Shown here: positions 1 through 64,000 of the stretch, one piece after another
How the letters are laid out: each line of letters opens with the position of its first letter
How positions within the stretch are numbered: the stretch's first letter is position 1
Assembly: GCA_012401045.1 (NCBI GenBank)
Contig: GCA_012401045.1_4704.1
Reading direction: 5' to 3' (one strand)
DNA from: a phage
Length of the DNA stretch: 64,000 bases
Made by a program: the position numbers and the translations under genes
Notes under the pieces: generated by a model
What the model was told of the DNA's origin: nothing
Seen by the model: the letters and a program-made list of their open reading frames with translations, nothing else
Databases searched by the model: none

Positions 1-1674
1 GTAACGCATTGCCCAGCCGGTTTGTTCCCAGCTACCAGACAGAACACGATCGATGATTTCGTGACGAGCGACAACACGCTGAGACATCGTCATATCGGTA
101 CGGTCGAAGCTGTCTTCCCAAGCTTCTACGGTATCCGGGTTAGTGATGTTCATCATGTACAGATCGTCCATATCACGAATATCGTGACGGTGACCATCCT
201 GGTGGTTGTAGTGACCCAGCGGGATACGGTTACCGGTAGCGTAGACCAGCGGTTGGCCGTATTGATATTTCTTGCTGAAGCAACCCAGGGTAACATCATC
301 GAACGCACGGAAGAGGGCTTTGTAACCTTCGGAGATTTCACGGACTTCACCTTCAACTTTGCCCGTATAGATCTTCTCAGCCGCCGGGATCATACGCAGC
401 AGCCAGCTGTACTCACCTTCTTCCGGTACGTCGATAGAAATCAGCAGAGACGGATACAGTACCTGTTGCAGGAACTTGTAAATCTGCTCGTTGGTTTGAG
501 TAGACAGATCCAGCGGTGCGGTAACTTCCGGATCCAGTACCATCGCCAGAGCACCCGGGTTATGCGGACCAATACCACGGGCAGCGTTGCTGATTAAAGA
601 CTGTGCCCACGCCATACCGCTGTTCAGCGTAGCGATGGTGCCAATCAGACCCAACACGAAAGTGTTCGGTGTGAACGCATCCAGCTCCAGCGGGTAAGCG
701 CTGGTCATCACGTAACGCGGCTGGTATTGTACAGTCGGCGGTACCGGATAACCGTTAACCAGAACAGGGCCTTGGTTGAAGGTCGGGTTCTGCGGGCTGT
801 AAGTCAGGTCAATGTAACCGGTGGTGGCGACCAGACGCTGTTGACTATCGTAATCGCTCATCGCTTGACGGATGCGGTTAGAGATAGTTACAGTGATGTC
901 AGAACGCACAGGGTTACCAACAATATCGCTGTCCTGCATACCGCTGGTGTTGTACTGAACGCTGCTGATTGGCTGATCGCTTGCCATCATGCCCAGGTTG
1001 AACTGCGGCAGACCCAGTTTATCACCGAGACGGATTTCGATCGCGGTTTGGATTGCGTTATCTGCAGCAGACAGCAGGGTGGTTGCCAGATGCGCAGATT
1101 CAGCGGTGATTTCATTGGTCACCACAGCCAGACCAGCGATACGAACAGTACCGTTAGACTTACCGCCAATAGCTGAGTACATTGCCGCCATGACTTCGTT
1201 GATGAACGTACCGTTCAGGTTATCAACCCAGGTACGCGGTACCAGAATGTTACCATGCGGACCTTGTTCTTCACGACGCGGCAGCGGAGCCAGACCAGCA
1301 ACCAGCGGAAGCACATAACCAAAGAAGTGGTTATGGTCACCAACTTTTGCACCACTCATAACGACCAGGGTCGGATACGGTACGCTGTACTGGTTCGGGT
1401 CAACCGCAACAAAGATGAAGTCGTTTTTGAACTGGGTATCTTCCAGATATTTCTCCATCAGACGACGGAGATTCAGTACCTGCTCGGAGCCAGTATTACG
1501 GCTAATACGACGGCTCAGTGTACGGTTGATCGTACGCATCGTATGAGTTACTTTAGGCTGGCCAGCAAAATCTGCAGCGGTTTCCAGCGCCTCATCAGCA
1601 CGTTGTGCGGTGCGGGTTTCAGCTGCACGAATTTCTACATTATCGTTACCGTTATTACGTACGTCTAAGCCCAT
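1..1674 (-). CDS. Abundant early protein, truncated at window edge (558 codons in window); candidate phage-nucleus shell protein (chimallin-like) or major capsid protein
   Basis: Open minus-strand frame from ATG 1674..1672 (MGLDVRNNGNDNVEIRAAETRTAQ...) running off position 1; SD AGAGGAA 8 nt upstream; strong high-expression codon bias (CGT/CTG/GGT); early-type promoter motif at 1744-1774. Not in ORF track because no stop in window. Confidence 0.6.
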   Translation of the reverse strand, partial: MGLDVRNNGNDNVEIRAAETRTAQRADEALETAADFAGQPKVTHTMRTINRTLSRRISRNTGSEQVLNLRRLMEKYLEDTQFKNDFIFVAVDPNQYSVPYPTLVVMSGAKVGDHNHFFGYVLPLVAGLAPLPRREEQGPHGNILVPRTWVDNLNGTFINEVMAAMYSAIGGKSNGTVRIAGLAVVTNEITAESAHLATTLLSAADNAIQTAIEIRLGDKLGLPQFNLGMMASDQPISSVQYNTSGMQDSDIVGNPVRSDITVTISNRIRQAMSDYDSQQRLVATTGYIDLTYSPQNPTFNQGPVLVNGYPVPPTVQYQPRYVMTSAYPLELDAFTPNTFVLGLIGTIATLNSGMAWAQSLISNAARGIGPHNPGALAMVLDPEVTAPLDLSTQTNEQIYKFLQQVLYPSLLISIDVPEEGEYSWLLRMIPAAEKIYTGKVEGEVREISEGYKALFRAFDDVTLGCFSKKYQYGQPLVYATGNRIPLGHYNHQDGHRHDIRDMDDLYMMNITNPDTVEAWEDSFDRTDMTMSQRVVARHEIIDRVLSGSWEQTGWAMRY

Positions 1675-1743
1675 TTGGGATTCCTCTTTTCTTAAACTTT
1701 ATTAAATGACGTCATTGAATCAGCTTCTACTCGCTCATTCACC

Positions 1744-1774
1744 TAGGTAATATAACCCTGAAATTTTTTTCAAT
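1744..1774 (-). promoter_or_regulatory. Early-type promoter candidate (minus orientation: TATTG-AAAAAAA-N8-TATATTACCTA) for the 1-1674 gene
   Basis: Plus strand reads TAGGTAATATAACCCTGAAATTTTTTTCAAT; same motif recurs at 30707-30738, 53412-53443 and (variant) 16405-16434; TATATTAC matches the phiKZ early promoter consensus as I recall it. Confidence 0.55.
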
Positions 1775-1928
1775 ATTGGTGTAACCACATTGAACGATAT
1801 AAACCCCTAGGCGAACGCTGCCGAGAAGCAACATTCTTTCTACATATAATCAGGATATGTCTGTAAACTTTTACTTCTCTTATTGAGAGTAAAGTCATAT
1901 CCGTTTACTACCTTCTTACGGAGTTCGT

Positions 1929-3023
1929 ATGTTTCGTGTTTTAAATAACCTCCCGCGAACATCATCGGGTGTGCAGCCCGTCCCTCAGAAAGACTATCTA
2001 ATACGCGAAGTTCAAAGAAACCTACAGACAATCCAGAACCACTATCAAGGTTTTACCTTCGCGGTTCAGAGCGATCACATCCTTGCGTTACTGCTCGCAC
2101 AGCTCCCTATGAGATACGACATCTCAGTACAAACTTACTACGATATGATTCTCGATCTTACTCCAGAATTGGGTAATCGTGTTAAGTTGACAACATCAAG
2201 ATACGCGGGTAAGTTATTCGACGGTGCTTTCTATCCGGGATTGCACGAAGCTATTATCGCAACCGGTGAAAGTCGTCTTATTTCACGTGACGTTCTTGAC
2301 AACTGGCGTAATTGGTCGCCGGTTAGAATCGTGACACACCCATACGCAAATCTTCGTTACATTCCTCTTCACCGAAAGCAGGTTGAAGAAGGACGAGGTT
2401 TTGCGGTCATTATGGTTGATGTACCTTTATTAGCACTACAGTATCGAATGTGGTCTTTGGTCATGGGTCATAACGTCGACGGTAAATGGGTGGTTAAAGA
2501 ACCGGTTACAAGCTTCCTTGCGAGTTTTCCGTTGGTCAACGCATTATATTCACACAACGATGTTGTTATACGCAATCGTTGTTTGTGGGTATCTCCGGCT
2601 AAGAATCCACTCAAATCACCAATTTACGTTAACGACCTTGATAACGTATTCAGCCAAGTCGTTCTGTCCGTACAGCATCATTTATTACGAAGAAGACGAA
2701 GCTACACCGATATGCTTAAACAGATACCGAGTTTATACGGGGATCAGTACCAAGCAACCCGAATGGGTTACACCGTCGATCTTCGACAAACCCGATGGGC
2801 AAGGGATCTGGGCTGTCTGTCGTTATGGCAACAACTCGTCACACTACAAAACGTATCTGAAAGCGTCGGGTTCAGCAGCCAGATCGATAACGACCTGTAC
2901 CGTGCTGCCGACCGTAGTCTAAAAGAAGGTAACTGGGAGTCCTCTCCGTTACCTGGCGATTTAAGACGTGAAGTTATCGCACAGGTTGCCGACCTCTTAA
3001 AAATTCTTCCCGCTGGTGCATAA
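1929..3023 (+). CDS. Hypothetical protein (364 aa)
   Basis: ORF with ATG start and weak SD; convergent with the next gene; terminator hairpin follows. Confidence 0.6.
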   Translation: MFRVLNNLPRTSSGVQPVPQKDYLIREVQRNLQTIQNHYQGFTFAVQSDHILALLLAQLPMRYDISVQTYYDMILDLTPELGNRVKLTTSRYAGKLFDGAFYPGLHEAIIATGESRLISRDVLDNWRNWSPVRIVTHPYANLRYIPLHRKQVEEGRGFAVIMVDVPLLALQYRMWSLVMGHNVDGKWVVKEPVTSFLASFPLVNALYSHNDVVIRNRCLWVSPAKNPLKSPIYVNDLDNVFSQVVLSVQHHLLRRRRSYTDMLKQIPSLYGDQYQATRMGYTVDLRQTRWARDLGCLSLWQQLVTLQNVSESVGFSSQIDNDLYRAADRSLKEGNWESSPLPGDLRREVIAQVADLLKILPAGA

Positions 3024-3030
3024 TAACCTC

Positions 3031-3074
3031 CCTCCTCCCTTGCATCCTCCCAACCCGTAAGGGAAGGGAGGATG
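3031..3074. terminator. CT-rich/GA-rich hairpin between convergent genes (bidirectional terminator candidate)
   Basis: catcctccc...gggaggatg stem within an extended cctccctcctccc / gggaagggagg complementary tract. Confidence 0.5.
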
Positions 3075-3089
3075 GGGTGGTGGGTTATG

Positions 3090-5243
3090 TTACTCTGCGG
3101 TTTCTTGCTTCGGTAAATAACTTGCTGCGATGTCTTGGGCTAACAATGTATTGTTTTTATTCGAGATGAAAATACCATAACTTTCCATTAACGCGTAATA
3201 CGAACGCACGAGCGTAGAGATCAATCGACGAATATCCATACCTTGAATAAAGATATCAGGAAGCCCGGAGGCTTCGATCACCGGTAATGGTATCGTTAAG
3301 TTGCTTATCGTTTTCTTATCGTTACGTACAATCCAATCACGGAAACGTTGTTGTAACCCTTTATCCTCCCAGGAATCAATCCAATCGTTAAGAAGCGTTT
3401 TGTTCTTCGTCGCCAACGGCACACGAACCCCAACATAGGGTGGTTCAGGGCAATGGCCGTACGATTGAGCAAACACCTCTTCCCACATATCGTAAGACTG
3501 TTTCGTTACTGCAACATGCGGTTTCACTTTAACACGCGTTAAGAAATCAGGATCACCACGTTTCATAGACTCAACGATTTCGTTTTCTAACGAGATAATA
3601 TCGTCAAGAACCAATCGAATGCTGATCTTCTCGTTACGTAACAGCTTATCCATGATACCACACATCATGCGTTCAACACGTTTGACGATCATTTTTGGTG
3701 CTGACGCATCACGCATAACCGGACCTTTCAATTCCAGCTTCGGTGGATTGATAGGAACCCCCTCACGCATGGTCATGTAACCGTAATAGTTTTTACCCAT
3801 CGAGGTTAACGACAGAATCAAGAACATATATTCGTTCTTCATTTCCATCACGTACATATGCTCTTTCGCCACACCGATATTACCAGAACACATCGCCATC
3901 AGATGAACCGTAATCTGCGTAACCAGATAGATAAGCGTGTTTGCTAAGCGCGTCGAAACTGGATTGATCTCCATATTTCCAAATCGCCACTGAACCCACT
4001 CCTGGCAGGTAAACACCGTCGAGTCGGTATCAGACAACACACCCACTTCACGGATTGCTGATGGGAAAGCATAAACACCAGCCGGTTGGTTCTCGGTACG
4101 CCAGAACGCCATAATCAAATCAGCATAGCTTTGAATACGCTGTAGCATTAATTTTGTCGTTGCTGCAGTAAGACGATAACCAAGCTCATTTCCTTTTTCT
4201 AGCGCTACGTAAATCGCTTCCCCATTCAAGAACTCCGTACATTGTGCTGTAATCCAAGCGACCGTGTTGTTATCCATGGAAGCAATAATGGCTTTAGCCT
4301 CTTCCATCGTTTCAACAGGTTCGGATGCCAGCTCGCATAACGAATCAAGAAAATCTCGAACAAATTCAGGATTAAGCTCACGTAACGAGTACAGGTTATT
4401 GCTGTACATGTAGCAGGCACGTTCCAACGGTGTTAAACCAGTAATTAACTCCCGGATAGTCAGTTCTTTCTCTGGGTCGAAAGTATATCGATGCAAGCAT
4501 TTCGATACGTTAGCCCAAACCTCTTCCGGCGTAGGGTAATGTAGTTTGTATTTTACCATTACCTGTTCAATGGCTTTACGATCGCTGTTGCGGACAATAC
4601 TCACGATGTTTTCAATTGCGATATCACAATCGTAATAATGGAAATTGCCCGCAAGGAAGCGTTCGTTGTTCGCATTGGCTGAACCTGAAGCACAGCGACA
4701 CGTTGTCGTTAAACTTGGATGCGCAATTGGATTATAAAAAGGGTTAAACTTGGACGCCTGGGTTCCTGACAAACTGTTGTTATCTAACTTGGTGTTGGTT
4801 TGTCGTTTATCGTGTAACTCAGCTTCATCTTTACGTCCGTGTGCTTGCGCTATCGACATTTGTTTCTTTTGTTTCTTACGCAACTTACCGTTTTCAACCG
4901 CAAAGTCGCTTAGCACACTGGAACGTGTTTCACGTGGATAACAGTTAGCCCACACCGGCGTGATAATTAAATTATTTTCTTTAATATCATTGAAGTATTG
5001 GCTGAACTTGATGACTTCTTTTTCTCGATTTCCTTCGGTGCGCTGTGTTAATACAAGGCAGTCGGGATCAACCATCCCGTATTTTCCACCAGGACGAACC
5101 GTATCAAGGACAAACTGCAACGCTTCCTGCTGTGATATCCCACGCATGCGCATTAAGAACAGGGTATAATCCTGTACCGCTTCTTTGGTCATATCCAACG
5201 TACGGCCATATCCGTTTTCATCGTAAAAGAACGGATTTTCCAT
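3090..5243 (-). CDS. Large hypothetical protein (717 aa) with a DTDS acidic motif; function unknown
   Basis: Long ORF; SD GGAGGA upstream of ATG 5243; contains GVLSDTDSTVF and KNYYGY but motif order does not fit family B DNA polymerase. Confidence 0.75.
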   Translation of the reverse strand: MENPFFYDENGYGRTLDMTKEAVQDYTLFLMRMRGISQQEALQFVLDTVRPGGKYGMVDPDCLVLTQRTEGNREKEVIKFSQYFNDIKENNLIITPVWANCYPRETRSSVLSDFAVENGKLRKKQKKQMSIAQAHGRKDEAELHDKRQTNTKLDNNSLSGTQASKFNPFYNPIAHPSLTTTCRCASGSANANNERFLAGNFHYYDCDIAIENIVSIVRNSDRKAIEQVMVKYKLHYPTPEEVWANVSKCLHRYTFDPEKELTIRELITGLTPLERACYMYSNNLYSLRELNPEFVRDFLDSLCELASEPVETMEEAKAIIASMDNNTVAWITAQCTEFLNGEAIYVALEKGNELGYRLTAATTKLMLQRIQSYADLIMAFWRTENQPAGVYAFPSAIREVGVLSDTDSTVFTCQEWVQWRFGNMEINPVSTRLANTLIYLVTQITVHLMAMCSGNIGVAKEHMYVMEMKNEYMFLILSLTSMGKNYYGYMTMREGVPINPPKLELKGPVMRDASAPKMIVKRVERMMCGIMDKLLRNEKISIRLVLDDIISLENEIVESMKRGDPDFLTRVKVKPHVAVTKQSYDMWEEVFAQSYGHCPEPPYVGVRVPLATKNKTLLNDWIDSWEDKGLQQRFRDWIVRNDKKTISNLTIPLPVIEASGLPDIFIQGMDIRRLISTLVRSYYALMESYGIFISNKNNTLLAQDIAASYLPKQETAE

Positions 5244-5304
5244 AAATCCTCCAAAAGTTATTTAGTCTGTCTACATCATCTCGTATATCTGTTAAAAAAG
5301 AAGG

Positions 5305-5346
5305 ACGGCATAAAAAAGAACCGATCCAGCCGAAGCCAGATCGGTT
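5305..5346 (-). promoter_or_regulatory. Hairpin followed (minus orientation) by TTTTTTATGCCGT; late-type promoter and/or terminator candidate upstream of the 717-aa gene
   Basis: Plus strand ACGGCATAAAAAAG + aaccgatc/gatcggtt stem; member of the recurrent ACGGCATAAA family. Confidence 0.5.
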
Positions 5347-5541
5347 AAAAAGGATAATAACTGACAGAAAGATATCGATGATGTTCGTGAAACAAGATCT
5401 TCTCTCGTGTACAATGATGCTAGATCAGAGGGAGGTTGTAACACGAGAGGTGGTCCGCCAAAGAAGGAATAAAAACACGAACCTATCTTATTTCACTGAT
5501 GGCACTAACCACTCAAAATATATAGTACCGTATGTAAAAGT

Positions 5542-5955
5542 TTACTGATTAATCAAGTCGTTAGCAACAATCTTGGTGTAACCTGCCTGATTAAGAATTT
5601 GATTAATTTTCGTCACGTCGGTCGCATCCTCAATAACGATGCTGGGTTTATAGATCAGCGTCTTGGTAACGACGATTGTACTCTCCTTAATCCAAGGAAT
5701 CCCTAGAATCACATACTCACCATCGGCTGTAATGACCTCGACGTAATTGTATTTCGTCGGATCGTTCGGTACACTAGACGGGAGCCGGGAATAAATCTGT
5801 TGGTGAATGGCGTCTACATCACGGCCGTTACGCACAGCCGTACGATAGTTGTACACGGCACTAATTTCTACTCCGTTGAAGTTAACCCCAAGTTCTGGGG
5901 CGTACACATCAAAACTCACAACAGAGCCAATCTTTTCTAAATCAGAAGCTGGCAT
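5542..5955 (-). CDS. Hypothetical protein (137 aa)
   Basis: ORF with SD AAGGA 9 nt upstream of ATG 5955. Confidence 0.6.
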   Translation of the reverse strand: MPASDLEKIGSVVSFDVYAPELGVNFNGVEISAVYNYRTAVRNGRDVDAIHQQIYSRLPSSVPNDPTKYNYVEVITADGEYVILGIPWIKESTIVVTKTLIYKPSIVIEDATDVTKINQILNQAGYTKIVANDLINQ

Positions 5956-5966
5956 AATAGCATCCT

Positions 5967-6365
5967 TTATTTAAAAATGTATTCATATCCGAAAGTCGTC
6001 GCTGACCAGACCCGGATAGATGATAGTGTTCCGCCACGATAAAACGTTTTTGTGAATTCCATATCCTGGACAACACGATAATAAACACGTCCGATAATAC
6101 GCACGATAAGGTTTCGTGATAACGATCTCTCCTCGCAGTATTCATCGATAAAGTCATCGTCGATATCCGATAAGACAACATCCGCAATTTCTTGCAGTAG
6201 ATTCCTCATCAGCATCTGCCTTCCTTCGGTACCCCACCCAGACAAACAGTAATCGTCTTCTGCCTGACTATAGATGTCGTTAACCGCCTGTTCGAGCAGT
6301 TGCTCAAGATAGTAGTCATCGCGTTTTATAACGTGGCGACGGCGCTCAGTGGCGTATTTTTCCAT
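5967..6365 (-). CDS. Hypothetical protein; start uncertain (ATG 6365, 6215 or 6488)
   Basis: ORF 5967..6488 overlaps upstream gene in another frame; internal Met at 6365 gives a 40-nt overlap; Met at 6215 has the best SD (AAGGAAGG). Confidence 0.4.
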   Translation of the reverse strand: MEKYATERRRHVIKRDDYYLEQLLEQAVNDIYSQAEDDYCLSGWGTEGRQMLMRNLLQEIADVVLSDIDDDFIDEYCEERSLSRNLIVRIIGRVYYRVVQDMEFTKTFYRGGTLSSIRVWSATTFGYEYIFK

Positions 6366-6814
6366 CCTGTGTTTCTCTTGTTCGGCGTATGTATTAACGA
6401 CGCCACAGTCTTTTCTGGATCGTCCCACAATGCACGACGAAAACTGGATACTACCATAACGGTAGGATAGATTTGTACAACCTCCCATCCGTAACGATGT
6501 GCGTTAGTCGTACGTCCGACATTGAACAGACATAGCTGATTTAAGAAACAGAGCTGCATCTTCGTAAACAACACCATGTCTTCACGTTTAACGTATCCGA
6601 GGATATATGCATTCTCGAACGCCTCGCGTGACAAGACGGGACGATTAAGATACCGTAACGCTAATACCAACAACGTTGTTATGCGCAACGGATCTTCTGG
6701 GTCATTCATGGTGCTCAGCTCTGCTTGTAACCAGTCAGGGATAGTAACCGTCAGACGATAGGTATCTGTTCCACGATCAACCACATTCAATGTTGAAAAA
6801 GGCAACATATCCAT
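6326..6814 (-). CDS. Hypothetical protein (162 aa)
   Basis: SD GAAGGAA 5 nt upstream of ATG 6814. Confidence 0.55.
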   Translation of the reverse strand: MDMLPFSTLNVVDRGTDTYRLTVTIPDWLQAELSTMNDPEDPLRITTLLVLALRYLNRPVLSREAFENAYILGYVKREDMVLFTKMQLCFLNQLCLFNVGRTTNAHRYGWEVVQIYPTVMVVSSFRRALWDDPEKTVASLIHTPNKRNTGWKNTPLSAVATL

Positions 6815-7271
6815 GAATTCCTTCTAGCTCGAGGTTGTTCTCGCCGGTCTTCGGTAATAACCCACTGGCCGTTAACATCTGTGTCATCGAGTAGTCAAAG
6901 CACGGGAATATCAGGTTAACGGTTTCCTGGATCGCGTCAACATAACTATAAATGGCTTCATAATACTCACCGTCATGATCTACGCTAACCAGTTCCTGAC
7001 ACAGTTCTTCGCTTATCATTTCATATACCGGCGGATACCACGATTGAAATGGTCGCTGCATACGTAACGACCAATACTCGTACGTCGTATACTGAAGCAC
7101 GTCGTAAGCCGATACGTTAATGCGGTCGAAGAAAGCATACTTGTCCATATGCTGATACAACATCGCCAGCACGGTTTCCAAGCACACCGATATCCGCACG
7201 CCGTCATCTTTCCCGTTAAGAAAATTAGGTTTCTGCCGATAACGCACAAATGCCGACGGCTTTGATTGCAT
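6777..7271 (-). CDS. Hypothetical protein (about 164 aa)
   Basis: Start ATG 7271..7269 overlaps upstream stop as TAATG (translational coupling); the longer ORF-track N-terminus is rejected. Confidence 0.55.
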   Translation of the reverse strand: MQSKPSAFVRYRQKPNFLNGKDDGVRISVCLETVLAMLYQHMDKYAFFDRINVSAYDVLQYTTYEYWSLRMQRPFQSWYPPVYEMISEELCQELVSVDHDGEYYEAIYSYVDAIQETVNLIFPCFDYSMTQMLTASGLLPKTGENNLELEGIHGYVAFFNIECG

Positions 7272-7756
7272 TATTCCACCACCAACCATAACGTCATACT
7301 CGTATCTAACGTAAAATTGAAATGCCACCAATCTTCTACACGTGGAATCCACGTACGAAGGATTTGGTTAACTTCGCTTCGCATCACCGATAAACGACAA
7401 CGAAAATCGAACTTCTCATCGTGGCCGTAGTCTTCATGCATGAAAACTTCATCCAAAACGAACTCAAGTTGCATGTCGACATCACGGCCAGAGATATTCC
7501 GTTTGTACAGATACAGTTCAATCGTGTCGTAAAGCAACGTGTGAATATCATAATTTCCGTTCGGTGAGAAATAAGGTAATCGCTCATCGAGCATCGTAAA
7601 CAGATATTCGCTGTAGTTTAATAACGGGATGATGTACCGACGCCCTGTCTGTGGTGTGCGAATATGTATCGAAACCTGACTTGGGCGCGGAATAACCGAC
7701 GGCTTAGAATCGTCTCTCTGAAATTGCTCTAAAGATCGCAACAAAGGTGGCCGCAT
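7271..7756 (-). CDS. Hypothetical protein (about 161 aa)
   Basis: Internal ATG 7756 with SD GGAGAG; upstream part of ORF 7271..7954 is W/R-rich and not protein-like. Confidence 0.5.
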   Translation of the reverse strand: MRPPLLRSLEQFQRDDSKPSVIPRPSQVSIHIRTPQTGRRYIIPLLNYSEYLFTMLDERLPYFSPNGNYDIHTLLYDTIELYLYKRNISGRDVDMQLEFVLDEVFMHEDYGHDEKFDFRCRLSVMRSEVNQILRTWIPRVEDWWHFNFTLDTSMTLWLVVE

Positions 7757-8333
7757 TGTAACTCTCCAACGCCCAATTGTAAGGCCCTTCCAACATGTGT
7801 TCCCATACGTGAATAAACTCACTACCGAAGACAGGCTCCAGCGCCATGGTGAGATTCGTAAGTTCTGACGCAGCCGCATGGTAAGCATCAACATGTCTTT
7901 CCATTGACGGATCGTCTTCATTGAAAATACGTTCTGTGTCGCCAGCCCGCTCAATAAGTTCGGTAATGAGATCTGTCCATGTCTCGTGACACGTCATCAT
8001 TTCCTGTTCTCGACTTAGTATGCCGATGTCTGCGTGGACGCTGGACTCGAACCGGTCTAAAAGGACCCGAAGAACGTGCACCTTGTCGATGTATTTCACC
8101 GTTATCCAGGAAAGCGGTTGCCACCGACTCAGCATCCATCCGGTACTCGGGAACCCCAAACTCATATAGTACGGGTTGCACCGGACCGAAGACGGAGCGA
8201 CGTTGTTTAAATCGCTCCTTAAGGGCAAGGCCTTGTTTAATATAAACGGGTTCATTGGCGAGTTGTTCCGCTTTTCGTTTTGCGTGAGCCAATCGAAGTT
8301 CTTCCAATTGCCCAAGCCATTCAAATTGTTCAT
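7704..8333 (-). CDS. ORF whose C-terminal two-thirds look coding; either a separate overlapping gene or the frameshifted continuation of 7951..8928
   Basis: Frame B protein-like from about 8080 downward (acidic helical sequence) while frame A becomes Arg-rich junk there. Confidence 0.35.
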   Translation of the reverse strand: MNNLNGLGNWKNFDWLTQNEKRNNSPMNPFILNKALPLRSDLNNVAPSSVRCNPYYMSLGFPSTGWMLSRWQPLSWITVKYIDKVHVLRVLLDRFESSVHADIGILSREQEMMTCHETWTDLITELIERAGDTERIFNEDDPSMERHVDAYHAAASELTNLTMALEPVFGSEFIHVWEHMLEGPYNWALESYNAATFVAIFRAISERRF

Positions 8334-8928
8334 CTGTTAGCTCCTGGGGACGTTCAACAATCGCGCCAGACGGGCAGATATTGATCGTAATGTTAATTGA
8401 CGGCATCGCCATCACTCGAGGATTACTATTACGTACGCGGACAACATGTTCGGTTGCTGATTTACGATCGACGCAATACTCTGTTTCTTGGAACTCAAAT
8501 GCTTTTAACGGCGTTGGTTTTGTTTGACGTTTAGGAACGCGGCCAAGATCAACAATATAGGCATAATCGCACACACGTTCTATTCCGTAAATACGGTTAT
8601 CCGACCAGTTCTTACCAAACAGCTTGTTGTGATGATAAGACAAATATTCGGTTACCATACCCTGGACAACATCGAAATCTTCTCGAAATTCAGGTTGGTA
8701 CCAAATCGGGCCGAGAATATCTGCGAACGATTCATGACGATATCGAGGATCATGTCGAGTCCAGGTCATTCTCTGGTTAAGATCGAAATCCACCAACAAC
8801 TCGGTTAATTGCAATTTTTCCTTCGGAGAAAGCTGGCGTTGATGATGCAAACTCAGACAATCGATAAGCGGTAATGAAACCCACGATGCTAATGTGTACA
8901 AATCGATCCTGGCTAATCTCTTGGTCAT
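7951..8928 (-). CDS. Hypothetical protein (325 aa in this frame; last 40 aa doubtful)
   Basis: SD AGGAAAAG upstream of ATG 8928; C-terminal RPRRHRHTKSRTG tract suggests frame exit near 8080. Confidence 0.5.
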   Translation of the reverse strand: MTKRLARIDLYTLASWVSLPLIDCLSLHHQRQLSPKEKLQLTELLVDFDLNQRMTWTRHDPRYRHESFADILGPIWYQPEFREDFDVVQGMVTEYLSYHHNKLFGKNWSDNRIYGIERVCDYAYIVDLGRVPKRQTKPTPLKAFEFQETEYCVDRKSATEHVVRVRNSNPRVMAMPSINITINICPSGAIVERPQELTDEQFEWLGQLEELRLAHAKRKAEQLANEPVYIKQGLALKERFKQRRSVFGPVQPVLYEFGVPEYRMDAESVATAFLDNGEIHRQGARSSGPFRPVRVQRPRRHRHTKSRTGNDDVSRDMDRSHYRTY

Positions 8929-8983
8929 ACTCTTTTCCTAAGTCCCCATTGTTTATACACACGATATCTGGGAATAGTTAAAA

Positions 8984-8999
8984 TATACGGCGTAAAACG
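8984..8999 (-). promoter_or_regulatory. Variant late-type motif (minus orientation TTTTACGCCGTATA) upstream of 7951..8928 gene
   Basis: Plus strand TATACGGCGTAAAACG; one mismatch from ACGGCATAAAA family. Confidence 0.35.
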
Positions 9000-9019
9000 A
9001 AGCAGGAGAGTTTCTGACG

Positions 9020-9340
9020 TCATTTTCTCCCTCTTCGAATACTACCGATACCTCTTTCGTCTAAGACGTCCCAGGCACGCTTTATTTCATCCTCCGTTGC
9101 TCTGGTATCTGGAGGGACAACCATAACACAGTCGTGGAACGGCCAATGTGTAGGTCTGGGGTTAGCGAACAAATCATCCCATTCAAATGTCCATTCTTTC
9201 TTTGAGCGATTGTAGTAGAGTGTAAGGTACGTGTTGGTATACGCCGGATAACCGCGCATAACTTCAATATCCTTACGATCTTGCCGTTCCTGATTCCAAT
9301 CGTTAAACCGCTTTCTTATTTTCTCCCACCACTTTCCCAT
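9020..9340 (-). CDS. Hypothetical protein (106 aa)
   Basis: ORF; SD AGGAGAAAGC immediately upstream of ATG 9340, directly preceded by the TTTTATGCCGT motif. Confidence 0.6.
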   Translation of the reverse strand: MGKWWEKIRKRFNDWNQERQDRKDIEVMRGYPAYTNTYLTLYYNRSKKEWTFEWDDLFANPRPTHWPFHDCVMVVPPDTRATEDEIKRAWDVLDERGIGSIRRGRK

Positions 9341-9352
9341 GCTTTCTCCTAC

Positions 9353-9384
9353 ACGGCATAAAAGCCTGCCCCGAAGGACAGGCT
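9353..9384 (-). promoter_or_regulatory. Hairpin + TTTTATGCCGT late-type promoter/terminator candidate
   Basis: Plus strand ACGGCATAAAAG + agcctg/caggct stem; 12 nt upstream of gene start 9340. Confidence 0.5.
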
Positions 9385-9393
9385 CGATAGAAC

Positions 9394-9594
9394 TTAACGA
9401 CCATCCAATTTCAATGAAGGATGGTTGACGATATGTGCGTGTTTTGCTGGGTCATATAGCTGATATGGAAAATAGCCATGCCATTGACGGCCTTGGCATT
9501 TCGTACACAGGAACTGACCAACACCTTGTCGATTCTCGTAAGCGAGTTCGGTACTATCAACATGACCGCAACGTTCGCAGATAAACAGCGACAT
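9394..9594 (-). CDS. Small zinc-ribbon-like protein (66 aa)
   Basis: CERCGH ... CTKCQG paired Cys motifs; SD GGGGA upstream. Confidence 0.55.
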   Translation of the reverse strand: MSLFICERCGHVDSTELAYENRQGVGQFLCTKCQGRQWHGYFPYQLYDPAKHAHIVNHPSLKLDGR

Positions 9595-9631
9595 AGCGCA
9601 TCCCCATTCACTTGAACCTTTTGGTTCGGCA

Positions 9632-10612
9632 TTAGAAAAGCAAGAAACCGCTATTCTTCGCTTCCGCTACAGTTTCGTCACCAACTTTCGGTGCCTGTTG
9701 ACGCGCGTTACGATGTTCGATGTAACGTTTCGCTTCGTCAGCGATTTGTTTGATAATACCCCCTAAACGATCGGTACTTAAAACAAACGACGTCGCTTCA
9801 CGAATTGGGCTGCTTTCAGGCACAAAACCATCGCAGCTGTAAATAGCGCTAACGCCCATGACTTTTGTCGCGTCTTTCGGATAAAGCGTACAGAAAGCAA
9901 TCGGGCTATCGTTCTCTTTCGTCCAATCGTATCCCATGAACGTATTCAGTTCGGTGATCGTTGGTTCCAAACCGGTAACACGTGGATGGTTTAAGAAGTT
10001 TTCCAGGTCGGCGCTGTCAAGACGACGGTTCTCGCCAGAAAACAGAACACAAAGCTGGCTAATAACAACCTGCACGTCCAGGTTGACATCCTGCTCCGAT
10101 TTCCCATTTTCGCCATTCATGTGATAGCTAACAATCACTGGACGTTTCAACCCTTCTGCAGCCGCCATCAGTCCTTTGAAGGTGCGATCGGCGTTGATCG
10201 TTTGACGCTCATCATCGAACGAGGCAACGATGCAACACACCACACGTTCACCACGTTCCAGCAGGTTAGCAACCAACGCAGGACCTGCAACAGAACCTGA
10301 ACCACCGCTCAGACTAAAGACCACGATATTAAATTTACCTGGCGTATGCTTATTCAGAATACCCGGGATTTGTGAACAGATCAGTTCAGCGTTCTCATCA
10401 CGCTTCTTACCAGAACCGTCTAACTCACGACCGGCTGCATCTTTAAAGATGTAAATATGATCGTCACCCAGTGTGCTATCGCGTAGGTTAGCGCGGCTGG
10501 TATCGACATACGTCATGCTGTGTAATCCTTTCGCGACTTCGCCTTCAAATGCTGAGCCGATTTCGCCACCACAACCACCGACAGCCCAAATATGTACTTG
10601 GTTCTCTTGCAT
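9632..10612 (-). CDS. phuZ: Tubulin/FtsZ-like GTPase, PhuZ homolog (326 aa)
   Basis: N-terminal WAVGGCGGEIG (T1-like) and FNIVVFSLSGGSGSVAGP (tubulin signature loop), aligning by eye with my recollection of 201phi2-1 PhuZ (FYIVCYSLGGGSGSVLGP, QIP motif); SD AGGAG 7 nt upstream. Confidence 0.88.
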   Translation of the reverse strand: MQENQVHIWAVGGCGGEIGSAFEGEVAKGLHSMTYVDTSRANLRDSTLGDDHIYIFKDAAGRELDGSGKKRDENAELICSQIPGILNKHTPGKFNIVVFSLSGGSGSVAGPALVANLLERGERVVCCIVASFDDERQTINADRTFKGLMAAAEGLKRPVIVSYHMNGENGKSEQDVNLDVQVVISQLCVLFSGENRRLDSADLENFLNHPRVTGLEPTITELNTFMGYDWTKENDSPIAFCTLYPKDATKVMGVSAIYSCDGFVPESSPIREATSFVLSTDRLGGIIKQIADEAKRYIEHRNARQQAPKVGDETVAEAKNSGFLLF

Positions 10613-10676
10613 GTGAACTCCTAACTTAATATGTATTTAACGTACAATGAATCTTTCTTTGCTAAAGGGGTGACCC

Positions 10677-11519
10677 ATGGGTGCTATTGACTACAGTGTA
10701 GATCGTATCTGTCGTACAATACCGGCAGATATCCTACAGTATTGCTATATCGATCGTTACGACTGGCGTAATCGCTATCCTCGTTCCGTAGAAGACATCA
10801 TTACCGATTGGGTAATCCGTAAACGGGTTATCGGCGACATCGATATCTACGGGGGACTACAAACCGTTATTCCCCTTGATGATGCAGGTGTCACAATCGA
10901 AGAAGTCACCATTAACTGTTATGTTTTCCACATTCCGTTGGAAGCCACACAGGGACGTTATATCACGTCCGCATTATCCATTATTTCAGGGAGCGTGAAC
11001 AACTACGGAATAAACTATAACGGGCAATGGGGCGCTTTCAACCAAACCCAATTTCAACGTCAGCTTTGTGGGTGGAACCCCGCAAGCAACACGTTACAGC
11101 AAGGGATGAACGCGTTCGGTCCCATGAACGTTCTTAGTACAGCCAACGTTGATATCATCGCCCCTAACACCATCATGGTGAACAACGTCACGCCTGTACA
11201 ATTTCCCCTGAGCCTACGCTGTTTCCTTGCCCACGATCCGGAACTTACCAACCTCAGCATGGAGGTTTGGAACGACTTCTACAAACTCTGTTTATACGCC
11301 ACGCAAAGTGACATCTACAACAGAACCGTTATCCGTCTCGATAGAGGTGTTACAGCACAAGGACAAGAAGTCGGTGCATTCAAGGAATACATCGATCGCT
11401 TTGCTGATGCTGAAAACACATATCAGGAATTCCTGAACGAAACGTGGGCAGGCGTTGCTGCCTGGAACGATCCGCAAACTAAACGTCGCGCCATTCGACT
11501 ACAAACCGGTTACTTCTGA
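10677..11519 (+). CDS. Hypothetical protein (280 aa)
   Basis: ORF divergent from phuZ; SD AAAGGGG. Confidence 0.65.
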   Translation: MGAIDYSVDRICRTIPADILQYCYIDRYDWRNRYPRSVEDIITDWVIRKRVIGDIDIYGGLQTVIPLDDAGVTIEEVTINCYVFHIPLEATQGRYITSALSIISGSVNNYGINYNGQWGAFNQTQFQRQLCGWNPASNTLQQGMNAFGPMNVLSTANVDIIAPNTIMVNNVTPVQFPLSLRCFLAHDPELTNLSMEVWNDFYKLCLYATQSDIYNRTVIRLDRGVTAQGQEVGAFKEYIDRFADAENTYQEFLNETWAGVAAWNDPQTKRRAIRLQTGYF

Positions 11520-12046
11520 TTAACGACAGCTTCCTCCCTCGGTGTTTTCGAGGGAGGTATTTGCCGTTTAAACACTTTCAGCACGTTCGCAAATTCAGCG
11601 GCAATAATACAGGCCGAGGTTGATAGCTTATTACTGAAAATGAGATCGTCCGGTAAACAATCGAACTGAATACCGTATTGCGTCTTTGTCTCATCAACGA
11701 TCAATGACGGTGTCGATCTTGTCTTCGCGATGTCGGTGATATACAAACGTAGAAATAATTCACCGTCTTCGCTATCCATAAAACGATAGGCGTTACCAGA
11801 AAACGCAACACATGGCGTAACGATAAATTGAACACGATCGTCGGTCGGATGGATATTTAACCAACGTTCGATATCATTACTACTCACATTTCGCATATTT
11901 ACTACGGTAAAAGCAAATAGCGTATCGTGATGTTTGGAATAATGCAGCACGTACGCCGCACCTTTCTTTTTGTGAATCCCTTCAATGTATTCTATTGTCG
12001 TATAGCCGGATTTATATAGCTTTACTTGCGGTTTATCACTCATCAT
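11510..12046 (-). CDS. Hypothetical protein (about 178 aa)
   Basis: Start at ATG 12046 overlapping upstream stop (ATGA coupling); ORF-track 5' extension rejected. Confidence 0.55.
   Translation of the reverse strand: MMSDKPQVKLYKSGYTTIEYIEGIHKKKGAAYVLHYSKHHDTLFAFTVVNMRNVSSNDIERWLNIHPTDDRVQFIVTPCVAFSGNAYRFMDSEDGELFLRLYITDIAKTRSTPSLIVDETKTQYGIQFDCLPDDLIFSNKLSTSACIIAAEFANVLKVFKRQIPPSKTPREEAVVNQK
11533..11557 (+). terminator. Hairpin cctccctcg/cgagggagg after the plus-strand gene
   Basis: 9-bp stem, 7-nt loop, followed by TATTTG; overlaps the 3' end of the convergent minus ORF. Confidence 0.5.
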
Positions 12047-12342
12047 AACAACCCTTCCCGTTTCATCGCGGCACGCATACTTGCGTAAAGCGCATTCTTC
12101 ATTGCACCCGGACGCAACGGATAACAAATCTCATATCGACGTCCTTGTTTTACAGCAATTTTCCTTCCATTCAGAAACAACGTGCCATTATCCAGCAACA
12201 ACTCACCTTGTAGTACCATGAGTCCTGCTTTAACATGACGTCCTTCTTCTTTCGTTAAGACCTTATAGCCGTGTTTATCCAATAACCACAATTCGTAGAT
12301 ACCATGCGCAGCCTTCGGCATTACTTTCTTCTTCGTCGTCAT
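12043..12342 (-). CDS. Hypothetical protein (99 aa)
   Basis: SD AAGGAGGA 8 nt upstream. Confidence 0.65.
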   Translation of the reverse strand: MTTKKKVMPKAAHGIYELWLLDKHGYKVLTKEEGRHVKAGLMVLQGELLLDNGTLFLNGRKIAVKQGRRYEICYPLRPGAMKNALYASMRAAMKREGLL

Positions 12343-12354
12343 GGAAGATCCTCC

Positions 12355-12729
12355 TTAAACTCCTTGTCGGATCATCACCAACCGGAGCATGTTGTATTCC
12401 AATGTAGCGCTTTCTAATTCGAATTCATATCGATACCAGAAATTCGGCTCTAATTGACCTACAACACATTTACGAACATCTGTCTGCACCTTCCTCGACA
12501 ACACCTGTAACAGTTGTGTTATCTCCGGCTTGAAGTAATGCGCCAAACCTAACTGATCAGAATAAAACAGGCCACAATCAAAGATGGCCTGTAAAATAAC
12601 ATATTCAACCATCAGGTGACGCGCATCGGGGTCAGGGAATGGCGAACGTAAAGCGAGATCTAACACATCGACGATTGGGCCGACATAAATGGCGGCACGG
12701 TACTCACGAATAACACTGATGTTATCCAT
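12355..12729 (-). CDS. Hypothetical protein (124 aa)
   Basis: ORF in tight minus-strand operon. Confidence 0.6.
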   Translation of the reverse strand: MDNISVIREYRAAIYVGPIVDVLDLALRSPFPDPDARHLMVEYVILQAIFDCGLFYSDQLGLAHYFKPEITQLLQVLSRKVQTDVRKCVVGQLEPNFWYRYEFELESATLEYNMLRLVMIRQGV

Positions 12730-12742
12730 GATAACCTATTCG

Positions 12743-13567
12743 TTAACTGTCGCTTTCTGACGTATCGACGTAGTTGAAAATACGATCCCGTAAACACTCG
12801 TAACGAGGCAACGCGCTAAGAATGATCATCTTCAACTGCATCGCGATCGATACACGTTCTTCATCCGATGCATCGTCTCCCCATTTACCCGGCTTAACCT
12901 GAATGGGTTCGTGCGGATCCTGCGGGAATATAAAGCTTAACAACAGATAATCCGTGCGGAACTCCCACACTTCTCGACCGTCGTTATCGGTTTCCTTACG
13001 CAACGTGAAGAGTTGACGTTCGGTGGTTGGATCCAACATCAGCGGTCGGCCACGAACAATCTCCAGTTTACGTGGGCTGACGAACGTCGTACGTTCAGGA
13101 AGGTATTTTTCAACATCATCCGTATCCAACAAGAACAAAATGATGTCGTCGAAATACTTCGGTGCGTACGTGTGTATCGGTTCACCGTCGCTATACGAAG
13201 AGATCTCTTGAAGTATTGGTGTCTTACACGAAAAGTTCTGGCATGAGCCGCGGGTGATCGGTAAGGTGGTCCATTGATGTTCTGTAGACAATTCAACAGG
13301 CACTAACGGATAGTCATCAATGAAAACCACACACGTTGTACTAATGGGTATTCTTCCATCATTACCGGGTTCAAAAACCAAACGTATCTTACCGGTAATC
13401 AACGCCATCTCATCTGGCATTAAATGGCTTGCTGAACGGGCAAGTCTGAAACCGGCCGCCTGTTTATAAGGTTCGGGTTTATAGCCACGGACAATAAGAG
13501 AGACATCCGCAAGTTCAACGCTCACGAACGCATCTTTGGTGTCTTCATTGTTCGTCGTTAACGTCAT
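12743..13567 (-). CDS. Hypothetical protein (274 aa)
   Basis: ORF; protein-like composition. Confidence 0.65.
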   Translation of the reverse strand: MTLTTNNEDTKDAFVSVELADVSLIVRGYKPEPYKQAAGFRLARSASHLMPDEMALITGKIRLVFEPGNDGRIPISTTCVVFIDDYPLVPVELSTEHQWTTLPITRGSCQNFSCKTPILQEISSYSDGEPIHTYAPKYFDDIILFLLDTDDVEKYLPERTTFVSPRKLEIVRGRPLMLDPTTERQLFTLRKETDNDGREVWEFRTDYLLLSFIFPQDPHEPIQVKPGKWGDDASDEERVSIAMQLKMIILSALPRYECLRDRIFNYVDTSESDS

Positions 13568-14582
13568 TGTTCATTTTCTCCATTGCAACGAATCGTTCAA
13601 GCTCGCGTAATAAACGCTCTTTTAACGCAGGATCAACTTCCGGAGCATGTTTATCGCGATACCATTCGGTCCCGTTGTATTGCAGGCTAACATGCCATGT
13701 TCCTAACGGGCTTTCCTCTGCAGCGGCGATGAAATTCTTAACGCCGGTTTTGGTAGGATACTCCATGATAGGAATAGCCTGCTTCAGATCCATTACGGTA
13801 AGATCCTGGAAGTTATAATCCAGGAGCGTTAATGCACGTTTGTCGCGTAACAGTAACCCGCAATCCAAGATAGTGAAATCGATACCCCAAAATTGTAGCT
13901 TACCGCCCGTACTGATAGGAATATGACCGCGATAAACCGCGAGATAAATCTCACCTTTATCGGTTTCTTTATTGTATCCTGCGATGAATGCTGCGGTAAT
14001 TAACGGCTGATCGCCTTTCGCAAAGAAAACAGGATGCGTACGATAAAGCCAATCATTACGGATTAAATCGGATACCTGACCTAAACGTGCCGTGGGCACC
14101 ATTGTCGATCCTAAGTCACTATTACTAACTTCGAATTGGTAATATTCAAACAGAACACCGTCGACTTCTTCTTTAGCGTATGGTTCACGATCCGGATTAG
14201 CGAGTATATAACGCAACTTATTATCGATTTCGGCTACGCGTTCCTCATGGGTATCCATAAGGCTAGTGACGACGAAAGCAGCCAGATTACGTACGCTAAG
14301 GAACACGTCGTCTTTCTCCTGGTCGCTTAGTCCTTCTTCATCTGCTAGCGTTGTCCAATGCAGTGGTCCCTCCACCATTTTCAACCATTTGTCTTCACGC
14401 TCTGGGTAAACAAAGGGCTTGTGTACAGGAACGCTGGTATGCTGCACACGCAATAGTAACGAACAAGGGGATTGCATTATCGACTCCCATGGCACTATAC
14501 CACTCGTGACAGCGATGACGTGACGATTAAGAACAAGAGAAGCTGAATAAGTAATGTTATCTAATCCTGGTAATTGATCCAT
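13545..14582 (-). CDS. Hypothetical protein (345 aa)
   Basis: ORF; preceded by a 308-bp structured intergenic region. Confidence 0.7.
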   Translation of the reverse strand: MDQLPGLDNITYSASLVLNRHVIAVTSGIVPWESIMQSPCSLLLRVQHTSVPVHKPFVYPEREDKWLKMVEGPLHWTTLADEEGLSDQEKDDVFLSVRNLAAFVVTSLMDTHEERVAEIDNKLRYILANPDREPYAKEEVDGVLFEYYQFEVSNSDLGSTMVPTARLGQVSDLIRNDWLYRTHPVFFAKGDQPLITAAFIAGYNKETDKGEIYLAVYRGHIPISTGGKLQFWGIDFTILDCGLLLRDKRALTLLDYNFQDLTVMDLKQAIPIMEYPTKTGVKNFIAAAEESPLGTWHVSLQYNGTEWYRDKHAPEVDPALKERLLRELERFVAMEKMNNDVNDEQ

Positions 14583-14765
14583 GATAGAAATCCTTAGTAT
14601 GTTTGATATGTTGTTTAATTAACATATTAAGTTTAAAAGAGGTTATGTTTTACGTATTGTTAATAACGTATTCTTATCTCTATTAAGTTATGTTCTATCT
14701 AAAGATAGTAAACAGATATAATGCTCCCCACCTCCCCATTCTCCCAAGTAATACTGGCCTACCGG

Positions 14766-14789
14766 CTCTCTCCTTTTTAAGGGAGAGAG
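14766..14789 (-). terminator. Hairpin ctctctcc/ggagagag
   Basis: 8-9 bp stem with TTTTTAA loop in 308-bp intergenic region. Confidence 0.4.
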
Positions 14790-14837
14790 TAAGCATTCAG
14801 TATTGCTCAAATGAATAAGCAAAACAGTATAAACTTA

Positions 14838-14861
14838 CCGTCTCGAGTTATCTCGAGACGG
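14838..14861 (-). terminator. Perfect 10-bp stem hairpin CCGTCTCGAG-TTAT-CTCGAGACGG; terminator candidate
   Basis: Inverted repeat just downstream (minus orientation) of stop at 14891, followed by T-rich TTTATACTGTTTTGC. Confidence 0.55.
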
Positions 14862-14890
14862 CGTAGTAGTATCTGTTTATCTCTTTTATG

Positions 14891-15244
14891 CTAACAGCCT
14901 ATTTCTGCATGAACCTTTAACGATTCGAATACATCTTGCTTCTTTATCATCGTCTTGTATAAACGTGATTGAGCAATGATCTTTATCCATTGTTGTGGAT
15001 CGCGTAAATTCACATTTTCAAAACGGGGTGGGGTATTATCTCCGTCGAGTCGGATATACCCTAAGAGCAATCCTTCATGGTCTCCTCGACGGATTTCGAT
15101 ATGCGGTTTGAGGAAGACATGATTGTCTGGTGGATACCAGCTTACGGTGTAGTAATGGTTTCCTGAAACAACGAATTCGTGAACGGCTTTTGTCTCATCG
15201 TCAATGACCGCATTTACGCTGGGAATCATTAATTTTTGAAGCAT
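14891..15244 (-). CDS. Hypothetical protein (117 aa)
   Basis: ORF. Confidence 0.55.
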   Translation of the reverse strand: MLQKLMIPSVNAVIDDETKAVHEFVVSGNHYYTVSWYPPDNHVFLKPHIEIRRGDHEGLLLGYIRLDGDNTPPRFENVNLRDPQQWIKIIAQSRLYKTMIKKQDVFESLKVHAEIGC

Positions 15245-15828
15245 GGGACATAAACCTCCATCAACATCGCATAAAGCGCACCAAGCCCATGCAGGACTTG
15301 GTTAGGTGCAAAGGTCGGAGTGTAGCATACTTGTTCGGTTGGTGCTTGTTGACGTAAGTCTAACGGATCTCCGTTGATAAGCATCTGCAGGAGATCAGCA
15401 TCATCTTGCAATGTGTCTTCATCGATATACGCATCAACACAAAGCAGTCGGTGTAACTGTTCTGGTTTAATTGAAATACCTACAACCATGCAGTTGTTGT
15501 AGGTGGCGTTGTCCAGAAAGAAGTGAATGACGCCCGCTTGAGGATCGCCACCGTAGTGGAGCCAACGCGTAAAACCAGCCGACATCATCCATAGCGGGTT
15601 GTGTTGTAACGCACTGACGACGCGGGTCTCGAAATCCAAACCAAACTTCTGGAAGATTGCGCCCATCTGGAAACGATCTTCATCGAGACGGTAACGGAAT
15701 ATACAGGCATCCGATCCCGTTGAGTTATCATACACCGAAAGATACCCACGATGGATTTCCACGGTAACATTGTTGTCGTCAAGCGTGGCGCTCGCAACGC
15801 CGTTAGAAAAGGTTGGAACAAAGCTCAT
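15229..15828 (-). CDS. Hypothetical protein (199 aa)
   Basis: ORF; 16-nt overlap with downstream gene. Confidence 0.6.
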   Translation of the reverse strand: MSFVPTFSNGVASATLDDNNVTVEIHRGYLSVYDNSTGSDACIFRYRLDEDRFQMGAIFQKFGLDFETRVVSALQHNPLWMMSAGFTRWLHYGGDPQAGVIHFFLDNATYNNCMVVGISIKPEQLHRLLCVDAYIDEDTLQDDADLLQMLINGDPLDLRQQAPTEQVCYTPTFAPNQVLHGLGALYAMLMEVYVPCFKN

Positions 15829-16376
15829 CTTGTAATCCTTAATTTACCTGAATGAATTATCGTTGATGGGTCCACGACGCGACCGTATTTCGCGTTACGT
15901 AATACACGATGCCCAAAGAAGTCAGCGGTTTCCAAAACAACCGTGTAACAACCCAGCTGATGTTGATGTCCCCAAAACCGTTCAATGGGAATCCAGCAGG
16001 GCGACATGCCTTTGTGTCGCCAATCCGTAACACAGCCGAATTCAGCAAACTGTTCAGTAAACCACTCGTCAATGTCGGTATCCGTAAAGAGAAACACGTG
16101 GTTTTTAACCAGATAAGCGAACCCAGGATAAAAAAGCTGAGGGTCATCTGGGTCACGGAGATAAACACGAAGTTTGTCTAGCGTACCCTCGACAACGATT
16201 GTATCGGGTAATCCTGGCGGCGTGAACCGAAGTTGGAAGTTATCCTCGTTTGCCGAGGCGTTAACCAAATACCCCAGTTGAAGGGGTCGATGCAATTCGA
16301 AAAGGTTAAACGTTAATGCATATTCGATATACTCTAATCCTATATTCATGTCTGACCTATGTGGTATGGACGGCAT
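15825..16376 (-). CDS. Hypothetical protein (183 aa)
   Basis: SD GGAAGG 7 nt upstream of ATG 16376; early-type motif variant upstream. Confidence 0.65.
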   Translation of the reverse strand: MPSIPHRSDMNIGLEYIEYALTFNLFELHRPLQLGYLVNASANEDNFQLRFTPPGLPDTIVVEGTLDKLRVYLRDPDDPQLFYPGFAYLVKNHVFLFTDTDIDEWFTEQFAEFGCVTDWRHKGMSPCWIPIERFWGHQHQLGCYTVVLETADFFGHRVLRNAKYGRVVDPSTIIHSGKLRITR

Positions 16377-16404
16377 TGCATTGCCTTCCGCGAGTGTAAT
16401 CAGG

Positions 16405-16434
16405 AAGGTAATGTAGGTTTATTTTAATCTCCAT
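16405..16434 (-). promoter_or_regulatory. Early-type promoter variant (minus orientation AAAATAAACCTACATTACCTT)
   Basis: Plus strand AAGGTAATGTAGGTTTATTTTAATCTCCAT; TACATTAC variant of TATATTAC. Confidence 0.4.
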
Positions 16435-16487
16435 TTCGCGATGATATGACAGTCTTTATTACGTTTACCATCTGAGGGAGCATGCTC

Positions 16488-17726
16488 ATGTCTTCTATTT
16501 TACAGGTGTTTAATGCGCATGCGGAAGGCATTGACATCGACGAGTATTTTGTTAATCAGGTTATCCGTTACGCGACACGCTTCCGTACGCAAGACCAAGA
16601 ACACATGCGTTTTTTCGGTGGGGTTCTGTTAGGTGTACAGAAAATCCGATTCACAACAAGACATAACGATACATGGTTTTCAGACGTCTTGATGATGGAT
16701 GAAGAAAGCTTACGACGCGATTTGAGTAAACTACCCTTCTACAATACGCAGACCAACCGTGTTGCCTCAAACGCCTTTAACCTAAGTTGCTGTTGGTTGC
16801 TTTATGCGATCTTCCACAGCAAACAAATCAAAAAAGAAAAGGTTCGTGAAGCCGGGATGCTTGCAGCAATGCAAGTCCTCCATTATAAATTCATTTGCGG
16901 TCTGGTAGCACGACGTTATCCTTATAACGCCGATCCGGCTATCGCCATTAAGGCGTACGATGAGTTAACCCTCAAATCAGGCATCAAGCGCATGAATAGC
17001 TGGAATGAGTACATCGACGAACGCTGTAACGCCATCATTGCGCGCAATAGCACGCATTTCAGTCGCTGGTCAACCCTGGAACCAGATAGTGTCGCCGAAC
17101 GTTTTGTGCGTGATGTGAATACCGGAATCCGTAAGGTTATCAACCGTATCACCGATACGTACTATGCGATGTATGAAGAGGGTAAGAAGATAGGCACGTC
17201 CTCTCAAACTGTAGAATTAGACGACGGCCTCGCTGTTCGCGATATCAAACGCAACGAAACCACTTATCGTCAATATCTGTTCGAAATCGCTTATGACCGA
17301 ACAAGTTTCGTTAAACGTGAACTCATGGTCGTCATCCTCGACGTGCATCATACTACCAATCTTTTATCCCTTGAGCGAGCGTTAAGCTATATCAGCGCTA
17401 ACGTAGAACGACCGACAAGAGACGGAAAACAGGTCTCTCAGATGTTGCGGCTTGTAATGGAGCATGCTATCGAGTATATCATCTTGAATAAGGTCGATAT
17501 GCGCGATCTTACGTTCTTATTCTACATGCGTAACGTGTACACGTCCAACCGTACCAGCAACCCGAAACTGTTAGAACTGCGTAAACTTGGCTCTGAAGTC
17601 ATTAAGAAAGCAACCAACGCGAGAAACGACGCTGAAGCTGCAGCGACACGTACCGGTGTCTTTCTGTATATCCTGCTTCGTGTGTTTAGCCGTAACTATT
17701 ACGTTCGACGTGCGATGTCACGTTAA
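16488..17726 (+). CDS. Hypothetical protein (412 aa)
   Basis: Second ATG (16488) chosen: SD GAGGGAG 7 nt upstream. Confidence 0.7.
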   Translation: MSSILQVFNAHAEGIDIDEYFVNQVIRYATRFRTQDQEHMRFFGGVLLGVQKIRFTTRHNDTWFSDVLMMDEESLRRDLSKLPFYNTQTNRVASNAFNLSCCWLLYAIFHSKQIKKEKVREAGMLAAMQVLHYKFICGLVARRYPYNADPAIAIKAYDELTLKSGIKRMNSWNEYIDERCNAIIARNSTHFSRWSTLEPDSVAERFVRDVNTGIRKVINRITDTYYAMYEEGKKIGTSSQTVELDDGLAVRDIKRNETTYRQYLFEIAYDRTSFVKRELMVVILDVHHTTNLLSLERALSYISANVERPTRDGKQVSQMLRLVMEHAIEYIILNKVDMRDLTFLFYMRNVYTSNRTSNPKLLELRKLGSEVIKKATNARNDAEAAATRTGVFLYILLRVFSRNYYVRRAMSR

Positions 17727-17878
17727 CAATGTAACGGTAAAACTTTACTGACGTTGGTTATTATTTGAAGCATAGGGCTTCACCCAGGAGTACCATCCCT
17801 TTAAGTCGTTTATCCTCTCCTGGTTAACTGTCGTTCTCTCACAGTGCTCGACAGACCAAAAATGCTCAGGCCTCATAG

Positions 17879-17907
17879 CCTCCTCTGGGAATGGAACCCA
17901 GAGGAGG
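17879..17907. terminator. 11-bp stem hairpin cctcctctggg/cccagaggagg between convergent genes
   Basis: Perfect stem, 7-nt loop. Confidence 0.55.
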
Positions 17908-17919
17908 ACTATGTTTGCC

Positions 17920-18228
17920 TTAAAATTCAACGCGACCTTTTGTCGTAAACAATACACCTCTTTGCCAACAGAAAAGATCCTCCGATTGAGCGCAAACACG
18001 AATACCCGCATCGAATAGATGTTTTGTTCTAGCGCTTAAACAATCAGGATCTTCTACATACAACAGAAGACGTTGGCATTTATTTTGAATGCGTTCGACA
18101 AGGATGTTCTTATCGCTTAAAATAAAATGCGCGTTATCTGTTAAGTTATCGTCGGTTTCCAGCTGCTTGACAAGTTTGATTAAAATACGTAATTGCTCAA
18201 GTGTGTCATGATCAAGTGAATCACCCAT
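17920..18228 (-). CDS. Small Cys-containing hypothetical protein (about 102 aa)
   Basis: ATG 18228 with SD TGAGGTA; ORF-track TTG extension rejected. Confidence 0.5.
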   Translation of the reverse strand: MGDSLDHDTLEQLRILIKLVKQLETDDNLTDNAHFILSDKNILVERIQNKCQRLLLYVEDPDCLSARTKHLFDAGIRVCAQSEDLFCWQRGVLFTTKGRVEF

Positions 18229-18275
18229 GGCGTACCTCAACGTTATACGTCGTTTGTATTATAATACGCTATCGT

Positions 18276-18299
18276 CTCCCCGCCAGTATTAACGGGGAG
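18276..18299 (-). terminator. Hairpin ctccccg/cggggag downstream of terminase gene
   Basis: 7-bp stem; followed on minus strand by TATTATAATAC. Confidence 0.4.
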
Positions 18300-18313
18300 T
18301 CTGCAGACTACTC

Positions 18314-20545
18314 TTAGAAAAAACCGCCCGGGCGGTATTGACCCATCGTCATCCACGCATTACGAGAAATATTCCGTTCATTCGAAGAGCGGCTTATTTG
18401 ACGATAAGTATTCGCTCGTTCCTCCCTTGCTTTCGTGATCATCGCATCAATAGAAACAGCCGCTGAATCCTCCCCACGTATTTTTCCTTTATACGTAAGA
18501 AGCTCTGCCTCCAATCGATCCAAGATAAGGCCGTTGGTTTCGGTCTTAAGCAACTCATAGATTTCAGCAACGCGTTGACGTAGCTTCGCCTGCTGTTGGT
18601 TAAGATACGCTTCATACGGATCGATTTCACCCGTTACAGATGCTGGTAAACGACTCATGACTTTAAGTGGATCGATACCGTAATGGATCTGTTTCTTAGC
18701 ACGCTTGATGAACCACATCGCTAACATCCATGCGAACGTCATGTCATCGTGCATTCCATCCTGGTGATCGACACGCCCATCTTTGATAACCAATCCGAGG
18801 ATCTCGGAACACAGCATCTTGTCACGTAACTGCCCGCGGGTTTCTACAATACCTTCCATCAAGATGTCGGAATACAACTCCATACGTTTGCGCGCATCCG
18901 TTGTGAAGCCTAAATGCCGTTTACGTTGAGCATACCAACTTTCATCACGCATGCTCAATGGTAATTTCAGGTCTTCGAACATCGCTGGATTATCAGCATG
19001 CCTGTCTACAATCGTGTTGTATACGCGTTTGAACACGTCGATGCCCGCTTGCCGCAAGAACTCTTCAATTGCGTCTAACAGCATGATTGCACTGCTTTTA
19101 CGTTCAGGAATCAACGTAACGTTCTTAAAACGCATCATGAAGTTGGCCATCCAACGAGCAAAAGAAAGCAGACTCAGTTTATTAAAACGTCCTGTCGCAA
19201 CAACTTCTGCTGTTTCTACATCCACCATCACCAAACCGATAGCGTCACGACCTATTGCATCGCTGGTGTCTAAACCAGCAACCACCTTATTGTTCTGCAT
19301 GTATGTCTCGATTTTACCTCGAGGTATATACCAGTTAATGCAGTAGCCTTCAGGTGAGATCTCGATATGGTCGATTTCACGTTGTCCCGCCATGATCATC
19401 TCAACCATCTCAGCGGTTAACGGGCTTTCTGCTGAACCGTTGGTCCAGATGTTCATGTAGTCGCGGTCTTTCTGAAGTTTATCACCTTCCGTTTCGTTCA
19501 TGGTTTTTGCTAACCATTCATCACTGAAGCCCAGCTGAGCGTGGTTCCATTGTGCCCCGATCCTGACGGTTGCTTTGCTGAGCTCGCACGGCACGTTGTT
19601 CAATACCGTCTGATGCAGATGCTTTTCATTACGGCAGTCAAAGAAACTTTCAGAGAACGGCGCTGAACGCATGAAAACTTCATAAGCCCATTTGCCTTCG
19701 CGTTTATCCAATTCACCTGCTGTTGTCGTATAGATGATACTCGTCAGGTCGCCGTTGCTTAATGCTTCATCGCGTGCCGCACCCATCGCACCGATACCAG
19801 CAGGAACAATGATTTCGATGTATTTCGTAAACGCGGTTTCGTCGCTATGAAATAGCGGGGTTGTTAGACCACGGCCGATGTTTGTTGCTTGTTTCTTATC
19901 CGAACGTGGAATCTTTACCGATAACTTGTTCTTGAAACGTGTGTAGGTTACGTTCTCTTTGTTCGATGAATCACGGCTATCCAGCGTCCAGAGATACGCA
20001 GGCAGCAGATCACGTATACTACGCACATCTTCTACTGTTTTCGTACGGGCATCACCGTCTTTTGTTAACTGAATAACCTCGGTGTTTCGACTACGAACAT
20101 AGGTTAGATAGCAGAACAATCCTAACATGGTCATGGATTTACCCGTCTGACGTATCTGTATCTGATACCAGTTCGTTCGGGTAAATATTCCCCAGAGCAT
20201 CGGAATGTTACCGCGGTTAGCACGGAATGAAATTTTGTTATCACCCGCTTTAGCCGGAACACGCATCACTTCACGGAAGAAGTACCATGGATTAAGATAG
20301 CATTCCGCACTGATCATCTGAATCTGTTCTGACGTCAAATTCGGTGCGTGGGGATCAACACCAATCAATCTTGGGTTTAATAACGCCATGAAAAACGCAG
20401 AGTTCCGGACACCGAATTCACGACGATATAAGATCGCTAAATCACGCCAACTTGTGTTTGTTGTTTCCCAGTGTGGAACAGCCTGAGGAAAATAATCCCA
20501 ATCTTCCTCAAACAAGATGATTTTCTTCGGATCGACAATCGACAT
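18314..20545 (-). CDS. terL: Terminase large subunit (743 aa)
   Basis: Walker A-like IQIRQTGKSMTMLGLF (cf. T4 gp17 SRQLGKT as I recall it), C-terminal acidic HQDGMHDDMTFA nuclease-like motif; SD GGAGGAG upstream. Confidence 0.78.
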   Translation of the reverse strand: MSIVDPKKIILFEEDWDYFPQAVPHWETTNTSWRDLAILYRREFGVRNSAFFMALLNPRLIGVDPHAPNLTSEQIQMISAECYLNPWYFFREVMRVPAKAGDNKISFRANRGNIPMLWGIFTRTNWYQIQIRQTGKSMTMLGLFCYLTYVRSRNTEVIQLTKDGDARTKTVEDVRSIRDLLPAYLWTLDSRDSSNKENVTYTRFKNKLSVKIPRSDKKQATNIGRGLTTPLFHSDETAFTKYIEIIVPAGIGAMGAARDEALSNGDLTSIIYTTTAGELDKREGKWAYEVFMRSAPFSESFFDCRNEKHLHQTVLNNVPCELSKATVRIGAQWNHAQLGFSDEWLAKTMNETEGDKLQKDRDYMNIWTNGSAESPLTAEMVEMIMAGQREIDHIEISPEGYCINWYIPRGKIETYMQNNKVVAGLDTSDAIGRDAIGLVMVDVETAEVVATGRFNKLSLLSFARWMANFMMRFKNVTLIPERKSSAIMLLDAIEEFLRQAGIDVFKRVYNTIVDRHADNPAMFEDLKLPLSMRDESWYAQRKRHLGFTTDARKRMELYSDILMEGIVETRGQLRDKMLCSEILGLVIKDGRVDHQDGMHDDMTFAWMLAMWFIKRAKKQIHYGIDPLKVMSRLPASVTGEIDPYEAYLNQQQAKLRQRVAEIYELLKTETNGLILDRLEAELLTYKGKIRGEDSAAVSIDAMITKAREERANTYRQISRSSNERNISRNAWMTMGQYRPGGFF

Positions 20546-20560
20546 ATAAACTCCTCCGAT

Positions 20561-20581
20561 GGAGGGTGCCGAGCACCCTCC
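20561..20581 (-). promoter_or_regulatory. Tight hairpin ggagggtgc-cga-gcaccctcc immediately upstream of the terL SD
   Basis: 9-bp stem, 3-nt loop, 15 nt 5' of terL start codon on the mRNA. Confidence 0.45.
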
Positions 20582-20595
20582 ATCGTTGTATTACC

Positions 20596-22335
20596 TTATG
20601 CGACTTTACTAATAACGACTGCTGTGATACCGAGATGTAGGTCGACGCCATTCTGTACTTTAATCCAGCGGATATACAGGTTAGCGTTATCCTGTCCCGT
20701 ACCACCTGGGACGTTATTGTTCCTATTCCATTGCGAGATTTCGAAACGTTTCTGCACGTTAGGACCAACCATGATTTCAAAGTGGGTCGGTTCTGGTGCT
20801 TTCGATTCCGTTTTCTCAAGATAGAGCGGATGTGTCGCGTAGTAAAGTTGGTTCAACCATTCACCCAGATCTGAGTGTTTGTTCGTCAAGTCAACATACG
20901 CGTTACCAGCAACATCGTAAGTAAACAACGCTTTCGTGTTACGACCGTACACATCCGTTGTCGTCGGCGTTGTTTGCGAGCTGAACGTTACTGTCCAGTA
21001 ATCACCGGATGTTGCCGAACCTGCTTGCAATAGCGTCATTCGAATAGTCTGCGTATGACGTACGCGTTTGTAAACGGTAGGATCGACTTCATCTAACCAG
21101 ATGTTGTACGCAAATTCCTGAGGTTGTCCGTATTTCTTCGGATTAAACTCAGGGCTGTTCAGTGCCAATTGTACTTTATCGGTTACGTTGTAGTAACGTT
21201 CACGGTCGACGTTGTACAACCAGAACACCAGCTCGTATCCCACAGCATCAGATACCCATTGCGGATAGCAGAACAGTTTAACACTGTAAGCCCCTTTCGC
21301 TTCTTTAGAAACGACGGTATAAGGCACACTGATGTGTTTCACCGCTCCTGGTAACGCGTAGGATGTGTCCTCATCGTCGTCCAGGTAGTAGTGTAACGCC
21401 AGCGGATGTTTGCTGTTGATGACCTGGGACGTGAAGACGTTAAGGCCGTCCAACACAACCTTGTTACCAGTAACCGGCCAATGTTTAATGGAACCATCAC
21501 TGTAAGTGACTTCAGCCTGAAGGTCGACGGAATCCAGGTTGACGTTGATCGGTAACTCAAGCAGTTTGGTATCGCTGCTGCTCAGCCACGTTGATTTCAG
21601 TCGTACCCCGTCTTCCAGAATATATTTAATACCCTGGTCTGGGGTGCGTACATAGTCAGTGATACGAACGATCATGCGTTTCATGGATAGCGGCTGCGGA
21701 CCGTCACCATAACCTACTACCATCACCTGCTCAAAATCTTCGACAGGCTTAATGCAGTAACCTTCACGAGGTGCCCAGATAGCTTTATTCGTTCCGTCTT
21801 TGTAAGCGATAAGCTGACACGGAATGAAATCGCTGATCTTATTCCCGCTGTTGTCATACATCGCACTGATGATTTCGCCTTTGGCGCTGATATCAGAACC
21901 GCGGAACACTGCGATACGTCGAATATCCGAGCCATGCAGATGGAAACGACGATCGATGTTCATTGTAGCAGGGATCGTGTTCGTATTAATCAATACACGC
22001 CATGTATCGTACGACCACGTCGGGTCAATACCTTCAAAGGTTGTCGTCCCATCGCCCTGACCATCGAACGGAGCAGACAGCTGACCGATAAGTTTAAGGG
22101 TACTTAGTTTTGTGCGATCGTCTACGGCGATAACACGGTACACCGCATTCGTATCCCAGTCTTCAACTTTATCGTCCACGTTGGGGACGTAAAGTTTCCA
22201 GTCTTCTTCAACGCCATTATAGATCTCTTTATACGCATAGGTGGTATAGCGTCTGTCGAGATCCTGAATAGCGAGTTTATCCGGATGCTGTTGTGCATAA
22301 AGCACCGGATTGGTAATCTCTCTTCCCATTATCAC
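20596..22335 (-). CDS. Putative virion structural protein (579 aa)
   Basis: Long ORF in operon with terL and two other large ORFs. Confidence 0.7.
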   Translation of the reverse strand: MIMGREITNPVLYAQQHPDKLAIQDLDRRYTTYAYKEIYNGVEEDWKLYVPNVDDKVEDWDTNAVYRVIAVDDRTKLSTLKLIGQLSAPFDGQGDGTTTFEGIDPTWSYDTWRVLINTNTIPATMNIDRRFHLHGSDIRRIAVFRGSDISAKGEIISAMYDNSGNKISDFIPCQLIAYKDGTNKAIWAPREGYCIKPVEDFEQVMVVGYGDGPQPLSMKRMIVRITDYVRTPDQGIKYILEDGVRLKSTWLSSSDTKLLELPINVNLDSVDLQAEVTYSDGSIKHWPVTGNKVVLDGLNVFTSQVINSKHPLALHYYLDDDEDTSYALPGAVKHISVPYTVVSKEAKGAYSVKLFCYPQWVSDAVGYELVFWLYNVDRERYYNVTDKVQLALNSPEFNPKKYGQPQEFAYNIWLDEVDPTVYKRVRHTQTIRMTLLQAGSATSGDYWTVTFSSQTTPTTTDVYGRNTKALFTYDVAGNAYVDLTNKHSDLGEWLNQLYYATHPLYLEKTESKAPEPTHFEIMVGPNVQKRFEISQWNRNNNVPGGTGQDNANLYIRWIKVQNGVDLHLGITAVVISKVA

Positions 22336-24926
22336 TCACCTTTGATTGTGTAAAACTTCGTGAAGTCCACGCGATCTTTCAAGAACTCACGACTGACGCG
22401 TTCTAAGAACCGCAGTTGTTTAACCGTAACTTCAAGCGGCGTCCAACTGTCGTGTGGATGAATAGAGACCATCCGCCAATCGTAATTACGTAACGCAGGA
22501 TCGTAGTCATAGAACCATTTATACGGCTCCATGAAATCCATCAACTTAACGTCCTGCATATCAGGATCGGGATCGATAACACCGTTGATAAGATCGTACG
22601 TTACCGCCATCAGCGTTGGACTGATCAGCTGATATTTGTTTTCGATTGTGACCGGCGTATCGTACTTCACGCGAGGGAAATACAACGACATATAGTCTTC
22701 AACGCGTTTGTCGGTTTCAAGACTCTTATCGCGTAGGTAATACGTGTCTGTATTAACCAGACCACGGATGGGGGCAATAACACGGTAGATCGCATAAGGC
22801 ACCCCATCGTTGACTTTGATGTCGGCAGGGTATTGCGTGTCCTCTGCGGTAACCACTTCGCTACGATCGTAAATACGTCCACCAACCACAATACGAACAA
22901 CATGGTCGTCACGAACATTAAACACGTCGTCGTAAGAAAGCTGATTATGCATCGTCCAACCGGTATCGTAAACGGTTTCACCGGTTAAGTCCGTACGTGG
23001 AAAACCAGTACATCTCACGGTAACCGTGTGCGTGTTCCCTTCACTGAAATACCGTTTCGCGTTGATCATGATCGTTGGCCATTTTACGATATAATCGATA
23101 TCGCGTACCAAGCTGTAGCTTTTGGTTGCTCGCTCGTCACCTAACCATACTTCGATTTGACCAGGTTCGAAAGGCAGCGGATATTCAACATCAATACCCG
23201 TCGTAACATCCAACCATACGGTGTGGTTACGATGTTGTATTGTGGTCTTATACGCTAAGAAGTAGGTGTCGAACAATACTAAACCGGTTTGCTTTCTTCC
23301 ATCCAACGACCATTTTATTACCCCGTTCTCTTCCGTTACCACAGAAGCATCGTCGGTAACATCCTTCCATGTGTTCGCGACAGGTTGTCCGTTACGAAGA
23401 TTTACGCTATAACAGCGGTAACTCGCCCATTCACGGATTGGGACGTCGGCAACACCCATCACGTAATCAAGCGTTCTCCCACCAACACCCGATCGACCCT
23501 CAACATAGGACGTGGTTTCATATTGCGGATAAAAATGTCGGCCTGCCGGATGTTGCGTGATACCCAATAATAGACCGTCACTGTCGTACTCAAAGAACGT
23601 CGCATTTGCACGTAAACCCCATGGTACTTCAGCGGTAGGGGTACCCATATCGTCAGTAACGCGTTGTGGACTATCTGCAACCAGTTTTGCCATCGCGTTA
23701 TACCCGTAAGCGGAGGTCACCATGTCGATCGTGATATTGCTTTCCTTATTACGCATGATGCGTGTATAATCACTGGCTTCAAGCGTGCGTGCAAAGAACT
23801 CGGGTATATTAGCGTTCTGTTCTAACATCGCACCGACGATGATGTCGTCTGGAAGTTTATACAATTCGTGGATGCGGTTATGTTCAAAGGTTAACTGCGT
23901 TTTCAAACCGCTATCACGGACAACCACTTCCAGGGTTAAATCACGAAGCGATTCTGCTCCATCAACCCGTTCAACGAAGTAGCTGACATAATCAACAGGA
24001 ATCCCGTAATCACGATGTGTGAGCATGCGGATACTATTTTCCTGGTTGGTGTGGTAATAACGTCCTTTTCCGTTAGGCCCTTTCACGTAGATATCAACGT
24101 CATCACGATACCGGATTTTAGTATCCGCTTCATCTTTCGGCGGATGAATAAGATACTTCACTTTTTTGTCCAGATCGCTGTTGTACGTTTTAAGATCTTC
24201 TACACGGAAGCTGTACCGATGAACAACGGTACCATCATAGACGACCTGAATGCTATCACCGATCTTAAAACTTGACGGTGGAATGTCTTCAACCGCTTCA
24301 CCATTGATACTGCAGTGCGTCCAGCCGATACCGGTTTCCTGAATCTTTTTACGCCAGGCGTATAGCTGACGCTGCCACTGTAGAACCTGTGTCGAGCTGG
24401 TTACAATCCCCCCAAGGACATGCACTTCACGCCCCGTCGGTTTCGTGTATGACGGATAGCCTTCTGCGAAGTCGGCGTTGAGATAGGTGCGCCAGTAATA
24501 ATCACCAACGCCAAGGTCAGCGATATTCGGTTGGTCGAGCACACAGACCAGCATCGTTTCGTTTTCCAGATTACCCGTCCACGTTAATGTCAACGGGAAT
24601 TCTTTACCGTCCTCGGTATAGATATTGTAATACGATCCCTTCACCTCACAGAACTTGCTGAGTTCTCGCCACCACAACCGACCCGCCCCGACATTAAAAT
24701 CCTCCCCCATATGTCGTCCAATAACAAACACATGGAACGTATTGGTATCATCAGGAAGATTGAATGTACGATGCCAAGCCGTAAAGTTTTTTACTGCGCC
24801 GGTCTTTCCGGTAATACGACGCATCTTGATACGATGCTGGTTGTCCATTAATGGACGGCAGTTCACATTCAGCGCAGCATGATTTATCAAGTATTGCGCT
24901 GTAGGATTAGAAGCGTTCAACACCAC
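22332..24926 (-). CDS. Putative large virion structural protein (864 aa)
   Basis: GTG start with SD GGAGG 6 nt upstream; 20-nt overlap with upstream gene. Confidence 0.72.
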   Translation of the reverse strand: MVLNASNPTAQYLINHAALNVNCRPLMDNQHRIKMRRITGKTGAVKNFTAWHRTFNLPDDTNTFHVFVIGRHMGEDFNVGAGRLWWRELSKFCEVKGSYYNIYTEDGKEFPLTLTWTGNLENETMLVCVLDQPNIADLGVGDYYWRTYLNADFAEGYPSYTKPTGREVHVLGGIVTSSTQVLQWQRQLYAWRKKIQETGIGWTHCSINGEAVEDIPPSSFKIGDSIQVVYDGTVVHRYSFRVEDLKTYNSDLDKKVKYLIHPPKDEADTKIRYRDDVDIYVKGPNGKGRYYHTNQENSIRMLTHRDYGIPVDYVSYFVERVDGAESLRDLTLEVVVRDSGLKTQLTFEHNRIHELYKLPDDIIVGAMLEQNANIPEFFARTLEASDYTRIMRNKESNITIDMVTSAYGYNAMAKLVADSPQRVTDDMGTPTAEVPWGLRANATFFEYDSDGLLLGITQHPAGRHFYPQYETTSYVEGRSGVGGRTLDYVMGVADVPIREWASYRCYSVNLRNGQPVANTWKDVTDDASVVTEENGVIKWSLDGRKQTGLVLFDTYFLAYKTTIQHRNHTVWLDVTTGIDVEYPLPFEPGQIEVWLGDERATKSYSLVRDIDYIVKWPTIMINAKRYFSEGNTHTVTVRCTGFPRTDLTGETVYDTGWTMHNQLSYDDVFNVRDDHVVRIVVGGRIYDRSEVVTAEDTQYPADIKVNDGVPYAIYRVIAPIRGLVNTDTYYLRDKSLETDKRVEDYMSLYFPRVKYDTPVTIENKYQLISPTLMAVTYDLINGVIDPDPDMQDVKLMDFMEPYKWFYDYDPALRNYDWRMVSIHPHDSWTPLEVTVKQLRFLERVSREFLKDRVDFTKFYTIKGE

Positions 24927-25854
24927 GGCATGCCTCCAGGAGGTATTTCATGTTGGCTTGGAAATCATTGACGTCACGCGCCATACGACGCTGATCCGCC
25001 ATGAGACGAGCCAACACGGTATCACGGTAACCACGATCGTGGTCAGCAGCAGAGCATAAAAGAATAAATGTTGGTGGATGCTCTAAAGCAATCCCAGCAA
25101 CTTCTTTACTATAACCCCCAACCCAGCTGTAAGCGGTGATTTCAAACAACAACGCTTGGGTTAACGTGTTCAAACGGGGACTAATATTACTTTCTTTTAA
25201 TGCTGTTACGAAAGCTGCCATGTTAGGGATATAACCCAGGTTTTCGGTTACGATACCGATGCTCGCAAAATCGTAACGAAGCGTTGTCTGGATGGTGCGC
25301 ACCATAGTTAGTCTTTCATTATTTGTAAGGCTATCTTTAAACAGGCAAAGATAATACCATGCTGTTATGATGGCAACATCACGACGTTGTTGAAGGTCCA
25401 GCCCTAAACGTTGTGTGATTTGTCCGCTAATCCAATCACAAAAGACACGCATCGGGATAGGGCCAAGACGTTCAAAAGGACGTGTGCCCAAGGATTCCCA
25501 TCCTACCTGAAGATACGCACGTGATTGAAGAAAGTTATATTCACGTTCGTTAACAACGGTAGTACGCGATCCTGGGCGTGAAGTATCTGTTGGGGTGCGC
25601 GCGTAAGCGCGTTGGTCGATAACAACGCGCTGTCCGTCCATCACTGTTTTAATGACCAACGGATGACCAAAAGAAGGGATATCGTCCAACGTATTTTTGT
25701 TGCCGATGACTTCGAGAACGGGAGTGTTTACGCCACTTTCTTCACCGGGTGCACTTAACAATCCGCCGACGTAAGCAACTTCGATAGCGGTTCGGATACG
25801 GTCAATGCCTTTTAGTTTTGTTCCAACAGTTGTGTCGTAAGGAGAGATGAACAT
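24907..25854 (-). CDS. Putative structural protein (315 aa), first gene of structural/packaging operon
   Basis: SD AAGGAA; late-type motif TATATGCCGT 16 nt upstream. Confidence 0.7.
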   Translation of the reverse strand: MFISPYDTTVGTKLKGIDRIRTAIEVAYVGGLLSAPGEESGVNTPVLEVIGNKNTLDDIPSFGHPLVIKTVMDGQRVVIDQRAYARTPTDTSRPGSRTTVVNEREYNFLQSRAYLQVGWESLGTRPFERLGPIPMRVFCDWISGQITQRLGLDLQQRRDVAIITAWYYLCLFKDSLTNNERLTMVRTIQTTLRYDFASIGIVTENLGYIPNMAAFVTALKESNISPRLNTLTQALLFEITAYSWVGGYSKEVAGIALEHPPTFILLCSAADHDRGYRDTVLARLMADQRRMARDVNDFQANMKYLLEACRGVERF

Positions 25855-25869
25855 ATGTAATTCCTTTAT

Positions 25870-25881
25870 TACGGCATATAA
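25870..25881 (-). promoter_or_regulatory. Late-type promoter candidate (minus orientation CTTATATGCCGT) for operon 25854 to 18314
   Basis: Plus strand ACGGCATATAAG; ATGCCGT core shared with 6 other sites. Confidence 0.45.
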
Positions 25882-25997
25882 GAAAACGGGTTAAGCACAC
25901 AGATTTACGCATAATTGTAATATTTTACGTTATGCCTATGACATTGTGTCACGTGTGCAATTATGTCATACAATTTCCTTAAATTAAGGAGAGTTCC

Positions 25998-28070
25998 ATG
26001 AGGCTTAAGAATAGCACGCCTCGCGCGATTTTTACGGGCTTTAAAGAGGGTCTTACCACGGATCCGGTTACAGCCCCAGAGATCACGCCCATTCACCTCC
26101 CGTATGTTTTCATTCAGGGTGGTCGTGGTAAAGAGGACACCTTGCTGTTAACAGGGGACGCCCTGTCTACAGTCTACGGTGAAGATATGCTGAACTACCG
26201 CAGTAAGTACGCTTCTCCAGCAACACTGATTGCTCGCCAGGCGGCTTCTACAGGTAGCGCGATCTTCACAAAACGTTTGGTTGCGCCGGATGCAACGGCA
26301 GCACGCATCCGTATCGGTGTTGAAGTGGTCGCCGATAAACTGGTCGTTTACCAGCGTAACGCTGACGGGTCCTTTATGAAGGACACCGACGGCAACAAAA
26401 TCCCTGACGGCGATAAAACCGTTGACGGGGTGAAAATGCGTTGGATTGTTAACCACGACAAAGATGCCGTAGCGCCTAACGCCTTCGGTAAAGATGAAGT
26501 GGTTATCGGACAAATGACCGCAGCTGATGGTACCCAGAGCAACTACTATCCTATTCTGGATGGAATGGTGAGCTGGCGTGGTGCCGAAGGGGACAACATC
26601 GGCTTACGTCTGGAAGCACCGACCGCGCTGAGCAGCAACCCTACCCGTACCGATATCATCGAACGTATCGGTGCTTTCCTGTACCGCATTCAGTTCGTGG
26701 AACGTAAGTCTTCACGAACTGCGCCGACGGTCATTCGTACGATCAGCGGTATGGAACAAGAAACCTTCGCGTTGCAGGAAGGTGTTATCCAGCCTGATGA
26801 CGAAACCGATCTGTCCTTCGGTAAAGTGGTCGTTGATGCCTACGAGTATAATGAAACGGGTAACACCCCGATCTTTGCTCCGATGGATCAGATGCATCTT
26901 TATCAGAAGAACATCGATGAAGTCGTCAAGAAGCTGTACGAATCTGAAAGCAAAGTTAACAAAGATCTGTTAACCGACGTTGAATTCGTCGAAGGTCAGA
27001 TGAACATCTTCACCGGTGTCGATTACAACGGCATCCCGTATCAAACCATCGAAGTTCTCGATGCGGATCAGGGCGGCGTCATCTTTGATGGTACCAGCAC
27101 CTTCTACGCAATTGATGGTAGCGACGGTGACGTCGACTGGGATACCTTCGACGCGTTAGCGAAACAGCAGTTCGAATCGTTCGGCAGAATGGGCGAAGAT
27201 CTGGAAGACATGGCTTTCTATCCGTTCTCCATCGTGTATGACATTGGTTACAAAGTCGACACGAAGAAAGCGATGGCAAACGTCTTGTCTCTGCGTCCGG
27301 ATGTCATGATCATTGCGTCAACCCATACCTGGAAGGGTGTGGAACTGAATGTCGATGAAGAAAGCTCCATGGGCGCGATGCTGCGTAACTACTATCGTCT
27401 GCATCCAGAAAGCGTGCTTTACAATACCCCGGCTTGCCGTGCTGCGGTATTCATGCAATACGGTGAAAGCATCGAAGCGCCAAGCCTGGGTAAAGTTCCG
27501 TTGACGCTGGAAGTTGCTAATAAACTTGCAACTTACATGGGTGCTTCGGATGGTGTTATCCGCGGTACCCGCATCGATAACAACCCCGGTAACGTTGTCA
27601 CAACGATGCGTAAAATCAACAAGACGTATCGTAACGCAACGGTCCGCGATCGTGATTGGGAAAACGGCTTGAACTATGTTCAGACCTACAACCGTAATTC
27701 CAACTTCTTCCCGGCTTGGGGCACGATCTACAATAACGACCGTTCGGTATGGCGTTCGTTGATCAACGTGATCATCGGTTGCGATCTGACTCGCGTGTGC
27801 TATCGTCTCTGGGCAGAAACCACCGGTACTACAGGAATGGATGAAACCCTGTTCCTGAAACTGATGGGCGAACGCTTCCTGGAATACACCACGGGCCGTT
27901 ACAACGACCATGTGACTGTTAAGGGACGTTTCTACCTGGATAAAGAAGACGGTTACAACGGCTTCAGCTATCACGGCGATATCAGCCTGATCGGCGATCC
28001 AGGCATGACCGTGGGTACGTTTACCATCACCGGGCTGCGTCGTAACACCGAAGCAGCAGAAGCGGCGTAA
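25998..28070 (+). CDS. Highly expressed structural protein (690 aa); candidate tail sheath protein
   Basis: Strong codon optimisation; SD AAGGAGAG; size and position (sheath-sized gene followed by tube-sized gene) resemble phiKZ gp29/gp30 as I recall them. Confidence 0.5.
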   Translation: MRLKNSTPRAIFTGFKEGLTTDPVTAPEITPIHLPYVFIQGGRGKEDTLLLTGDALSTVYGEDMLNYRSKYASPATLIARQAASTGSAIFTKRLVAPDATAARIRIGVEVVADKLVVYQRNADGSFMKDTDGNKIPDGDKTVDGVKMRWIVNHDKDAVAPNAFGKDEVVIGQMTAADGTQSNYYPILDGMVSWRGAEGDNIGLRLEAPTALSSNPTRTDIIERIGAFLYRIQFVERKSSRTAPTVIRTISGMEQETFALQEGVIQPDDETDLSFGKVVVDAYEYNETGNTPIFAPMDQMHLYQKNIDEVVKKLYESESKVNKDLLTDVEFVEGQMNIFTGVDYNGIPYQTIEVLDADQGGVIFDGTSTFYAIDGSDGDVDWDTFDALAKQQFESFGRMGEDLEDMAFYPFSIVYDIGYKVDTKKAMANVLSLRPDVMIIASTHTWKGVELNVDEESSMGAMLRNYYRLHPESVLYNTPACRAAVFMQYGESIEAPSLGKVPLTLEVANKLATYMGASDGVIRGTRIDNNPGNVVTTMRKINKTYRNATVRDRDWENGLNYVQTYNRNSNFFPAWGTIYNNDRSVWRSLINVIIGCDLTRVCYRLWAETTGTTGMDETLFLKLMGERFLEYTTGRYNDHVTVKGRFYLDKEDGYNGFSYHGDISLIGDPGMTVGTFTITGLRRNTEAAEAA

Positions 28071-28085
28071 TGAGAGGAGTCCATA

Positions 28086-28976
28086 ATGCGTCCTGATAAT
28101 ACCCTACTCGGTGAACAGGGTGTTGGTGCTCTTAGCAACGCGGCTATGGTCGATATTCGTGCAGGTGCCCAAAACGGGTACATCAGCAATATCGGTACGT
28201 ACGTTGCTAACGCCAACTACATTCCGAACCAAATGTTCTGTCTCCTGCTGGAGGCACCACGTGGTTTCAACTATCTACCTAACCCGGATGTACAGATTGG
28301 TTATCTGAAGGCGTTGGTAGAAGAAGTTGCGCATTCGATTACCGGTCTGCAACGCGGATTGGAAGTTGAATTCGTTAGCGTCCCGGTTTCTGGTTCCGGT
28401 GAAATCCAGGAAGAAGTCTCTGACGTTAAACGTCCTCGCTCTAACCCGACTTTCGGGATCTATGAGAAAGAAGGTCGTTCCGTTAGTTACTTCCTGGAAC
28501 AATGGATCACGTATCTGTTGATGGATCCGGATGCCAAATACCCGATGTTGTCGTCTATCGTATCCACTGGTGGTCCAACCGACCTGCTGGCGGATTATCG
28601 TAGCGCAACAATGCTGTTCGTTGAGCCAGACCGCCAACACAAAAAAGTGGTTAACGCCTGGCTGTGCACGAACATGATGCCTCACGGTACCGGTGACTGG
28701 ACATCACGTCGTAACAAGAACGATGCGCCAAACGTGGTAGAATTGAGCATTCAGTTCACAGCGTTAACACAGACCAACTACGGCGTGCGTGCTTTTGCAC
28801 AACGTCTGCTGGATAAGATGAACCTGCTCAAAGTGAACCCGGATTTCCGTCCGGCTTATCTGAGCGACATCGATCCGGCTGTGGCAGCGCAGAAGGTTGG
28901 CTACACCTTCGACTTTGATAACAACGATACCTTTGAGGTACCGAATACTTATCAAAACGTAACACCTCGCGTGTAA
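28086..28976 (+). CDS. Highly expressed structural protein (296 aa); candidate tail tube protein
   Basis: SD GAGGAG 7 nt upstream; codon-optimised; follows the sheath-like gene by 15 nt. Confidence 0.45.
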   Translation: MRPDNTLLGEQGVGALSNAAMVDIRAGAQNGYISNIGTYVANANYIPNQMFCLLLEAPRGFNYLPNPDVQIGYLKALVEEVAHSITGLQRGLEVEFVSVPVSGSGEIQEEVSDVKRPRSNPTFGIYEKEGRSVSYFLEQWITYLLMDPDAKYPMLSSIVSTGGPTDLLADYRSATMLFVEPDRQHKKVVNAWLCTNMMPHGTGDWTSRRNKNDAPNVVELSIQFTALTQTNYGVRAFAQRLLDKMNLLKVNPDFRPAYLSDIDPAVAAQKVGYTFDFDNNDTFEVPNTYQNVTPRV

Positions 28977-29002
28977 CGTAAAAAAAAAAGCATATTAACC
29001 TC

Positions 29003-29039
29003 CCTTCCTTCCCCGGCCTTGACGGCTAGGGAAGGAAGG
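29003..29039. terminator. Bidirectional intrinsic terminator (ccttccttccc/gggaaggaagg) flanked by A9 and TTTATGGTTTATTT
   Basis: 11-bp stem, 15-nt loop, poly-A upstream and T-run downstream. Confidence 0.7.
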
Positions 29040-29051
29040 TTTATGGTTTAT

Positions 29052-29591
29052 TTACTGTTTGTTCGTGGCTTCACGAATGAAAATGACATCAGGATATTCT
29101 TGAGATTCAATGAATTCAGGATTACGATAACGACGAATATGACGCATCGTTGTACAAGCAAGTTTGTAAAGATGTTCCTCCTCACGTTGTGTTAATAACA
29201 TCAGTTGCGCGTCTGGAATCACGAATGGGAGTCTTTCATTCACGTATTCCCGAAGGTCATCGAGATCATCGTGATGAATGCCCTCTGAGAGCTTATATAA
29301 CGCTTCCAGCAATTCTAATCCACCGAACTGGTAACTTCCTATTGTCGTCTTAAACAATGCGCCAGAACGCGTGGTGGATGCTCTATCGGCGACATCGTAT
29401 TGTTCTAACATATATCCGTAGACCATGCTACGTCGATCCAGTGTATCCGTAACGAGATTACGCCACCGTTCCAGTCTTTCGAGCGCTTTGTCGATAGAGT
29501 AAACGATCATGCCATGTTCATCCAACTCTTCCGCAATACCCAATAGTTCATTGTTGTTAGGTTTTGCTGCACCGATAAGAAAAACACTCAT
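29052..29591 (-). CDS. Hypothetical protein (179 aa)
   Basis: ATG overlaps upstream stop (TAATG). Confidence 0.6.
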   Translation of the reverse strand: MSVFLIGAAKPNNNELLGIAEELDEHGMIVYSIDKALERLERWRNLVTDTLDRRSMVYGYMLEQYDVADRASTTRSGALFKTTIGSYQFGGLELLEALYKLSEGIHHDDLDDLREYVNERLPFVIPDAQLMLLTQREEEHLYKLACTTMRHIRRYRNPEFIESQEYPDVIFIREATNKQ

Positions 29592-30004
29592 TACTCAAAC
29601 TCCTTATTCCAAAACTCGATTAATGAATCGAGCTGTTCCTTACTGGTTATCTCACCTCCCCTAACAAAATGAAATCGTTCTTGAATGGCGATCTTTTCAA
29701 GGATATCGGTAAGCAAATGACGGTGACAGAAATTTCCTGCAGGACAATAACACCCTAACACCACAACCGGATGGGAGAATAAAGCCAACCATTCCGGTGT
29801 ATGATCAACAAAGCTTTTGCGCATAAGCGCGTAGTAGCCTGTGGTATATTCATCCTCGGTTAACGTTTTTGATTTGATTCCTGTAACAAGTTCCCATGAA
29901 GGTGCGAAGAGTGGGTTACCTGTTTTCACCGTCGTGTCCAGTAGGAACGCTCGTGTGTCTGAAAGCCAACGATATTTGGCTAATTGAAGGGTGTATAAAA
30001 ACAC
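29591..30004 (-). CDS. Hypothetical protein (137 aa) with GCYCPAGNFCHRH motif
   Basis: GTG start (weak SD); Cys/His cluster suggests metal binding. Confidence 0.45.
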   Translation of the reverse strand: MFLYTLQLAKYRWLSDTRAFLLDTTVKTGNPLFAPSWELVTGIKSKTLTEDEYTTGYYALMRKSFVDHTPEWLALFSHPVVVLGCYCPAGNFCHRHLLTDILEKIAIQERFHFVRGGEITSKEQLDSLIEFWNKEFE

Positions 30005-30046
30005 AGCGCTAACCCCAAAGGATAAAAATAAAACCTTGACATAACC

Positions 30047-30080
30047 ACCACCGCAACCCCATACAGGGCTACGGTGGGGT
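30047..30080 (-). terminator. Terminator candidate after abundant early gene
   Basis: acccca/tggggt or ccaccg/cggtgg stem followed on minus strand by GTTTTATTTTTAT. Confidence 0.45.
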
Positions 30081-30107
30081 CATACAGAGAGACGTGTTAA
30101 GTTACAA

Positions 30108-30587
30108 TCAGTCTTTCAGCAGCTCAGCTGCATACGCACTGATGTTGTCGCGAATATGCTTAACCTGAGTTGTTGGGAAAGATTTCTTATACGCGGTGGT
30201 CAGGCGTCCGTAAACCTGTTTCTTCTCGTTAGAGCCGAAACCAACTTCAGCGCTACGTTGAACCGTTGCGGACACAACGTCTTTGCCCAGCGGCAGGGTT
30301 ACAGAAACAACGTCAACCTGCTTGTTATCCGCCATGAACTGCGCGCCAACGCGACCTACCGCCAGACCATGAGCCAGACCGATATCGGTGGTCAGTTTCT
30401 GTGCTTTTTCCAGGATTTCTTTTTCTTCCGGCGTTACCAGAGTACCCAGGAAATCACTGCCTAACTTCTGGCTACCAGATTCGTCCAGTTTAATACCAGC
30501 GGCGATTTTATCAGAAAGAGCCTGAACTTCCGGACGTACGTTAGAAGTGGTTTCAGTCGCTACGGTGGTTTCTACAGCTTCAGACAT
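30108..30587 (-). CDS. Abundant early protein of unknown function (159 aa)
   Basis: Strong codon optimisation; early-type promoter motif 120 nt upstream; terminator downstream. Confidence 0.75.
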   Translation of the reverse strand: MSEAVETTVATETTSNVRPEVQALSDKIAAGIKLDESGSQKLGSDFLGTLVTPEEKEILEKAQKLTTDIGLAHGLAVGRVGAQFMADNKQVDVVSVTLPLGKDVVSATVQRSAEVGFGSNEKKQVYGRLTTAYKKSFPTTQVKHIRDNISAYAAELLKD

Positions 30588-30706
30588 GTTAATACTCCAA
30601 TTAGTTTTTTCGATCGATCAAAAGGATAAAATCAGAAGATTCTTTCTTCATAGGGAAAACACAAGTCGGTTAAGGTTTACTTCTTAAACTCCTTGCGTTC
30701 TATCAG

Positions 30707-30738
30707 TTAGGTAATATAGACCTCAACTTTTTTCCAAT
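30707..30738 (-). promoter_or_regulatory. Early-type promoter candidate (minus orientation ATTGGAAAAAAGTTGAGGTCTATATTACCTAA)
   Basis: Only a minus-strand gene lies downstream, which fixes motif orientation; overlaps the stop codon of the upstream gene. Confidence 0.55.
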
Positions 30739-31523
30739 AATGCTGCAACGTTCCGCGCGAAACGAATTACCTTGTAATTGCGGGTCTGTTTGATATCTTC
30801 TTCCCCATCACTGTCACCTTCAGACGGATCTTCCCACATGAAGTCTTGTTCGTCCGCTTTCTGTAAGTAGCGGTATAACTGCACCATGCTGCGTGCGGTC
30901 GGAGAGATAGCGCGAAGCTCATCCAATTCTTCATCCGTGAGCAGAACATGCGGTGAACGCAGTGGTTCCATTGTTGTATTACACAACAGACGAATCAGCA
31001 GATCGACGCACGGAATAACCGAACCTGGTGAGGCGATTTCTGGGTGTAATGTATAACCCCAATATACGGTGTTAAAATACGTCAAAACAGCAGGTAGTGA
31101 CGGATGTTCCATCGCACGGCCAATTTGCTGTCTTACGATAGATGCACGATCGTTCAATACATCGAAAGTAATCTGCTGCGGTTCCATAACCGCAAGTGAA
31201 ATACCGTATGCGTCAGCCACACCCAGGATTTCATGAAGGGCCGAACGTTCTTCTTCGGTGGATATTGTCCCGATTGCCTTACGCCCTGCAAGGTCAATCA
31301 GCATCGGTGAAACAGCTTCTTTAACCGCATTAAAAGAAGCCTGGTAAGCGTGTTTGTGAATATACAGTGTCCACGCTAATGCGCGCTCAGCCGCATGAAG
31401 CAGATCGACATAAGACAGTTCTTGATGGCATGGGCCATACACACTCACAGCAAGCTTGGTGGCTTTCTCAGAGGCTTGCATAATAACATCTGGTGATTTA
31501 GGCATATCGCGTTCTTCTTGCAT
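30723..31523 (-). CDS. Hypothetical protein (266 aa)
   Basis: SD AGGAA; two ATGCCGT-type motifs upstream. Confidence 0.65.
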   Translation of the reverse strand: MQEERDMPKSPDVIMQASEKATKLAVSVYGPCHQELSYVDLLHAAERALAWTLYIHKHAYQASFNAVKEAVSPMLIDLAGRKAIGTISTEEERSALHEILGVADAYGISLAVMEPQQITFDVLNDRASIVRQQIGRAMEHPSLPAVLTYFNTVYWGYTLHPEIASPGSVIPCVDLLIRLLCNTTMEPLRSPHVLLTDEELDELRAISPTARSMVQLYRYLQKADEQDFMWEDPSEGDSDGEEDIKQTRNYKVIRFARNVAALLEKS

Positions 31524-31554
31524 CTTTTAAATTCCTACTTAACAATAAAGTTCA

Positions 31555-31567
31555 TATACGGCGTATG
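31555..31567 (-). promoter_or_regulatory. Variant late-type motif (minus orientation CATACGCCGTATATG)
   Basis: Plus strand TATACGGCGTATG about 35 nt upstream of start 31523. Confidence 0.3.
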
Positions 31568-31611
31568 TATCCGTAGAATAATGGGTTCTGGTAAGATCTT
31601 ACATCAAAATG

Positions 31612-31653
31612 ACGGCATAAAAAGTACCTCCTTACCCATGTGGGTAAGGAGGT
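31612..31653 (-). promoter_or_regulatory. 12-bp hairpin + TTTTTATGCCGT late-type promoter/terminator candidate
   Basis: Plus strand ACGGCATAAAAAG + acctccttaccc/gggtaaggaggt perfect stem. Confidence 0.55.
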
Positions 31654-31805
31654 TCGTCCATCACGACGAAAGGACGTTATGTGACGCGGTGTCCATAACG
31701 GCCCTGGTAGCAGGCATCAAAGATAACAAAAAGGATGTAAGTTGAGCTAAACCACCTAAATACGGTAACGATTACTTCCGTACACAATATAACGCAACAT
31801 CTTTT

Positions 31806-32615
31806 TTACCAATGATTAAAGCTGCCCGCTTTAACGACATCACAACGTAGGTGGTTACGTAACTGATCCAGGAAGACAACCGGACTGTCGCCAGACAACA
31901 TAGCCAGCGCGTGTTGGCCACCGGAACGAACAACAAGCTCATCGACCATTGGTGCTGTAATCGGGAGATCATACGCATCCATGATTGCTTTGGCTTCCTG
32001 TTCTACGTCTTTCTGGAACCCTTCCATCGTCGGAGAGTCATATTTGGTTGCAAACTCGATCCCAGGCAAGTTAACGTAATCGTAAGTCATGACACGGGTC
32101 ATAACACGACGGCGCTCACGTTGCCAGATCTGAGGATCGGTTAACGCGCGAACCGAAAAACACACGTTCACCAACGGCGTTTCAAAATCTTTACGTAATG
32201 GATCACCGTACGGCCCGCAAGGAATAACATCCCCCATCACCATCACGACAGGACGACCACGACGATCGCGTCCCGCTTCTTCTAACCAAATCTTAGAAAA
32301 GCAATGGCTTACCTTCGTTTCTTCGATTCGTAACGCTCGCTGCAAAAAGCTGGTTGCATCCTGACCGATCTCTGGTTTAGGGTGACCGTATTCACCTTTC
32401 AACGAACGATTGCGTGCGTTTGTTTGCAGTAAGCTGTTTTCCAGAAACAGCGGTTTCGAACGCTCAAGTTCGTAATATTCTTCGGTATTGTTAAAACAGT
32501 TAAATCCGCCGATAACACAGGTGTAGGCACCGTCAGCATTAGGACGGATAATACCTTTCTTATTCACACCAAGATAACTGGTGCAAACAAGATTACTAAT
32601 TGGTGGTTGCATCAT
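31806..32615 (-). CDS. Hypothetical protein (269 aa)
   Basis: ORF. Confidence 0.65.
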   Translation of the reverse strand: MMQPPISNLVCTSYLGVNKKGIIRPNADGAYTCVIGGFNCFNNTEEYYELERSKPLFLENSLLQTNARNRSLKGEYGHPKPEIGQDATSFLQRALRIEETKVSHCFSKIWLEEAGRDRRGRPVVMVMGDVIPCGPYGDPLRKDFETPLVNVCFSVRALTDPQIWQRERRRVMTRVMTYDYVNLPGIEFATKYDSPTMEGFQKDVEQEAKAIMDAYDLPITAPMVDELVVRSGGQHALAMLSGDSPVVFLDQLRNHLRCDVVKAGSFNHW

Positions 32616-32693
32616 AACCCCTTTATAAGCAACTGAATGAAAAAAGCGTTACATTCCCGCTTTTACGTCAGAAGGTGACGCGTAAGCGTTATA

Positions 32694-33425
32694 TCACCAT
32701 TCATACGATCCGGCGCACTGATGCCCCAACAGTACCAACGCGTCGTCTTTGGCAGCTAGGTATTTCTCTAACGTTATCCGTGAAACAGACACATTAGAGA
32801 AATCCATCACACCTAAGCGATGATCGTAATGGTTAATTTGCATCCGGTAATAACCTTTCTTTACCACCAGAAACTCGCCTTGACGCAACCATAGCGGAAC
32901 GTTATCAACCTCCGCATGGATATAAAACACCGGACATTCTGTCGTAACGGAGTTTTCCTTCCCATCGCTATCTGTAATCTTCCCTTTGGGAACAGCCGCG
33001 ATAAAACATTCTCCGATACGCTCGGTTTGATACCCGTTTGGATAGCGCGGATCGTGAAATAACCAGTGCTCATCGCTAATATCAACATCGGATAATAACG
33101 TACGATGTGGACGTAAGGCGATATCAAACGGAACACGATAAATAACGTACCCGCCTAACCAATGGGCTAAGTGACCGCCAGAAAAATACTGCTTGATTGC
33201 GGTACTGTAACCGTATATACAACCCATCAAACTGCTGGACACACAGATCCTTGGAAACGACCCGTCTTCCATACGCAAGGTACGTTGAGGGATACGTGGC
33301 ATCATCGTTTTCAGTTCGGTATCGGTGCTAATATGCAATAAACCGAAAGGAAGCGTTTTGCTCGGCACCCACGCACAACGTTCCATAATCGCTCTTGGGA
33401 CAATAGTCTCGATAGACGATAACAT
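32694..33425 (-). CDS. Hypothetical protein (243 aa)
   Basis: ORF. Confidence 0.65.
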   Translation of the reverse strand: MLSSIETIVPRAIMERCAWVPSKTLPFGLLHISTDTELKTMMPRIPQRTLRMEDGSFPRICVSSSLMGCIYGYSTAIKQYFSGGHLAHWLGGYVIYRVPFDIALRPHRTLLSDVDISDEHWLFHDPRYPNGYQTERIGECFIAAVPKGKITDSDGKENSVTTECPVFYIHAEVDNVPLWLRQGEFLVVKKGYYRMQINHYDHRLGVMDFSNVSVSRITLEKYLAAKDDALVLLGHQCAGSYEW

Positions 33426-33426
33426 A

Positions 33427-34137
33427 TCACCCCCTCAGAATCGCTTCTGTTTCGCTGATCGTATCCGCAGGATAAACCAAACTACTATCGATTGCGTTAT
33501 TCACGTAACCACCCATTAAGTTGGTGATGGTGTTTGTACCACTATCGATAATGTTTCGTAATCCGATATCGATGGCTTTTAACGTGCTGCGTTCCTCATC
33601 CGAAAGCAAACGCCATGCTCGACGACGATCGTTGGGGTCACGTGTGGTGATAGAAGCCAGAACAGAATAGATGCTGCTATCCGCATTCAGTTTAACGCCT
33701 GCCAATTTCGCTGACGTGTAGAGCAGCTGATATTTTTCTTTCTCAGTGTACCACCATGGCACTTTACCGAGCGTATAGATCTCGTTATACATCAGCCATG
33801 GGAAAGAGTTTCGCATCACGACATCGGTTGACACCAACACCGTGTCACCGGGAAGAAACACAAACTCATAAAACGGCTGGCCATCCATGGTAATTTCACG
33901 GATGTCAGACGGGTCGATATGGAGCTGGGTCAATGCGTGGCTGACACCATACTGACCATCGGGAAGAATAATCGGGCAGCACGCACAAACCCGGTTCTCA
34001 CTCCCGATGATAGATAAACCCAATCCCTCGTAACGGACGGGTGTCAGAATCGAACACCCGCCACGAGTAACAACAGATTTATCTTCTTGTATGTCCCAGT
34101 CCGCAAGCACCGCAGCACCGTTGCGGACAAGCGCCAT
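33427..34137 (-). CDS. Hypothetical protein (236 aa)
   Basis: ORF; 1-nt gap to neighbours. Confidence 0.65.
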   Translation of the reverse strand: MALVRNGAAVLADWDIQEDKSVVTRGGCSILTPVRYEGLGLSIIGSENRVCACCPIILPDGQYGVSHALTQLHIDPSDIREITMDGQPFYEFVFLPGDTVLVSTDVVMRNSFPWLMYNEIYTLGKVPWWYTEKEKYQLLYTSAKLAGVKLNADSSIYSVLASITTRDPNDRRRAWRLLSDEERSTLKAIDIGLRNIIDSGTNTITNLMGGYVNNAIDSSLVYPADTISETEAILRG

Positions 34138-35661
34138 TTACACCTCGCTAATCTGGATAACGTAAAGCTGCTGGGCCACGTAATCGGTGGTCAGATGCAT
34201 CGTTGCGATGGTCGCTGCTTCGAACACCGTGAGTTCAGGACGTTCACGCATAATCAAATCGATCTCATCGATGAGACGGTTAACGCCTTGAGCGTCTTCG
34301 TGATGCATGGTTTTCACGTACAGCGTACGGAAATACTGCTGGAAGTTAGCTACGTCGGTATCGGTAAGGGTAGCAACTTCACCACGTACGATTTCCATAA
34401 CCTTCTTACGGGTATCTTCATCGAGGTCCACTGTAATCAGGTCAGCAAATACGCCCTGCAATGCCAACGCGTATGCACGTAAGCGGTTTGCGGCCTGCTG
34501 ACTGGCTTTCATGTTGATGTAGTTACGGTAATGCTGCATGAAGCCTGCACCGTTAGCCAACAGCTCATCTTTACTGATGAGTTCACGTTCTAACAGGACA
34601 GCTGCGGTCAGTGCTTCCGGCGAACCACCTTCTTGCAGATAACCCATGTAGACATCTGCGTTAACGAAAATCGTCATCGTTGACGCATCTTCAGCACGTT
34701 GAATCTGAGAAGCCGACGGTGCAGAAAGAATCAGCTCACCACGCTCCATACGCAGGATACGATCACGACCGACGCGGGCCATCCCGTTGATCGCCGCAGC
34801 GCGAGCTTGTTGCATTTTAGCGCGGTAGTTTTCAAGCATCATGTCGTTGCCGTCCTGGATATCTTCCAGCAGGTTAACGGCCCACATATAGCAGAGGAAT
34901 GCAGGAGTTGCCGCAGCGCGGGAACCGTGGAATGCAACGTTATCGCTATCCGGATATGTAATCAGATAAGCGGTGTTGTTCGAAGAAGGAGCGGAACCAC
35001 GGAAGAAATAGTTGTAGATGTCTTCCAGTGCCTGATCGCTCATCCCTTCCGTTGCTTGCTGTACAAAACGATCCAGGTTTTCATTACCGGTATACAGCAA
35101 CGTACGCAGCTTATCGCCGGTGATAAACGCAAGCTTTTCGGTTGGGGTGAAATCGTTATTAATCGAAATCAAGCCATTGAGATCGTAATCGCTAACTAAG
35201 GCCTGGTATTCTTCGGAGTTATAAAACTCAGGGTAGTAACTCAGACTTACTGTCGGGATCAGTTTCGGTGCCAGGATGATCGAATCGATGCGTTTTTCCA
35301 GTTCCGGGTACAGTGCACGGCATTTCGGCAGGATGGTATTACGCGCCAACTCTTTGGCATACACCACTTTTTCCACCACGTCTTGAACTGCGGTCTGTAA
35401 AACTTCATCGTGGATATAAACCTCGCGTTCGCTGGCAGGTGCTACAGCGCCATCTTCGGTTTCATCAAGTGTTTCAGCAACAACCATACGTTCAGCACTA
35501 AGCTGCACCAACGCATCTGCGTCTTCCGGTGGCTGGTTCCAATGCATGGTTTCACAAACCGCGGCTAACGGCGTGCCCGGAATGGCTGCGACGATTTGAT
35601 TACGTTTGATAAACCCTTCGACAATGGGCTCAACAGCATAGACGGTTTTATTGGTGATCAT
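34138..35661 (-). CDS. Hypothetical protein (507 aa), possibly structural
   Basis: Long ORF, acidic, moderately codon-optimised. Confidence 0.7.
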   Translation of the reverse strand: MITNKTVYAVEPIVEGFIKRNQIVAAIPGTPLAAVCETMHWNQPPEDADALVQLSAERMVVAETLDETEDGAVAPASEREVYIHDEVLQTAVQDVVEKVVYAKELARNTILPKCRALYPELEKRIDSIILAPKLIPTVSLSYYPEFYNSEEYQALVSDYDLNGLISINNDFTPTEKLAFITGDKLRTLLYTGNENLDRFVQQATEGMSDQALEDIYNYFFRGSAPSSNNTAYLITYPDSDNVAFHGSRAAATPAFLCYMWAVNLLEDIQDGNDMMLENYRAKMQQARAAAINGMARVGRDRILRMERGELILSAPSASQIQRAEDASTMTIFVNADVYMGYLQEGGSPEALTAAVLLERELISKDELLANGAGFMQHYRNYINMKASQQAANRLRAYALALQGVFADLITVDLDEDTRKKVMEIVRGEVATLTDTDVANFQQYFRTLYVKTMHHEDAQGVNRLIDEIDLIMRERPELTVFEAATIATMHLTTDYVAQQLYVIQISEV

Positions 35662-35894
35662 TACTGCGCTCCCTCCAACGCATTACTACCTACGGGTTCT
35701 TTGGTTTCCAGACGGCTGTTTAAGCGCGCAGCAACCGCATCTTCCAATCCCAACGGCATAACCTTTTTGTTCACGTCAGGATCGGCGGCATCATTACCAA
35801 CGGTTTGACGTACGACCTCAGCAACCAACGTTACCGCGTTCGTCAGCGCAACAAAGCTCGCTGCCCGAGCCGTGTTAAGTTGTTCTTGGTTCAT
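35661..35894 (-). CDS. Small hypothetical protein (77 aa)
   Basis: SD AAGGAAAAG; overlaps downstream start. Confidence 0.5.
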   Translation of the reverse strand: MNQEQLNTARAASFVALTNAVTLVAEVVRQTVGNDAADPDVNKKVMPLGLEDAVAARLNSRLETKEPVGSNALEGAQ

Positions 35895-35924
35895 TCACTT
35901 TTCCTTTTAATGTCAGAGCATCGC

Positions 35925-35944
35925 ATTCTTGACGTACGTCAAGA
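35925..35944. promoter_or_regulatory. 20-bp perfect palindrome TTCTTGACGTACGTCAAGAA (candidate operator/protein-binding site)
   Basis: Perfect dyad about 30 nt upstream of start at 35894. Confidence 0.45.
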
Positions 35945-35969
35945 AGGTACTGCGTTCAGCGAAATAAAC

Positions 35970-35995
35970 GAGCAGGGGCATGAAGCCCCCTGCTC
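35970..35995 (-). terminator. Intrinsic terminator after the RNAP beta-like gene
   Basis: gagcaggggc/gccccctgctc stem followed on minus strand by GTTTATTTCG; abuts stop codon. Confidence 0.6.
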
Positions 35996-38900
35996 TTATT
36001 TAGCGTCGTTAAAGTAAATATCAACAGCTCGTTCCGTTGCGTAGAGGAGACCAAGATTCACAGTCCCAACCACTTCCGGTGAACCGATGATACGGTTAGC
36101 GATACTGGTGCCACTGAAGATAGCATCAAGGGTGTGCCCGTCTTCGGTTTTGTTCACACCATGACCCACGGAAGAGACAACGGATTTCGCTTGAGCTGCG
36201 AAGGTACCTTTATCGCCCATCCCCGCACCAAGGTCGTAACGCATGAAAATACGGATTGCGATCTGGTTCTCGCCTAACGGATTACCGTCTATTCTCACGT
36301 TACTGTTATTGATACGCCCCGTAGCTGCTTCGTTGAGTTTCAGTTCCTTAACGCGTTTAGCTCGCGCTTTATCTGCATCACCGACGAGCGCCGCCATGGT
36401 TTCACTCATATCCTCAATCTGAGCGCGGTACAACACATCGATCTGTACAACTTCACCATGAACGTCAGCACGTGGGTTATACTGACTCATACGACGTAAT
36501 GCTTCAACGGCTTCCTGACTCTCATCACTCAGATCGGTCGCAATCGGTTCTTCCAGTGTTGCAAGGATCGTTCGTGGTTCAACATGATCGCCGATTTTCA
36601 CGAGACCACGAATGTTGAGATGGGCGTCAACGATGAGCGTACGGCTCTTAATCGATGGTGTTACGAGACGATCGGCAAGATTGTCGAAGATATACGAACT
36701 GTCCTCGTGAGTCTCTGGAATATCCAGAATACCGACAAGAGACAGAACACCTGCGCGCCAAACAACCTGACCTGGGTTCCACCAATCGCGTTTAAAATAA
36801 AGACGATGGAAGACCACCACATCCTGATCCTTAACGCGATCCCCGACTTTATAATCGGTAATAAGATCGTGAGGATAATACTTACCTGGTCCTTTCCCGA
36901 TTATCGTGCCGAGTTGGAAAACCTCTTCTCCTAACTCTGGATCGTCGTATTGTATCGTAAGCGCAGTTTTGGTGACCTTCTTAACAACACCATCGCCTTG
37001 GGCAGCTGCTGCGAAGAGCTTACCAACACGATGCGCGATAACGGTCTCACCGCCGGTGCGCCACGGTTGTACATCGTAACCCTCAGCGGCAATCATGCGG
37101 TTGTGTTGGATCCCGACGAAGACCAGACGTTTTCCATCATCACGGTCTACGGCTGGAACAGCTAACGCCGACGTACTCATTACCGATGAGATACCGTCTG
37201 TCTTTTCATCGAATGGTCGTGTTTCACCATACACCGACACGATATTAGCATTAGGTGCAAGGTAAGCTGAGATACCCACATCCCCACTATCTTTCGTACC
37301 CTCTGACACAATACCAACATCGGACTTGTCGTATTCACGATCACGTGCGCGTCGAAGCGATGTCTTTGAACGACCCCCGATACCGGTCATCGTTGCTTCT
37401 TCACCCTGCTTGATATCCAGCATCGGGTTGGTTTCATCGATCACGATGGACGCGCTGTCGTCGAGAATTTGGTTCCAGACGCTTACCGGACTGATTGAGA
37501 TTTTCTGGCGATTTCCTTGACTGCTGTTCTCATTCTGACGAATAGCGCCAACCAGATCCTTATACACCAATTCAGCGAACTTATCGTACGTTTTAAAACG
37601 TTGGTAGTTCACATCGTTGGTGTTAGGTGCCCAGTCATCCAGAAGCAGTTCAACAGCACGCAGTAACAACATGGCGAAATCGGTAGGTTCTCCCATGTTC
37701 TGTAGCAACGTACGGCTTACCGGATCAACGAAAAGACGCTCCATGAGTTCAAGTTCGCGTAAATGGCGAACCTTAAGTCCAGCACCATCAACAACGTTAA
37801 AATAGATATCTCGATTGTCGAAAGCACCGCGAGCGTAACCGATGTAGTTACGGTATTCGTTAAACCCACCCAGCAACAACGTCGTCATGCGATCGTCTTT
37901 ACTGAAGATCAAACTTTCGTCATCAAAGCTCACCGCGAATTCATCGGGTGCTAATCCCATACGAGAACCGCGAGGTACCGTACGATAGTTCGCTTTAAGA
38001 TGTTCTAATAACGGGGTAAGTCCACCCAGATAACTTAGAACGACACCAACCGGAATACGTACACCCATGAATTCAAGATCGGCGGCTTCGATCGGCATCT
38101 TAGCCGCATTGATACCGAAGAAATCAGGGAACGTCCCTACAGGTGTTGGTGTTTGTCCTGACTGACAGATATAGAGCTGATTGCGTTTATCGATTGCTAA
38201 GAATTCACCCAGCGTGTTACGCGCAAACGTCAGGAGCCCTTCGGCTAACTGTTCGTTGAACCGATCTTCCCCGATGAACTCCGGCAATGTCTTTGTATCG
38301 AGACGTATATCCCAATCAGCAAATTGGATTTGGGTATAGTTGCGTGCAAGCACAGCGAAGTAATACGGGACTTTGACGGCCGGATCAAAGACGTTACCAC
38401 GTTTTAACGTGGTTAAGGGTGAGGACTTATCGTAATACATCGCTGTAAGTTGGCGTGTTAACCAACGACCGGCGTTATTAACGACACGCTCTGAACGTTT
38501 AACAAACACCTTACCGTAGGCGGTACTCAACGCAACTTCGGATGATGATACCTTTCTAATAGGTTTATCAACACGTTGTTTACGCATCCGGTATTTGATG
38601 CCGTTAACGACATAAATGCCGTCCTTACGAACCTTCGGCAACATCACCGGGAACGTGGTTGGGACACCGCCTACAGGGGCCAGTTTAATCGTGATAACTT
38701 GATAATCCCCCATCACGTCAACAACATCTTCAACTTTATATCCCGTGACAGGGTAACCTGCCTGTTGTACGGCAACAACAGCGGCTGCGATGTCCTTTTG
38801 CATCACGTGTTCAACGTAATGTTTATCCCACACCGCAAGCGTCGATTTACATAGGCTCTTATCGACGATAACATCCGCTTCCGGCATAACCTTTGCTGGC

Positions 38901-40342
38901 GCTAATTTCGCGGCTTTTGGTTTAACTTCAACATACTCAGCAAGTGTTAATCCAGAACCGTCGGGTGCTTCGATTTCATGGATGGCGTCGGCATTACGCA
39001 TCGCTGCTTTATATTGGACACCGCTTAACTGACCCGCATCCGCCAGATCGCTCGCGCGCACCAACACCGCATCCGATAACGACTGAATATATTCACCGTG
39101 TGTTTTTGGTAACGTTGCCGCGTCAAAGACATCAACCTTTTCTTCTTCGGTATCGTCGGTAACGACCTCGAAGAGATCGTCGGTAATGTCCTGATCTTCA
39201 TCGGGTTGGAAATCCGGCTGTACTTCTACCCCGGGTACTTCACGGACATCTTCGAACGAGCGTTCTACAATGGCGTTCCACGCATCAGCGTCATCGTCTT
39301 CATCCGACCCACCAACCAACTCCGCTTCTAACTCATCGGGATCAAGAACAGTGGCCAGATCCTCACCGTTAGGAAGCACGACGTCGCGATCATCGTACTC
39401 TGCATCCGGGCTGTCCGCAAGAATATCTCGCTCTTGACGAAGAACCTGTTCCTCTTCTTGTTTCTGTTCTTCTTCATTCGCGCTCTGCGACCATAGACGT
39501 GTTACCGCCATCATCCAACGACGCTGGAAGGTTTCGAGTGTCGTTTTATCGAGTTCTTCCCCTTCCTTTACAAGCCCGGTACGCCATTCTTCCAACAGGC
39601 CGAGATTCAGCGTAAAGAAGTACACGCCGTCTGTAAATACAACGTTAAGCTTATCCAGCGTGGCTCTGTCTAACGAAGCCATCGTGCTGTTCTCACGATC
39701 GGTTCCCAGCCAGCGGAAGAAGTCAAAGAACGACAGCTCCTCCGGCGTAGCGAAATTCATGAGGTTGTTACGGGTCGGTGCCTGTTGCGTGGTACGCATC
39801 AACGAAATCTTCGGCAATGTTGACGGTATACGGAACAACAGAAAGTGTTGGCGATCGCTTTGCTGCGCGATTTCGTTGGCTTTCGACCAAATTGTTTTAC
39901 GTACGTTGAACCATTCATCATACCAACGGGTGAGCGTTGGACGATAGATGTACATGTGGTTAAGATGTGCGTAGTTAGCAACGATCTGAGCGTTGATGTT
40001 TTTCTCCACCGTACTTAGATCGGTAACCAAACGAAAACGACGATGTGACGCACGATAATCCAATTTCGCTCGTGGGAGCTGGAATCGCTGATCACGTCGA
40101 GGTGCACCCTGTTTGGTTGCGAGATCATCAGCAAACGAAATCCATAGTTGAGCACTTTCTTTACTCAACATGTATTCGTTTTCTGGAGGACCTATCAATG
40201 AAGGATCCGTTGCGGTGTAATGATAGACAGCATAACGTGGCAGCTGCAATAGCTGCACTAAACGTAATCTCGGTGACAATAGCTCTTGGTAGCGTCTGAC
40301 GCCAAACTGTCGGTAGTAATCAAGGTATTTAAGTTTTGCCAT
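35996..40342 (-). CDS. Multisubunit RNA polymerase beta-like subunit (1448 aa)
   Basis: IVSVYGETRPFDEKTDGISSVMSTSALAVP (cf. E. coli beta [32 protein letters not shown]), GMGDKGTFA and EDGHTLDAIFSGTSIANRIIG (cf. beta RHGNKGV / DIVLNPLGVPSRMNIGQ), E. coli comparisons from memory. Confidence 0.65.
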   Translation of the reverse strand: MAKLKYLDYYRQFGVRRYQELLSPRLRLVQLLQLPRYAVYHYTATDPSLIGPPENEYMLSKESAQLWISFADDLATKQGAPRRDQRFQLPRAKLDYRASHRRFRLVTDLSTVEKNINAQIVANYAHLNHMYIYRPTLTRWYDEWFNVRKTIWSKANEIAQQSDRQHFLLFRIPSTLPKISLMRTTQQAPTRNNLMNFATPEELSFFDFFRWLGTDRENSTMASLDRATLDKLNVVFTDGVYFFTLNLGLLEEWRTGLVKEGEELDKTTLETFQRRWMMAVTRLWSQSANEEEQKQEEEQVLRQERDILADSPDAEYDDRDVVLPNGEDLATVLDPDELEAELVGGSDEDDDADAWNAIVERSFEDVREVPGVEVQPDFQPDEDQDITDDLFEVVTDDTEEEKVDVFDAATLPKTHGEYIQSLSDAVLVRASDLADAGQLSGVQYKAAMRNADAIHEIEAPDGSGLTLAEYVEVKPKAAKLAPAKVMPEADVIVDKSLCKSTLAVWDKHYVEHVMQKDIAAAVVAVQQAGYPVTGYKVEDVVDVMGDYQVITIKLAPVGGVPTTFPVMLPKVRKDGIYVVNGIKYRMRKQRVDKPIRKVSSSEVALSTAYGKVFVKRSERVVNNAGRWLTRQLTAMYYDKSSPLTTLKRGNVFDPAVKVPYYFAVLARNYTQIQFADWDIRLDTKTLPEFIGEDRFNEQLAEGLLTFARNTLGEFLAIDKRNQLYICQSGQTPTPVGTFPDFFGINAAKMPIEAADLEFMGVRIPVGVVLSYLGGLTPLLEHLKANYRTVPRGSRMGLAPDEFAVSFDDESLIFSKDDRMTTLLLGGFNEYRNYIGYARGAFDNRDIYFNVVDGAGLKVRHLRELELMERLFVDPVSRTLLQNMGEPTDFAMLLLRAVELLLDDWAPNTNDVNYQRFKTYDKFAELVYKDLVGAIRQNENSSQGNRQKISISPVSVWNQILDDSASIVIDETNPMLDIKQGEEATMTGIGGRSKTSLRRARDREYDKSDVGIVSEGTKDSGDVGISAYLAPNANIVSVYGETRPFDEKTDGISSVMSTSALAVPAVDRDDGKRLVFVGIQHNRMIAAEGYDVQPWRTGGETVIAHRVGKLFAAAAQGDGVVKKVTKTALTIQYDDPELGEEVFQLGTIIGKGPGKYYPHDLITDYKVGDRVKDQDVVVFHRLYFKRDWWNPGQVVWRAGVLSLVGILDIPETHEDSSYIFDNLADRLVTPSIKSRTLIVDAHLNIRGLVKIGDHVEPRTILATLEEPIATDLSDESQEAVEALRRMSQYNPRADVHGEVVQIDVLYRAQIEDMSETMAALVGDADKARAKRVKELKLNEAATGRINNSNVRIDGNPLGENQIAIRIFMRYDLGAGMGDKGTFAAQAKSVVSSVGHGVNKTEDGHTLDAIFSGTSIANRIIGSPEVVGTVNLGLLYATERAVDIYFNDAK

Positions 40343-40345
40343 GGG

Positions 40346-41992
40346 TTAGGCTCCACGAGGTCCCGTTAAGTTGCGTAATAGGAACGCAACCGTATCGTAA
40401 CCAATATCGATGTTGAATTTATTTTTACCACTTACCCAGAAAGCTCGCTTCTTGTGCGAGTTGGTAATTTCGTCAATAGCTTCCATGGAATAAAGAACGT
40501 TAACCGAGACCGTATCACCATCAAAGTCCCCACCAAGTCCGGCGAGGTATGGCGCAGGGACAATAGTCGTTTCTACGAACGAAGCATTAGGTAACCAGTC
40601 GGGGTATTCCCATGCGATAAATCGTTCATCCGTTATTGGTTCCCAGTTACTATCCAGTTCGGTTTTCGGTTTTGCGGCGACGGTTGTACGTGCGTAACAG
40701 GTTAACGGGATAACGGATTGCATACCTGATACCGGATAACGTGTTACCATCGCAGCCAGGTTATTCCAGTACTTATATCCGGCAATATAGATAAGCTCGG
40801 TGTAAGTAATGGGGTGAACATCCGCGCCAGGTTTATTCAACATCTCCGGGGGTAATTCACTCATGCCACGGAATAACCGAAACGAATCGTTGTTCACATA
40901 GACGAGGCAAAGATATCGTCCATTGACCATGATAGGCTCGTTACGCACGCCAGGATCGCTTAAGGTGTTCAGTAAACGTTCTATTCCGTCCCATGTTGTA
41001 AAGTCATCGATGGTGTCTGGATCAAGCGTGACGCGCTCACGTTCCATCGTTTCGGTATCAGTAAGTTCAACTTCTGTAACATCACGGACAAATATTTCCT
41101 GCAAAATACCGGTACGTAACGCATGTTGCGTTACTGGGAGAGCGGCTTTACTCATCTGGTATAACCCTAACTGAACCGCGGTACAGGAAGGCTGGTTAGG
41201 CGACCCTAATACCTCCGTTGTGGGGTTAATTGCCGAAATAACGTTACGGGTTGAGTTCCAAACGCGACGTGAACCAAACTTACCTTGGAAGATCCCTTTC
41301 TTACCCTGGAACATATCCAACAGTAAAGCGTAGATATCGTTGAATGTTCTCTGTAAGCTCCAGCGCTGGCCGTCGTAAACGGGATCGGAATAATCTTTTA
41401 ATCCATCAGGGACGGTGTTAGAAATTGCAAGGAAACGACGATACAACTCCGTGATTTCTTGCTCGCTTTCATACCCACCTTCTTTTACTTCTATTTCACG
41501 TAAGCCTGCAGGCAATACCAGTAAGTGACGGGTCATCGCTTTGAACATGTTCTCTTCGACAACTTTAATTCGTAGCTCTCGTTGAGCTGAACCCGTTGAA
41601 ACGAACTTGATATCCGCGACGTGTTGTGCAAAGAACCCGTATCCTGTTTGTCCTGTTAATGCATCAGACGCAACGAAGTCGCGTTGTTCGGGATCCCACC
41701 GAGCGTACGCCTTCCCCGACATGATATCGCCATAGAGGTGTTTTAATCGAATGAGACGGTCGTAAATGACAGGATGCAGGATTTCAACCTTGCATTCAAT
41801 CACCGCAAATCGACGGTCTCGATCTTCACTACCCGCACTACCAAAGATGGTGTAAGAATAGAAACCATCATCGTGGAAATTACCGGTGCTTGGGTCACGA
41901 ATGCTCATGCTCGTGATCTTGGGGAGAAAACGTAACTGCTGTTTATCGAGGTGTAAAATACTAATATTAAACGGCTCTCTGACTTTAGCCAT
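40346..41992 (-). CDS. Multisubunit RNA polymerase beta-prime N-terminal-half homolog (about 548 aa)
   Basis: C-terminal GGDFDGDTVSVNV (beta-prime NADFDGD catalytic motif), GKKGIFQGKFGSRRVWNSTRNVISAINP (cf. LLGKRVDYSGRSVIVVGP), RRFAVIECKVEILHPVIY; start ATG 41992 with SD AAGAGGAG. Confidence 0.8.
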   Translation of the reverse strand: MAKVREPFNISILHLDKQQLRFLPKITSMSIRDPSTGNFHDDGFYSYTIFGSAGSEDRDRRFAVIECKVEILHPVIYDRLIRLKHLYGDIMSGKAYARWDPEQRDFVASDALTGQTGYGFFAQHVADIKFVSTGSAQRELRIKVVEENMFKAMTRHLLVLPAGLREIEVKEGGYESEQEITELYRRFLAISNTVPDGLKDYSDPVYDGQRWSLQRTFNDIYALLLDMFQGKKGIFQGKFGSRRVWNSTRNVISAINPTTEVLGSPNQPSCTAVQLGLYQMSKAALPVTQHALRTGILQEIFVRDVTEVELTDTETMERERVTLDPDTIDDFTTWDGIERLLNTLSDPGVRNEPIMVNGRYLCLVYVNNDSFRLFRGMSELPPEMLNKPGADVHPITYTELIYIAGYKYWNNLAAMVTRYPVSGMQSVIPLTCYARTTVAAKPKTELDSNWEPITDERFIAWEYPDWLPNASFVETTIVPAPYLAGLGGDFDGDTVSVNVLYSMEAIDEITNSHKKRAFWVSGKNKFNIDIGYDTVAFLLRNLTGPRGA

Positions 41993-42237
41993 GGAGACAC
42001 TCCTCTTTACCACCACCGGCTGCGGCGGTATCATCTGAACACACGAGAGACGTAATGGGTGATGGCGTCACCCATCGCTTCCTTGCTTGAGGCGAGGAAG
42101 TTATTAGGTTACGTACCTGCCTGATTTTATCAGGTGGGCGATGTGTGAAGTTACGCTTCAACATTATCAATGCCGAAGGTAAACTTCGTGCATCACGTTC
42201 CAACGTAACATGGGAACGTATCGAACTGGAGGTATAC

Positions 42238-45200
42238 ATGGTAGATAAAACCCGTGTTGAGGGTGATGATAATTGGGACAACTGGGATGAAGACTTCTCC
42301 CTGGATCTCGATTTTAACGAACCCAAAGACGATCGTAAACCGATAACACGCTTTGCGATAGGAGCGGTTAAAGGTGCTGCTGAGGATCTTACTTCCTACG
42401 AAAGAATGAAGGAGATCGCCAGAAACGCATTGCCTAAGGGCTACAGCGACGGTATGGATCTTATTGATTCCGCCGTCGGATCCACGAAGGAACTATACAA
42501 TGAAGCCGTTCGTGACGTTCTTCCTAAGGTCCAAAGCTCAAAACGGTTAGCCGCACAACTGACCAAGAAATACCGTGCGAGCATGCCCGATTTCTCGAAG
42601 AAAATTCTTGAGCAATGGGAGCGAGAAGCCAAGGAAGAAGACGAACGTAAACAAGCTGAAGAAACCCTTCGTCAACGCATGGCGAGCGCGGGGGACGATG
42701 AGATCGCCCGCAAGGTTGCCGAGGCATTAGGCGAATCAGCAAACCAAAGCGCGGATCAGTTCGCTGAACAGCAAGCGAAAGAGAGTATCCGTGACGATAT
42801 CGCTGACAAACGGTACGCTGTAACCAACAAACAAATGAGTGCGATGCAAGAAGGCGTCGCCAAGATGGTTGGTTTCAACAATGAATTCGCTGCACGCTAC
42901 ATGCGTAAAAGCCTGGAACTGAAATATCGTTCCTTAGCGATTCAACGTGCAAGTTTTGATCAGCATAAAAAGTTAGCCGAAGTCTATATCGGTTTATTAC
43001 AAAACATCCAGAAGAATACGGCTTTACCTGATGCGGCTAAAGCAAAAATGTCGGAAGAATTCCGCCGTAGCGCGTACCAACGTTTCTTTGGTAATGCGTT
43101 AGATGCGATGAGTTCTTTCGAGAACCGTTTCTTTGCCGATGTTAAGAAAAACCTTGCCACCAACGCATTAGGTGCTTTAAAAGGCGTCGTGTCTGGCGCA
43201 AACGATGCGTTATACGGTTTAAACGAAGCACGTGACTCGATATCCATGATGGATGGGATGGGGTCAGATGGCGATATTAAGGAAATGCAAGGAAAGATGT
43301 TGGGTCAGTTCATTGGCTCAACTGTCGCACCATGGATGGCTAATAAAGGCAGGATGGCGTTACGCGATTTAGCAAAACGTCACCCCAATGCTAAATTCGC
43401 TAGCGCGTTAAAAGCCGTGGATCAAGGTGGTGAGGCTGCCGCTTACACAACGCGTAATCTCGGTAAACTGCTCCAGGAAGATATTCGTAAGAACGAATTC
43501 AATCTTAGCGATCCGTTTTACAAGCAATTGTTACGCGGTGCAGGGCGTTGGGCGTTCAACATGGACAGCGGACGTAACTTCCGCGTGATGAACGACACCG
43601 CTGAAACACTGGCAGAGCAAACATCTTTCGACGGTTTAACCTACCGCAGCATCAACGAGGTTATTCCAGGCTTTCTTGCACGCATTCTGAAAAGCAGTGA
43701 AGGCATCCGCACCGGAAACAGCGATCCTGACTACGAGGTCTATGACGGCATCAGCGGGCAATTCGTGTCTCAGCGCACGCGTGAGCAAAGCGTCAACGAC
43801 ACGCTGTTTAACAAACGTTCATTTGGTTATTACGCCAGCCGTTTCAACGAGGTTATCTCGGTCATCGATCCCGATAAGCAATTATCGGAAAAAGCCAGGA
43901 AGGCACTGGCTAAACAGTTGGCACGAGATAGCGACGCGAACATCGCATTCGACCCGGCTCGTTTTACGGATGAAAGCAACTTCGATCGTAGTATCGACCG
44001 TGACGCTATTAAGGAACTTTCCACGTACTTTCGTGACCGTTACGGTATTCGTGACGATATCAACGATAAGGGGGAACGTCATCAGGTCATTGGAAACCGC
44101 GGGCAATATTACACGGAACGTAACCGAGCCGATCTTCGTTACGGTAATCTGAAATCTTTACAACCGGATATCCAGCGTAACCTTAACCTGCTGAAACGTA
44201 CTGGTGACGTCCAATATCTGGAACGGATCGGGATTGTAACGAGAAATAGCGACGGAAGTTACTCGGTTAATCACGATAGGTATTTCTCTGAAATCGATCG
44301 GTACATCGACCGGCCGGAGTACGCTGACCGCGGCGATGTTAATACGCGATTAACCGCTCAGGAAACAAGAGCGCTGGCGCTGGGTTATCGTGACGCAAAA
44401 CCATCAGCTGGTGACGTCCAAAATGTCGGCCTGCCGAACATCGGTCGTAAGGCTGCTGGAACAGTAACCGTTGATGAAAACATCGGCTACGATAAATGGT
44501 GGAACGACACAGGTGTTATCACCACATCGCTTGAAGAACAGAATCGAGCGTGGCAAGAGCTTTATCTCGAGGCGTTGTCCGAAGCATCCGAACAACGTGT
44601 TGAAATGCTTGCGCTGCTGAAAGCCATTTCTGAGAAAGACTGGTCTAATAACGTTTCGCTGGATGGTGAAGATGTACCTGAAGGTACAGCACCCATTTCA
44701 TTTATCGATCGTGCCAAACAAAAACTCGGCGGACGCAACCTGTTTAAAGGCGGCCGCAATCTCCTCTGGAAAGGAATTAAAAATACCGCACGTTTAGGTG
44801 TTAAAGGCGCACGCTGGGGTGCAGAACGCACGTTGGGTAGTTTGGTAAATTCTGGCCGACGCATTATCAATTTCAACCGCTTCGTGTTCGGCGCATTATC
44901 CAAGGTTGATCAGGTTCCGTTTGACATTTACGTTAAAGGGGAATCCCAACCACGCATATTGGTTGCTAAACTTCGTCAGGGGTTATACTTCGATGAAGCG
45001 ACAGGAAAAGCCGTAAAACGGATGAAGGATATCAAAGGCCCACTCGTTGATGCGGATGGAAACATCGTAATCAGCAACGAGGATATCGAGAAAGGGTTGG
45101 TCACTCGCGCTGGTCGTGCCTTTGAGAATTCAGGACTTAAAGCATGGGCACGTGAAGGTCTTAATGGAATAACGACGGCATTAAGTCTCCCACGGATGTT

Positions 45201-48200
45201 AAAACGCGGTGCGGTTGAGATCTACAAACAGCTTGACAAAACACCCGACGTTTACGTCAAGGGAGAATCAACGCCTCGTCTGTTGTCCATGGTGTTAGCA
45301 GCGGGTGGGTATTTCCGTCGCTCGGATGGACAAGTCATCAAAAATCTTGAAGACATCGATGGTGATGTTGTTGATGCACAAGGTAACGTCGTACTTACGC
45401 TTGCCGACATGCAGAAAGGACTTGTCGATAAATACGGTAAAGCGATTCGTCGTTTAAAAGAAAAGCTCATCAACTTCGGTGTAAAAGCTTTTACGTTACC
45501 GTTAACGTTGCTACGTAAGACAAAGGACATCCTTAAAGCCCTTCCAGGTAAAACCGTTAACGGTCTACGGCGGATGGGATTAAATTTCCAATCACCTGAC
45601 GCGTTACTGGTGGGAACAACGTCGAGCATGGTAGATCGCCTCGATGCTATTTACCAGCTTCTTGACCAGCGTATGCCGGGAGGTGATAAGGATTACCGCG
45701 ATTGGAATGGCGATGGTGTTCGAGAAGGATCGTTGGAAGACCTGAAACGTAAGCGTGAAGCCAAGGAAAACGGTAAGGATGACATCGGCAAAGATTCCAA
45801 TAAAGGAGAAGAAAAGGAGAAGAAACGAGGGTTACTCGGAAGCCTTTTCGATATGCTCGGTGATACCGCAATAGGTAAACGTCTCATGGCGAGTCCGCTT
45901 GGAAAAATTCTGGGTGGTCTTGGGGCGGTGTTAAGCGGCGGTGCGTCGTTAACTGGGTTGTTGGGCAAAGGTCTCATTAGAGGAACCGGCGCGCTGGTCA
46001 AGGGAGGACTAAGTGCGGCAGGATGGTTAGGACGTGGTGCGTTAATGGCGGGTGGGGCCGCGTTGAACGCCGTTGGTGGGTTATCGGGATTAGGTGCATT
46101 CCTCATCTCACCTGTTGGGCTTGCTATCGCTGGCGGTGCGTTGGCTGCTTATGCTGGATGGAAGATCTATCAGCATTTCGCCGAGAAGCCTGACCCGATG
46201 CAGAAGCTCCGTCTTATTGCATACGGTGCAAAAGGGGACGATAAAGACTTCAATAAGAAGCTGCTTGCGACAGAAACATACCTCACCGACCATGTGGTTA
46301 TGACCGGGGATACCATCGGATTCGATCCGAAAGCCGACTCGGAAAAGATTCTCGAAATCTGGGAATTGTCTCTGGAAGATTCCGACCGAATGAACGAATG
46401 GAAACGCTGGTATCTGCATCGTTTTATTCCTGTTTTCGCTCGCGCGTACAAACTCTGGAAAGAGCATATGCCGGACGAGAAGAAATACATGGAAATGGAT
46501 AAATATCCGAACGGTGAGAACAAAGTGAAATGGTCGGAAGCGTTTATCTGGCCTTCCGATAGTCCTGATGGTCCGTATTACGTCGAAGCTAACCCGTTGG
46601 GTTCTTCTGGTGCGACGCGTTATATTGCTGGTCAAGACGTCAAAACCTTGATGCTGAAACAACTCGAAGCCATCAAGAAAGAGTACCAGAATCAGATTAA
46701 GCAATACACTCATGATGAGGCTATTGCTGATTGGTCACGGATGTCTGACACACAACGTAAATCCGTTGCGCCTAACGCATTACGTGGTCAGAAAGCGTCA
46801 TTACGTTTTAACGATAAACGTTACAACAGCGCTGGTGCTAAAGGACGACAGAAACTGGATGCAACCGCGGTTATTGAAAGCGTAGACCGCCGTGGTAGGA
46901 AATGGGTTGCCGGTGGATACATCGATGAACTCACCAGTCTTCGTGTTCGTGCGTACGGTATTAAGGTTCCGTTGTTAAGTCAGATAAAAGTGCTGATGGA
47001 ACTTGAAGACGCTGTAGAACCTGGCGTTGTCGCTGAAGGTAAAGGTGTTAAATACGGTGGCGATCTTGTCGCGCTCTACAAGAAATTCGCGACGAAGTTC
47101 GGAAGAGACGTTAACAGCAAGCATGATCAGGATATCTGGTTTGCTTGGATGAACAACCGTTTCCTGCCCGTCTTTTTAACCTATTACCAACAAGTTAGCG
47201 ACATGGGCGGTCAAGGACTTCTGTCCGACGTGGTACAGAACCTGAAAGACAGCCAACGCTGGGAAATCGGTGAAGCACTTGTCGCAACGCAATACCGTGA
47301 TGAGAAAGGTACACTGCAGCCTGTATGGTCCTGGAATAGTTGTGGTTTCTCCGGTACTGAAGCTAACACCACCAGCAGTTCAACAAAGAGCCAACTCGAT
47401 CTGTTAAAAGAATATGCGGATAAAGAGAAGGTTCGTGAGAAGAACGCGGAAGCATCGCAAGAGGATACCGATAAATTATCGAAGATCCAAGAGCTGATGA
47501 TGAAGCAGGCTGGGTACGAGAAGAAAGACGGTGTCTGGCAGAAGAAATCTCGCATTACCGGCGGGATGAGTAACTCCGAAGCGAATTACAACCCCAATAG
47601 GAATAAGGTCGGTGAAAGCAGCTTTACGGCTTCGGCTACTTCCAATGCGGGATTAGGGTCAACCGGCGATCTTACCGGATTGCCTAACATGGGCTTACAG
47701 AAACCTGCAATGGGACCAGGTCCTGAAGCTGGACGTCGTGCGCTTGTTAAATCCGCTGTAAAACGCGGCATTACCGATCCGATGGAAATGGCGATGTTCC
47801 TTGCGAACATCGAACATGAATCGGGGAACTACACTCACGTACGTGAGGGGAACTATAAGACACCAGAGCGTCTTAAACAGGTCTTCCCTTACAAATTCCG
47901 TGATGTGCAGGATGCCGCACAGACGATCAGCATGGGTCCGGAAGTGGTATTCGAACGTGTGTATGGTAATCGTAAAGATCTCGGAAACACACAGAAAGGA
48001 GACGGGGCGAAGTATTTAGGACGTGGCTTCATTCAGGTTACCGGTAAAGCTAACTACGCTCGTCTGTCCAAGACCTTGAATAAGGATCTTGTCAGCGATC
48101 CGACCTACCTGGAAACGCCGGAAGGTGCAGCGGAAGGTAGTGTCGCATGGTGGCTCAACCGAGGTAACGTATTACGCGATCCCGCAAAACGGGGTGACGT

Positions 48201-48903
48201 ACGCCAAGTTCGTTATCTAGTTAACGGTGGCTATAACGGATTACGTGATGTTGAACAACGTTCTGCATATTGGATTCAGGCAGCTAAGAATGGCACCCTG
48301 AAGAAAATGATGGACGAGTTATCAGGGTCAACATCAGACGATCAAGCTGAAGGACCGACCACTGCCGAACAGGTGAAGAACGAAGCAGCACAAGAGGCAA
48401 ACGGAACACCTGCTGTAAGCAACGATCCGCAAGCCCCAGTATCTTCTACCACCCCTGAAGCTAAACCGTCTGCGGCTGCCGGGACGGCCCCAGCACCTGG
48501 GGAAGCATCACCAACGCCTGGAAGTTTCGAAACAGCAAAAGCCGCGGCAGGACAACCGACATCAACTCCAGCACCTAGCGATTTGCCGTCAAACCCAGGC
48601 GCAAATCGAGGGATATCGGTTCCGAATACACCTGCACAGGTTGCGCAGTCTGCGACACAAACGTCGGCTGCAAGTGAGAACTTCTACGGTAGCGCAGGTG
48701 AAATTCTCCGACAGCAGCTGACCACACAGCAGAACATCGAGAAGAACACCGGTAGAACGAATGAACTTATTTCGGAATTAATCCAAGCCGTTAAGGGTTC
48801 TTCTATCGGTAAGGGTTCTGCAAGTCCTTCTCAACAACAGACGATGTCACTACCTAATCGTCCGCAAGGAATCTCTCCAACACGGACAAGGTACGCACAG
48901 TAG
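42238..48903 (+). CDS. Giant virion-associated protein (about 2221 aa) with C-terminal-region GH19/lysozyme-like peptidoglycan hydrolase domain
   Basis: [10 protein letters not shown] ... [32 protein letters not shown] motif (GH19-type); Gly-zipper hydrophobic segment; internal ~109-aa tandem repeat; Pro/Ala/Ser/Thr-rich tail; start ATG 42238 with SD GGAGGT. Confidence 0.8.
   Translation: [2221 protein letters not shown]
44917..45570 (+). repeat. Internal tandem duplication (2 x about 109 codons) inside the giant gene
   Basis: [19 protein letters not shown]...[18 protein letters not shown] versus [18 protein letters not shown]...[18 protein letters not shown]. Confidence 0.6.
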
Positions 48904-48914
48904 TCATTAGTTAA

Positions 48915-48933
48915 GGGCGGGAATCTCCCGCCC
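48915..48933 (+). terminator. Hairpin gggcggga-atc-tcccgccc after the giant gene
   Basis: 8-bp GC stem followed by TCTTCTT, then SD of next gene. Confidence 0.5.
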
Positions 48934-48952
48934 TCTTCTTGAGGAATGTTAC

Positions 48953-51094
48953 ATGGGTATTCTTGTTCAAAACGCCCTAATCACCAAACAAGCGTTTTTA
49001 TTACCAGGCGATAGCAGCACTCTGAGCGCCGACATGATTAAAGCGAGACATACACCGTATTCCTACGATAACGTCGATGATACCACCTTAGGTGGGAACT
49101 GGGTGCTTAACCCGCCGCCGCAATATACAAAATTTGCCGACATCAAAGAACGCCGACGTGCGGTTATGCCGGGATCAACGGGCATGGGTCGAGGCTATAG
49201 TGAAAGCATTAACAGCTTTAAAGAGGTCGTTACATTACGATTCGGTAAACCTCGCTTTACAGGCGCAAGTATCTTCTTTACTGATTTCTACGATGCGGAT
49301 GTTGCCGTAACGGTTAAAACCGGTCGCGATCCCGGTATTCTTTATTACGCAGCCAAAGCGTATACCACCGTTCTTTCTTACCTCACACCTCTACCCTACT
49401 TGTATATGGTTGGACGTATCGGTCGATATTTCCTGGGTAAGCCTACCAGTCAATATTACTATCAAGTACCAACCATGCACGTGTATTGGGCGTCTTTCCA
49501 AACACTGGTAAACCAAACAGCGATAAACATGGGTCTTATCGCCGGTGCCGGTAAAGATAAAGGCTATGTGGAAGAAGGGGGTACCGTACTCCACCAATAT
49601 TCAATCGGTGGTCAGAACGTTGAAGAATTCATCAACTACGCCTCTAAGACGCTACCGGGGATTTATAAGAAAGGTGGTGGGATCGATATCTACCAGATCG
49701 CAACACGACGTCAGCGCATACAGAACGCATGGGTACGTCGTATTCAATCCATGATGGAAAACGATTACTCGTCTTACGAGGAGTTCTGGAACGATCTTGA
49801 TAAACGACTTGATAGCGGAGCATTTCCATCGGATGTAACCGGCCGTACGTTAACGCAGTATCTCGCCGACACGCAGAAGTCTGCTGTTTACAGTGCGACA
49901 GCTGGTGATAATAAACAAACGATGGACGACCTTTTATTCGGAAGGGCCTCATACACCAACAAGGACGCTGATGCCAACTTCAATGTCTCTGCAGTCACCT
50001 CCGACGGCGGTACGTCAACACAAAGTCAGGGTACAACAGCCAATGTCGGTAATTCGACATCAGGGACAACGCAAGCTTCAACAGCAGCATCGACGGCTGG
50101 AGGTGCGAACGTACAGAGCAAAGGAATCGGGCAAACGAACGCAGCCGAAGAAGCTACATTTCTTGATCTGATGGATGCTGAACTGGCTGACGGTGCCCAG
50201 TTTATCAGTTTTCGAGTCGATTCTGTCACCAGTGTAACCGAAACGTTTTCAAACAGCGCTTCAGAAAGTTCTATTGCACAGACGATGAATAGCCGTGCAC
50301 AAGCGAACATCGAACGTCGTTTCACCCTTTCCGGTGGTAATACAGGTTGGGCTGTACTAGACGAAGCAATCAAAGCCGGTTCCGATCTCGTCAACGGTGC
50401 TATTTCCGGGATGGGTCTGGATGGTATTTTTGGGGCCTTCATGGGTTCCGGCTTCGCTGACATTCCGAAATTCTATTCTGGATCGTCAGTAAGTCTACCG
50501 CGCGCCGATCTGACGATGGAATTGCGTTCCTGGAGTGGGGATCGTTGGTCGATCTTTACGAACCTCATGGTGCCTCTTTTAGCTATCCTTGCAGGTGGTT
50601 TACCTCAGGCTACCGGTAAATCGTCCTACGGGATGCCGTTCATGTGTGAATGTTATATCCCTGGTAAAGTCCAGATTAAAATGGGTCTTATCGACAACAT
50701 CACTGTGACGCGTCACGTTGGAAACGTGCCATCAACACGTGAGCGGTTACCGTTGGGTATCGATGTCAGCTTCAGCGTTTATGACCTGTCGTCCATCGTC
50801 GCCATGCCGATCACAACGACGGCCGCATCGATCGCAAAATTGGATCCTCGTGGCTTCTTAAGTGATCTTCTTGCTGACGATACCCCACTCAACAACTATC
50901 TTGCTGTATTATCAGCATTGACGCTTACGGAACAAGTTTACATGATTCCTGATTTAAGTCGTCGCATGCATAAAACCATGGCTGATATCGATAGTTTCTG
51001 GAGCAAAGGTAATTTTGCTAGCTGGTTGTCTGACACCATGCCTGGCAGGATAGCATCAGGGCTGTTATGGAAACGTACAGAACGTCCGTTCTGA
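48953..51094 (+). CDS. Putative virion structural protein (713 aa) with Ser/Thr/Gly-rich low-complexity region
   Basis: SD GAGGAA; immediately downstream of giant virion protein. Confidence 0.7.
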   Translation: MGILVQNALITKQAFLLPGDSSTLSADMIKARHTPYSYDNVDDTTLGGNWVLNPPPQYTKFADIKERRRAVMPGSTGMGRGYSESINSFKEVVTLRFGKPRFTGASIFFTDFYDADVAVTVKTGRDPGILYYAAKAYTTVLSYLTPLPYLYMVGRIGRYFLGKPTSQYYYQVPTMHVYWASFQTLVNQTAINMGLIAGAGKDKGYVEEGGTVLHQYSIGGQNVEEFINYASKTLPGIYKKGGGIDIYQIATRRQRIQNAWVRRIQSMMENDYSSYEEFWNDLDKRLDSGAFPSDVTGRTLTQYLADTQKSAVYSATAGDNKQTMDDLLFGRASYTNKDADANFNVSAVTSDGGTSTQSQGTTANVGNSTSGTTQASTAASTAGGANVQSKGIGQTNAAEEATFLDLMDAELADGAQFISFRVDSVTSVTETFSNSASESSIAQTMNSRAQANIERRFTLSGGNTGWAVLDEAIKAGSDLVNGAISGMGLDGIFGAFMGSGFADIPKFYSGSSVSLPRADLTMELRSWSGDRWSIFTNLMVPLLAILAGGLPQATGKSSYGMPFMCECYIPGKVQIKMGLIDNITVTRHVGNVPSTRERLPLGIDVSFSVYDLSSIVAMPITTTAASIAKLDPRGFLSDLLADDTPLNNYLAVLSALTLTEQVYMIPDLSRRMHKTMADIDSFWSKGNFASWLSDTMPGRIASGLLWKRTERPF

Positions 51095-51109
51095 TATTCA
51101 CCGCATAAA

Positions 51110-51143
51110 CCCCTCTCCCTTCCCTGATGGGTTGGGAGAGGGG
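51110..51143. terminator. Bidirectional terminator hairpin cccctctccc/gggagagggg
   Basis: 10-bp stem; CCGCATAAAC flank on plus strand resembles the ACGGCATAAA family. Confidence 0.55.
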
Positions 51144-51148
51144 TTATG

Positions 51149-52216
51149 TTAACCCAACGTCACCGTCGGTAAATCAGGATAAAGTTTCTTCAAGCCTGCC
51201 ATCGTGGTGGCAGTTGTATAATTCTTACCCATCGCAGCAAGAGATGCGTATTTCCTACTGCGGGAGAAAAGAGAATAGAACCCACTGGATGTTTCCATCC
51301 ACATCGTGAGGAGTTCTGCATCATTACCGTGATAGTTCGTTTTACTCCATCCTGGTTTAAACGCATCAGCAAAATCAATTAAACGCGATGCTTCAGCGTC
51401 GTATTCTTTAAGGGTAATATACGATGGGATACGGTAGTTACGAAACAATAACGTAATGAGTTCAGGGACAACGCTACGGGCACGTTCAGCAGTAATAAGT
51501 TCGGTGATAACGGCAGCTGTACGGAAATCGCCGTTAAGGCCAACGCTGCTTAACGATTCCGCTAAAGTGGTTGCCATCGCCACTTTATCCTCCGCTGATC
51601 CAGAGTCATACAGACTACGTACGTCGATATAGTTGCCCGCTAATGCGGCTTGACGAATCAACGATGTGACAACCGTCCGGTTCGTCTTATAGTCGTTGTA
51701 GCTGAATTCGGTTCGCGTTTTCCCTTGATCGTCGAGATACCGATCAACAATCGTCGACAGTTTATAATACTCGTCGCCAGACATCAGACTATCGAGAAGC
51801 TTAACGTTTCCATCTTTATCAATAAGCTTCCCTAACGCACCATTGGATTGCTGGTTAATGGTACTGTAAATCTGGTCTTTTACTTGCGATAGAATGTTAT
51901 CGGTTGACGATATATTCAGGCCAGTAACATCTTTGATCTTATTCATCAACGCGTTTTCATTCAGGGAGATTTTGCCTCCGCTGATATCGATGAAAGAATT
52001 AAGATCGCTTATGGAAATCAGGTTTCCTGTTAACGCCGATAATGTACTATTGATACTGTTCGTAATACTGCTGCGAAAACTGGTTAACGCATCCGCCGCT
52101 GAAACAGCGGTACCGCTAACCGCTTTAAGGAGCGTATCACGCCCTGTCGAAAAATCGCTGGTGATGGTTTTGATCTTGGACGTATCTATACTCGGCAGTT
52201 TGTCGTAAAGACTCAT
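51149..52216 (-). CDS. Hypothetical Ser/Thr-rich protein (about 356 aa)
   Basis: Start ATG 52216 with SD AGGAGGA; ORF-track N-terminal extension (hydrophobic FFFLF) rejected. Confidence 0.6.
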   Translation of the reverse strand: MSLYDKLPSIDTSKIKTITSDFSTGRDTLLKAVSGTAVSAADALTSFRSSITNSINSTLSALTGNLISISDLNSFIDISGGKISLNENALMNKIKDVTGLNISSTDNILSQVKDQIYSTINQQSNGALGKLIDKDGNVKLLDSLMSGDEYYKLSTIVDRYLDDQGKTRTEFSYNDYKTNRTVVTSLIRQAALAGNYIDVRSLYDSGSAEDKVAMATTLAESLSSVGLNGDFRTAAVITELITAERARSVVPELITLLFRNYRIPSYITLKEYDAEASRLIDFADAFKPGWSKTNYHGNDAELLTMWMETSSGFYSLFSRSRKYASLAAMGKNYTTATTMAGLKKLYPDLPTVTLG

Positions 52217-52245
52217 CACGTCCTCCTGAAAAAGAAAAAAGAAAT

Positions 52246-52282
52246 ACGGCATAAAGCCTACCCACACAATGGTGGGTAGGCT
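52246..52282 (-). promoter_or_regulatory. Hairpin + TTTATGCCGT late-type promoter/terminator candidate
   Basis: Plus strand ACGGCATAAAG + gcctacccac/gtgggtaggc stem, about 30 nt upstream of start 52216. Confidence 0.5.
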
Positions 52283-52298
52283 AAGATCAACATCGATG

Positions 52299-52811
52299 TT
52301 AAACTTCTTCGTTTTCTGAACCTAATGATTCAGCATCTGGATCGTCAACAGGAATGGTTGCATCAAAATACCGTTTCGTATGCGTGGTTGTATATCCTAC
52401 GCTATCTGTGATGGAAATCGTAAACGTGACTTCCCTTGCACGGATTAAGCGTAGTTTATTCATGAAGTTACGGAACGGCATCGATCCCCGATTCAACTCC
52501 TTAATGACGTTTCCCCGAATACTGGAAATGTCTTTATTCGTTTTATCAGGGTGTCGTTTCTTCACATCACGCATATGTCGGGTAATATACGAATTGAGCT
52601 GATTTGCGCCGATCCCTCTCTCCGTATAAATCTGCAACAGGAACTCCGTAAGGAAATCCTGTCTACCCGTAGGCGTCCAGAAATTGTTACCGTGATTGTA
52701 GTTAGTCGCTCGTCCTCGATTGCTTTGAGGATTTTCATCATCGCTTTCATCACGACGCTTAAGCGGATTAATGCGTGCGCGGAAAGAGACTTCATTATAT
52801 TTATTTGTCAT
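52299..52811 (-). CDS. Hypothetical basic protein (about 170 aa)
   Basis: ATG overlapping upstream stop (ATGA coupling). Confidence 0.55.
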   Translation of the reverse strand: MTNKYNEVSFRARINPLKRRDESDDENPQSNRGRATNYNHGNNFWTPTGRQDFLTEFLLQIYTERGIGANQLNSYITRHMRDVKKRHPDKTNKDISSIRGNVIKELNRGSMPFRNFMNKLRLIRAREVTFTISITDSVGYTTTHTKRYFDATIPVDDPDAESLGSENEEV

Positions 52812-53323
52812 AATACACCAGTGTACTGACTGAGTGCGAAGGTTAGGAGTTCGCAACAGTCTCTCGCTAGTTTCCTTGTTTTGCGTAATCCATAAGCCGC
52901 ATCCAAATCGTCACGTTCCGCCAGCGCGTCTAACCACGTCGCAAGTATGCGTCCATACTCGATAACGTCACGCATGAGAACGTCGAACCGGATAACACGA
53001 CCATCGGCATCAGCAAGCCAACGATTGAACGTGATTTGTGGTGCTAGTATTGCATATGTTCTCTCCTCTAATGCGATTATGTTTATGTTGCCTTCGTTAT
53101 CGAACGCTTGATGCCAACGGCGAAGGTCAAGCATCAACGACTCAGCGTCCATATACCACAACGGTAAATACGTTTTACGTGCAACGCGTATATCGTAGAT
53201 GTTGTGAACCCAGGACGTTGTTTTGTAAAGCAACAAGAGTTCGTTTAACCGTTGCCTATCATCTTGAAACGTCTTCCTTTTATAACGTTGGAACGCACGC
53301 CTCAAGAAAAAGCGATGTAACAT
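52808..53323 (-). CDS. Hypothetical early protein (171 aa)
   Basis: SD AGGTGA; early-type promoter motif about 95 nt upstream. Confidence 0.6.
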   Translation of the reverse strand: MLHRFFLRRAFQRYKRKTFQDDRQRLNELLLLYKTTSWVHNIYDIRVARKTYLPLWYMDAESLMLDLRRWHQAFDNEGNINIIALEERTYAILAPQITFNRWLADADGRVIRFDVLMRDVIEYGRILATWLDALAERDDLDAAYGLRKTRKLARDCCELLTFALSQYTGVL

Positions 53324-53411
53324 GGCATCACCTATGTATCATTCTTGCAGGCATCAATGAAGCCATCACAAGAAGGTAACGTTATACGTCGCCTTCATGA
53401 CTGTCATCATG

Positions 53412-53443
53412 AAGGTAATATAGTCCTGTTATTTTTTTCAATA
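53412..53443 (-). promoter_or_regulatory. Early-type promoter candidate (minus orientation ATTGAAAAAAATAACAGGACTATATTACCTT)
   Basis: Third copy of A-tract + TATATTACCT motif; divergent region. Confidence 0.5.
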
Positions 53444-53456
53444 CGGAGAATGTAAA

Positions 53457-54086
53457 ATGAGCGAATATGGTGTTGCCCCCGTAGATGATGAACCGCAAGA
53501 AGCACCTGATAAATTCGAGGTCCGTCTTGACGAAACCCGTAATATCCGCCAACGATTTATTCAACGCCTTGAAATGCTGTTAGATAGCGAATTCAAAGAT
53601 TTCGAGCTTAATCCTGGCGCTGATAACAAAGCCATCGTCGACGTCGAAAACGTCGACCGAATAGGTAAGCTGTTGTTGAAATCGTTGGGCGATAACGACA
53701 AAGTCGACTTAACGTTGAAACGTATCAGTGCCGACCAGGCCATGAATGACAGCGCACTGAAAACAGCACAAGCCCTAACCGAAACCATGCTGCGCCGCTT
53801 AGGTCAGATGGATCAACATCCTCTCGCAGCAGGGGCTGTTTATGAAGGCGAAGTCGTGAAGCCAGTCACGCCTGAAGAACGTGATCGTCGACTTGGTTTT
53901 GCGTCATTGGAAGAGTTCGATAGCAAGGAGTTCTCACCAGGCGTTCTCATCCAGGGACGTGTCGAAGAAACCAGCGATGCTTTCTATGCTAGAATGGCTC
54001 AACTGACGGCGTCGGTTCGTGAGGAGGTATCTCAGAAGATGGCTGCAGATCATCAGTCTTCGGAGGCGTCACACGAGGAGGAATAA
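53457..54086 (+). CDS. Acidic hypothetical protein (209 aa)
   Basis: SD ACGGAGAA; highly acidic composition. Confidence 0.6.
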   Translation: MSEYGVAPVDDEPQEAPDKFEVRLDETRNIRQRFIQRLEMLLDSEFKDFELNPGADNKAIVDVENVDRIGKLLLKSLGDNDKVDLTLKRISADQAMNDSALKTAQALTETMLRRLGQMDQHPLAAGAVYEGEVVKPVTPEERDRRLGFASLEEFDSKEFSPGVLIQGRVEETSDAFYARMAQLTASVREEVSQKMAADHQSSEASHEEE

Positions 54087-54777
54087 AATAACTGAACCAT
54101 TTTATTCCAAAGAACCGCATGAACATCACAGGCGCGTTAGAAAGTTCGATTGCTTCGTAAAGTTTGTCATAAGCCAGATCGGAATCAGGGATGGTTTCAC
54201 TGATTCGTCTGGCTACAACCAATACGTTACAAATCGGATTGTCTTCTAACAGCATCTGATTGGGGAGGTGCCAGCGTTTGAAATCGTAAAAGAACATCGC
54301 ATTATACGTCTTACGGATTTCTGACGGATGCAGTGTGGCCGGATGACGGTAAATAATCTCAACGCTATCTTGCGCGCCGAGGTATTGCTGGATGCCTTCT
54401 TTTAACGCAATTGCAGCATCTCCCACAAATTCAAACGGGTACGTATTCACATGAACCGAAAAATCCGGTGCGGCAATCCCTGTCAAGCGGTCTTTCATGT
54501 AGTCCGCAACCACGTAACATAATCGCCACATCAACTCCGTCGGAATACATTTATCAAGAATGGTTTCATCGATATTTGCCAACGCACCCTTAAACTCTTC
54601 GTAAGTGTAAGTAACACCCGCCTGCTTTTCCGGCTCCAGGTTATAGGGTCGGTAATGCCATTTCTTCCCCCACTTTCTGATAGCCTCAGGATCCAACGTT
54701 GTTGCTACCGCCATTTCGATATCAAGCAGCGCCTCGAGTTCTACGTACACCGTCACTAACGCCGCATTTCCAGTCAT
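53989..54777 (-). CDS. Hypothetical protein (262 aa); 3' end overlaps convergent gene by 98 nt
   Basis: ORF; last ~30 aa Pro-rich and possibly not real. Confidence 0.55.
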   Translation of the reverse strand: MTGNAALVTVYVELEALLDIEMAVATTLDPEAIRKWGKKWHYRPYNLEPEKQAGVTYTYEEFKGALANIDETILDKCIPTELMWRLCYVVADYMKDRLTGIAAPDFSVHVNTYPFEFVGDAAIALKEGIQQYLGAQDSVEIIYRHPATLHPSEIRKTYNAMFFYDFKRWHLPNQMLLEDNPICNVLVVARRISETIPDSDLAYDKLYEAIELSNAPVMFMRFFGIKWFSYFIPPRVTPPKTDDLQPSSEIPPHEPTPSVEPF

Positions 54778-55481
54778 CGTTGCTCTCCAGCTTCACCGGT
54801 TAACATCTGCATATCGGGAGACGTTTTAATTTTCTTCTCGTACTCTTTTGTTTGTTTGAATACCAACTCACCGATTTCTTCCAATTCTTCAACGGTGACG
54901 GTATGCAAATAAAGCAACGGAATAATCCAGGTATTCGCACGAAGCATATCCCGAATATCATCAACGGTGGGTAATTCCGTAAAGAACTGTTCGTCTACCG
55001 CGAATAAATCCCGGGCGATACCATCCACCAGTTTATGATTGCTTTCATGGATCCATGCAAAACTTCCAGCAAGATGATCGATAAGCATATCGATGTCATC
55101 GACCGTTGAGAACACTGTACGCCGAACGTGCGTTGTGAGGTCCATCGTAAAACCCATTAACGAAGGGGTTTCCTCAGAACGGAGTTCACGCCAAAGACGG
55201 ATCATGTTTTCAGGGATAAACAAATCATGGATGAACGTCACACTGAATTTCGTAACCCAGTCACGAATTGTTGCACCTTTGGAATATTGTTGCGGTGGGG
55301 AATACAAATACACCCAACGTTTTGTGTACGCGATAACTTCCTTTCGCATCGCCGCATCTAAAACAAGCACGTAACGATCGGAAGCAAGCTCTTCTAATAA
55401 AAGCTCGAACGCAGTATCACTCTCTGGGGAGAACGATCGTTTTATTTCTGCGATACGTCGTGATAACCGACCACGTAACAT
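54774..55481 (-). CDS. Hypothetical protein (235 aa)
   Basis: ORF. Confidence 0.6.
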   Translation of the reverse strand: MLRGRLSRRIAEIKRSFSPESDTAFELLLEELASDRYVLVLDAAMRKEVIAYTKRWVYLYSPPQQYSKGATIRDWVTKFSVTFIHDLFIPENMIRLWRELRSEETPSLMGFTMDLTTHVRRTVFSTVDDIDMLIDHLAGSFAWIHESNHKLVDGIARDLFAVDEQFFTELPTVDDIRDMLRANTWIIPLLYLHTVTVEELEEIGELVFKQTKEYEKKIKTSPDMQMLTGEAGEQR

Positions 55482-55483
55482 AA

Positions 55484-56158
55484 TTAGCCCTCATCAAGGT
55501 TATTCTGGAGATGCATCGCGGTGAGGATAACGCCAACCGCCGAAACCGATTTTGCCTTGCTGTCTTCAGGGAGCTGCTCCAAGCTTACGGTACCTGTTTC
55601 TAACAGCATGCGGTTCATTGCGTTGAACTTCTTATCGTCACCACCACGAGCCTGCATCAGCTCTCGGTTCACGTTCGGCATCGACCGTCCTAACGTCGCT
55701 TGCATTTCCGGCTGGCTCCAAGTGGAACCTTTACTATCACCCGTCGGCTGATTGGTGAGCTGGTCCTTGGTGTTGTTGTTTTTCGGAATCGAAATTTTAG
55801 CACTCAACGTTTCGGCTTGTCGGCGGTTTGGAATCAGGTACAATCTGGTTGGGCGGTCACGAAGCACCAATTGCCCTGTTTTCTGGTCGGTGAGATAAAT
55901 GCGTTGGAAGAAAGGGAAACCGTATTTCTTACCGACTTCCAACGCACGTTTTATCGTCACCTCGTTTTTGTTCATGTTGGGTACCCAGATGGGTAGAATC
56001 TCTTTCTTATCCCGACATAAACGCATATAGGCATCAAACGTCTCATCATCGATTTCAGCAAAACGTTTTTTGTAAATAGCGTAAGTCGGGCTCGATTCAC
56101 CCACCAGGTCTTTGATATACCCAAGAATGAATTTTTCTGCTGCAGCGCGGTTGGACAT
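55484..56158 (-). CDS. Hypothetical protein (224 aa)
   Basis: ORF. Confidence 0.6.
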   Translation of the reverse strand: MSNRAAAEKFILGYIKDLVGESSPTYAIYKKRFAEIDDETFDAYMRLCRDKKEILPIWVPNMNKNEVTIKRALEVGKKYGFPFFQRIYLTDQKTGQLVLRDRPTRLYLIPNRRQAETLSAKISIPKNNNTKDQLTNQPTGDSKGSTWSQPEMQATLGRSMPNVNRELMQARGGDDKKFNAMNRMLLETGTVSLEQLPEDSKAKSVSAVGVILTAMHLQNNLDEG

Positions 56159-56167
56159 AAACGTCTC

Positions 56168-56509
56168 CTATTGTCGTGTCTGTTGCGGAAATACCCGAAA
56201 CACCTGGACAATGATGTTCTTGTCCTCGCGGTTGGCGATGTCGATCATGTGTTTTGTTCCAGGACTTTTGAAATCCCAGAACGCAATTAAATGCGTAATG
56301 ACATCGCCCATCCACTCATTGCGTCTGAATCCAGCACCTTTACGATAAGGACCATCCCAATCGGCAGGAAACGTGGTGTATTTAAACCCGTAATCCTTCG
56401 CGTAGCGGCGCACATGCAAATCAGCGCCTGAATGCGCACCGCCAGCAATGAGATGAACTTTGTCGTGAGGAAGGTTGTGTAACATCTGGTTCATACGCTT
56501 TTCGAACAA
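56168..56509 (-). CDS. Hypothetical protein (113 aa) with Gly-rich LIAGGAHSGAD nucleotide-binding-like loop
   Basis: ORF; Rossmann-like motif. Confidence 0.5.
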   Translation of the reverse strand: MFEKRMNQMLHNLPHDKVHLIAGGAHSGADLHVRRYAKDYGFKYTTFPADWDGPYRKGAGFRRNEWMGDVITHLIAFWDFKSPGTKHMIDIANREDKNIIVQVFRVFPQQTRQ

Positions 56510-56562
56510 GGGATAATCATCCCAGTAGCGTGATCCCGATACCCCTACACGATAGGGTTCGC

Positions 56563-56883
56563 TTATCTTCCACCGCGCAATGACTTTACGTTGCGTGCGA
56601 TAAAGGGTGCAACGTAATCACGGAAATTATGGATCCATCCTTTAATGGGTTGGTTGTCTAGTAAGCACTCACGTACCGAAAACGTACTTACTTCTAATAC
56701 ACCAAACTGTAGTCGCCAATAGCGATTGATTTCAGCTTGGGTATGTTCTAATGTCATGTACTCAGGAACACGAGCCAATAGGTCGTGTTTAAATTGCTCA
56801 GCAATCGCTGGTTGATGTGACGCAATTGTCTGCGTGATAACATCAATCAGTTCATGTGCATGCTTGATAGCAGGTGCGGTCAT
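56563..56883 (-). CDS. Hypothetical protein (106 aa)
   Basis: SD AAAGG. Confidence 0.55.
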   Translation of the reverse strand: MTAPAIKHAHELIDVITQTIASHQPAIAEQFKHDLLARVPEYMTLEHTQAEINRYWRLQFGVLEVSTFSVRECLLDNQPIKGWIHNFRDYVAPFIARNVKSLRGGR

Positions 56884-56895
56884 TTATTTAGCCTT

Positions 56896-58386
56896 TTATT
56901 TTTTACTCGGACGATTCAATGCGGGTACCGGGTTCTTTGGTTGCTTTGTCTTTTCATCCATCCAGTACGGGAAGTACTCACCAGTACGCATACGCAATAA
57001 GTCCATTGTGGACAGGAACGGCAGCGGGTTAGGATCGTCCAGATACGTCCAGTAACCACGCGTGTTTAACAATACATCCCAATCGAAACCTTTTGCTTTA
57101 AGATCGTCGTACAGTTCCTGTGGGGTGCAATACAGCTGTGGGTTTTCGTAAACCTCTTGACGCCAGAGATTATGCATTTGACACAGCTCCGACGTAATTT
57201 CCAGAGCACGCTGTAAATACTCATCCTCTTCGCAGAGTGAACGAATGGTCGTACGCTGCAACGCAACATCCGGATAAATATCCAAATATACCGTTGAAGC
57301 ACCATCAGCTGACTTACCACCTGACGCATGCATACCCCAACCACGCATCCAATCTTTATCACGCAGGTAGTGGTATTCCGTTAATGATGGTTTAACCCCT
57401 TCGCTCTGACTAACCACAATCGGGAACGGTAAGCCGGTGGGTCCGTTTTTAGCGCGCATGTTAAAGACTTGAATCAACTGCAGATCGGTATCCCCGATAA
57501 GGTTGTCACCAGGCCCACGCGGATAAAGGACGCGTTTATCCGCGTTCTGAAGAATCGTCAGTTTATCGATTTTCCAGAGGTTATTCGTATAAAACGTGAA
57601 GCGTTCCGGGACGTTCTTAAACTTCTCATCGCCCTTAAACCCTTTCAGTTTTCGTACCGGTTGCTGTCCCGGCATACCACCAACGTTTACACCGTCACCA
57701 AGGTGGGCGGTCATGGTAATGTAGATACCCGCCGACGCTGTGAGTACTGGCATCTGTGATAGAATCTGGCTTTTCGCAGCTGCTGAACGCATCGCTTCAG
57801 CATTCAGTTTTGCGCCACCCGCGGTTTCTTTATCGAACAGTGCATCAACGGCATCGATTGGTAATCCAGAGAAACTGTCGATGAGTACAACGGTCGGCAA
57901 CCACCAGGTATAGTTCTCACCATGTTTATTAATAAACGGAACGGCTTTGCGTTGAGATTTATCTTTGACCTTATCGTCACGGAATTTCTTAATCGCATCA
58001 AACCAAATGTTACCGCTCATCTGAACAGCATCGGTGATAAACACACGTTCTTCTTCGAAAAGATCAACACCTGCGATATTAGACATGTTCATCGCAAGCG
58101 TTAAGATACGTGTTGTCGTTAACGACATTTCGGTGTCGTAAACGCTACTATTGCTGTTTGCGTAACGATCGATAACGCGTAACAAGCGAAACATTATGAA
58201 CGTGGTTTTGTTCATGTTGCCGCGAGCGCCTGCGCCCTCAACAAGCATCATGCCGCCGTTACAAATGCTTTCACCGTGTTTACCGATATAGTACCGACCG
58301 CCAGATGTGGGAATATCCATTAAGCAACCAATGTTGAGATTAAAACGCATCTCTTCACCGGGAGAAAGGTACTTATTAAGATTCAT
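56896..58386 (-). CDS. Possible RecA/UvsX-like recombinase-fold ATPase (496 aa), divergent
   Basis: MMLVEGAGARGNMNKTTF (degenerate P-loop, cf. UvsX LLILAGPSKSFKS from memory), TVVLIDSFSGL (Walker B-like), GGMPGQ; SD AAGGAG. Confidence 0.35.
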   Translation of the reverse strand: MNLNKYLSPGEEMRFNLNIGCLMDIPTSGGRYYIGKHGESICNGGMMLVEGAGARGNMNKTTFIMFRLLRVIDRYANSNSSVYDTEMSLTTTRILTLAMNMSNIAGVDLFEEERVFITDAVQMSGNIWFDAIKKFRDDKVKDKSQRKAVPFINKHGENYTWWLPTVVLIDSFSGLPIDAVDALFDKETAGGAKLNAEAMRSAAAKSQILSQMPVLTASAGIYITMTAHLGDGVNVGGMPGQQPVRKLKGFKGDEKFKNVPERFTFYTNNLWKIDKLTILQNADKRVLYPRGPGDNLIGDTDLQLIQVFNMRAKNGPTGLPFPIVVSQSEGVKPSLTEYHYLRDKDWMRGWGMHASGGKSADGASTVYLDIYPDVALQRTTIRSLCEEDEYLQRALEITSELCQMHNLWRQEVYENPQLYCTPQELYDDLKAKGFDWDVLLNTRGYWTYLDDPNPLPFLSTMDLLRMRTGEYFPYWMDEKTKQPKNPVPALNRPSKK

Positions 58387-58484
58387 TGGGTAAAGACTCC
58401 TTCGATTCTTCGACTAATTCTTAGTGTTCAGAGAATAACTATTTTTAGTTAAGACTGACAACCGCTATTTCCACGAGGACAATC

Positions 58485-59327
58485 ATGCATAAATTTACCA
58501 TTCCTGAAGACCCGATTACACTGCAGACCCTTTGGGATTCACATCGTGCTTTATCAATGGAAGGCTTTGCGCAAGACTTCGCTTCACTTACCGCAGTAAC
58601 GAATCTTCGCAGTATGTTTACCAACGGTAAGAAGTTTGTTACCGATTGGCTTAAGAAACGTGATGTGACGGTTTATCCTAAAGTTTTCGATGACCTCGAT
58701 ACGATTTTTAGCAACAACGCTTACAGCGATCTCATTGGGTATCGTGCTTTTATTCCGAATGGTTTAAATGCGCCGATGTCAGATTATGTTGTTGCTTTAA
58801 CTCAGAGCCTGGATAGCGTGATTGGCACCATCCTACCTGATTTGGATAAGTTGACCGTAACGTGCGCTAAAGCCGTCAACGACGTTAACTTCCGTCGTAG
58901 TAGTGGTATGGCTCAAACGCTACCTAAAAACGATCCAGAGAACGTTCTAGAGACGTTACGTGCGATGTTCAAACAAGGGACGGTAACACAGACCACTGTA
59001 GGCCGTGCATATAAGAACGAAGATGATATTCGTCAGATCGGAAAAGATCTGGATGCTTCCCGTATCCGTGCGCTTGACGTTAATCCTAAAGACGTGAAGA
59101 AGGCAATCGAACGTTTCATGGAGGTAGCTGACCGTTTAACCGAAATCCTGGTTCAAGACTACAATGAAGGTGCGGTGAGCAACGCGATGATTCGCGATAT
59201 TAGTGACGCTATCTACCAAACAGCCAAGCAGGCTGAACTGTATGCGTTTCTCGTGAACGCTTTGGCTGAGGCGATCATCGCATATAACGACACTTGGGAC
59301 GCCGTTAAAAAGAACGCGAAAAAATAA
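58485..59327 (+). CDS. Hypothetical protein (280 aa)
   Basis: ORF; terminator follows. Confidence 0.65.
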   Translation: MHKFTIPEDPITLQTLWDSHRALSMEGFAQDFASLTAVTNLRSMFTNGKKFVTDWLKKRDVTVYPKVFDDLDTIFSNNAYSDLIGYRAFIPNGLNAPMSDYVVALTQSLDSVIGTILPDLDKLTVTCAKAVNDVNFRRSSGMAQTLPKNDPENVLETLRAMFKQGTVTQTTVGRAYKNEDDIRQIGKDLDASRIRALDVNPKDVKKAIERFMEVADRLTEILVQDYNEGAVSNAMIRDISDAIYQTAKQAELYAFLVNALAEAIIAYNDTWDAVKKNAKK

Positions 59328-59335
59328 CATAATAA

Positions 59336-59371
59336 CCCACCCTACTACCCCGTTAAGGGCGGTAGGGTGGG
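59336..59371. terminator. Bidirectional terminator hairpin cccaccctac/gtagggtggg
   Basis: 10-bp stem followed by GTTTATTTG; A-rich upstream. Confidence 0.6.
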
Positions 59372-59378
59372 ATAAGGT

Positions 59379-59810
59379 TTATTTGCCGTATAGTTGTACC
59401 ACTCGTTGTGTCGTAGGAACGCAGACTCTTACCAGAAGCTTTTTAATCTCCTGACGAATCGTTGCTTTATCATCATAATAAAGCCATGGTGGAACGCGTT
59501 GCATTATGCACTGCACGGCTTCATCGTAGTTCGTCGTCCCATTAAGTAACGTCTCACTATCCAGATCTTTCCATGCAGTAATACCAAGTCGCGCAGCAAA
59601 CATCAACGCTGAAACCGACTCAGCTATCTCCAATCGCTCATTCATATCCGCAAGACCTTTTAGCATGATGTAATTATCATCATGCTGATGTAAGGTGCCA
59701 TACAAACTTCCGAAGAGAAGTATACGTTTAGCTTTTGCGGTTAAGAGGAACGACAGGAGAGCGTATTTCAACGGTTGTTTCTCACGTTCTACCTGTTCGA
59801 CCATCACCAT
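59379..59810 (-). CDS. Hypothetical protein (143 aa)
   Basis: ATG 3 nt after upstream stop. Confidence 0.55.
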   Translation of the reverse strand: MVMVEQVEREKQPLKYALLSFLLTAKAKRILLFGSLYGTLHQHDDNYIMLKGLADMNERLEIAESVSALMFAARLGITAWKDLDSETLLNGTTNYDEAVQCIMQRVPPWLYYDDKATIRQEIKKLLVRVCVPTTQRVVQLYGK

Positions 59811-59813
59811 TGA

Positions 59814-61340
59814 TTACTCCAACACATAACGTGGGTTACTGTATATGTTAGCCCATATACCAACGTCGTCCCCCGATTCAATAATCACGGCGAAACGAAA
59901 CGCAATATCAGATTCACGATAAGTTACCGCGTACGCTTTCGTTTCTGGCGATGCTAAATAGCTCAAGTTCAGACGTTGAGGTAGGTCTAACCCCAAGGAC
60001 ATGGTACAAGACGTAACGCCCTGCTTATCAGGGTTCAGTCTGTAATTCACATCCACCTTCAGGCTTTTCGTAACCTGCGTAATCTCACTATGCACTTTGG
60101 TCACCGTTTTGCCTTTCTTATCCTTTTCTGTTTCGAAAAGAACATCGGTAATTTCGGTTACAACCAGACGCGGTGTGGATTCGCGGTTAGCATCCAGCCA
60201 TTCATCCAGTAACGTCTTTAAGAAGTTCAAGGAATCAATCGCGCGCCAAGCAAGGTTAGGTGGATTACACGCTTCCATTAGAATGGCTGTGTTGGATCCA
60301 CCTAGCGGAAGATGCACGCTCTTACCGAGGCCCGTAGGACGCATCGTAAGATCGCACTCGCCCTCAAGAATATCGCGATGATATTGGCGATGATGAAGGT
60401 TATCTGTGTATGCGATATACACTGACTCCGTTGTCCCATGCTCTAATACCCGAGATGCATGCGTACGCATAATCTCAACAGCATCATCCGGCTTGCTTAA
60501 ATAGATAACACTGTACGCACTATCGCTAATCCTTTTCCCTAACTCAAGACGTCCCTTGTTGTCTTTATCGGTGTTACCACCGAAATAGATGTAGCGGCCA
60601 TCTTTCGCACGCTCTTGCTGCTGGTTGGTGGTAAAGTAGCAGCGTGAGAACGTAAAGAACGGGCTTATTTCCGGTTCGGGACTCCAATATCCCTTAGCCG
60701 GAAGTTCGCGGCGTATTTGGGTTCTTACAGCCCAGTCCTGGTTTTGTGACAGATATGTTCCACGCGTTGCCAACATATCCGCACGTTCGTTACCAACATT
60801 GCCCTCATGTCCAGGAACGTAGCGCAGCGAAATATCGATAGCGTCGCGCTTCGCATCCCTTATCGCACTATCGAGTTTCCGCCACCGTTCCGCATTCATT
60901 AACGGTTTATTGTCGGATTTAACCCAGTTGTTCTCTCGCCAGTTAGCGAGATGGTTGGTGGCACCTACAACAACATATTGGCTGTCCGACAACAGCTGGA
61001 TCCGTTTTGCCCCCTTTGCTTTTCCAAGTTCAATCGCACGTATTGCAGCATCCAACTCAGCCTGATTGTTCGTTACGTTGAAACCCAAAGCCTCTAACTC
61101 ATCCACGTATTCCTTGGGTTCGACCAGCACAGCGTCTTTAGGAAAGTCGAGTTTAGGGTCAACATAACCGTATTGCGTTGGTTTGGGCTTCCCACTTTTT
61201 GAGGGTTCCAAGGTGCCTTTTATTTCTTTCACCATATCGTAGGTGTAGCCGTGCACGCCGTAGCCACCATACCCACTCGATGTTGGACGGGATCCTCCAT
61301 CGCAGTAGAAAACGGCACCGAGCTCAGTATTTCCTGCCAT
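59814..61340 (-). CDS. RNase H-like nuclease with about 300-aa C-terminal extension (about 508 aa)
   Basis: FYCDGG (Asp), NNQAELDAAI (Glu), LLSDSQYVV (Asp), GHEGNVGNERADMLA (Asp): RNase HI catalytic tetrad order; start likely at second ATG (61340) with SD GAGG. Confidence 0.75.
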   Translation of the reverse strand: MAGNTELGAVFYCDGGSRPTSSGYGGYGVHGYTYDMVKEIKGTLEPSKSGKPKPTQYGYVDPKLDFPKDAVLVEPKEYVDELEALGFNVTNNQAELDAAIRAIELGKAKGAKRIQLLSDSQYVVVGATNHLANWRENNWVKSDNKPLMNAERWRKLDSAIRDAKRDAIDISLRYVPGHEGNVGNERADMLATRGTYLSQNQDWAVRTQIRRELPAKGYWSPEPEISPFFTFSRCYFTTNQQQERAKDGRYIYFGGNTDKDNKGRLELGKRISDSAYSVIYLSKPDDAVEIMRTHASRVLEHGTTESVYIAYTDNLHHRQYHRDILEGECDLTMRPTGLGKSVHLPLGGSNTAILMEACNPPNLAWRAIDSLNFLKTLLDEWLDANRESTPRLVVTEITDVLFETEKDKKGKTVTKVHSEITQVTKSLKVDVNYRLNPDKQGVTSCTMSLGLDLPQRLNLSYLASPETKAYAVTYRESDIAFRFAVIIESGDDVGIWANIYSNPRYVLE

Positions 61341-61390
61341 TGTAAACCTCATTAATCATTGTCCGTATGATAGCCCAAAGTTGTACGGTA

Positions 61391-61942
61391 TTACCGATTA
61401 CCATCGGTTGACGTTGGTTGATCGCGATTGACTTTCATTGACCGCAGTTTTCCGCCGTTAATGACGCATTGATTGCGTTGTTTGGCGGAGGTCAGACTAT
61501 TACAGACGTAATAGGTATCGATAAAACGTTCAACGCGTTCTTGAAACTCCCTCTCGTCAACTTTCTCTTTTTCAAAAGTTCGTAACGCTCGATCAACCTC
61601 ACCCTGGAGAATCCGATTCTGTTCAATCATACTGTCGATTAAACGGCCTCGTACTTCGTTCGATGTGTAGAGTTGATGAATCAGTTCTCGGTTGGTGTCT
61701 CGCGCATAACGCAATGTTGCATTTTCCTGACGTAAACTAGTCACGTCAGCCATCAAGGTAATGATTTTTTCGCCAGCAAATAACGTCACGATACCCAATA
61801 CGATGAAAAAGCCCGTAACCAAGAATATCGAGGACTGTCGAGCTCCATCTCGACGAAAACGTGAAGGCGGTCGCTTACTTCGCCGAAACAACTCGCGAAG
61901 AAAAGGGAAAAGCCAGGGCAACGCCTTGAGTGTAGTAAGCAT
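61391..61942 (-). CDS. Membrane-anchored coiled-coil protein (about 183 aa); i-spanin-like topology
   Basis: Basic N-terminus, single TM helix IFLVTGFFIVLGIVTLFAG, then heptad-rich region; start ATG 61942 with SD AAGGA. Confidence 0.5.
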   Translation of the reverse strand: MLTTLKALPWLFPFLRELFRRSKRPPSRFRRDGARQSSIFLVTGFFIVLGIVTLFAGEKIITLMADVTSLRQENATLRYARDTNRELIHQLYTSNEVRGRLIDSMIEQNRILQGEVDRALRTFEKEKVDEREFQERVERFIDTYYVCNSLTSAKQRNQCVINGGKLRSMKVNRDQPTSTDGNR

Positions 61943-61996
61943 GCGTGTGTCCTTGATAGTATGAAATTTCCAATACAACTTAACCGAGGACGTCGA

Positions 61997-63337
61997 ATGA
62001 TTAGTATTTTTGGTTTTTATACGTACAAAGGGTACGCTAATAACCACCCAAAAACCACGGCGAAATTCGGTGAGTTCAGTCAGCACAGTGCTACGTTCAG
62101 TCGCGAAATCGGCATCTATACCAACACGGCGTACGCACGTACGACCTTATTAGTGTTGAATGCCGAAAACGAAGCTGGTGAAGCACAAACGCTGAATGAC
62201 GACACCGCAGGCCGCATTCTTCAGGTTGGTCAATGGTTGCTGGAAAAAGCCGCATCGGGCGAAATCCAGGACGACAGAGACCAGGTTATCGACTACCTAA
62301 AAGACGACTTCACAACGTATTTGGATTCTATCGACATCCCAACACCCACCACCGATGGCACAGTCTATCTACCGGCGTGGATCAGTTTCAAGATAACAGC
62401 CACCGGCGATGTTGTCAAGATTTGGTTGTCTGATAGCGTATTCCAAAGTCAATATCCAAAATACGAATATGAAGTCGTTCCCCCTGTTCCTAAGGATCAG
62501 TTAGATACCTTCTTCGAAGATCTGGCAACATTGAAGGAACTGGTTGACAGTCGAAGCAGCGAGAAACTGACCGAAGAAATCAACGAGGTGCGCGACCAAT
62601 TCCCAGACACACAATTGTGGACGAAAACCTATAAAGCGTACGATTACACCGACGATTCGAAATACATTAATACCGATTGGACGGTGATTATCTACGGTGC
62701 AGCAGGTAACAATATTGATAATATCAAGGAGTTCCTGCAAAACTGGATTCTTAGCAATAGCACACACGGACGTCCAGACTGGGAAATCGTTCTGCCGGAT
62801 CTTTTTATTCCGACGGAACACATCTTCATCCCGATCTGGAACCGCCACAGTGCTCCAGAAATGACCAATCAGGCACGTATCTATAGTCCTATCTTCGATG
62901 ATTCGTTGATGGATACCTACCTGAAAAACTTTGCTGATGGTTACGGCGAAACCGCCGAAGTCCGTAAGTCGCTTCAAGCGGTGCCGACGTTGTGGCGCTC
63001 GATCGGTTTCTTAAGTGTCGGTAACTCACGTAACCGAGACGGTAAACTTAAGTTCTACGATCGTTGGCCACAATACGCGCTCATCAGCACAACCAGTATC
63101 GACATTAACCGTATCGACGATGCGACACGTGAATTCATCACGTTCACTTACGAAATGCTGAAACTGGCGGAATCGCTCACTGAAGACGACCCAGTACCGT
63201 TGGGTTATAGTCGTGTTACACGTGGTAGCAATAGCTTCTTAGCGAAAAGCCACAACGATGTTCAGTATCTCTTCTTAACAAAAGAAGCGTTCCTGAAGAA
63301 AATGCCGGATGATGCCGACACGCCTGTTGGAGGTTGA
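61997..63337 (+). CDS. Hypothetical protein (about 446 aa)
   Basis: ATG 61997 with SD GAGGA 8 nt upstream. Confidence 0.65.
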   Translation: MISIFGFYTYKGYANNHPKTTAKFGEFSQHSATFSREIGIYTNTAYARTTLLVLNAENEAGEAQTLNDDTAGRILQVGQWLLEKAASGEIQDDRDQVIDYLKDDFTTYLDSIDIPTPTTDGTVYLPAWISFKITATGDVVKIWLSDSVFQSQYPKYEYEVVPPVPKDQLDTFFEDLATLKELVDSRSSEKLTEEINEVRDQFPDTQLWTKTYKAYDYTDDSKYINTDWTVIIYGAAGNNIDNIKEFLQNWILSNSTHGRPDWEIVLPDLFIPTEHIFIPIWNRHSAPEMTNQARIYSPIFDDSLMDTYLKNFADGYGETAEVRKSLQAVPTLWRSIGFLSVGNSRNRDGKLKFYDRWPQYALISTTSIDINRIDDATREFITFTYEMLKLAESLTEDDPVPLGYSRVTRGSNSFLAKSHNDVQYLFLTKEAFLKKMPDDADTPVGG

Positions 63338-63339
63338 TT

Positions 63340-63966
63340 ATGGCTGTAACACGCATGACGCCGAGTCCCGGTGCGGTCGGGGTATTCACAGTATCAGCGC
63401 CGTTTTCCGTTGGTGCGTCAACGCTATATACCGTTACAGCGTTGCGAAGATTCAGCGAAGTCATCGGTAGTGGAATCGATCTATTTACGGAACTGTACGA
63501 ACCGTTATCAATAGACAAATCCACTTTCGAAGCGCATCTCGAAGCGAATGCTTATCTCGTCACGTTGCAACCGGATTACGGTGCACCCGTACTGGTACCT
63601 GATACGTATATCACGTCGTACCCAAAGAACGATTCCTTGCGGTATCGTCGCATTATTCTGGGTATCGATTTCGGGCCTCTTCCTCCCGGTCTTGACCTTT
63701 CGTATTTAACAACGATATTGAAAGGTAAGGCTAGTGATATTCTTGGTGTCGAACCTGAAGTTAAAACGATGGAAATCACTCTCGATGATACCGTTACTCA
63801 GGAACAACATCAGATAAACGAAGCCCGTCGTCAGGCTGCGATAAAAGAGCGAGATACCATATACGCACGTTGTGAAACGCAAGAGAAGCAGATAACGGCT
63901 TTACTTGCAACCCAAAAGCAACTTATCAAATTGCTTCAAGACGCCGGTATCAATCCGACACCTTAA
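63340..63966 (+). CDS. Hypothetical protein (about 208 aa)
   Basis: ATG 63340 with SD GGAGG 7 nt upstream; hairpin begins at window end. Confidence 0.6.
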   Translation: MAVTRMTPSPGAVGVFTVSAPFSVGASTLYTVTALRRFSEVIGSGIDLFTELYEPLSIDKSTFEAHLEANAYLVTLQPDYGAPVLVPDTYITSYPKNDSLRYRRIILGIDFGPLPPGLDLSYLTTILKGKASDILGVEPEVKTMEITLDDTVTQEQHQINEARRQAAIKERDTIYARCETQEKQITALLATQKQLIKLLQDAGINPTP

Positions 63967-64000
63967 CATATTCCCTCCTCCTTCCCCGATGGGTTGGAGG

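Follow-up and report, generated by a model that had tools for sequence, protein, structure and literature searches.

A codon-adapted gene cut by the edge of a Goslar-type jumbo phage sequence encodes the phage-nucleus shell protein chimallin

The left end of a 64,000-nt stretch of phage DNA (hereafter the window, meaning the whole stretch analysed) cuts through a minus-strand gene. A reading made from the sequence alone had described it as an early, codon-optimised gene and a candidate for chimallin, naming a major capsid protein as the other option. The locus raises the question of which protein is encoded, whether the gene is shortened only by the window edge, and which sequence features could account for abundant early expression.

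From a minus-strand ATG at 1674-1672, 558 codons run open to base 1 with no stop.

1..1674, minus strand: chmA codons 1-558 (of 631), encoding the phage-nucleus shell protein chimallin, identified by identity to PDB 7SQT, Pfam PF25677 and PHROG 4795

The translated fragment is identical to the Goslar chimallin chain (PDB 7SQT/7SQU/7SQV) at 552 of 558 residues, end to end and without gaps. Its sole Pfam match is PF25677 (Chimallin_Phikzvirus), which scores 73 bits (gathering cut-off, 27) and spans residues 20-517 (profile positions 11-511 of 627), and its sole PHROG match is PHROG 4795, "nuclear shell protein" (1.3e-44). When 50,697 phage records were searched with tblastn, the top match was the Goslar "nuclear shell protein" at 98.9% identity, followed by approximately 100 chimalliviruses at less than 30% identity, many of them carrying the same annotation. 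RefSeq likewise annotates a "nuclear shell protein" at the corresponding Goslar position. These matches bear out the chimallin proposal, and we are nearly certain that the feature is the 5' 88% of chmA from a chimallivirus, namely a Goslar-type jumbo phage that infects E. coli. It is a natural allele of a gene that is already known, with structure, assembly, essentiality and timing already published.

The visible part ends at residue 558 and includes the N-terminal tail together with the bulk of the globular body. The chimallin fold, with an N-terminal domain and an AtaT-like C-terminal domain, was recognized through near-identity to 7sqt_A and not by modelling. The N-terminal lattice-linking region is present and identical to that of Goslar, and the C-terminal 73 residues lie beyond the window. 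Four plus-strand open reading frames over the same DNA (22-597, 727-1176, 989-1318 and 1255-1668) were rejected as antisense shadows cast by the strongly codon-biased chmA.

Along its entire length the window is collinear with Escherichia phage Goslar, with a DNA identity of approximately 97.5%. Window positions 1-40,519 align to Goslar 171,225-211,747 (97.6%), and positions 40,527-64,000 align to Goslar 213,799-237,273 (97.3%). Given this collinearity, the window belongs to a Goslar-type phage. Neighbours in common with Goslar include PhuZ, the divergent DNA polymerase and, downstream of chmA, an nvRNAP subunit. Goslar positions collinear with the window carry annotated RNAP subunits, and the window thus has the chimallivirus core genes: PhuZ, split virion and non-virion multisubunit RNAPs, and the divergent DNA polymerase.

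1929-3023, plus strand: 364-aa gene, homologue of Goslar gp245, divergent from chmA
3090-5243: divDNApol, from the annotation at the collinear Goslar position
9632..10612, minus strand: PhuZ tubulin gene, PHROG 4733 "tubulin PhuZ" (2.9e-68), 7,958 nt from the chmA start

The claim that a PhuZ gene lies 8 kb from the candidate was accurate in both distance and identity, with PDB matches to the near-identical 9pm9 (4e-220) and to phiKZ PhuZ 3zbp (8e-29) beside the PHROG match. The 364-aa protein matches PHROG 3938 (function unknown; 7e-53) and has a weak match to a PHROG labelled "virion structural protein". It is widespread, its exact sequence occurring in 46 blocks of a public assembly collection. 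A search of complete E. coli genomes with window positions 1-3100 gave no match, and nothing there pointed to a copy that is resident or in a carrier state. Scans of the entire window for Rfam families and for tRNAs likewise yielded nothing.

Two differences among Goslar-type phages were observed in RNA polymerase genes. Goslar 211,748-213,798 (2,051 bp), which holds an annotated group I intron and the gp206 ORF "weakly similar to phiKZ ORF179", is absent from the window at 40519-40527, where the virion RNA polymerase subunit gene is an uninterrupted 562-aa ORF (40346-42034, minus strand); the Rfam scan detected no intron in the window. This difference is an intron presence/absence polymorphism. 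The nvRNAP beta' gene adjoining chmA lies outside the window (at about 5900-7760 in the relatives' stretches) and encodes 423, 434 or 449 aa, with an HNH endonuclease ORF after it present or absent depending on the relative. At this locus Goslar has an HNH gene as well as a group I intron, and the variation is a second intron/homing-endonuclease polymorphism.

The missing 3' end was assessed from the same gene in relatives, namely Goslar and eight Goslar-like contigs located via the neighbouring 364-aa protein. Most of these contigs are approximately 236-239 kb long, and each of the eight differs from the window by 71-126 mismatches over the first 3.1 kb. Goslar chmA is 1,896 nt long and encodes 631 aa, and the gene at the same position in all eight contigs also encodes 631 aa. 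Because the relatives' gene has this length, 73 codons and the stop lie beyond the left window edge. The last visible sequence is ...GWAMRY, after which all relatives carry the same 73-residue tail with one variable position (DFDPLALQALIEAAADAGF...NNMGGAFNLF, starting DFDPLALQ). In the chimallin of 201phi2-1, which is also 631 aa long, this stretch holds a linker, CTS1 (590-611) and CTS2 (622-631) (PMC9365700). Both segments are also found in the Goslar protein and tie tetramers together in the shell (PMC9365700). Judging from the relatives, the C-terminus of the window chmA is probably intact.

The description of a gene cut at the window edge is therefore correct, the frame being open to base 1 and the relatives' protein being 631 aa. 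A gene that is truly shortened or decayed, as a pseudogene or a short allele, would also present neither a stop codon nor a C-terminus here. However, all 558 visible codons are open with a dN/dS of about 0.1-0.18, the gene encodes 631 aa in all nine relatives and its tail hardly varies among them, the Goslar alignment continues straight to window base 1, and chmA is essential in Goslar (PMC10541120). A truly truncated allele is thus unlikely, and we consider its probability to be very low.

Pairwise dN/dS values for chmA against the nine relatives range from 0.09 to 0.18, and the gene is therefore under purifying selection. Approximately 1.2% of nucleotides within chmA differ from Goslar, and the six substitutions (window residue first) are Q81R, N84D, S167A, V177A, F455Y and Q474L. 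N84 is the sole residue unique to the window among the ten sequences compared. Across these ten Goslar-type chimallins, 24 positions vary, and six of them are clustered in residues 76-90 (window 1435-1449 region): Y/E76, T/K80, Q/R/G81, N/D84, F/M88 and A/T90, which form two haplotypes. The cluster suggests either recombination or a tolerant surface patch just past the N-terminal tail segment.

We then compared codon usage across the 54 open reading frames of the window. CAI was calculated against E. coli highly expressed genes with the Sharp & Li 1987 weights; the effective codon number (Wright) needs no reference set. The claim of extreme codon bias holds on both measures: chmA has a CAI of 0.622 (rank 2 of 54) and the lowest effective codon number in the window (34.8), with a GC3 of 0.55. 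The top CAI in the window (0.637) belongs to a 159-aa gene at 30108-30587 (minus strand), the homologue of Goslar gp214, which matches PHROG 9746 (function unknown) only and has no informative Pfam or PDB match. Genome-wide, the 250 Goslar ORFs have a median CAI of 0.28. Five lie above 0.6, and the sixth follows at 0.48.

Goslar gp41, major capsid protein: CAI 0.743
Goslar gp58: CAI 0.731
Goslar gp23: CAI 0.659
Goslar gp214: CAI 0.655
Goslar chimallin: CAI 0.613

Virion mass spectrometry found gp41, gp58, gp23 and gp214 to be very high-copy, the three beside the capsid protein being estimated at hundreds to thousands per virion (bioRxiv 10.64898/2026.04.21.720040). The same 2026 preprint places gp214 among the proteins of unknown function present in over 200 copies per virion (bioRxiv 10.64898/2026.04.21.720040). 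Since these four genes with the highest CAI encode very high-copy proteins, codon adaptation tracks abundance in Goslar, and chimallin and capsid were therefore the right two kinds of candidate. The heavy codon optimisation of chmA fits a demand for very many copies early in infection.

An HK97-fold major capsid protein, codon-optimised for approximately a thousand copies per virion, would share this bias, as gp41 has the top CAI of the Goslar genome, but the Pfam and PHROG searches returned chimallin or nuclear shell matches only and no capsid family, the PDB sequence matches are all chimallins, the solved chimallin that the fragment matches at 98.9% identity is described without an HK97 fold (PMC9365700), and gp41 lies at 43,439-45,661, outside the Goslar stretch covered by the window, so that we regard the chance of a capsid gene here as negligible. 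The C-terminal domain of chimallin has been likened to the acetyltransferase toxin AtaT and not to the HK97 fold (PMC9365700), and gp41 has been modelled in the Goslar virion cryo-EM structure (bioRxiv 10.64898/2026.04.21.720040). The Pfam, PHROG, PDB and tblastn matches, together with the location of gp41, exclude the capsid alternative named by the sequence-only reading. That reading had also counted presence in purified virions against chimallin. Mass spectrometry of Goslar preparations purified on CsCl did, however, detect chimallin, a finding that the authors attribute to co-purifying nucleus fragments (bioRxiv 10.64898/2026.04.21.720040), and virion presence is therefore an unclean basis for refuting chimallin.

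Having assigned the gene to chimallin, we examined the DNA upstream of its start codon.

1682..1687, minus strand: Shine-Dalgarno site AGAGGA (GAGG core), 8-nt spacer to the ATG, from sequence
1675..1928: divergent intergenic region between chmA and the 364-aa gene, 254 nt, holding the chmA promoter and 5'UTR
1739..1773, minus strand: early-type phage-specific promoter TTGAAAAAAATTTCAGGGTTATATTACCTAGGTGA, from motif enrichment and a match to published promoters

The ribosome-binding site had been called strong. It is of median strength, normal and not outstanding: its pairing with the 16S 3' end is predicted at -6.0 kcal/mol, rank 28 of 53 genes, against a window median of -6.1. The site is unpaired in the predicted fold of the 5'UTR, and the leader is approximately 65 nt long. 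Because the site is only median, high chmA output would rest on transcription and codon usage and not on initiation strength.

The proposed early-type promoter motif held up. TATATTACCT, at 1754-1745 on the minus strand (-80 to -71 from the chmA ATG), is present as three perfect copies in the window, compared with an expectation of 0.05; none of 100 shuffles reached three. A 29-nt pattern, TTGAAAAAAA-N4-AGG-N2-TATATTACCT, is common to all three copies with at most one mismatch (0.00 expected), and the motif matches published phiKZ and 201phi2-1 early promoters. At chmA, TATATTAC forms an extended -10-like core that is preceded by TTT-CAGG and an A-tract. Only four of 281 aligned columns of the intergenic region vary among the window, Goslar and the eight related contigs, and the promoter element itself is invariant in all ten genomes. 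The promoter of the 364-aa gene must also sit in this near-invariant region. No sigma-70-type promoter was found in the intergenic region. The lone consensus match to a host sigma-70 promoter lies inside coding sequence at chance level, and TTGAAA and TATATT within the phage motif were rejected as a sigma-70 pair, since they are 13 nt apart and too close.

In every jumbo phage profiled, the early promoter consensus consists of conserved AT-rich motifs near -10, and a review concludes that these must be recognized by virion RNA polymerases (PMC7598289). We infer that the injected virion RNA polymerase uses the chmA promoter. The phiKZ chimallin gene, PHIKZ054, has a primary transcription start site at an early promoter and a secondary one at a middle promoter (PMC8244752). 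In Goslar, chmA transcripts were at normal levels when infection was arrested at the pre-nuclear vesicle stage, with only the early programme running (PMC10541120). The sequences in Extended Data Fig. 4 of that study start 91 nt upstream of start codons according to the legend, which does not fix the transcription start site (PMC10541120). With the motif present here and the timing taken from the Goslar and phiKZ literature, chmA of the window phage would be expressed early from a vRNAP promoter.

To place this promoter among others of the same kind, we searched the Goslar genome with a weight matrix built from eight sites. This search returned TTTCAsGnyTA(T/C)ATTACyTnnnTGA 12 times as a strong match and once as a weak one, in every case on the minus strand. 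Scores of the strong copies are 30-59, compared with 11.5 for the best of five shuffled genomes. A published Goslar promoter consensus was not found in the literature searched. The A-tract upstream half (TATTGRAAAAAA) occurs in only three Goslar copies, those of chmA, gp214 and gp200, and a T-run upstream half (AAYCCAACATTTTTCACGG) occurs in five, before gp004, gp105, gp159, gp175 and gp182. The core TACATTACCT is found in four copies, before gp021, gp040, gp046/047 and gp075. In addition to the chmA copy, the window holds two A-tract promoters.

30709-30737, minus strand: second A-tract promoter copy, ahead of the gp214 homologue
53413-53441, minus strand: third A-tract promoter copy, upstream of the Goslar gp200/gp201 homologues

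Two of the three A-tract genes rank among the five most codon-adapted of Goslar. The gp200/gp201 homologues (52808-53323 and 52299-52811, minus strand) are small hypothetical genes with a CAI of 0.19-0.20 and no Pfam or PHROG match. Because the promoter type of chmA also precedes gp214, whose protein is abundant in virion preparations, the motif may not mean "early only". It is a modest and rather improbable idea that A-tract promoters form a distinct sub-class with separate regulation, for example for very high or prolonged output or for use by both phage RNAPs. The phiKZ chimallin gene does have start sites of both kinds, early and middle.

Published work on Goslar, 201phi2-1 and phiKZ, applied here via near-identity, suggests how the gene would act. 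After injection, the virion-packaged multisubunit RNAP would transcribe chmA and other early genes while the genome sits inside a membrane vesicle, and host ribosomes would make chimallin in bulk. Chimallin tetramers, linked via N- and C-terminal tail segments, would then form a closed square lattice. This lattice would constitute the phage nucleus, surrounding the genome as it replicates and shutting out host nucleases. For Goslar chimallin, the structure and self-assembly into a shell have been described (PMC9365700), and knock-down of chmA cuts plaquing at least 10,000-fold (PMC10541120). As the window protein differs from the Goslar protein at 6 of 558 residues, it probably shares this self-assembly and essentiality.

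Jumbo phages that form a nucleus are defined by chimallin, whose shell keeps restriction and CRISPR nucleases away from the phage DNA, a property relevant to phage therapy. The window copy contributes no more than a natural allele that differs from the solved Goslar protein by six substitutions. As a check of method, codon adaptation, a promoter motif and a nearby PhuZ sufficed to spot the shell gene from raw sequence. The promoter family of 12-13 copies with two sub-types may be of modest use for work on Goslar transcription, as may the coincidence of the five codon-usage outliers with the most abundant proteins.

Compared with known systems, the window gene is closest to Goslar ChmA, which is gp189 in the GenBank numbering (Laughlin et al. 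2022) and HOV27_gp246 in RefSeq. It has the same genomic position and flanking neighbours, an almost identical upstream intergenic region, and an unchanged promoter motif, Shine-Dalgarno site and start codon. The chimallins of Pseudomonas phages (201phi2-1 gp105, PDB 7SQQ; PhiPA3 gp53/PhuN, PDB 8FNE; phiKZ gp54) belong to the same PF25677 family. In contrast to the Goslar protein, they align with the window protein over residues 62-521 at only approximately 21-23% identity, with weak PDB matches to PhiPA3 8FNE (2.7e-15) and 201phi2-1 7SQQ (2.5e-8). The hosts also differ, being E. coli for Goslar-type phages and Pseudomonas for 201phi2-1, PhiPA3 and phiKZ.

Published early promoters include phiKZ TATATTAC, 201phi2-1 TTAWTAVAA_HYWTTTRARR_BTATATTACDWHDGTG and OBP/N1M2 ...TTTYARRYAKATATTATYWWADTG (PMC7058600 Table 2). 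The window promoter (...AAATTTCAGGGTTATATTACCTAGGTGA) and the phiKZ-like early promoters share the layout TTT-CARR-N-TATATTAC-N4-GTG. The window element lies ahead of a known early gene, and the phiKZ chimallin gene has the same early-promoter arrangement and core. The upstream half is an A-tract in the window, whereas a T-rich element is described for phiKZ. Relative to phiKZ-like promoters, the Goslar-specific extension consists of TATTGRAAAAAA upstream and CCT after the core, and it is present in only three of the 12-13 Goslar copies.

Follow-up and report, generated by a model that had tools for sequence, protein, structure and literature searches.

In phiKZ, the virion RNA polymerase reads 28–32 early promoters, which combine an extended −10 with a T-rich element further upstream (Ceyssens 2014, as relayed in PMC8244752 and PMC7598289), and PHIKZ054 has a primary transcription start bearing the early motif (PMC8244752). 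This early motif was described as computationally findable in every jumbo phage encoding these polymerases (PMC7598289). For AR9, the early consensus is TATATTAT-(6N)-G or AAATATATATTAT-(6N)-G, where G is the mapped start; these promoters are served by a virion-packaged multisubunit polymerase and need no new protein synthesis (PMC5312081). Long-read mapping in 201phi2-1 detected six early promoters, which sit before small hypothetical genes (PMC11512511). In Escherichia phage vB_EcoM_Goslar, Armbruster and colleagues blocked translation of chimallin, the nuclear shell protein, upon which the genome remained confined to the early infection vesicle, along with the virion polymerase (bioRxiv 10.1101/2023.09.20.558163). 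The word ‘promoter’ is absent from that study, and our literature search returned no catalogue of Goslar promoters.

We analyzed a 64,000-nt stretch of a phage contig (GCA_012401045.1_4704.1), referred to here as the window. It aligned over its full length to Goslar positions 171225–211747 and 213799–237273 with ~97.4% identity, and for its first 6 kb and a 4-kb middle piece the sole match in the phage collection was Goslar (98.2%). Judged by this identity over the whole window, the phage is a distinct strain of Goslar, a nucleus-forming jumbo phage (Chimalliviridae) with E. coli as host. The window begins inside the chimallin gene. Two more Goslar-like genomes were present in IMG/VR (IMGVR_UViG_3300011560_000001, 237.5 kb; IMGVR_UViG_3300045988_173921, 182.9 kb), both with chimallins 97.8–98.0% identical to that of the window.

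Homologues of Goslar gp207, gp205 and gp196 are encoded in the window (Table 1). We infer that the first two are subunits of the virion polymerase; in the published Goslar RNA-seq their genes are late (log2FC of −3.8 and −4.4 upon ChmA knockdown). For gp196, a fusion to sfGFP was used to mark the virion polymerase in Goslar infections (bioRxiv 10.1101/2023.09.20.558163). The polymerase subunits matched PHROGs, with no match in a Pfam search, and an Rfam scan of the window at gathering thresholds recovered no family. A 2,051-bp Goslar segment (211748–213798), comprising a group I intron and the HNH/NUMOD endonuclease gene gp206, interrupts a polymerase gene in Goslar and is absent from the window (40343–40530). 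The window polymerase gene (40346–42034) is therefore one uninterrupted 562-codon open reading frame (ORF), an intron-less allele.

A preliminary description of this DNA had reported a recurrent motif upstream of four minus-strand genes. Inspection of the sequence located all four sites, each on the minus strand, and we numbered them 1 (chimallin), 2 (gp214), 3 (gp200) and 4 (gp225, a variant). The string AGGTAATATA is exact at 1745–1754, 30709–30718 and 53413–53422, with a one-mismatch version, AGGTAATGTA (TACATTACCT on the minus strand), at 16406–16415. Two details of the earlier account needed correction. The T-run, placed 8 nt from the shared string and given as seven T residues, is present, but the gap from AGGTAATATA measures 9 nt and the run is T6–T7. 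Similarly, the A-tract attributed to all four sites occurs at three of them and is missing from the variant at 16405. At 30707, only a minus-strand gene lies downstream, as originally stated and as both the ORFs and the Goslar annotation confirm.

The bare 8-mer TATATTAC was not significant in the window (five matches versus 2.2 expected; at least five in 8 of 100 shuffles) and, since it is not enriched alone, was dropped as evidence. Composite patterns behaved differently: A5-N10-TATATTACC gave three exact matches and five with at most two mismatches, against 0.68 expected and with at least five in none of 100 shuffles, while GAAAAAA-N10-TATATTACCT gave two exact matches against 0.00 expected. 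With a position matrix, the three strong sites scored 43.9–46.3 and the variant 31.4, compared to 8.6 for the next best position in the window. Two of the five exact TATATTAC matches, on the minus strand at 51414–51421 and 52582–52589, are inside the coding sequences of gp202 and gp201. These copies lack every flanking motif position and fall short of the matrix threshold; a search with the 8-mer alone would include them in error. Between the window and Goslar, the four sites show 0 mismatches over 144 positions, which is not significant against the 2.5 expected (P = 0.08). Sites 1 and 3 are also exactly conserved in both IMG/VR genomes.

Table 1 Features of the window, all on the minus strand, with predicted starts on that strand and log2FC values of Goslar genes upon ChmA knockdown
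Feature	Coordinates	Strand	Evidence and details	Upstream log2FC	Downstream log2FC
Chimallin (nuclear shell) gene, 5′ part, first 558 codons	1..1674	-	98.9% amino acid identity to Goslar gp246		
Predicted leader of chimallin mRNA, 66 nt	1675..1740	-	5′-terminal stem-loop; perfect palindrome AATGACGTCATT at 1705–1716		
Site 1, predicted early promoter of chimallin	1739..1774	-	Core TATATTAC 1754–1747; A7 1770–1764; matrix 43.9; predicted start G at 1740	gp245 −0.72, gp244 −1.09	chimallin gp246 +0.95
gp225 homologue, first gene of the block behind site 4	15825..16376	-	ORF, Goslar annotation		
Site 4, predicted variant early promoter, weaker	16400..16435	-	Core TACATTAC 16415–16408; without A-tract; matrix 31.4; predicted start 16401	gp224 −5.47, gp223 −4.39	gp225 +1.12
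Early island gp214-gp215-gp216	29052..30587	-	Inside late structural region; phrog_9746 and DUF488-N3a matches		
Site 2, predicted early promoter of gp214	30703..30738	-	Core 30718–30711; A6 30733–30728; matrix 45.3; predicted start 30704; 117-nt leader	gp213 −3.26	gp214 +1.04
Two RNA polymerase beta-like subunit genes (Goslar gp207 and gp205 homologues)	35996..42034	-	PHROGs ‘RNA polymerase beta subunit’, E = 0 and 4e-179		
Early island gp200-gp201	52299..53323	-	ORFs, Goslar annotation; gp200 = 52808–53323		
Site 3, predicted early promoter of gp200	53407..53442	-	Core 53422–53415; A7 53438–53432; matrix 46.3; predicted start 53408; 85-nt leader	gp199 −3.36	gp200 +0.49
gp196 homologue, virion RNA polymerase subunit	55484..56158	-	PHROGs E = 1e-65		

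For a genome-wide view, the Goslar genome (237 kb) was assembled from six pieces and the position matrix was iterated over it until convergence. This yielded 14 sites, all on the minus strand and all pointing at the next gene, with scores of 31–51 bits versus 10.2 for the next best position. In leave-one-out scoring, sites reached at least 18.5 and non-sites at most 12.1; the variant promoter at 16400..16435 scored 18.5 against 9.8 for the best non-site. The motif spans ~36 nt with the consensus tAaT.cAaaa.aTTTCACG.C-TAYATTAC-YTa.gT-G-A. With numbering from the initial T of the core (position 0), A−20, A−15, core positions 0, 1, 3, 4, 6 and 7, T+9 and G+14 are invariant in the 14 sites. Conservation upstream of the core concerns the two A residues, which are separated by an A/T-rich stretch, and TTTCACG from −9 to −3. 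The core reads TATATTAC in 8 of the 14 sites and TACATTAC in the other six, among them the window variant.

Thirteen of the 14 cores are intergenic, falling within the 5.6% of the sequence that has no annotation (P ~7e-16). The 14th core lies inside a 62-codon ORF, Goslar gp047 (49584–49772; promoter at 49725), whose start codon is upstream of the predicted transcription start; gp047 is probably not a real gene or has a misplaced start. An A6–A7 tract occurs at four sites, those of chimallin, gp214, gp200 and Goslar gp040. As a recurrent feature, the A-tract therefore marks a sub-class (4 of 14 Goslar sites) but is not conserved across the family.

Two upstream sub-classes of early promoter can be seen both in Goslar and in phiKZ (phiKZ positions cited for this comparison: 23585, 29398 and 45568). 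The A-tract class (GAAAAAAnTTnnAG), comprising sites 1, 2 and 3 and Goslar 43259, is found before chimallin and before small early islands in late or structural regions, and might be a hallmark of early genes with late surroundings. Several long early operons begin with the other class, which reads AATCCAACATTTTTCACGGC in Goslar and ATTCAAACATATTTAAACAG in phiKZ. A tblastn search with 18 Goslar or window early proteins found no homologues in phiKZ 1–50 kb, and the idea that A-tract-class promoters drive orthologous genes was kept for chimallin only.

The phiKZ early consensus given in the preliminary description proved correct. In the first 50 kb of phiKZ, TATATTAC occurs seven times; each copy is intergenic, lies on the strand that is transcribed and immediately precedes a gene, one of these genes being chimallin (gp54). 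A matrix built from these seven phiKZ sites only, scanned over both strands of the 237-kb Goslar genome, gave Goslar sites the top six ranks, of which window sites 1, 2 and 3 hold the first, third and fifth; the variant window site (16400..16435) was missed by this small, seven-site matrix. Conversely, the best phiKZ hit of the Goslar matrix was the gp54 promoter. An ungapped alignment of the two chimallin promoters, from phiKZ and from the window, shows identity at 31 of 39 positions (taatGAAAAAAATTTgAGattTATATTACtaaatTGAAT versus tattGAAAAAAATTTcAGggtTATATTACctaggTGAAT), and in both phages the predicted start lies 66 nt before the ATG. The corresponding proteins share 23.6% identity over half their length. 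Among 12 phages examined, with the window and phiKZ counted, eight carry TATATTAC-N5-TG upstream of chimallin: the window, phiKZ, Psa21, RAY, pEa_SNUABM_48, Proteus phage 10, RSL2 and Eowyn.

Goslar and the window thus share with phiKZ an identical core TATATTAC, an A/T-rich upstream element and T-G 5–6 nt past the core. In both systems, the sites are intergenic and co-oriented with the downstream gene, chimallin is among the genes driven and two upstream sub-classes exist. Unlike phiKZ, Goslar accepts TACATTAC as core (6 of 14 sites) and has TTTCACG at −9 to −3 where phiKZ has TTTAAAC or TTAAGAT. Fourteen strong sites were found in Goslar versus ~30 in phiKZ, predicted Goslar leaders are longer (25–205 nt versus a reported phiKZ mode of 31–40 nt) and the host is E. 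coli. AR9 resembles Goslar in its AT-rich core, which is nearly the same and is likewise trailed by six bases and a start G (predicted in Goslar), as well as in the use, likely in Goslar, of a virion-packaged polymerase, but differs in a core ending in T rather than C, a uracil-containing genome, the lack of a nucleus and a different upstream element. Compared by description, 201phi2-1 is also similar, with an AT-rich motif ~10 bp upstream of the start and conserved −10, −20 and −30 regions (PMC11512511).

To relate the sites to expression, we used per-gene counts, possibly not strand-specific, from Supplementary Table 2 of the ChmA knockdown study, which concern Goslar and not the window strain (bioRxiv 10.1101/2023.09.20.558163). 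The knockdown splits Goslar genes in two, with log2FC of either ~−3 to −8 or ~−1.3 to +1.4, and late genes drop 8- to 250-fold. The retained blocks are gp004-001, gp021-014, gp040-037, gp047-044, gp075-070, gp159-094, gp214-216 and gp200-201, along with one long block running from gp225 through chimallin to gp162. At each of the ten late-to-early boundaries, the gap immediately preceding the early block contains a site (chance ~5e-15 for random placement over ~250 gaps). The remaining four of the 14 sites lie within early blocks, mostly at upward signal steps, and the first gene past each of the 14 sites has a log2FC of +0.5 to +1.3. Together with the result of the phiKZ-derived matrix, these edges of early blocks in Goslar support the earlier interpretation of the motif as a phiKZ-type early promoter.

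The steps at the four window sites are listed in Table 1. Behind site 2, log2FC values are +1.04, +0.02 and −0.47 for gp214, gp215 and gp216, with flanks at −3.3 and −5.4. Behind site 3, gp201 is at +0.59 and gp202, beyond the island, at −3.55. The variant site heads the early block gp225 to gp243, whose first gene found no match in family searches. Local rises without a matrix site upstream were noted for gp236 (window 9020–9400) and Goslar gp183 (+1.09 each), so the 14-site catalogue may be incomplete. A search for a missed promoter upstream of gp236 (window 9320–9660) recovered only a terminator-like hairpin (GCCTGTCCTTCGGGGCAGGC followed by a T-run), situated directly before the gp236 ribosome-binding site.

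Both genes singled out in the preliminary description for strong codon bias, gp214 (30108–30587) and chimallin (1–1674), indeed rank first and second among 48 window genes, with Fop of 0.76 and 0.73, respectively, based on a list of E. coli optimal codons, and Nc of 35.6 and 34.7. The gp214 product has 159 amino acids and belongs to phrog_9746; besides the top codon bias of the window, its gene has a strong predicted early promoter of its own, the upstream half of which overlaps the last codons of gp213. More than 200 copies of gp214 are reported per Goslar virion (bioRxiv 10.64898/2026.04.21.720040), which makes it a product of early expression that is packaged as well. Next in the island, gp215 (29591–30004) matched Pfam DUF488-N3a (E = 1.7e-9) and phrog_2450.

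At a probability of about 0.9, we interpret the four sites as early promoters of a Goslar-like chimallivirus recognized by the injected virion RNA polymerase, whose binding, like the exact start, we infer. A multisubunit virion RNA polymerase would be injected with the DNA into the early infection vesicle and would there recognize an asymmetric element of ~36 bp, consisting of an A/T-rich upstream part (A−20, A−15), the sequence TTTCACG, intact or in degenerate form, and a TAYATTAC core that would occupy roughly −14 to −7 relative to the start. RNA synthesis would begin at the invariant G six bases past the core and run along the minus strand, giving rise to chimallin, gp214-216, gp200-201 and the gp225-to-gp243 block.

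The predicted start follows from applying the AR9 geometry, which puts it 6 nt past the core, on a G present in every one of the 14 Goslar sites; the consensus around it is T-G-A. For Goslar chmA, the sole published remark on the start is ambiguous and shows a ‘TSS sequence’ whose first nucleotide is 91 nt upstream of the ATG, a position that would be upstream of the core and not at the predicted −66. In five of the 14 early transcripts predicted for Goslar, the RNA opens with a stem-loop whose first base is the predicted +1 or adjoins it (GATAACAG-N6-CTGTTATC in one case). The corresponding rate was 13% for genomic controls (P = 0.03) and 7.6% for shuffled sequences (P = 0.003). Examples are located at window 53393–53412, Goslar 49697–49718 and 36668–36691 of Goslar piece L004. 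Such stem-loops could possibly protect the 5′ end of early transcripts.

Other readings of the sites have to account for the same observations. Host σ70 promoters are conceivable from the core itself, in which TATATT, one position off TATAAT, would act as the −10 and the A-tract as an UP element, with E. coli RNA polymerase making the first transcripts. A-tracts upstream of promoters can serve as UP elements. Sites 1 and 3 additionally have TTGAAA upstream of the core, but it is just 13 nt from TATATT, compared to the 16–18 nt of a −35/−10 pair; a σ70 scan of the four sites returned no acceptable pair on the minus strand. Neither the invariant C at core position 8 nor T+9, G+14, A−15 and A−20 are σ70 features, and the element is common to phages of Pseudomonas, Erwinia, Ralstonia, Proteus and Klebsiella. 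The genes in question are, moreover, transcribed from vesicle-enclosed DNA alongside the virion polymerase (bioRxiv 10.1101/2023.09.20.558163), and infection by the phiKZ group is rifampicin-insensitive (PMC13282480). We consider host transcription highly unlikely.

Use by the non-virion phage polymerase, as middle or late promoters or as promoters shared by both phage polymerases, seems very unlikely as well. It would fit phiKZ gp54, which has an early and a middle start (PMC8244752), and the finding that chmA and gp214 are still among the most abundant transcripts at 30 min; the subunits of this polymerase are themselves early products and would be made in the knockdown. However, the genes downstream of the sites keep their full level without a nucleus while the late class collapses, and the non-virion polymerase is reported to localize to the nucleus, from which the virion polymerase is reported to be excluded. 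The motif also fits the phiKZ early class, with neither the middle signature (TACT at −22) nor the late signature (TATG at the start) among its conserved positions. That the sites are not promoters at all, but bind a phage DNA-binding protein or are repeats left between genes by recombination, is extremely improbable: such a reading leaves unexplained the transcript-level step exactly at each site, the homology to mapped phiKZ and AR9 promoters and the promoter-like combination of motif asymmetry with strict co-orientation to the downstream gene, even though intergenic position and repetition would suit any cis element.

The chimallin leader holds a further feature. A perfect palindrome of 12–14 nt is located 37–55 nt before the chimallin ATG in 8 of 13 chimalliviruses, phiKZ (45594–45623) among them. 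Within the 1,430 nt examined upstream of chimallin in the 13 phages, nine perfect palindromes of at least 12 nt were counted, when the remainder of these loci would predict 0.53 (P ~6e-9). They represent six different sequences, all with a self-complementary center. Because symmetry is retained while the sequence varies between lineages, the palindrome could be an operator, so far undescribed, that is bound by a dimeric protein, or else an RNA element under conservation. In Goslar, the sole other exact copy of AATGACGTCATT is at 142859–142870, ~60 nt upstream of the gp159 early promoter in the divergent gap with gp160; the location of both copies beside early promoters hints at a shared binding factor. 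The leader is ~56–66 nt long in six of eight lineages. Tentatively, and with more doubt than confidence, we raise the idea that the chimallin promoter belongs to a conserved promoter-plus-leader module of A-tract promoter, ~56–66-nt leader and palindrome that regulates synthesis of the shell protein. A literature search found no report of a chimallin-leader palindrome, and a conserved perfect palindrome in the chimallin mRNA leader may thus be new.

Overall, the motif is a known kind of signal extended to one more genus and leaves the accepted picture unchanged, a result that is useful rather than surprising. Goslar serves as the E. coli model in work on nucleus-forming phages and on the early infection vesicle, and a defined list of its early promoters enables reporter or expression cassettes that fire from the vesicle, aids the design of knockdown guides against leaders and helps to separate transcription by the injected polymerase from that by the nuclear one. 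The near-identity of chimallin promoters, despite ~24% identity between the proteins they precede, indicates that the virion polymerase's promoter specificity is one of the best-conserved traits of this family.

Follow-up and report, generated by a model that had tools for sequence, protein, structure and literature searches.

The open reading frame at positions 9632-10612 of the window, as we call the whole 64-kb stretch of phage DNA analysed here, encodes PhuZ, a GTPase of the tubulin/FtsZ superfamily, in a chimallin-encoding, nucleus-forming Goslarvirus of Enterobacteriaceae. Its filaments are proposed to wrap and rotate the phage nucleus as a vortex-like array. We put the probability of this reading, the proposed mechanism included, at about 0.96. 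Features of the locus are collected in Table 1.

Table 1. Features of the PhuZ locus and the chimallin gene, in window positions
Feature	Position	Strand	Basis and remarks
PhuZ CDS, 326 aa + stop	9632..10612	minus	ATG start; ORF list, PHROG, PDB and Goslar gp234 match
Shine-Dalgarno sequence, AGGAG	10618..10622	minus	5 nt 5' of the PhuZ ATG, read from the sequence
T1 nucleotide-binding loop WAVGGCGGEIG, residues 9-19	10556..10588	minus	G12, G13 invariant; G15 at least 90% conserved
T4 tubulin signature loop SLSGGSGSVAGP, residues 100-111	10280..10315	minus	G103 invariant; G104, G106, G110, P111 at least 90% conserved
T7-loop region RLDSADLENF, residues 197-206, with catalytic aspartates D199 and D202	9995..10024	minus	Both aspartates invariant
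C-terminal tail APKVGDETVAEAKNSGFLLF, residues 307-326: short acidic cluster, then G-hydrophobic end motif	9635..9694	minus	G322 at least 90% conserved; tail survey
66-aa four-cysteine (2 x CxxC) zinc-ribbon-like ORF (Goslar gp235), 37 nt 3' of PhuZ	9394..9594	minus	ORF list; sub-cutoff Pfam matches
Intrinsic terminator closing the PhuZ/small-ORF unit, GCCTGTCC-TTCG-GGGCAGGC, then TTTTAT	9364..9383	minus	Goslar annotation 180588-180607
280-aa DUF7484 gene (Goslar gp233), divergent from PhuZ	10677..11519	plus	PF24302, E 1.4e-87; phrog_3179
Chimallin (nuclear shell protein) gene, first 558 codons; 3' end beyond the window edge	1..1674	minus	PF25677; equals Goslar gp246, "nuclear shell protein"

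Identity and fold of the protein

What the analysis itself shows is the identity and fold of the protein, its conserved residues for catalysis and nucleotide binding, the architecture of its tail and its place in the genome. An earlier note on this DNA had called the frame a tubulin-like PhuZ homolog and named a profile search and a structure prediction as checks. Both were run, and the identification as a PhuZ-type tubulin holds in the profile, in the PDB sequence matches and in the fold comparison. The PHROG 4733 profile, "tubulin PhuZ", matches over its full length (residues 1-323 of 326, E 2.9e-68). The Pfam model of the Tubulin/FtsZ GTPase domain, PF00091, matches below its 33-bit cutoff, at 29.9 bits (E 8.3e-7). 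Because PhuZ of phage 201phi2-1, the founding member, receives the same 29.9 bits, the low score is a limit of the model and normal for the family; the shortfall was dropped as an argument against membership.

A sequence search of the PDB returned 9pm9 and 9pmk at the top, with a single substitution (E 4e-220), and also the PhuZ proteins of phiKZ (3zbp, E 7.8e-29) and 201phi2-1 (3r4v, E 6.4e-15). Tblastn against phage genomes found Escherichia phage vB_EcoM_Goslar at 99.7% identity, where the gene is annotated "tubulin PhuZ" (gp234), and about 170 more jumbo phages at 25-33% identity to PhuZ. The PDB entry for 9pm9, released 2025-12-24, is entitled "PhuZ Tubulin from phage Goslar" (locally refined monomer). 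A literature search for a paper on 9pm9 or 9pmk returned none that was relevant, 9pm9 being cited only in an unrelated benchmarking preprint; in the papers on Avs5 and on the Goslar virion, PhuZ receives only a passing mention.

Residue conservation was read from a multiple alignment of 21 PhuZ sequences. The glycine-rich T1 loop and the T4 signature loop (GGxSGS) of the Tubulin/FtsZ GTPase domain are present, as are the T7-loop aspartates that complete the GTPase site of the neighbouring subunit. Residues G12, G13, D37, N42, G66, G68, G103, N140, D199, D202 and G262 are invariant across the alignment, and G322 is conserved in at least 90% of it. All four stretches singled out by the earlier note, WAVGGCGGEIG, SLSGGSGSVAGP, QIP and NSGFLLF, occur in the 326-residue frame. 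The likeness it had drawn between the QIP region and 201phi2-1 PhuZ is borne out by the alignment, in which QIP (residues 81-83) falls on RPQIPALM of 201phi2-1 PhuZ and on AHIPAIA of phiKZ PhuZ.

An AF2 model built on 23 homologues is confident except over the last 20 or so residues (pLDDT 87.4, pTM 0.86), and the GTPase fold is present in it. Foldseek against the PDB gave 9pm9 at TM 0.91, the phiKZ protofilament 3zbq at 0.82 and 201phi2-1 PhuZ (3r4v) at 0.80, with CetZ, TubZ and FtsZ between 0.5 and 0.7. The C-terminal (activation) domain of phage tubulins is present by fold, since it is covered by the structural alignments to 3zbq and 3r4v, which run over 311-315 columns. The Pfam model for that domain, PF22334 (TubZ_C_2), gives no match to the window protein at E up to 10; Goslar-clade relatives (P0002-P0004) reach 16-22 bits where the cutoff is 27, and 201phi2-1 and phiKZ score 139 and 128 bits. 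We read the C-terminal domain of the Goslar clade as divergent in sequence and not absent, its fold being kept in the model. PF22334 seems to under-cover the clade over PhuZ residues ~195-285.

The fold search also speaks to whether the protein might be a TubZ-type tubulin of DNA segregation, as in Bacillus plasmids and Clostridium phage c-st, and not a PhuZ associated with a nucleus. The superfamily fold is the same, TubZ of c-st and of B. thuringiensis appear among the fold matches at E 1e-11 to 1e-14, and the phiKZ protein itself was first named TubZ (PMC3678025). PhuZ structures are nevertheless far better matches (E 1e-23 to 1e-60, TM 0.80-0.91 against 0.58-0.66 for TubZ). The full-length PHROG match is to PhuZ, the gene lies in a chimallin-encoding genome with conserved PhuZ synteny, and its orthologue has been imaged around the phage nucleus. 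A segregation tubulin is thus exceedingly improbable, and the identification as PhuZ is retained below.

Phage lineage and gene neighbourhood

The whole window is collinear with positions 171225-237273 of the 237,307-bp Goslar genome at ~97-98% nucleotide identity; by its sequence, the source phage is a close relative of Goslar and not Goslar itself. The chimallin ORF matches PF25677, Chimallin_Phikzvirus, at 73 bits (E 1.9e-20, cutoff 27). RNA polymerase beta subunits (gp196, gp205, gp207), DNA polymerase, terminase and tail sheath were placed only through the 97-98% identity and collinearity with annotated Goslar, and the core genes of Chimalliviridae, including the multi-subunit RNA polymerases (split beta/beta-prime-like), were likewise found through Goslar collinearity alone. 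[quoted passage not shown] PhuZ alone is a poor marker of nucleus formation because about a third of nucleus-forming phages (chimalliviruses) are without it, and it is described as non-essential; chimallin in the window is the direct and better marker.

Rfam and tRNA scans of the whole 64-kb window found nothing. The window is without a 2,051-bp segment of Goslar (NC_048170 211748-213798), the corresponding site being window 40519-40527. In the Goslar annotation that segment contains a group I intron and the gene of gp206, a homing endonuclease of the HNH_3/NUMOD1 type. The order there is gp205 (a CDS of 502 aa, "RNA polymerase beta subunit"), intron and short exon; in place of these the window has one uninterrupted 562-aa ORF at 40346-42034 (minus strand), which the comparison identifies as an intron-less allele of the gene for a subunit of the virion RNA polymerase. 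An Rfam intron search of the whole window found none. The ORF at 42145-48903 (plus strand; 2,252 aa, GTG start) corresponds to Goslar gp204, for which the annotation gives a tail fiber or lysozyme-domain protein. The only stretch of the window with positive GC and AT skew, at 42-48 kb, coincides with this ORF, and the skew probably reflects the switch of coding strand.

The exact window PhuZ protein occurs on 488 public contigs of up to 259 kb, mostly labelled "hypothetical protein", in assemblies of Salmonella enterica, E. coli (O157) and Shigella. The longest of these contigs, like the Goslar genome, exceeds the 200 kb of a jumbo phage and so points indirectly to a jumbo genome for the source of the window. 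Megablast against complete E. coli genomes gave no match, and the Goslarvirus lineage seems to appear in draft assemblies, not in finished genomes. Published work has enlarged Goslarvirus from 1 genome to 237 through genomes lying within bacterial assemblies (PMC12768965), and the distribution over the 488 contigs fits this published carriage.

The 66-aa ORF behind PhuZ is probably co-transcribed with it. Its Pfam matches to zinc ribbons are weak, all of them below cutoff. A consensus scan for promoters and terminators over 8900-10800 gave counts no higher than in shuffled sequence and missed the strong terminator hairpin annotated in Goslar; its output was set aside.

A metagenomic contig of 127 kb, from a relative at 56% identity, keeps the gene order and reads DUF7484, PhuZ, small ORF, DNA polymerase, chimallin. 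Its small ORF, directly 3' of PhuZ, is 57% identical (E 3e-24), and its DUF7484 gene has the same position and orientation at 71% identity. The small ORF likewise lies directly 3' of PhuZ in two Xanthomonas phages, LucasX and RTH11, where PhuZ is only ~33% identical to that of the window. In RTH11 (OQ790161.1) the homologue, at locus 1640-1867 (plus strand), is apparently unannotated; the next CDS, overlapping it in another frame, runs from 1783.

A further Xanthomonas phage, Xoo-sp14, keeps both the DUF7484 gene and the small ORF, while an unrelated 132-aa ORF occupies the PhuZ slot. The zinc-ribbon ORF as an obligate partner of PhuZ is weakened as a proposal, Xoo-sp14 having the ORF without PhuZ. 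The two may nonetheless be functionally linked.

Replacement of this kind, and the absence of PhuZ from about a third of nucleus-forming phages, where it is held to be non-essential, are also what would favour a decaying or non-functional copy in the window, PhuZ being dispensable and often lost in Chimalliviridae. The gene itself gives a different picture. Its frame is intact over the full length and preceded by a Shine-Dalgarno sequence, every invariant residue of the family is retained, the identical protein recurs on the 488 contigs, and PhuZ peptides were detected in Goslar preparations. Against the Goslar gene there are 19 nucleotide differences in 981, giving 18 synonymous codon changes and 1 nonsynonymous, a ratio of 18:1 that also argues against decay. 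We see virtually no chance that the copy is decaying. The codon changes indicate instead a real PhuZ gene under constraint (purifying selection).

The C-terminal tail across the family

The window protein ends in NSGFLLF (residues 320-326). The earlier note had taken this hydrophobic end as a departure from an acidic tail in the PhuZ of Pseudomonas phages, and as a hint of a different mode of filament contact. The first of these claims fails on comparison, since the proteins of 201phi2-1 (...IIDADDNVDEDGMVV, ending DEDGMVV), PhiPA3 (...IIDIDDNRTDDGFVV, ending TDDGFVV) and phiKZ (...LDVDDQATSSGLVFD, ending SSGLVFD) end hydrophobic too. A terminal Gly followed by hydrophobic residues is common to these three, to the PhuZ proteins of RAY (...GDQGDDNGMFL) and EL (...GSNDLGFML), and to the window protein (...KVGDETVAEAKNSGFLLF). 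The extended tail layout of long helix, acidic cluster and terminal Gly plus hydrophobic residues is present in the window protein, as read from its residues. AF2 confidence is low in the tail (pLDDT 47-68), as expected of a segment that orders only in the filament, for which phiKZ is the precedent.

A profile search of 1.84 billion representative proteins gave 935 matches at E up to 1e-30, and the tails of 170 representatives were scored. Gly with at least two hydrophobic residues falls within the last seven positions in 156 of the 170. The other 14 also end hydrophobic, in triplets such as LVL, MVL and IVL, and across all 170 the last three residues are L, V, I, M or F in 96% of cases. Over the last 20 residues the family mean is 3.5 acidic residues and a net charge of -1.5. 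At 3 acidic residues and a net charge of -1, the window tail lies on the family median (48% of representatives have net -1 or higher); the 201phi2-1 tail, with 6 and net -5, is the family extreme.

These figures weigh on the proposal that a Goslar-type PhuZ uses a different filament-contact mode through a hydrophobic, non-acidic C-terminus, which might underlie a vortex as against a spindle. What speaks for it is that the acidic cluster of the window tail is indeed weaker than that of 201phi2-1, that the conserved Gly is preceded by K-N-S where 201phi2-1 has D-E-D, that the C-terminal domain of the Goslar clade escapes Pfam TubZ_C_2, and that the determinant of vortex versus spindle is stated as unknown in PMC12908238. 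The hydrophobic end is nevertheless universal, from DGMVV in 201phi2-1, DGFVV in PhiPA3 and SGLVFD in phiKZ to the surveyed representatives, and in tail charge it is 201phi2-1 that is the outlying case. The tails of phiKZ and 201phi2-1 PhuZ pack on the adjacent subunit at the same site (Aylett et al. 2013, PMC3678025), and phiKZ does so with T-S-S, and no acidic residue, before its Gly. A different contact mode read from the tail is thus refuted by the comparison across the family, and as an account of Goslar-type PhuZ we hold it to be very unlikely. Because the end is near-universal in the survey, and because phiKZ makes the same contact without acidic residues before the Gly, the survey indicates that the hydrophobic end is a signature of the PhuZ family and no clue to a different mode of contact.

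Filament behaviour and relation to known PhuZ systems

The Goslar protein is gp201 of Birkholz et al. 2022 (HOV27_gp234, YP_009820885.1; PDB 9pm9, 9pmk). It shares 325 of 326 residues with the window protein, including every catalytic and tail residue, and the two genes agree in neighbours, orientation and terminator. The proteins differ by one conservative substitution, the window having D229 where Goslar has E229; this residue belongs to a C-terminal-domain loop that is not conserved. The genomes are ~2-3% diverged, the window being without one Goslar intron and its HNH endonuclease.

Three further systems are more distant. PhuZ/TubZ of phiKZ (gp39; 3zbp, 3zbq) has the same fold (TM 0.82 over 311 columns), the same T1, T4 and T7 residues and a tail built alike, with a helix, an acidic cluster and hydrophobic residues after a final Gly (...LDVDDQATSSGLVFD), but is ~27% identical, matches TubZ_C_2 at 128 bits where the window protein has no match, and forms a bipolar spindle that centres the nucleus. 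PhuZ of 201phi2-1 (gp59; 3r4v, 3j5v) is alike in fold, in the QIP helix, in a T4 loop of GGGSGSV and in its terminal Gly and hydrophobic residues (...DEDGMVV). It is ~23-27% identical, has an "acidic knuckle" far more acidic than the window tail (6 acidic residues and net -5 against 3 and -1), and builds a three-stranded filament and a spindle that centres the nucleus. The PhuZ of Erwinia phage RAY (gp210) shares the family and the tail motif (...GDDNGMFL) at ~27% identity, but is reported to form five-stranded tubes, with a nucleus that rarely rotates (PMC12908238). Since RAY forms such tubes, filament architecture varies within the PhuZ family despite similar tails.

What is said here of filament formation, the vortex, rotation and the D202A phenotype comes from literature on the Goslar protein. 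GFP-PhuZ of Goslar surrounds the phage nucleus with a vortex-like array that extends to the membrane (Birkholz et al., PMC9891218), and the vortex rotates the nucleus, which does not lie at midcell (PMC9891218). PhuZ(D202A) is hydrolysis-defective and dominant-negative (PMC9891218); it abolishes the vortex and lowers rotation from 92-97% to 29% of nuclei, leaving the position of the nucleus unchanged (PMC9891218). GTP-dependent dynamic filaments around the nucleus, published for a protein one residue off, may by analogy be expected of the window protein. That PhuZ spindles centre the nucleus, as the earlier note had it, is true of the Pseudomonas phages and not of the Goslar lineage, in which a vortex rotates a nucleus lying off midcell (PMC9891218).

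In the mechanism we propose, GTP-bound PhuZ monomers would polymerise head to tail, the T7 loop of each subunit supplying D199 and D202 to complete the GTPase site of its neighbour. The C-terminal tail, with its long helix, short acidic cluster and Gly plus hydrophobic end, would pack along the neighbouring subunit and stabilise the filament, a contact suggested by homology to phiKZ and 201phi2-1 PhuZ. Dynamic filaments would then form a vortex-like array wrapped around the phage nucleus, push on the cell envelope and rotate the nucleus, and this rotation probably spreads capsids over the surface of the nucleus for DNA packaging. Filaments of the Goslar type would not centre the nucleus.

We also considered whether a Goslar-clade feature at this locus helps to set a vortex as against a bipolar centring spindle, either the divergent C-terminal domain together with the weakly acidic, Phe-rich PhuZ tail, or the 66-aa zinc-ribbon protein as a regulator or anchor of filaments. 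The tail is disfavoured as a vortex determinant because it is typical of the family, and a dedicated partnership of the zinc-ribbon ORF with PhuZ is weakened because the ORF persists in a phage that lost PhuZ. We give such a local determinant a slim chance.

The identification made here is correct. The protein had been characterised before and its phage lineage is known; as a finding, the identification is ordinary and already known. It carries little weight as a discovery: but for one conservative substitution the protein is Goslar PhuZ, which has been published, imaged and solved in structure, and the lineage has already been described in enterobacterial assemblies. For those assemblies, the "hypothetical protein" found in hundreds from Salmonella, E. 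coli and Shigella is safely the PhuZ of a contaminating or carried Goslarvirus. For the family, the view of the tail is corrected: PhuZ tails run from an acidic stretch into a conserved end of Gly and hydrophobic residues, and the strongly acidic "knuckle" of 201phi2-1 is the extreme case, not the typical one.

What the first reader, a model, noticed from the sequence alone, without database searches (positions are those of the whole stretch)
30108..30587. Small abundant early protein with its own promoter and terminator
A 159-aa ORF with very strong codon optimisation sits between an early-type promoter (5' UTR about 120 nt) and a terminator. It has no recognisable motif. A stand-alone highly expressed early gene in a jumbo phage is a candidate host-takeover, anti-defence or nucleus-associated factor.
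Basis: inference. Interest (0 to 1): 0.6.

Follow-up and report, generated by a model that had tools for sequence, protein, structure and literature searches.

The report
Abundant early jumbo-phage protein, also in virions
This is a real, very highly expressed small gene of a Goslar-like nucleus-forming jumbo phage; it has a chimallin-type early promoter, its protein is also found in hundreds of copies in purified virions, its phiKZ relative is essential, and its function is still unknown.

Summary
The ORF is real but lies on the minus strand (30108..30587, 159 aa). The window is a ~97.5% relative of Escherichia phage Goslar, and the protein is 100% identical to Goslar gp214 (YP_009820905).

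- A 30-nt promoter motif is shared only with chimallin (chmA) and gp200. It occurs 3 times against 0 expected.
- A strong RNA hairpin follows the stop codon.
- E. coli CAI is 0.64, rank 1 of 61 genes in the window. The Goslar gene ranks 4 of 248, beside MCP, gp58, gp23 and ChmA.
- No Pfam, NCBIfam, PADLOC or PDB relative was found, although the AF2 model is confident (pLDDT 92).

**What changes the picture**
- Goslar gp214 is reported at about 600-1,400 copies per CsCl-purified virion.
- Profile searches place it in one family with phiKZ gp186. That gene is described as an early transcript, takes no transposon insertions, and its antisense knock-down abolishes plaques.
- Orthologues in RAY, Eowyn and phiKZ sit behind the same A-tract-TATATTAC promoter.

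**Best reading:** an essential protein needed in large amounts, made immediately after infection, that also ends up in virions. Its mechanism is unknown.

The parts
30709..30738 (-). Early-type (virion RNA polymerase) promoter: ATTGGAAAAAAGTTGAGGTCTATATTACCT, starting 5 nt after the stop codon of the upstream gene (gp213-like, 30723..31523)
   Evidence: The 30-nt IUPAC motif occurs 3 times in the window and 0 times in 100 shuffles. The other copies are at 1745-1774(-), before chimallin, and at 53413-53442(-), before gp200. Goslar-wide there are only the same 3 exact sites plus about 10 looser TAYATTACY sites, all on the minus strand and intergenic. Orthologues in RAY, Eowyn and phiKZ carry the same element.
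30588..30703 (-). Inferred 5' untranslated leader of about 115 nt. It contains a 16-codon uORF with no ribosome-binding site and one TATG.
   Evidence: Sequence read. Folding is no better than shuffles (z -1.5). No Rfam family reaches threshold. The TATG is not conserved in the RAY or Eowyn leaders. The transcription start is inferred, not mapped.
30595..30598 (-). Shine-Dalgarno GGAG, 7 nt before the ATG
   Evidence: Read directly from the sequence.
30108..30587 (-). CDS of 159 aa (17.0 kDa, pI 5.75, no TM segment), 100% identical to Goslar gp214 (HOV27_gp214, YP_009820905.1, Goslar_00221)
   Evidence: All 8 of 8 differences from Goslar are synonymous. CAI 0.637, rank 1 of 61. AF2 model has pLDDT 92 with residues 1-18 disordered, helices 19-31, 44-50, 53-87 and 139-157, and strands 93-100, 103-115 and 123-134. 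pI and hydropathy.
30037..30086 (-). Terminator-like RNA hairpin (stem of about 20 bp) followed by a U-rich tract at about 30023-30033
   Evidence: dG -34.5 kcal/mol, z -4.89, matched by 0 of 200 shuffles. Compared with Goslar the loop is inverted, and two 3'-arm changes keep pairing only as G.U in the minus-strand RNA. Orthologues in RAY, Eowyn, RTH11 and phiKZ also have a hairpin after the stop.

Best explanation
The region is a self-contained expression cassette for the Goslar-type member (gp214) of a conserved chimallivirus protein family that includes phiKZ gp186.

- **Transcription.** The injected virion RNA polymerase transcribes it from a promoter of the same 30-nt type as the nuclear-shell gene chmA. 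An RNA hairpin ends most transcripts, giving a monocistronic mRNA.
- **Translation.** A good Shine-Dalgarno sequence and near-maximal host codon adaptation make it one of the roughly five most abundant phage proteins.
- **Protein.** It is a soluble, non-enzymatic 17-kDa alpha/beta protein, predicted elsewhere to be a homodimer, with a disordered N-terminal tail. It most likely works by binding in large amounts rather than by catalysis.
- **Fate.** A large pool persists, and several hundred to more than 1,000 copies per particle end up in the virion. The protein may therefore be delivered with the genome and re-synthesised at once.
- **Importance.** In phiKZ the family member is indispensable.

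**Status of each step**
- Shown: the cassette anatomy, the family membership and the codon bias.
- Taken from the literature: virion abundance, early transcript status and essentiality.
- Inferred: early timing in this particular phage, injection into the host, and any molecular partner.
For: - **Promoter.** It is identical in type to chmA's and occurs 3 times against 0 expected. The same element lies upstream of the RAY gp173, Eowyn gp194 and phiKZ 185-186 orthologues. A review states that each RNAP-encoding jumbo phage has a conserved AT-rich motif near -10 upstream of early operons (PMC7598289).
- **Terminator.** Strong hairpin, with strand-specific G.U-preserving changes against Goslar.
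- **Codon adaptation.** CAI rank 1 of 61 in the window. In Goslar it ranks 4 of 248, next to MCP, gp58, gp23 and ChmA.
- **Conserved position.** Synteny of protease, then the homologue, then tail tube/sheath is kept in three genera.
- **Literature on the family.**
  - Goslar gp214 at about 865 (576-1359) copies per CsCl-purified virion (10.64898/2026.04.21.720040).
  - PHIKZ186 described as an early transcript, with two ASOs scoring +++ and ++ on plaque loss.
  - 0 transposon reads in PHIKZ186 against thousands in its neighbours 185 and 187 (PMC12676376).
  - RAY gp173 and Deimos-Minion gp179 detected in lysates at about 60% coverage.
Against: - No transcription start or time-course datum for this gene was available here, so early timing rests on motif class and on the phiKZ homologue.
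- Virion association rests on label-free MS alone. Only gp60, gp61, gp208 and gp209 were checked by GFP fusion.
- The protein is absent from the 28-protein Goslar cryo-EM model. It also matches no solved chain, in a PDB copy current to April 2026.
- phiKZ gp186 is not flagged as structural in the phiKZ record.
- The ChmA read-out of the ASO screen cannot date the function, because MCP knock-down also scores +++.
- PHIKZ186 aligns over only 87 columns and lacks part of the C-terminal region.
- No partner, ligand or activity is indicated by any search.
Confidence: 0.5

Rival explanations
1. It is primarily a virion component whose essential role is in head assembly or in the particle, for example internal head cargo, or a flexible or low-occupancy external protein. 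It would be made mostly late. The early-type promoter would be secondary or only add early leak.
For: - About 865 copies per CsCl-purified Goslar virion, third among the unmodelled proteins.
- Its CAI sits among those of MCP, gp58 and gp23, the major virion proteins.
- It lies in the head-morphogenesis neighbourhood, downstream of the prohead protease and of gp208-gp210. Of these, gp208 and gp209 are virion-packaged.
- This position is conserved in RAY, Eowyn and RTH11.
- Knock-down phenotypes of PHIKZ186 look like those of MCP (+++/+++).
- A/S/G-x-E protease-type motifs occur at residues 4-6 and 10-12.
Against: - MCP, gp58, gp23, gp22, sheath, gp88, gp208 and gp61 all lack the TATATTAC promoter, whereas this gene has the chmA-type version.
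- The promoter is conserved in orthologues of three other genera.
- PHIKZ186 is described as an early transcript.
- The protein is not in the cryo-EM model and matches no solved virion chain.
- An MS peptide spans the ATE12|T site uncut, and the N-terminal extension is not conserved in the family.
- phiKZ gp186 carries no structural note.
Confidence: 0.25
2. It is a purely intracellular early factor, as the first reader proposed (host takeover, anti-defence, or associated with the early infection vesicle or the phage nucleus). Its signal in virion preparations would be carry-over of an extremely abundant, perhaps sticky or self-assembling protein.
For: - The early-type promoter is shared with chmA.
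- Another 'abundant virion' protein, gp158, also sits in an early-promoter operon. This hints that very abundant early proteins can appear in the virion MS.
- Deep MS of CsCl-purified phiKZ detects 245 phage proteins, far more than the structural set.
- gp214 was not validated by GFP fusion.
- phiKZ gp186 is not annotated as structural.
Against: - About 5% of the LFQ signal after PEG precipitation, nuclease treatment and an equilibrium CsCl gradient is a lot for a contaminant.
- No similarity to any known anti-defence or takeover protein or fold.
- Essentiality in a laboratory host fits a core infection function better than a dispensable anti-defence factor.
Confidence: 0.2
3. The ORF is a chance open frame, or the signal belongs to the opposite (+) strand.
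For: ORFs of 102 and 45 aa overlap it on the + strand.
Against: - All 8 differences from Goslar are synonymous in the minus-strand frame.
- 23 peptides at 79% coverage map to the identical protein.
- A family of 56 representatives exists, with a confident fold.
- CAI is extreme in this frame.
Confidence: 0.01

Closest known systems
Goslar gp214 (HOV27_gp214, YP_009820905.1), listed as a high-copy virion-associated protein of unknown function in Basu et al. 2026 (bioRxiv 10.64898/2026.04.21.720040)
   Same: 100% identical protein. Same neighbours, promoter and terminator, in a genome that is about 97.5% identical at the DNA level.
   Different: Eight synonymous changes in the CDS, and an inverted terminator loop. 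The preprint does not discuss its promoter class or its relationship to phiKZ gp186.
phiKZ gp186 (PHIKZ186, PHROG 16459): an early transcript that is essential by ASO knock-down and by Tn-seq, with function unknown
   Same: - Same family by profile (E 1.3e-9), hhalign (96.8%) and reciprocal PHROG hits.
- Small and soluble.
- Lies behind an A-tract-TATATTAC promoter and is followed by a hairpin terminator.
   Different: - Only 134 aa, about 15% identity over the 87 aligned columns, and a divergent or shorter C-terminal part.
- It is the third gene of a 185-185.1-186 operon rather than monocistronic.
- It has a different genomic neighbourhood, next to thymidylate kinase and not the protease.
- It is listed as 'non-core' and has no structural annotation.
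Erwinia phage RAY gp173 / Deimos-Minion gp179 (PHROG 9746)
   Same: - Same family.
- Same position between the prohead protease and the tail tube/sheath.
- Same promoter element.
- Protein detected by MS.
   Different: About 31% identity, measured between RAY gp173 and P0002, the closest relative of the window protein. It was detected only in crude lysate, so the data say nothing about virion association.
T4 internal proteins IPI-III (small, abundant, packaged and injected head proteins). Comparison from general knowledge.
   Same: Small size and hundreds of copies per particle. The gene lies near the prohead protease. A possible delivery-with-DNA logic.
   Different: - No homology.
- Acidic to neutral rather than basic (pI 5.75; family median 6.8).
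- No conserved cleavable targeting peptide.
- Early-type rather than late promoter.
phiKZ gp014 (abundant early ribosome-binding protein) and chimallin ChmA
   Same: Same expression logic: early promoter and very high abundance. In Goslar the promoter is shared verbatim with chmA.
   Different: No sequence or fold similarity. Nothing here indicates a ribosome or nuclear-shell interaction.

Membership tests
gp214 / PHIKZ186 family (PHROG 9746 + 16459), uncharacterised chimallivirus proteins | Significant profile-level sequence match across most of the length | tested here: met
   PHROG 9746 E 1.1e-9 and PHROG 16459 E 0.0028. 56 representatives at E<=1e-3. The family HMM scores RTH11 at 152, RAY at 118, Eowyn at 115 and PHIKZ186 at 44 bits. 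hhalign to PHIKZ186 gives 96.8%. Cross-hits are reciprocal.
gp214 / PHIKZ186 family (PHROG 9746 + 16459), uncharacterised chimallivirus proteins | Single small domain of about 134-190 aa with the conserved G78 / R111 / G127 positions | tested here: met
   The 55-sequence alignment spans 144-187 aa. G127 is invariant, and G78 and R111 are at least 90% conserved.
gp214 / PHIKZ186 family (PHROG 9746 + 16459), uncharacterised chimallivirus proteins | Shared predicted fold | tested here: met
   The AF2 model (pLDDT 92) matches 14 BFVD jumbo-phage proteins at E<=1e-3. TM reaches 0.8 for Eowyn and about 0.5 for KTN4.
gp214 / PHIKZ186 family (PHROG 9746 + 16459), uncharacterised chimallivirus proteins | Essential for plaque formation | not testable with these tools
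   Known only for phiKZ: ASO scores of +++ and ++, and 0 Tn reads.
Chimallivirus early (virion RNA polymerase) promoter | Highly conserved AT-rich element of about 10 nt recurring upstream of presumed early operons, including chmA | tested here: met
   TATATTAC sits within a 30-nt motif shared with chmA and gp200: 3 found, 0 expected. About 13 related intergenic minus-strand sites occur in Goslar. The family definition is from PMC7598289. That TATATTAC is the exact phiKZ consensus is from my memory; it is consistent with the phiKZ 185 upstream sequence.
Chimallivirus early (virion RNA polymerase) promoter | Transcription start about 10 nt downstream, and transcript present within minutes of infection | not testable with these tools
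   A Goslar RNA-seq time course exists, but its table is not held.
Intrinsic terminator | Stable G+C-rich stem-loop in the transcript | tested here: met
   dG -34.5 kcal/mol, z -4.9. G.U-preserving substitutions against Goslar.
Intrinsic terminator | U-tract immediately after the stem | tested here: inconclusive
   The U-rich run (UUUUAUUUUU) begins a few nt after the stem. The consensus scan did not call it.
Virion structural or packaged protein | Detected in purified virions at meaningful copy number | tested here: met
   Literature datum for the identical Goslar protein: 79% coverage, 23 peptides, 576-1359 copies, CsCl-purified particles. Not re-measured here.
Virion structural or packaged protein | Assigned position in the particle, or similarity to a solved virion protein | tested here: not met
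Virion structural or packaged protein | Upstream region like that of the other major virion genes | tested here: not met
   MCP, gp58, gp23, gp22, sheath, gp88, gp208 and gp61 lack the TATATTAC element and have TATG-containing leaders. gp214 has the chmA-type promoter.
T4-type internal proteins / protease-processed head cargo | N-terminal targeting peptide removed by the prohead protease at its consensus site | tested here: inconclusive
   AVE(4-6) and ATE(10-12) fit S/A/G-x-E. However, a confident peptide, ATETTSNVRPEVQALSDK, starts at A10 and spans the second site. The stored peptide list is truncated. The N-terminal extension is absent from most family members.
T4-type internal proteins / protease-processed head cargo | Basic, DNA-associated | tested here: not met
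   pI 5.75. Family median pI is 6.8, range 5.2-9.5.
Known anti-defence or host-takeover proteins | Sequence or fold similarity to a characterised inhibitor or effector | tested here: not met

The most novel reading that the evidence does not exclude
gp214 and phiKZ gp186 represent a widely conserved, near-core chimallivirus protein with a fold unlike any solved structure. On this reading it is both injected in hundreds of copies and re-made from the strongest early promoter class. It would be required in large amounts for the first step of infection: establishing or maturing the early infection vesicle and handing the genome over to the chimallin shell. It might, for example, coat or organise the injected cargo, or help nucleate the ChmA shell. 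The published label 'non-core' would then be an artefact of sequence divergence.
Probability: 0.15. Interest if true: 0.8.

Novelty: already known. Interest (0 to 1): 0.55.

Why it matters
How nucleus-forming jumbo phages survive the first minutes of infection, and what the many high-copy unassigned virion proteins do, are open questions in the field.

This gene links two published but unconnected observations:
- an abundant unassigned Goslar virion protein;
- an essential early phiKZ gene of unknown function.

It joins them into one family with a conserved early-promoter cassette. That gives a short, well-defined candidate: 159 aa, soluble, with a confident model. It can be studied in an E. 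coli host where CRISPRi-ART knock-down and GFP-injection assays already exist.

If the protein is both delivered and re-made, it would be a clear example of a phage pre-loading a protein that it also needs from its first transcripts.

Tried and rejected
- **Word-indexed homology search.** It found only the near-identical cluster. The exhaustive HMMER search was needed to find the family.
- **Bare TATATTAC as evidence.** Rejected as non-significant on its own, then replaced by the 30-nt motif.
- **Sigma-70 promoter scan.** No enrichment.
- **A phiKZ-type late TATG promoter in the leader.** It is present, but expected by chance (my estimate is about 40% for a 125-nt leader) and is not conserved in the RAY or Eowyn leaders.
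- **Structured or Rfam element in the 5'UTR.** None found.
- **gp158 as a paralogue.** No: the family HMM hits only gp214 in Goslar.
- **T4-IP-like processed cargo.** Not supported.
- **Histone-like DNA binder.** Unlikely given the pI spread across the family.
- **PhiPA3 gp204, a ChmC eCLIP peak, as the homologue.** No: by gene order in the PhiPA3 record, the homologue should lie several genes downstream of gene 214, the PHIKZ182 homologue.
- **ChmA reduction after PHIKZ186 knock-down as proof of an early function.** Rejected, because MCP knock-down behaves the same way.
- **Other literature checks.** Nothing found on phiKZ gp186 in the phiKZ ribosome, Grad-seq and interactome papers or in Churi. 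The 201phi2-1 virion proteome paper is not held.

Full report
**What is there**

The finding's coordinates hold an ATG-to-TGA ORF of 159 aa, but it is on the minus strand.
- The window is a close relative of Escherichia phage Goslar, a nucleus-forming chimallivirus.
- It is collinear with Goslar at 97.2-97.6% identity, apart from one 2-kb indel.
- The protein is 100% identical to Goslar gp214, also named HOV27_gp214, YP_009820905.1 and Goslar_00221.
- All eight nucleotide differences from Goslar in the CDS are synonymous.

**Cassette anatomy**

*Promoter*
- Five nucleotides after the stop of the upstream gene lies ATTGGAAAAAAGTTGAGGTCTATATTACCT, at 30709-30738 on the minus strand.
- The bare TATATTAC is not significant: 5 found against 2.2 expected.
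- The 30-nt motif occurs three times in the window and never in 100 shuffles.
- The same three sites are the only exact matches in 236 kb of Goslar. The other two precede the nuclear-shell gene chmA (gp246) and gp200.
- A looser version, TTCAcGnnTAYATTACYTnnnTGA, marks about 13 intergenic minus-strand sites in Goslar, ahead of blocks of small genes.
- The late structural genes (MCP, gp58, gp23, gp22, sheath and others) lack it.
- This matches the published description of jumbo-phage early promoters: a conserved AT-rich element near -10, upstream of early operons (PMC7598289).

*Ribosome-binding site and terminator*
- A GGAG sits 7 nt before the ATG.
- After the stop codon there is a hairpin with a stem of about 20 bp, dG -34.5 kcal/mol and z -4.9, followed by a U-rich run.
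- Its differences from Goslar are a loop inversion plus two changes that keep pairing only as G.U in the minus-strand RNA.

**Expression level**

- E. coli CAI is 0.637 against a window median of 0.276, rank 1 of 61.
- In Goslar the gene ranks 4 of 248, after MCP gp41, gp58 and gp23 and just ahead of ChmA.

**The protein**

- No Pfam, NCBIfam, PADLOC or PDB-sequence match was found.
- An exhaustive HMMER search found 56 representatives, nearly all 144-187 aa and mostly aligning end to end, apart from one 37-aa fragment.
- With that alignment AlphaFold2 gives a confident model, pLDDT 92:
  - a disordered N-terminus (residues 1-18);
  - three helices, including a long one at 53-87;
  - a three-stranded sheet;
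  - a C-terminal helix.
- BFVD returns only uncharacterised jumbo-phage proteins.
- The protein has pI 5.75 and no hydrophobic segment. The family pI ranges from 5.2 to 9.5, which argues against a histone-like role.

**The family and its context**

- Homologues in Erwinia phage RAY (gp173), Klebsiella phage Eowyn (gp194) and Xanthomonas phage RTH11 occupy the same place, between the prohead protease and the tail tube/sheath genes.
- Each is flanked by intergenic gaps.
- RAY and Eowyn carry an A-tract followed by TATATTAC upstream, and all three have a hairpin downstream.
- The family profile also detects phiKZ gp186:
  - 43.8 bits, E 1.3e-9 for a million-sequence search space;
  - hhalign probability 96.8%;
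  - reciprocal PHROG 9746 and 16459 hits.
- PHIKZ186 is the last gene of a short operon that starts with ATTAAAAAAAATTTGAGATTTATATTAC, and it ends with a hairpin.

**What the literature adds**

1. **Goslar virions.** Basu et al. 2026 quantified CsCl-purified Goslar virions. They list gp214 as the third most abundant protein not placed in their cryo-EM model. Table S4 gives 79% coverage, 23 peptides and 576/865/1359 copies as low, mid and high estimates. The paper uses RefSeq numbering (gp217 tail tube, gp218 sheath), so this is our gene. The protein was not among the four checked with GFP fusions.
2. **ASO screen in phiKZ.** Gerovac et al. call PHIKZ186 an early expressed transcript. Two independent antisense oligomers strongly reduce plaques, scoring +++ and ++.
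3. **Transposon screen in phiKZ.** The library has 0 reads in PHIKZ186, against thousands in its neighbours 185 and 187.
4. **Erwinia phages.** RAY gp173 and Deimos-Minion gp179 were seen in lysates at about 60% coverage.

I found no paper that connects Goslar gp214 with phiKZ gp186.

**Interpretation**

Its interpretation is half right. I see three readings.

1. **Preferred (0.5).** An essential protein needed in large amounts is made at once from a chmA-class promoter. It persists and is carried in the particle, so it may act from time zero.
2. **Virion component (0.25).** It is mainly a head or virion component with a late function.
3. **Intracellular factor (0.2).** It is a purely intracellular early factor that co-purifies with virions.

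The ChmA read-out of the ASO screen cannot separate these readings, because MCP knock-down also lowers ChmA. A semi-tryptic peptide starting at A10 and spanning an A-x-E site argues weakly against protease processing, but the stored peptide table is truncated.

**Verdict**

This is a real, already catalogued gene of unknown mechanism. New here are the promoter class it shares with chmA, its conservation across genera, and the family link to an essential phiKZ gene. Interest is moderate. The Goslar RNA-seq table that would settle the timing has been published, but it was not available to me.

Noticed in passing
window 40519-40527 (junction); ORFs 40346..42034(-) and 35996..40342(-): The window lacks 2,051 bp present in Goslar (211748-213798: a group I intron plus the HNH endonuclease gp206). 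Here the gp205-like virion RNA polymerase beta ORF is 562 aa instead of 502 aa and abuts the gp207-like ORF. This looks like an intron-less allele that shows the spliced C-terminus.
   Followed up: partly
window 53413-53442(-), ORFs 52808..53323(-) and 52299..52856(-): A third exact copy of the 30-nt chmA-type promoter drives two small gp200/gp201-like ORFs. The gp200-like ORF has no PHROG match. They are likely also very early and strongly expressed genes.
   Followed up: partly
window 30037-30086(-): Compared with Goslar, the terminator hairpin has its loop replaced by its reverse complement (CATACA to TGTATG), a loop inversion. Two 3'-arm changes keep pairing only as G.U in the minus-strand RNA.
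   Followed up: yes
window 29591..30004(-): The next gene downstream (gp215-like, PHROG 2450) is conserved just after the gp214 homologue in RAY, Eowyn and RTH11. Its Eowyn homologue (gp196) carries the annotation label ORF151, which I read as a reference to phiKZ ORF151. Knock-down of PHIKZ151 increased plaque numbers in the ASO screen.
   Followed up: partly
L007 (Goslar 141553-142800), outside the window: Goslar gp158, the second most abundant unassigned virion protein, is the second gene of an operon behind an early-type TATATTAC promoter. So gp214 is not the only early-promoter gene whose product is abundant in virion MS. It is unrelated in sequence to gp214.
   Followed up: partly
window 30588-30703(-): The leader contains a 16-codon uORF (MKKESSDFILLIDRKN) with no ribosome-binding site, and a TATG resembling the phiKZ late start-site motif. 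Neither is supported as functional. The TATG is absent from the RAY and Eowyn leaders.
   Followed up: partly
window 51413-51421(-) and 52581-52589(-): Two further TATATTACC sites lie inside coding sequence and lack the extended upstream motif. They are probably chance matches.
   Followed up: yes
window 1745-1774(-): The chimallin (chmA, gp246) gene runs off the start of the window. Its promoter is the reference copy of the 30-nt motif, about 70 nt upstream of its ATG.
   Followed up: yes

Follow-up and report, generated by a model that had tools for sequence, protein, structure and literature searches.

A late-split β-like subunit of the virion RNA polymerase encoded by a Goslar-like phage

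Introduction

Does the 1448-aa open reading frame (ORF) at 35996..40342 on the minus strand of this phage DNA encode a complete RNA polymerase (RNAP) β subunit, or one piece of a divided β? The original prediction, made from the stretch of 64,000 nucleotides analysed here (the window), had recognized β motifs in the C-terminal third of the product. It proposed an unsplit, single-polypeptide β departing from the split arrangement of phiKZ.

The virion RNAP (vRNAP) comprises at least five polypeptides. In the literature the head-packaged vRNAP is injected with the DNA and transcribes early genes, and all five subunits are needed before incorporation into the prohead. Packaging in virions is known from mass spectrometry for SPN3US gp241 and for the phiKZ vRNAP; gp241 is essential, and the other subunits need it for packaging. 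An N-terminal region of ~400 residues without β homology has been described in SPN3US gp241, and the extension appears also in Iyer et al. Until now the N-terminal domain of the family has been called simply 'unique', with a head-targeting role offered as a guess. Iyer et al. 2021 counted three pieces of vRNAP β.

We identify the ORF with high confidence as the large β-like subunit of the five-polypeptide vRNAP of a Goslar-like (phiKZ-type) chimallivirus, in which β is split late. The gene has been described before, being essentially Goslar gp207.

Results

The ORF begins with ATG, and a Shine-Dalgarno sequence (GGAG) is located 9 nt upstream, within the 3' end of the preceding gene. An intrinsic-terminator-like hairpin (35970..35995, minus strand), with a 9-bp stem containing seven G-C pairs and followed by a T-run, abuts the stop codon; a terminator is annotated at the same place in Goslar. 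PHROG 3148 was matched end to end with 1388 bits (residues 4-1443 against positions 2-1420 of 1424 in the profile). Orthologues of this protein, which we annotate as 'vRNAP βN', are gp207 of Escherichia phage Goslar (YP_009820912.1), gp178 of Pseudomonas phage phiKZ and gp241 of Salmonella phage SPN3US. Goslar gp207 is the same gene, with 1448 aa, the same neighbours, and identities of 99.4% (aa) and 96.2% (nt), while phiKZ gp178 (1451 aa) shares 31% identity over its full length (pairwise alignment 3-1435). At least 80% of the query was covered by 225 phage records, and an identical copy of the protein represents 665 member sequences in public assemblies. Orthologue lengths are steady, at 1315-1514 aa across six genera and 1384-1483 aa among metagenomic relatives. 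Word-indexed homologue searching recovered 22 relatives with an alignment of the linker-free body and just three with the full query, probably because the acidic linker described below fills the candidate list.

The C-terminal third proved to be β-like, as had been predicted. Alignment with hhalign matched residues 965-1418 with E. coli RpoB 512-1107 (probability 95.8%, E 7e-9), and the family profile HMM matched Thermus β 394-881 (E 2.6e-15). This catalytic half of β (36089..37450, minus strand) includes the fork-loop region, DD motif, flap and double-psi β-barrel. The fork-loop region (residues 965-1030) corresponds to E. coli 512-580. VDRDD1069GKR aligns with E. coli LEHDD675ANR, equating D1068/D1069 with D674/D675, and the Thermus 534-656 block was matched by the family HMM (domain E 1e-10). 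Active-site lysines K1378 and K1386 are equivalent to E. coli K1065 and K1073, the GDK1378...K1386 segment being aligned also to Thermus 822-881. Pfam gave no RpoB or RpoC match in the full 1448-aa protein or its neighbours, which leaves the β assignment to comparisons of profiles and structures. A single-sequence phmmer search of the protein against the PDB returned a chance match alone.

Residues ~446-964 (37451..39007, minus strand) are predicted to form a diverged N-terminal half of β, comprising the β1 protrusion and β2 lobe. The best structural matches of the AF2 model over this region in a fold search were βN chains of non-virion RNAPs (nvRNAPs). Local hhalign of residues 446-964 gave a marginal 'IP..DG...NG' block (residues 567-629 against E. 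coli β 126-185, P 0.04), and the lobe question was consequently decided by structure. As that one block and the lack of any Pfam match indicate, the N-terminal part is indeed without a recognizable sequence motif, as originally stated. On the model, lobes and catalytic barrel share one polypeptide in this vRNAP.

Two further segments precede the lobes. The N-terminal domain (residues 1-265; 39548..40342, minus strand) is family-specific and basic (net charge +6), with a confidently predicted α/β fold (AF2 pLDDT 80-93). It gave no RpoB similarity (P 0.55), no Pfam match and no PDB sequence match. The domain was found in 680 cluster representatives, in N-terminal position every time. It is followed by an acidic linker, predicted to be disordered (residues ~266-445; 39008..39547, minus strand), which has a net charge of -38 and 26-38% D/E. 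The linker opens with a long helix, is gappy in the alignment, falls below pLDDT 50 in its core (residues 289-402) and ranges from 75 to 194 aa across orthologues. The 201phi2-1 orthologue is cut at TFE-275 during head maturation; the N-terminal region of SPN3US stays uncleaved. TLE 268-270 of the 1448-aa protein matches the boundary of the 201phi2-1 site, an agreement by which the N-terminal domain would be a removable targeting module. The Goslar virion preprint makes no mention of proteolytic processing of gp207. The AF2 model of the 1448-aa protein also yielded a SUKH-like fold signal, its place within the protein not being fixed. In the N-terminal domain, neither Pfam models, applied to 55 N-terminal fragments with an E cutoff of 10, nor a profile search against PDB sequences gave any SUKH match.

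The vRNAP βC subunit, which corresponds to the C-terminal fifth of β, is a 224-aa protein whose gene (55484..56158, minus strand) lies 15 kb from the 1448-aa ORF within the window. Its orthologues are Goslar gp196 and SPN3US gp218 ('βC'). PHROG 3233, 'RNA polymerase beta subunit', was matched end to end, and hhalign aligned the protein with E. coli β 1161-1312 (E 0.014). The top 35 Foldseek matches were all RNAP β chains (best E 0.011); the underlying AF2 model is moderate (pLDDT 65.7), so this result serves just as a consistency argument. Searching the PDB with an HMM built from the βC family recovered no β chain. Each of these lines is individually weak, and the assignment follows from the agreement of independent lines, Goslar annotation included, with published SPN3US genetics.

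Other vRNAP genes are close by. The 562-aa ORF at 40346..42034 (minus strand) encodes β′N, with DFDGD at residues 503-507 of its translation and a 597-bit match to PHROG 2986; orthologues are Goslar gp205, phiKZ gp180 and SPN3US gp240. Its true start is probably M15 at 41992, where the Goslar start maps. β′N and the 1448-aa ORF are tightly coupled through a TAA ccc ATG junction. In Goslar, a 2,051-nt group I intron with the homing-endonuclease gene gp206 splits the β′N gene between D and FDGD; the window differs from Goslar in carrying neither. DFDGD is carried in phiKZ by Gp180, and the original prediction had swapped the phiKZ subunits: the DFDGD subunit by the giant protein (gp180) is β′N, the 562-aa ORF here. 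The giant lysin-domain protein itself (2252 aa; 42145..48903, plus strand; endolysin PHROG domain) does share the neighbourhood of the 1448-aa gene, as claimed, without directly adjoining it, as β′N intervenes. A 236-aa ORF (33427..34137, minus strand) is probably β′C, an assignment drawn from an end-to-end match to PHROG 2926, synteny and orthology to Goslar gp210 (also phiKZ gp176 and SPN3US gp244); its slot is kept in phiKZ, PA7, SPLA5c and sm033. The order giant lysin, β′N, 1448-aa gene, small ORF, ~500-aa ORF, β′C, head protease is common to Goslar, phiKZ, PA7, SPLA5c, Machina, Miami and sm033. Companion subunits in the window are β′N, βC and probable β′C, and β′M (Goslar gp78) falls outside. 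Mass spectrometry of Goslar virions detected all five vRNAP subunits (gp205, gp207, gp196, gp210 and gp78). Together with head-gene synteny, this bears out the proposed membership of a virion-packaged RNAP set, to which we assign the 1448-aa protein by analogy with gp207.

Alternative readings of the 1448-aa protein were weighed against this assignment. A complete β might be suspected because the protein exceeds E. coli β in length, and because the lobes and catalytic barrel, the two halves split in nvRNAPs, sit on one polypeptide. The surplus length, however, is N-terminal domain and acidic linker, not β. At the other end, the β alignment stops at E. coli ~1107 of 1342 with 30 residues remaining, the C-terminal clamp/anchor (E. 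coli ~1108-1342, ~235 residues) is absent from the polypeptide, and a distinct βC gene is present. The supposed difference from phiKZ does not exist: gp178, at the same syntenic position and alignable over its full length, is the equivalent protein. An unsplit β in an arrangement unlike phiKZ is thus very unlikely, and that reading rests on a mistaken picture of phiKZ. Equally, the closest structural matches being nvRNAP βN chains could suggest the non-virion (middle/late) enzyme, but these chains rank first solely because the PDB has no vRNAP structure; no solved jumbo-phage vRNAP was found there or in the literature searched. The nvRNAP β divides mid-way into pieces of ~490 aa and ~700 aa, unlike the architecture seen here. 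Moreover, the gene sits in a head-gene cluster by the prohead protease, its phiKZ counterpart gp178 carries the annotation of a head structural protein, and Goslar gp207 was found in virions as a vRNAP subunit. We consider membership of the nvRNAP extremely improbable. The late-split vRNAP β is retained: β is divided after the catalytic barrel as in phiKZ and SPN3US, later than in nvRNAPs. Modelled in this way, vRNAP β consists of two pieces, which matches the accounts of Thomas 2016 and Sokolova 2020 but not that of Iyer et al. 2021.

Contiguity of the ORF could itself be an artefact, the true gene being two ORFs or interrupted as in relatives. The ORF ends at either of two fixed positions in 97 of the 150 best cluster representatives bearing the N-terminal domain, and the gene is fragmented in PhiPA3, Totoro, PS1, EL and Yong XC31. 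Group I introns, some accompanied by homing-endonuclease genes, account for these interruptions, however, and their splicing would restore a single polypeptide. In the window both sites are read through in frame with conserved sequence, as the gene is likewise uninterrupted in Goslar, phiKZ, PA7 and others. The chance that the contiguous gene is artefactual is vanishingly small. The 665 member sequences also count against an assembly artefact, and a pseudogene was rejected too. The intron hot-spots in the β gene of relatives fall at residues 592 and 1069. Rfam detected no intron in the window; the β-gene introns of relatives were missed at the Rfam gathering threshold and seen at an E-value threshold, below the gathering score.

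Discussion

Among the closest described systems, phiKZ gp178 and SPN3US gp241 (1401 aa) have the same tripartite architecture, synteny and companions (βC, β′N and β′C), and differ from the 1448-aa protein just by sequence divergence and linker length, which spans 133-194 aa in the orthologues of this comparison. Cellular β (E. coli RpoB, Thermus β) has collinear lobes, fork region, DD motif, flap and double-psi β-barrel. In comparison, the phage protein adds 445 N-terminal residues and leaves the last ~235 to a separate protein. The vRNAP also differs from cellular RNAP in having no α, ω or σ partners, and its β is too divergent for Pfam RpoB. The β pieces of nvRNAPs (phiKZ gp123 with gp71/73; AR9 nvRNAP) are paralogous β-like proteins. 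In these enzymes the break in β separates the lobes from the catalytic half, and the C-terminus stays attached, whereas the vRNAP splits off the C-terminus. They lack both the N-terminal domain and the acidic linker, and are not packaged.

In the assembled enzyme, K1378 and K1386 of the β barrel would face the DFDGD of β′N and so complete the active site. The 224-aa protein would supply the remaining fifth of β, which clasps β′ in cellular enzymes. The N-terminal domain may act as a handle by which the complex, already assembled, is drawn into the prohead, with the acidic linker as a flexible tether. We tentatively suggest, as a possibility, that this domain is a SUKH (SMI1/KNR4/Syd)-like adaptor carried on the ~180-residue polyanionic linker, through which the five-subunit polymerase, once assembled, would dock to a partner in the prohead. 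The domain could instead serve as an assembly platform for the missing α subunits, or as a SUKH-type protein-binding or immunity module acting after injection. This appears unlikely: the SUKH match is not localized to the N-terminal domain and is without sequence support, and removal of the region in 201phi2-1 during head maturation argues that, at least there, the injected enzyme can do without it. If the adaptor proposal is correct, the SUKH-like domain might also replace the missing α platform or shield the injected enzyme.

These comparisons clarify how the phage enzymes divide their β subunits. The vRNAP β is split late and the nvRNAP β mid-way, and the 445 extra N-terminal residues of the former are not β. 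In addition, mobile group I introns at vRNAP catalytic-site codons are relevant to the recent finding that such introns play a part in competition between phages.

Results and Discussion

The ORF for the large β-like virion RNA polymerase (vRNAP) subunit lies at 35996..40342 on the minus strand and encodes 1448 aa from an ATG start, in agreement with the coordinates and length originally predicted. The upstream gene contains the ribosome-binding site (GGAG) of this ORF within its final codons (…GGAGCC TAA CCC ATG…), and a strong terminator hairpin (35995..35970) directly follows the stop codon of the ORF. Identity to gp207 of Escherichia phage Goslar, annotated 'RNA polymerase beta subunit', was 96.2% for DNA and 99.4% for protein. 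A Pfam scan of the protein returned no match, which explains why no motif had been noticed over most of its length. PHROG 3148 (1424 positions) covered residues 4–1443 with 1388 bits. Relatives were found by tblastn in 313 phage records, with at least 80% of the query covered in 225 of these. Orthologues from six genera measured 1315–1514 aa and nearly all of 22 metagenomic relatives 1384–1483 aa. phiKZ gp178 (1451 aa; 'RNA polymerase beta subunit; structural head protein') occupies the equivalent syntenic slot and was 31% identical over an alignment spanning residues 3 to 1435. As family members including gp178 are similarly long, 1448 aa is the family norm.

Alignment of nine orthologues revealed a three-part anatomy: a conserved, basic N-terminal domain (residues 1–265, net charge +6), a gappy acidic linker (residues ~266–445, 26–38% D/E, net charge −38; 75–194 aa in orthologues) and a well-conserved body (residues ~446–1448). 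The family profile matched Thermus β (1119 aa; E 2.6e-15). The match comprises four collinear blocks, in which positions 540–557, 941–1010, 1022–1148 and 1332–1389 of the profile align to β 117–134, 394–464, 534–656 and 822–881, respectively. Against E. coli RpoB, hhalign placed residues 965–1418 on β 512–1107 (probability 95.8%, E 7e-9), with D1068/D1069 falling on β D674/D675 and K1378/K1386 on the catalytic K1065/K1073. These matches bear out the β-like assignment. Sequence evidence for residues 446–964 was marginal (567–629 vs E. coli β 126–185, P 0.04), the block being the same one chosen by HMMER in Thermus β. An AF2 model of residues 1–1000 (19-sequence alignment, mean pLDDT 77.7) was confident at 1–288 and 410–970, with 289–402 disordered. 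Its best Foldseek matches were N-terminal β fragments of phage non-virion RNAPs (nvRNAPs), AR9 chain c (E 1.5e-7, 523 columns, TMt 0.51) and phiKZ gp123, followed by cellular β chains (470–590 columns). This structural model settles the matter, its predicted fold identifying residues 446–964 as β's N-terminal portion. The N-terminal domain showed no similarity to β (P 0.55).

Beyond E. coli β 1107 the hhalign alignment leaves 30 residues of the phage protein and 235 of β unaccounted for. The absent portion, βC, is assigned to a 224-aa ORF of the window (55484..56158, minus strand) that corresponds to Goslar gp196 ('RNA polymerase beta subunit') and matches PHROG 3233 end to end. Its family profile aligned to E. 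coli β 1161–1312, exactly the absent portion (E 0.014). A model of moderate quality (pLDDT 65.7) gave RNAP β chains for every one of the 35 best Foldseek matches, each weak (best E 0.011); an HMM search of the family against the PDB found no β. In SPN3US, gp241 (1,401 aa, phiKZ ORF178 homologue) and gp218 (222 aa) are designated 'βN' and 'βC', and knockout of either eliminates all five vRNAP subunits from virions. Reviews note that β split sites differ between vRNAP and nvRNAP. In the vRNAP the break in β comes late, behind the barrel and not mid-way. By structural mapping this β comprises two pieces, with lobes and barrel sharing one chain, as opposed to the three pieces described for vRNAPs by Iyer et al. 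The contrast originally drawn between an unsplit β and phiKZ is therefore wrong: phiKZ gp178 is likewise long, and the 224-aa ORF matches the absent C-terminal part.

Directly upstream lies the 562-aa β′N subunit ORF (40346..42034; GGDFDGD, PHROG 2986), corresponding to phiKZ gp180, the vRNAP subunit reported to bear DFDGD. The gene order giant lysin protein, β′N, large β, small ORF, ~500-aa ORF, ~240-aa virion protein and prohead protease is kept in Goslar, phiKZ, PA7, SPLA5c, Machina, Miami and Vibrio phage sm033. According to reviews, the vRNAP core contains at least five polypeptides. Mass spectrometry of Goslar virions detected gp78, gp196, gp205, gp207 and gp210, supporting the proposed membership of the virion set; the window encodes counterparts of four of these five (gp205, gp207, gp196 and gp210, the last at 33427..34137, PHROG 2926). 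Elsewhere, terminase PHROG profiles matched only the first ~210 residues of a 743-aa terminase-large-subunit-like ORF (18314–20545, minus strand).

Compared with the window, Goslar has its β′N DFDGD split between D and F by an extra 2,051 nt (window 40526–40532, codons D503/F504; Goslar locus L001 6767–8817), made up of a group I intron (RF00028, 67.7 bits) and gp206, a homing-endonuclease-like, phiKZ ORF179-like gene. The same gene contains introns in phiKZ (92 bits) and Vibrio phage Yong XC31 (70 bits). The window β′N gene is uninterrupted, a natural intron-less allele, and an Rfam search of the whole window at the gathering threshold found no family. The Goslar gp205 RefSeq CDS (YP_009820914.1, 502 aa, L001 5307–6815) does not stop at the 5′ splice site but extends into intron sequence (…GGDQGKANKMPVFWQI*), while its true C-terminal ~60 codons (FDGDTVS…) lie beyond the intron (L001 ~8815–9000); the deposited protein is therefore mis-annotated.

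Interruptions also occur in the large β gene. Among the best 150 cluster representatives with the N-terminal domain, 34 were full length; the end lay at or just after residue 592 (…QRxD) in 42 and residue 1069 (…DD) in 55. Both sites directly follow a codon for Asp within strongly conserved sequence and are uninterrupted in the window (38567–38569 and 37136–37138, respectively). Complete phages are interrupted at exactly these positions, Totoro, PS1 and EL at 1069 and Yong XC31 at 592, with full-length group I intron matches, under the Rfam gathering score, in the EL (E 6e-9) and Yong XC31 (2.5e-9) insertions. Residue 1069 is the intron site studied in PhiPA3 (gp210); no description of the 592 site was found in the literature searched.

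The N-terminal domain has no relative in Pfam or among PDB sequences. A phmmer search of 1.84 billion representatives with residues 1–265 returned 680 proteins (E up to 1e-3), all carrying the domain at the extreme N-terminus, and it is thus specific to this subunit. For the N-terminal region, Thomas et al. proposed a role in directing the complex to the prohead interior; 201phi2-1 removes this region by cleavage at TFE-275, and SPN3US keeps it. At the domain/linker boundary, TLE 268–270 (39533–39541) occupies the position of the 201phi2-1 prohead-protease cleavage, with GEE 261–263 and ANE 288–290 nearby. The prohead protease gene (31806..32615) lies 3.4 kb downstream. By analogy, the boundary at ~265 and TLE as a candidate cleavage site are compatible with 201phi2-1-type processing.

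The impression of a single polypeptide holds insofar as one chain unites the lobes and barrel that nvRNAPs split apart, and fails in that β is still cut after the barrel. The original prediction placed the ORF correctly and read it too far; it is a gene of a known system, already known.
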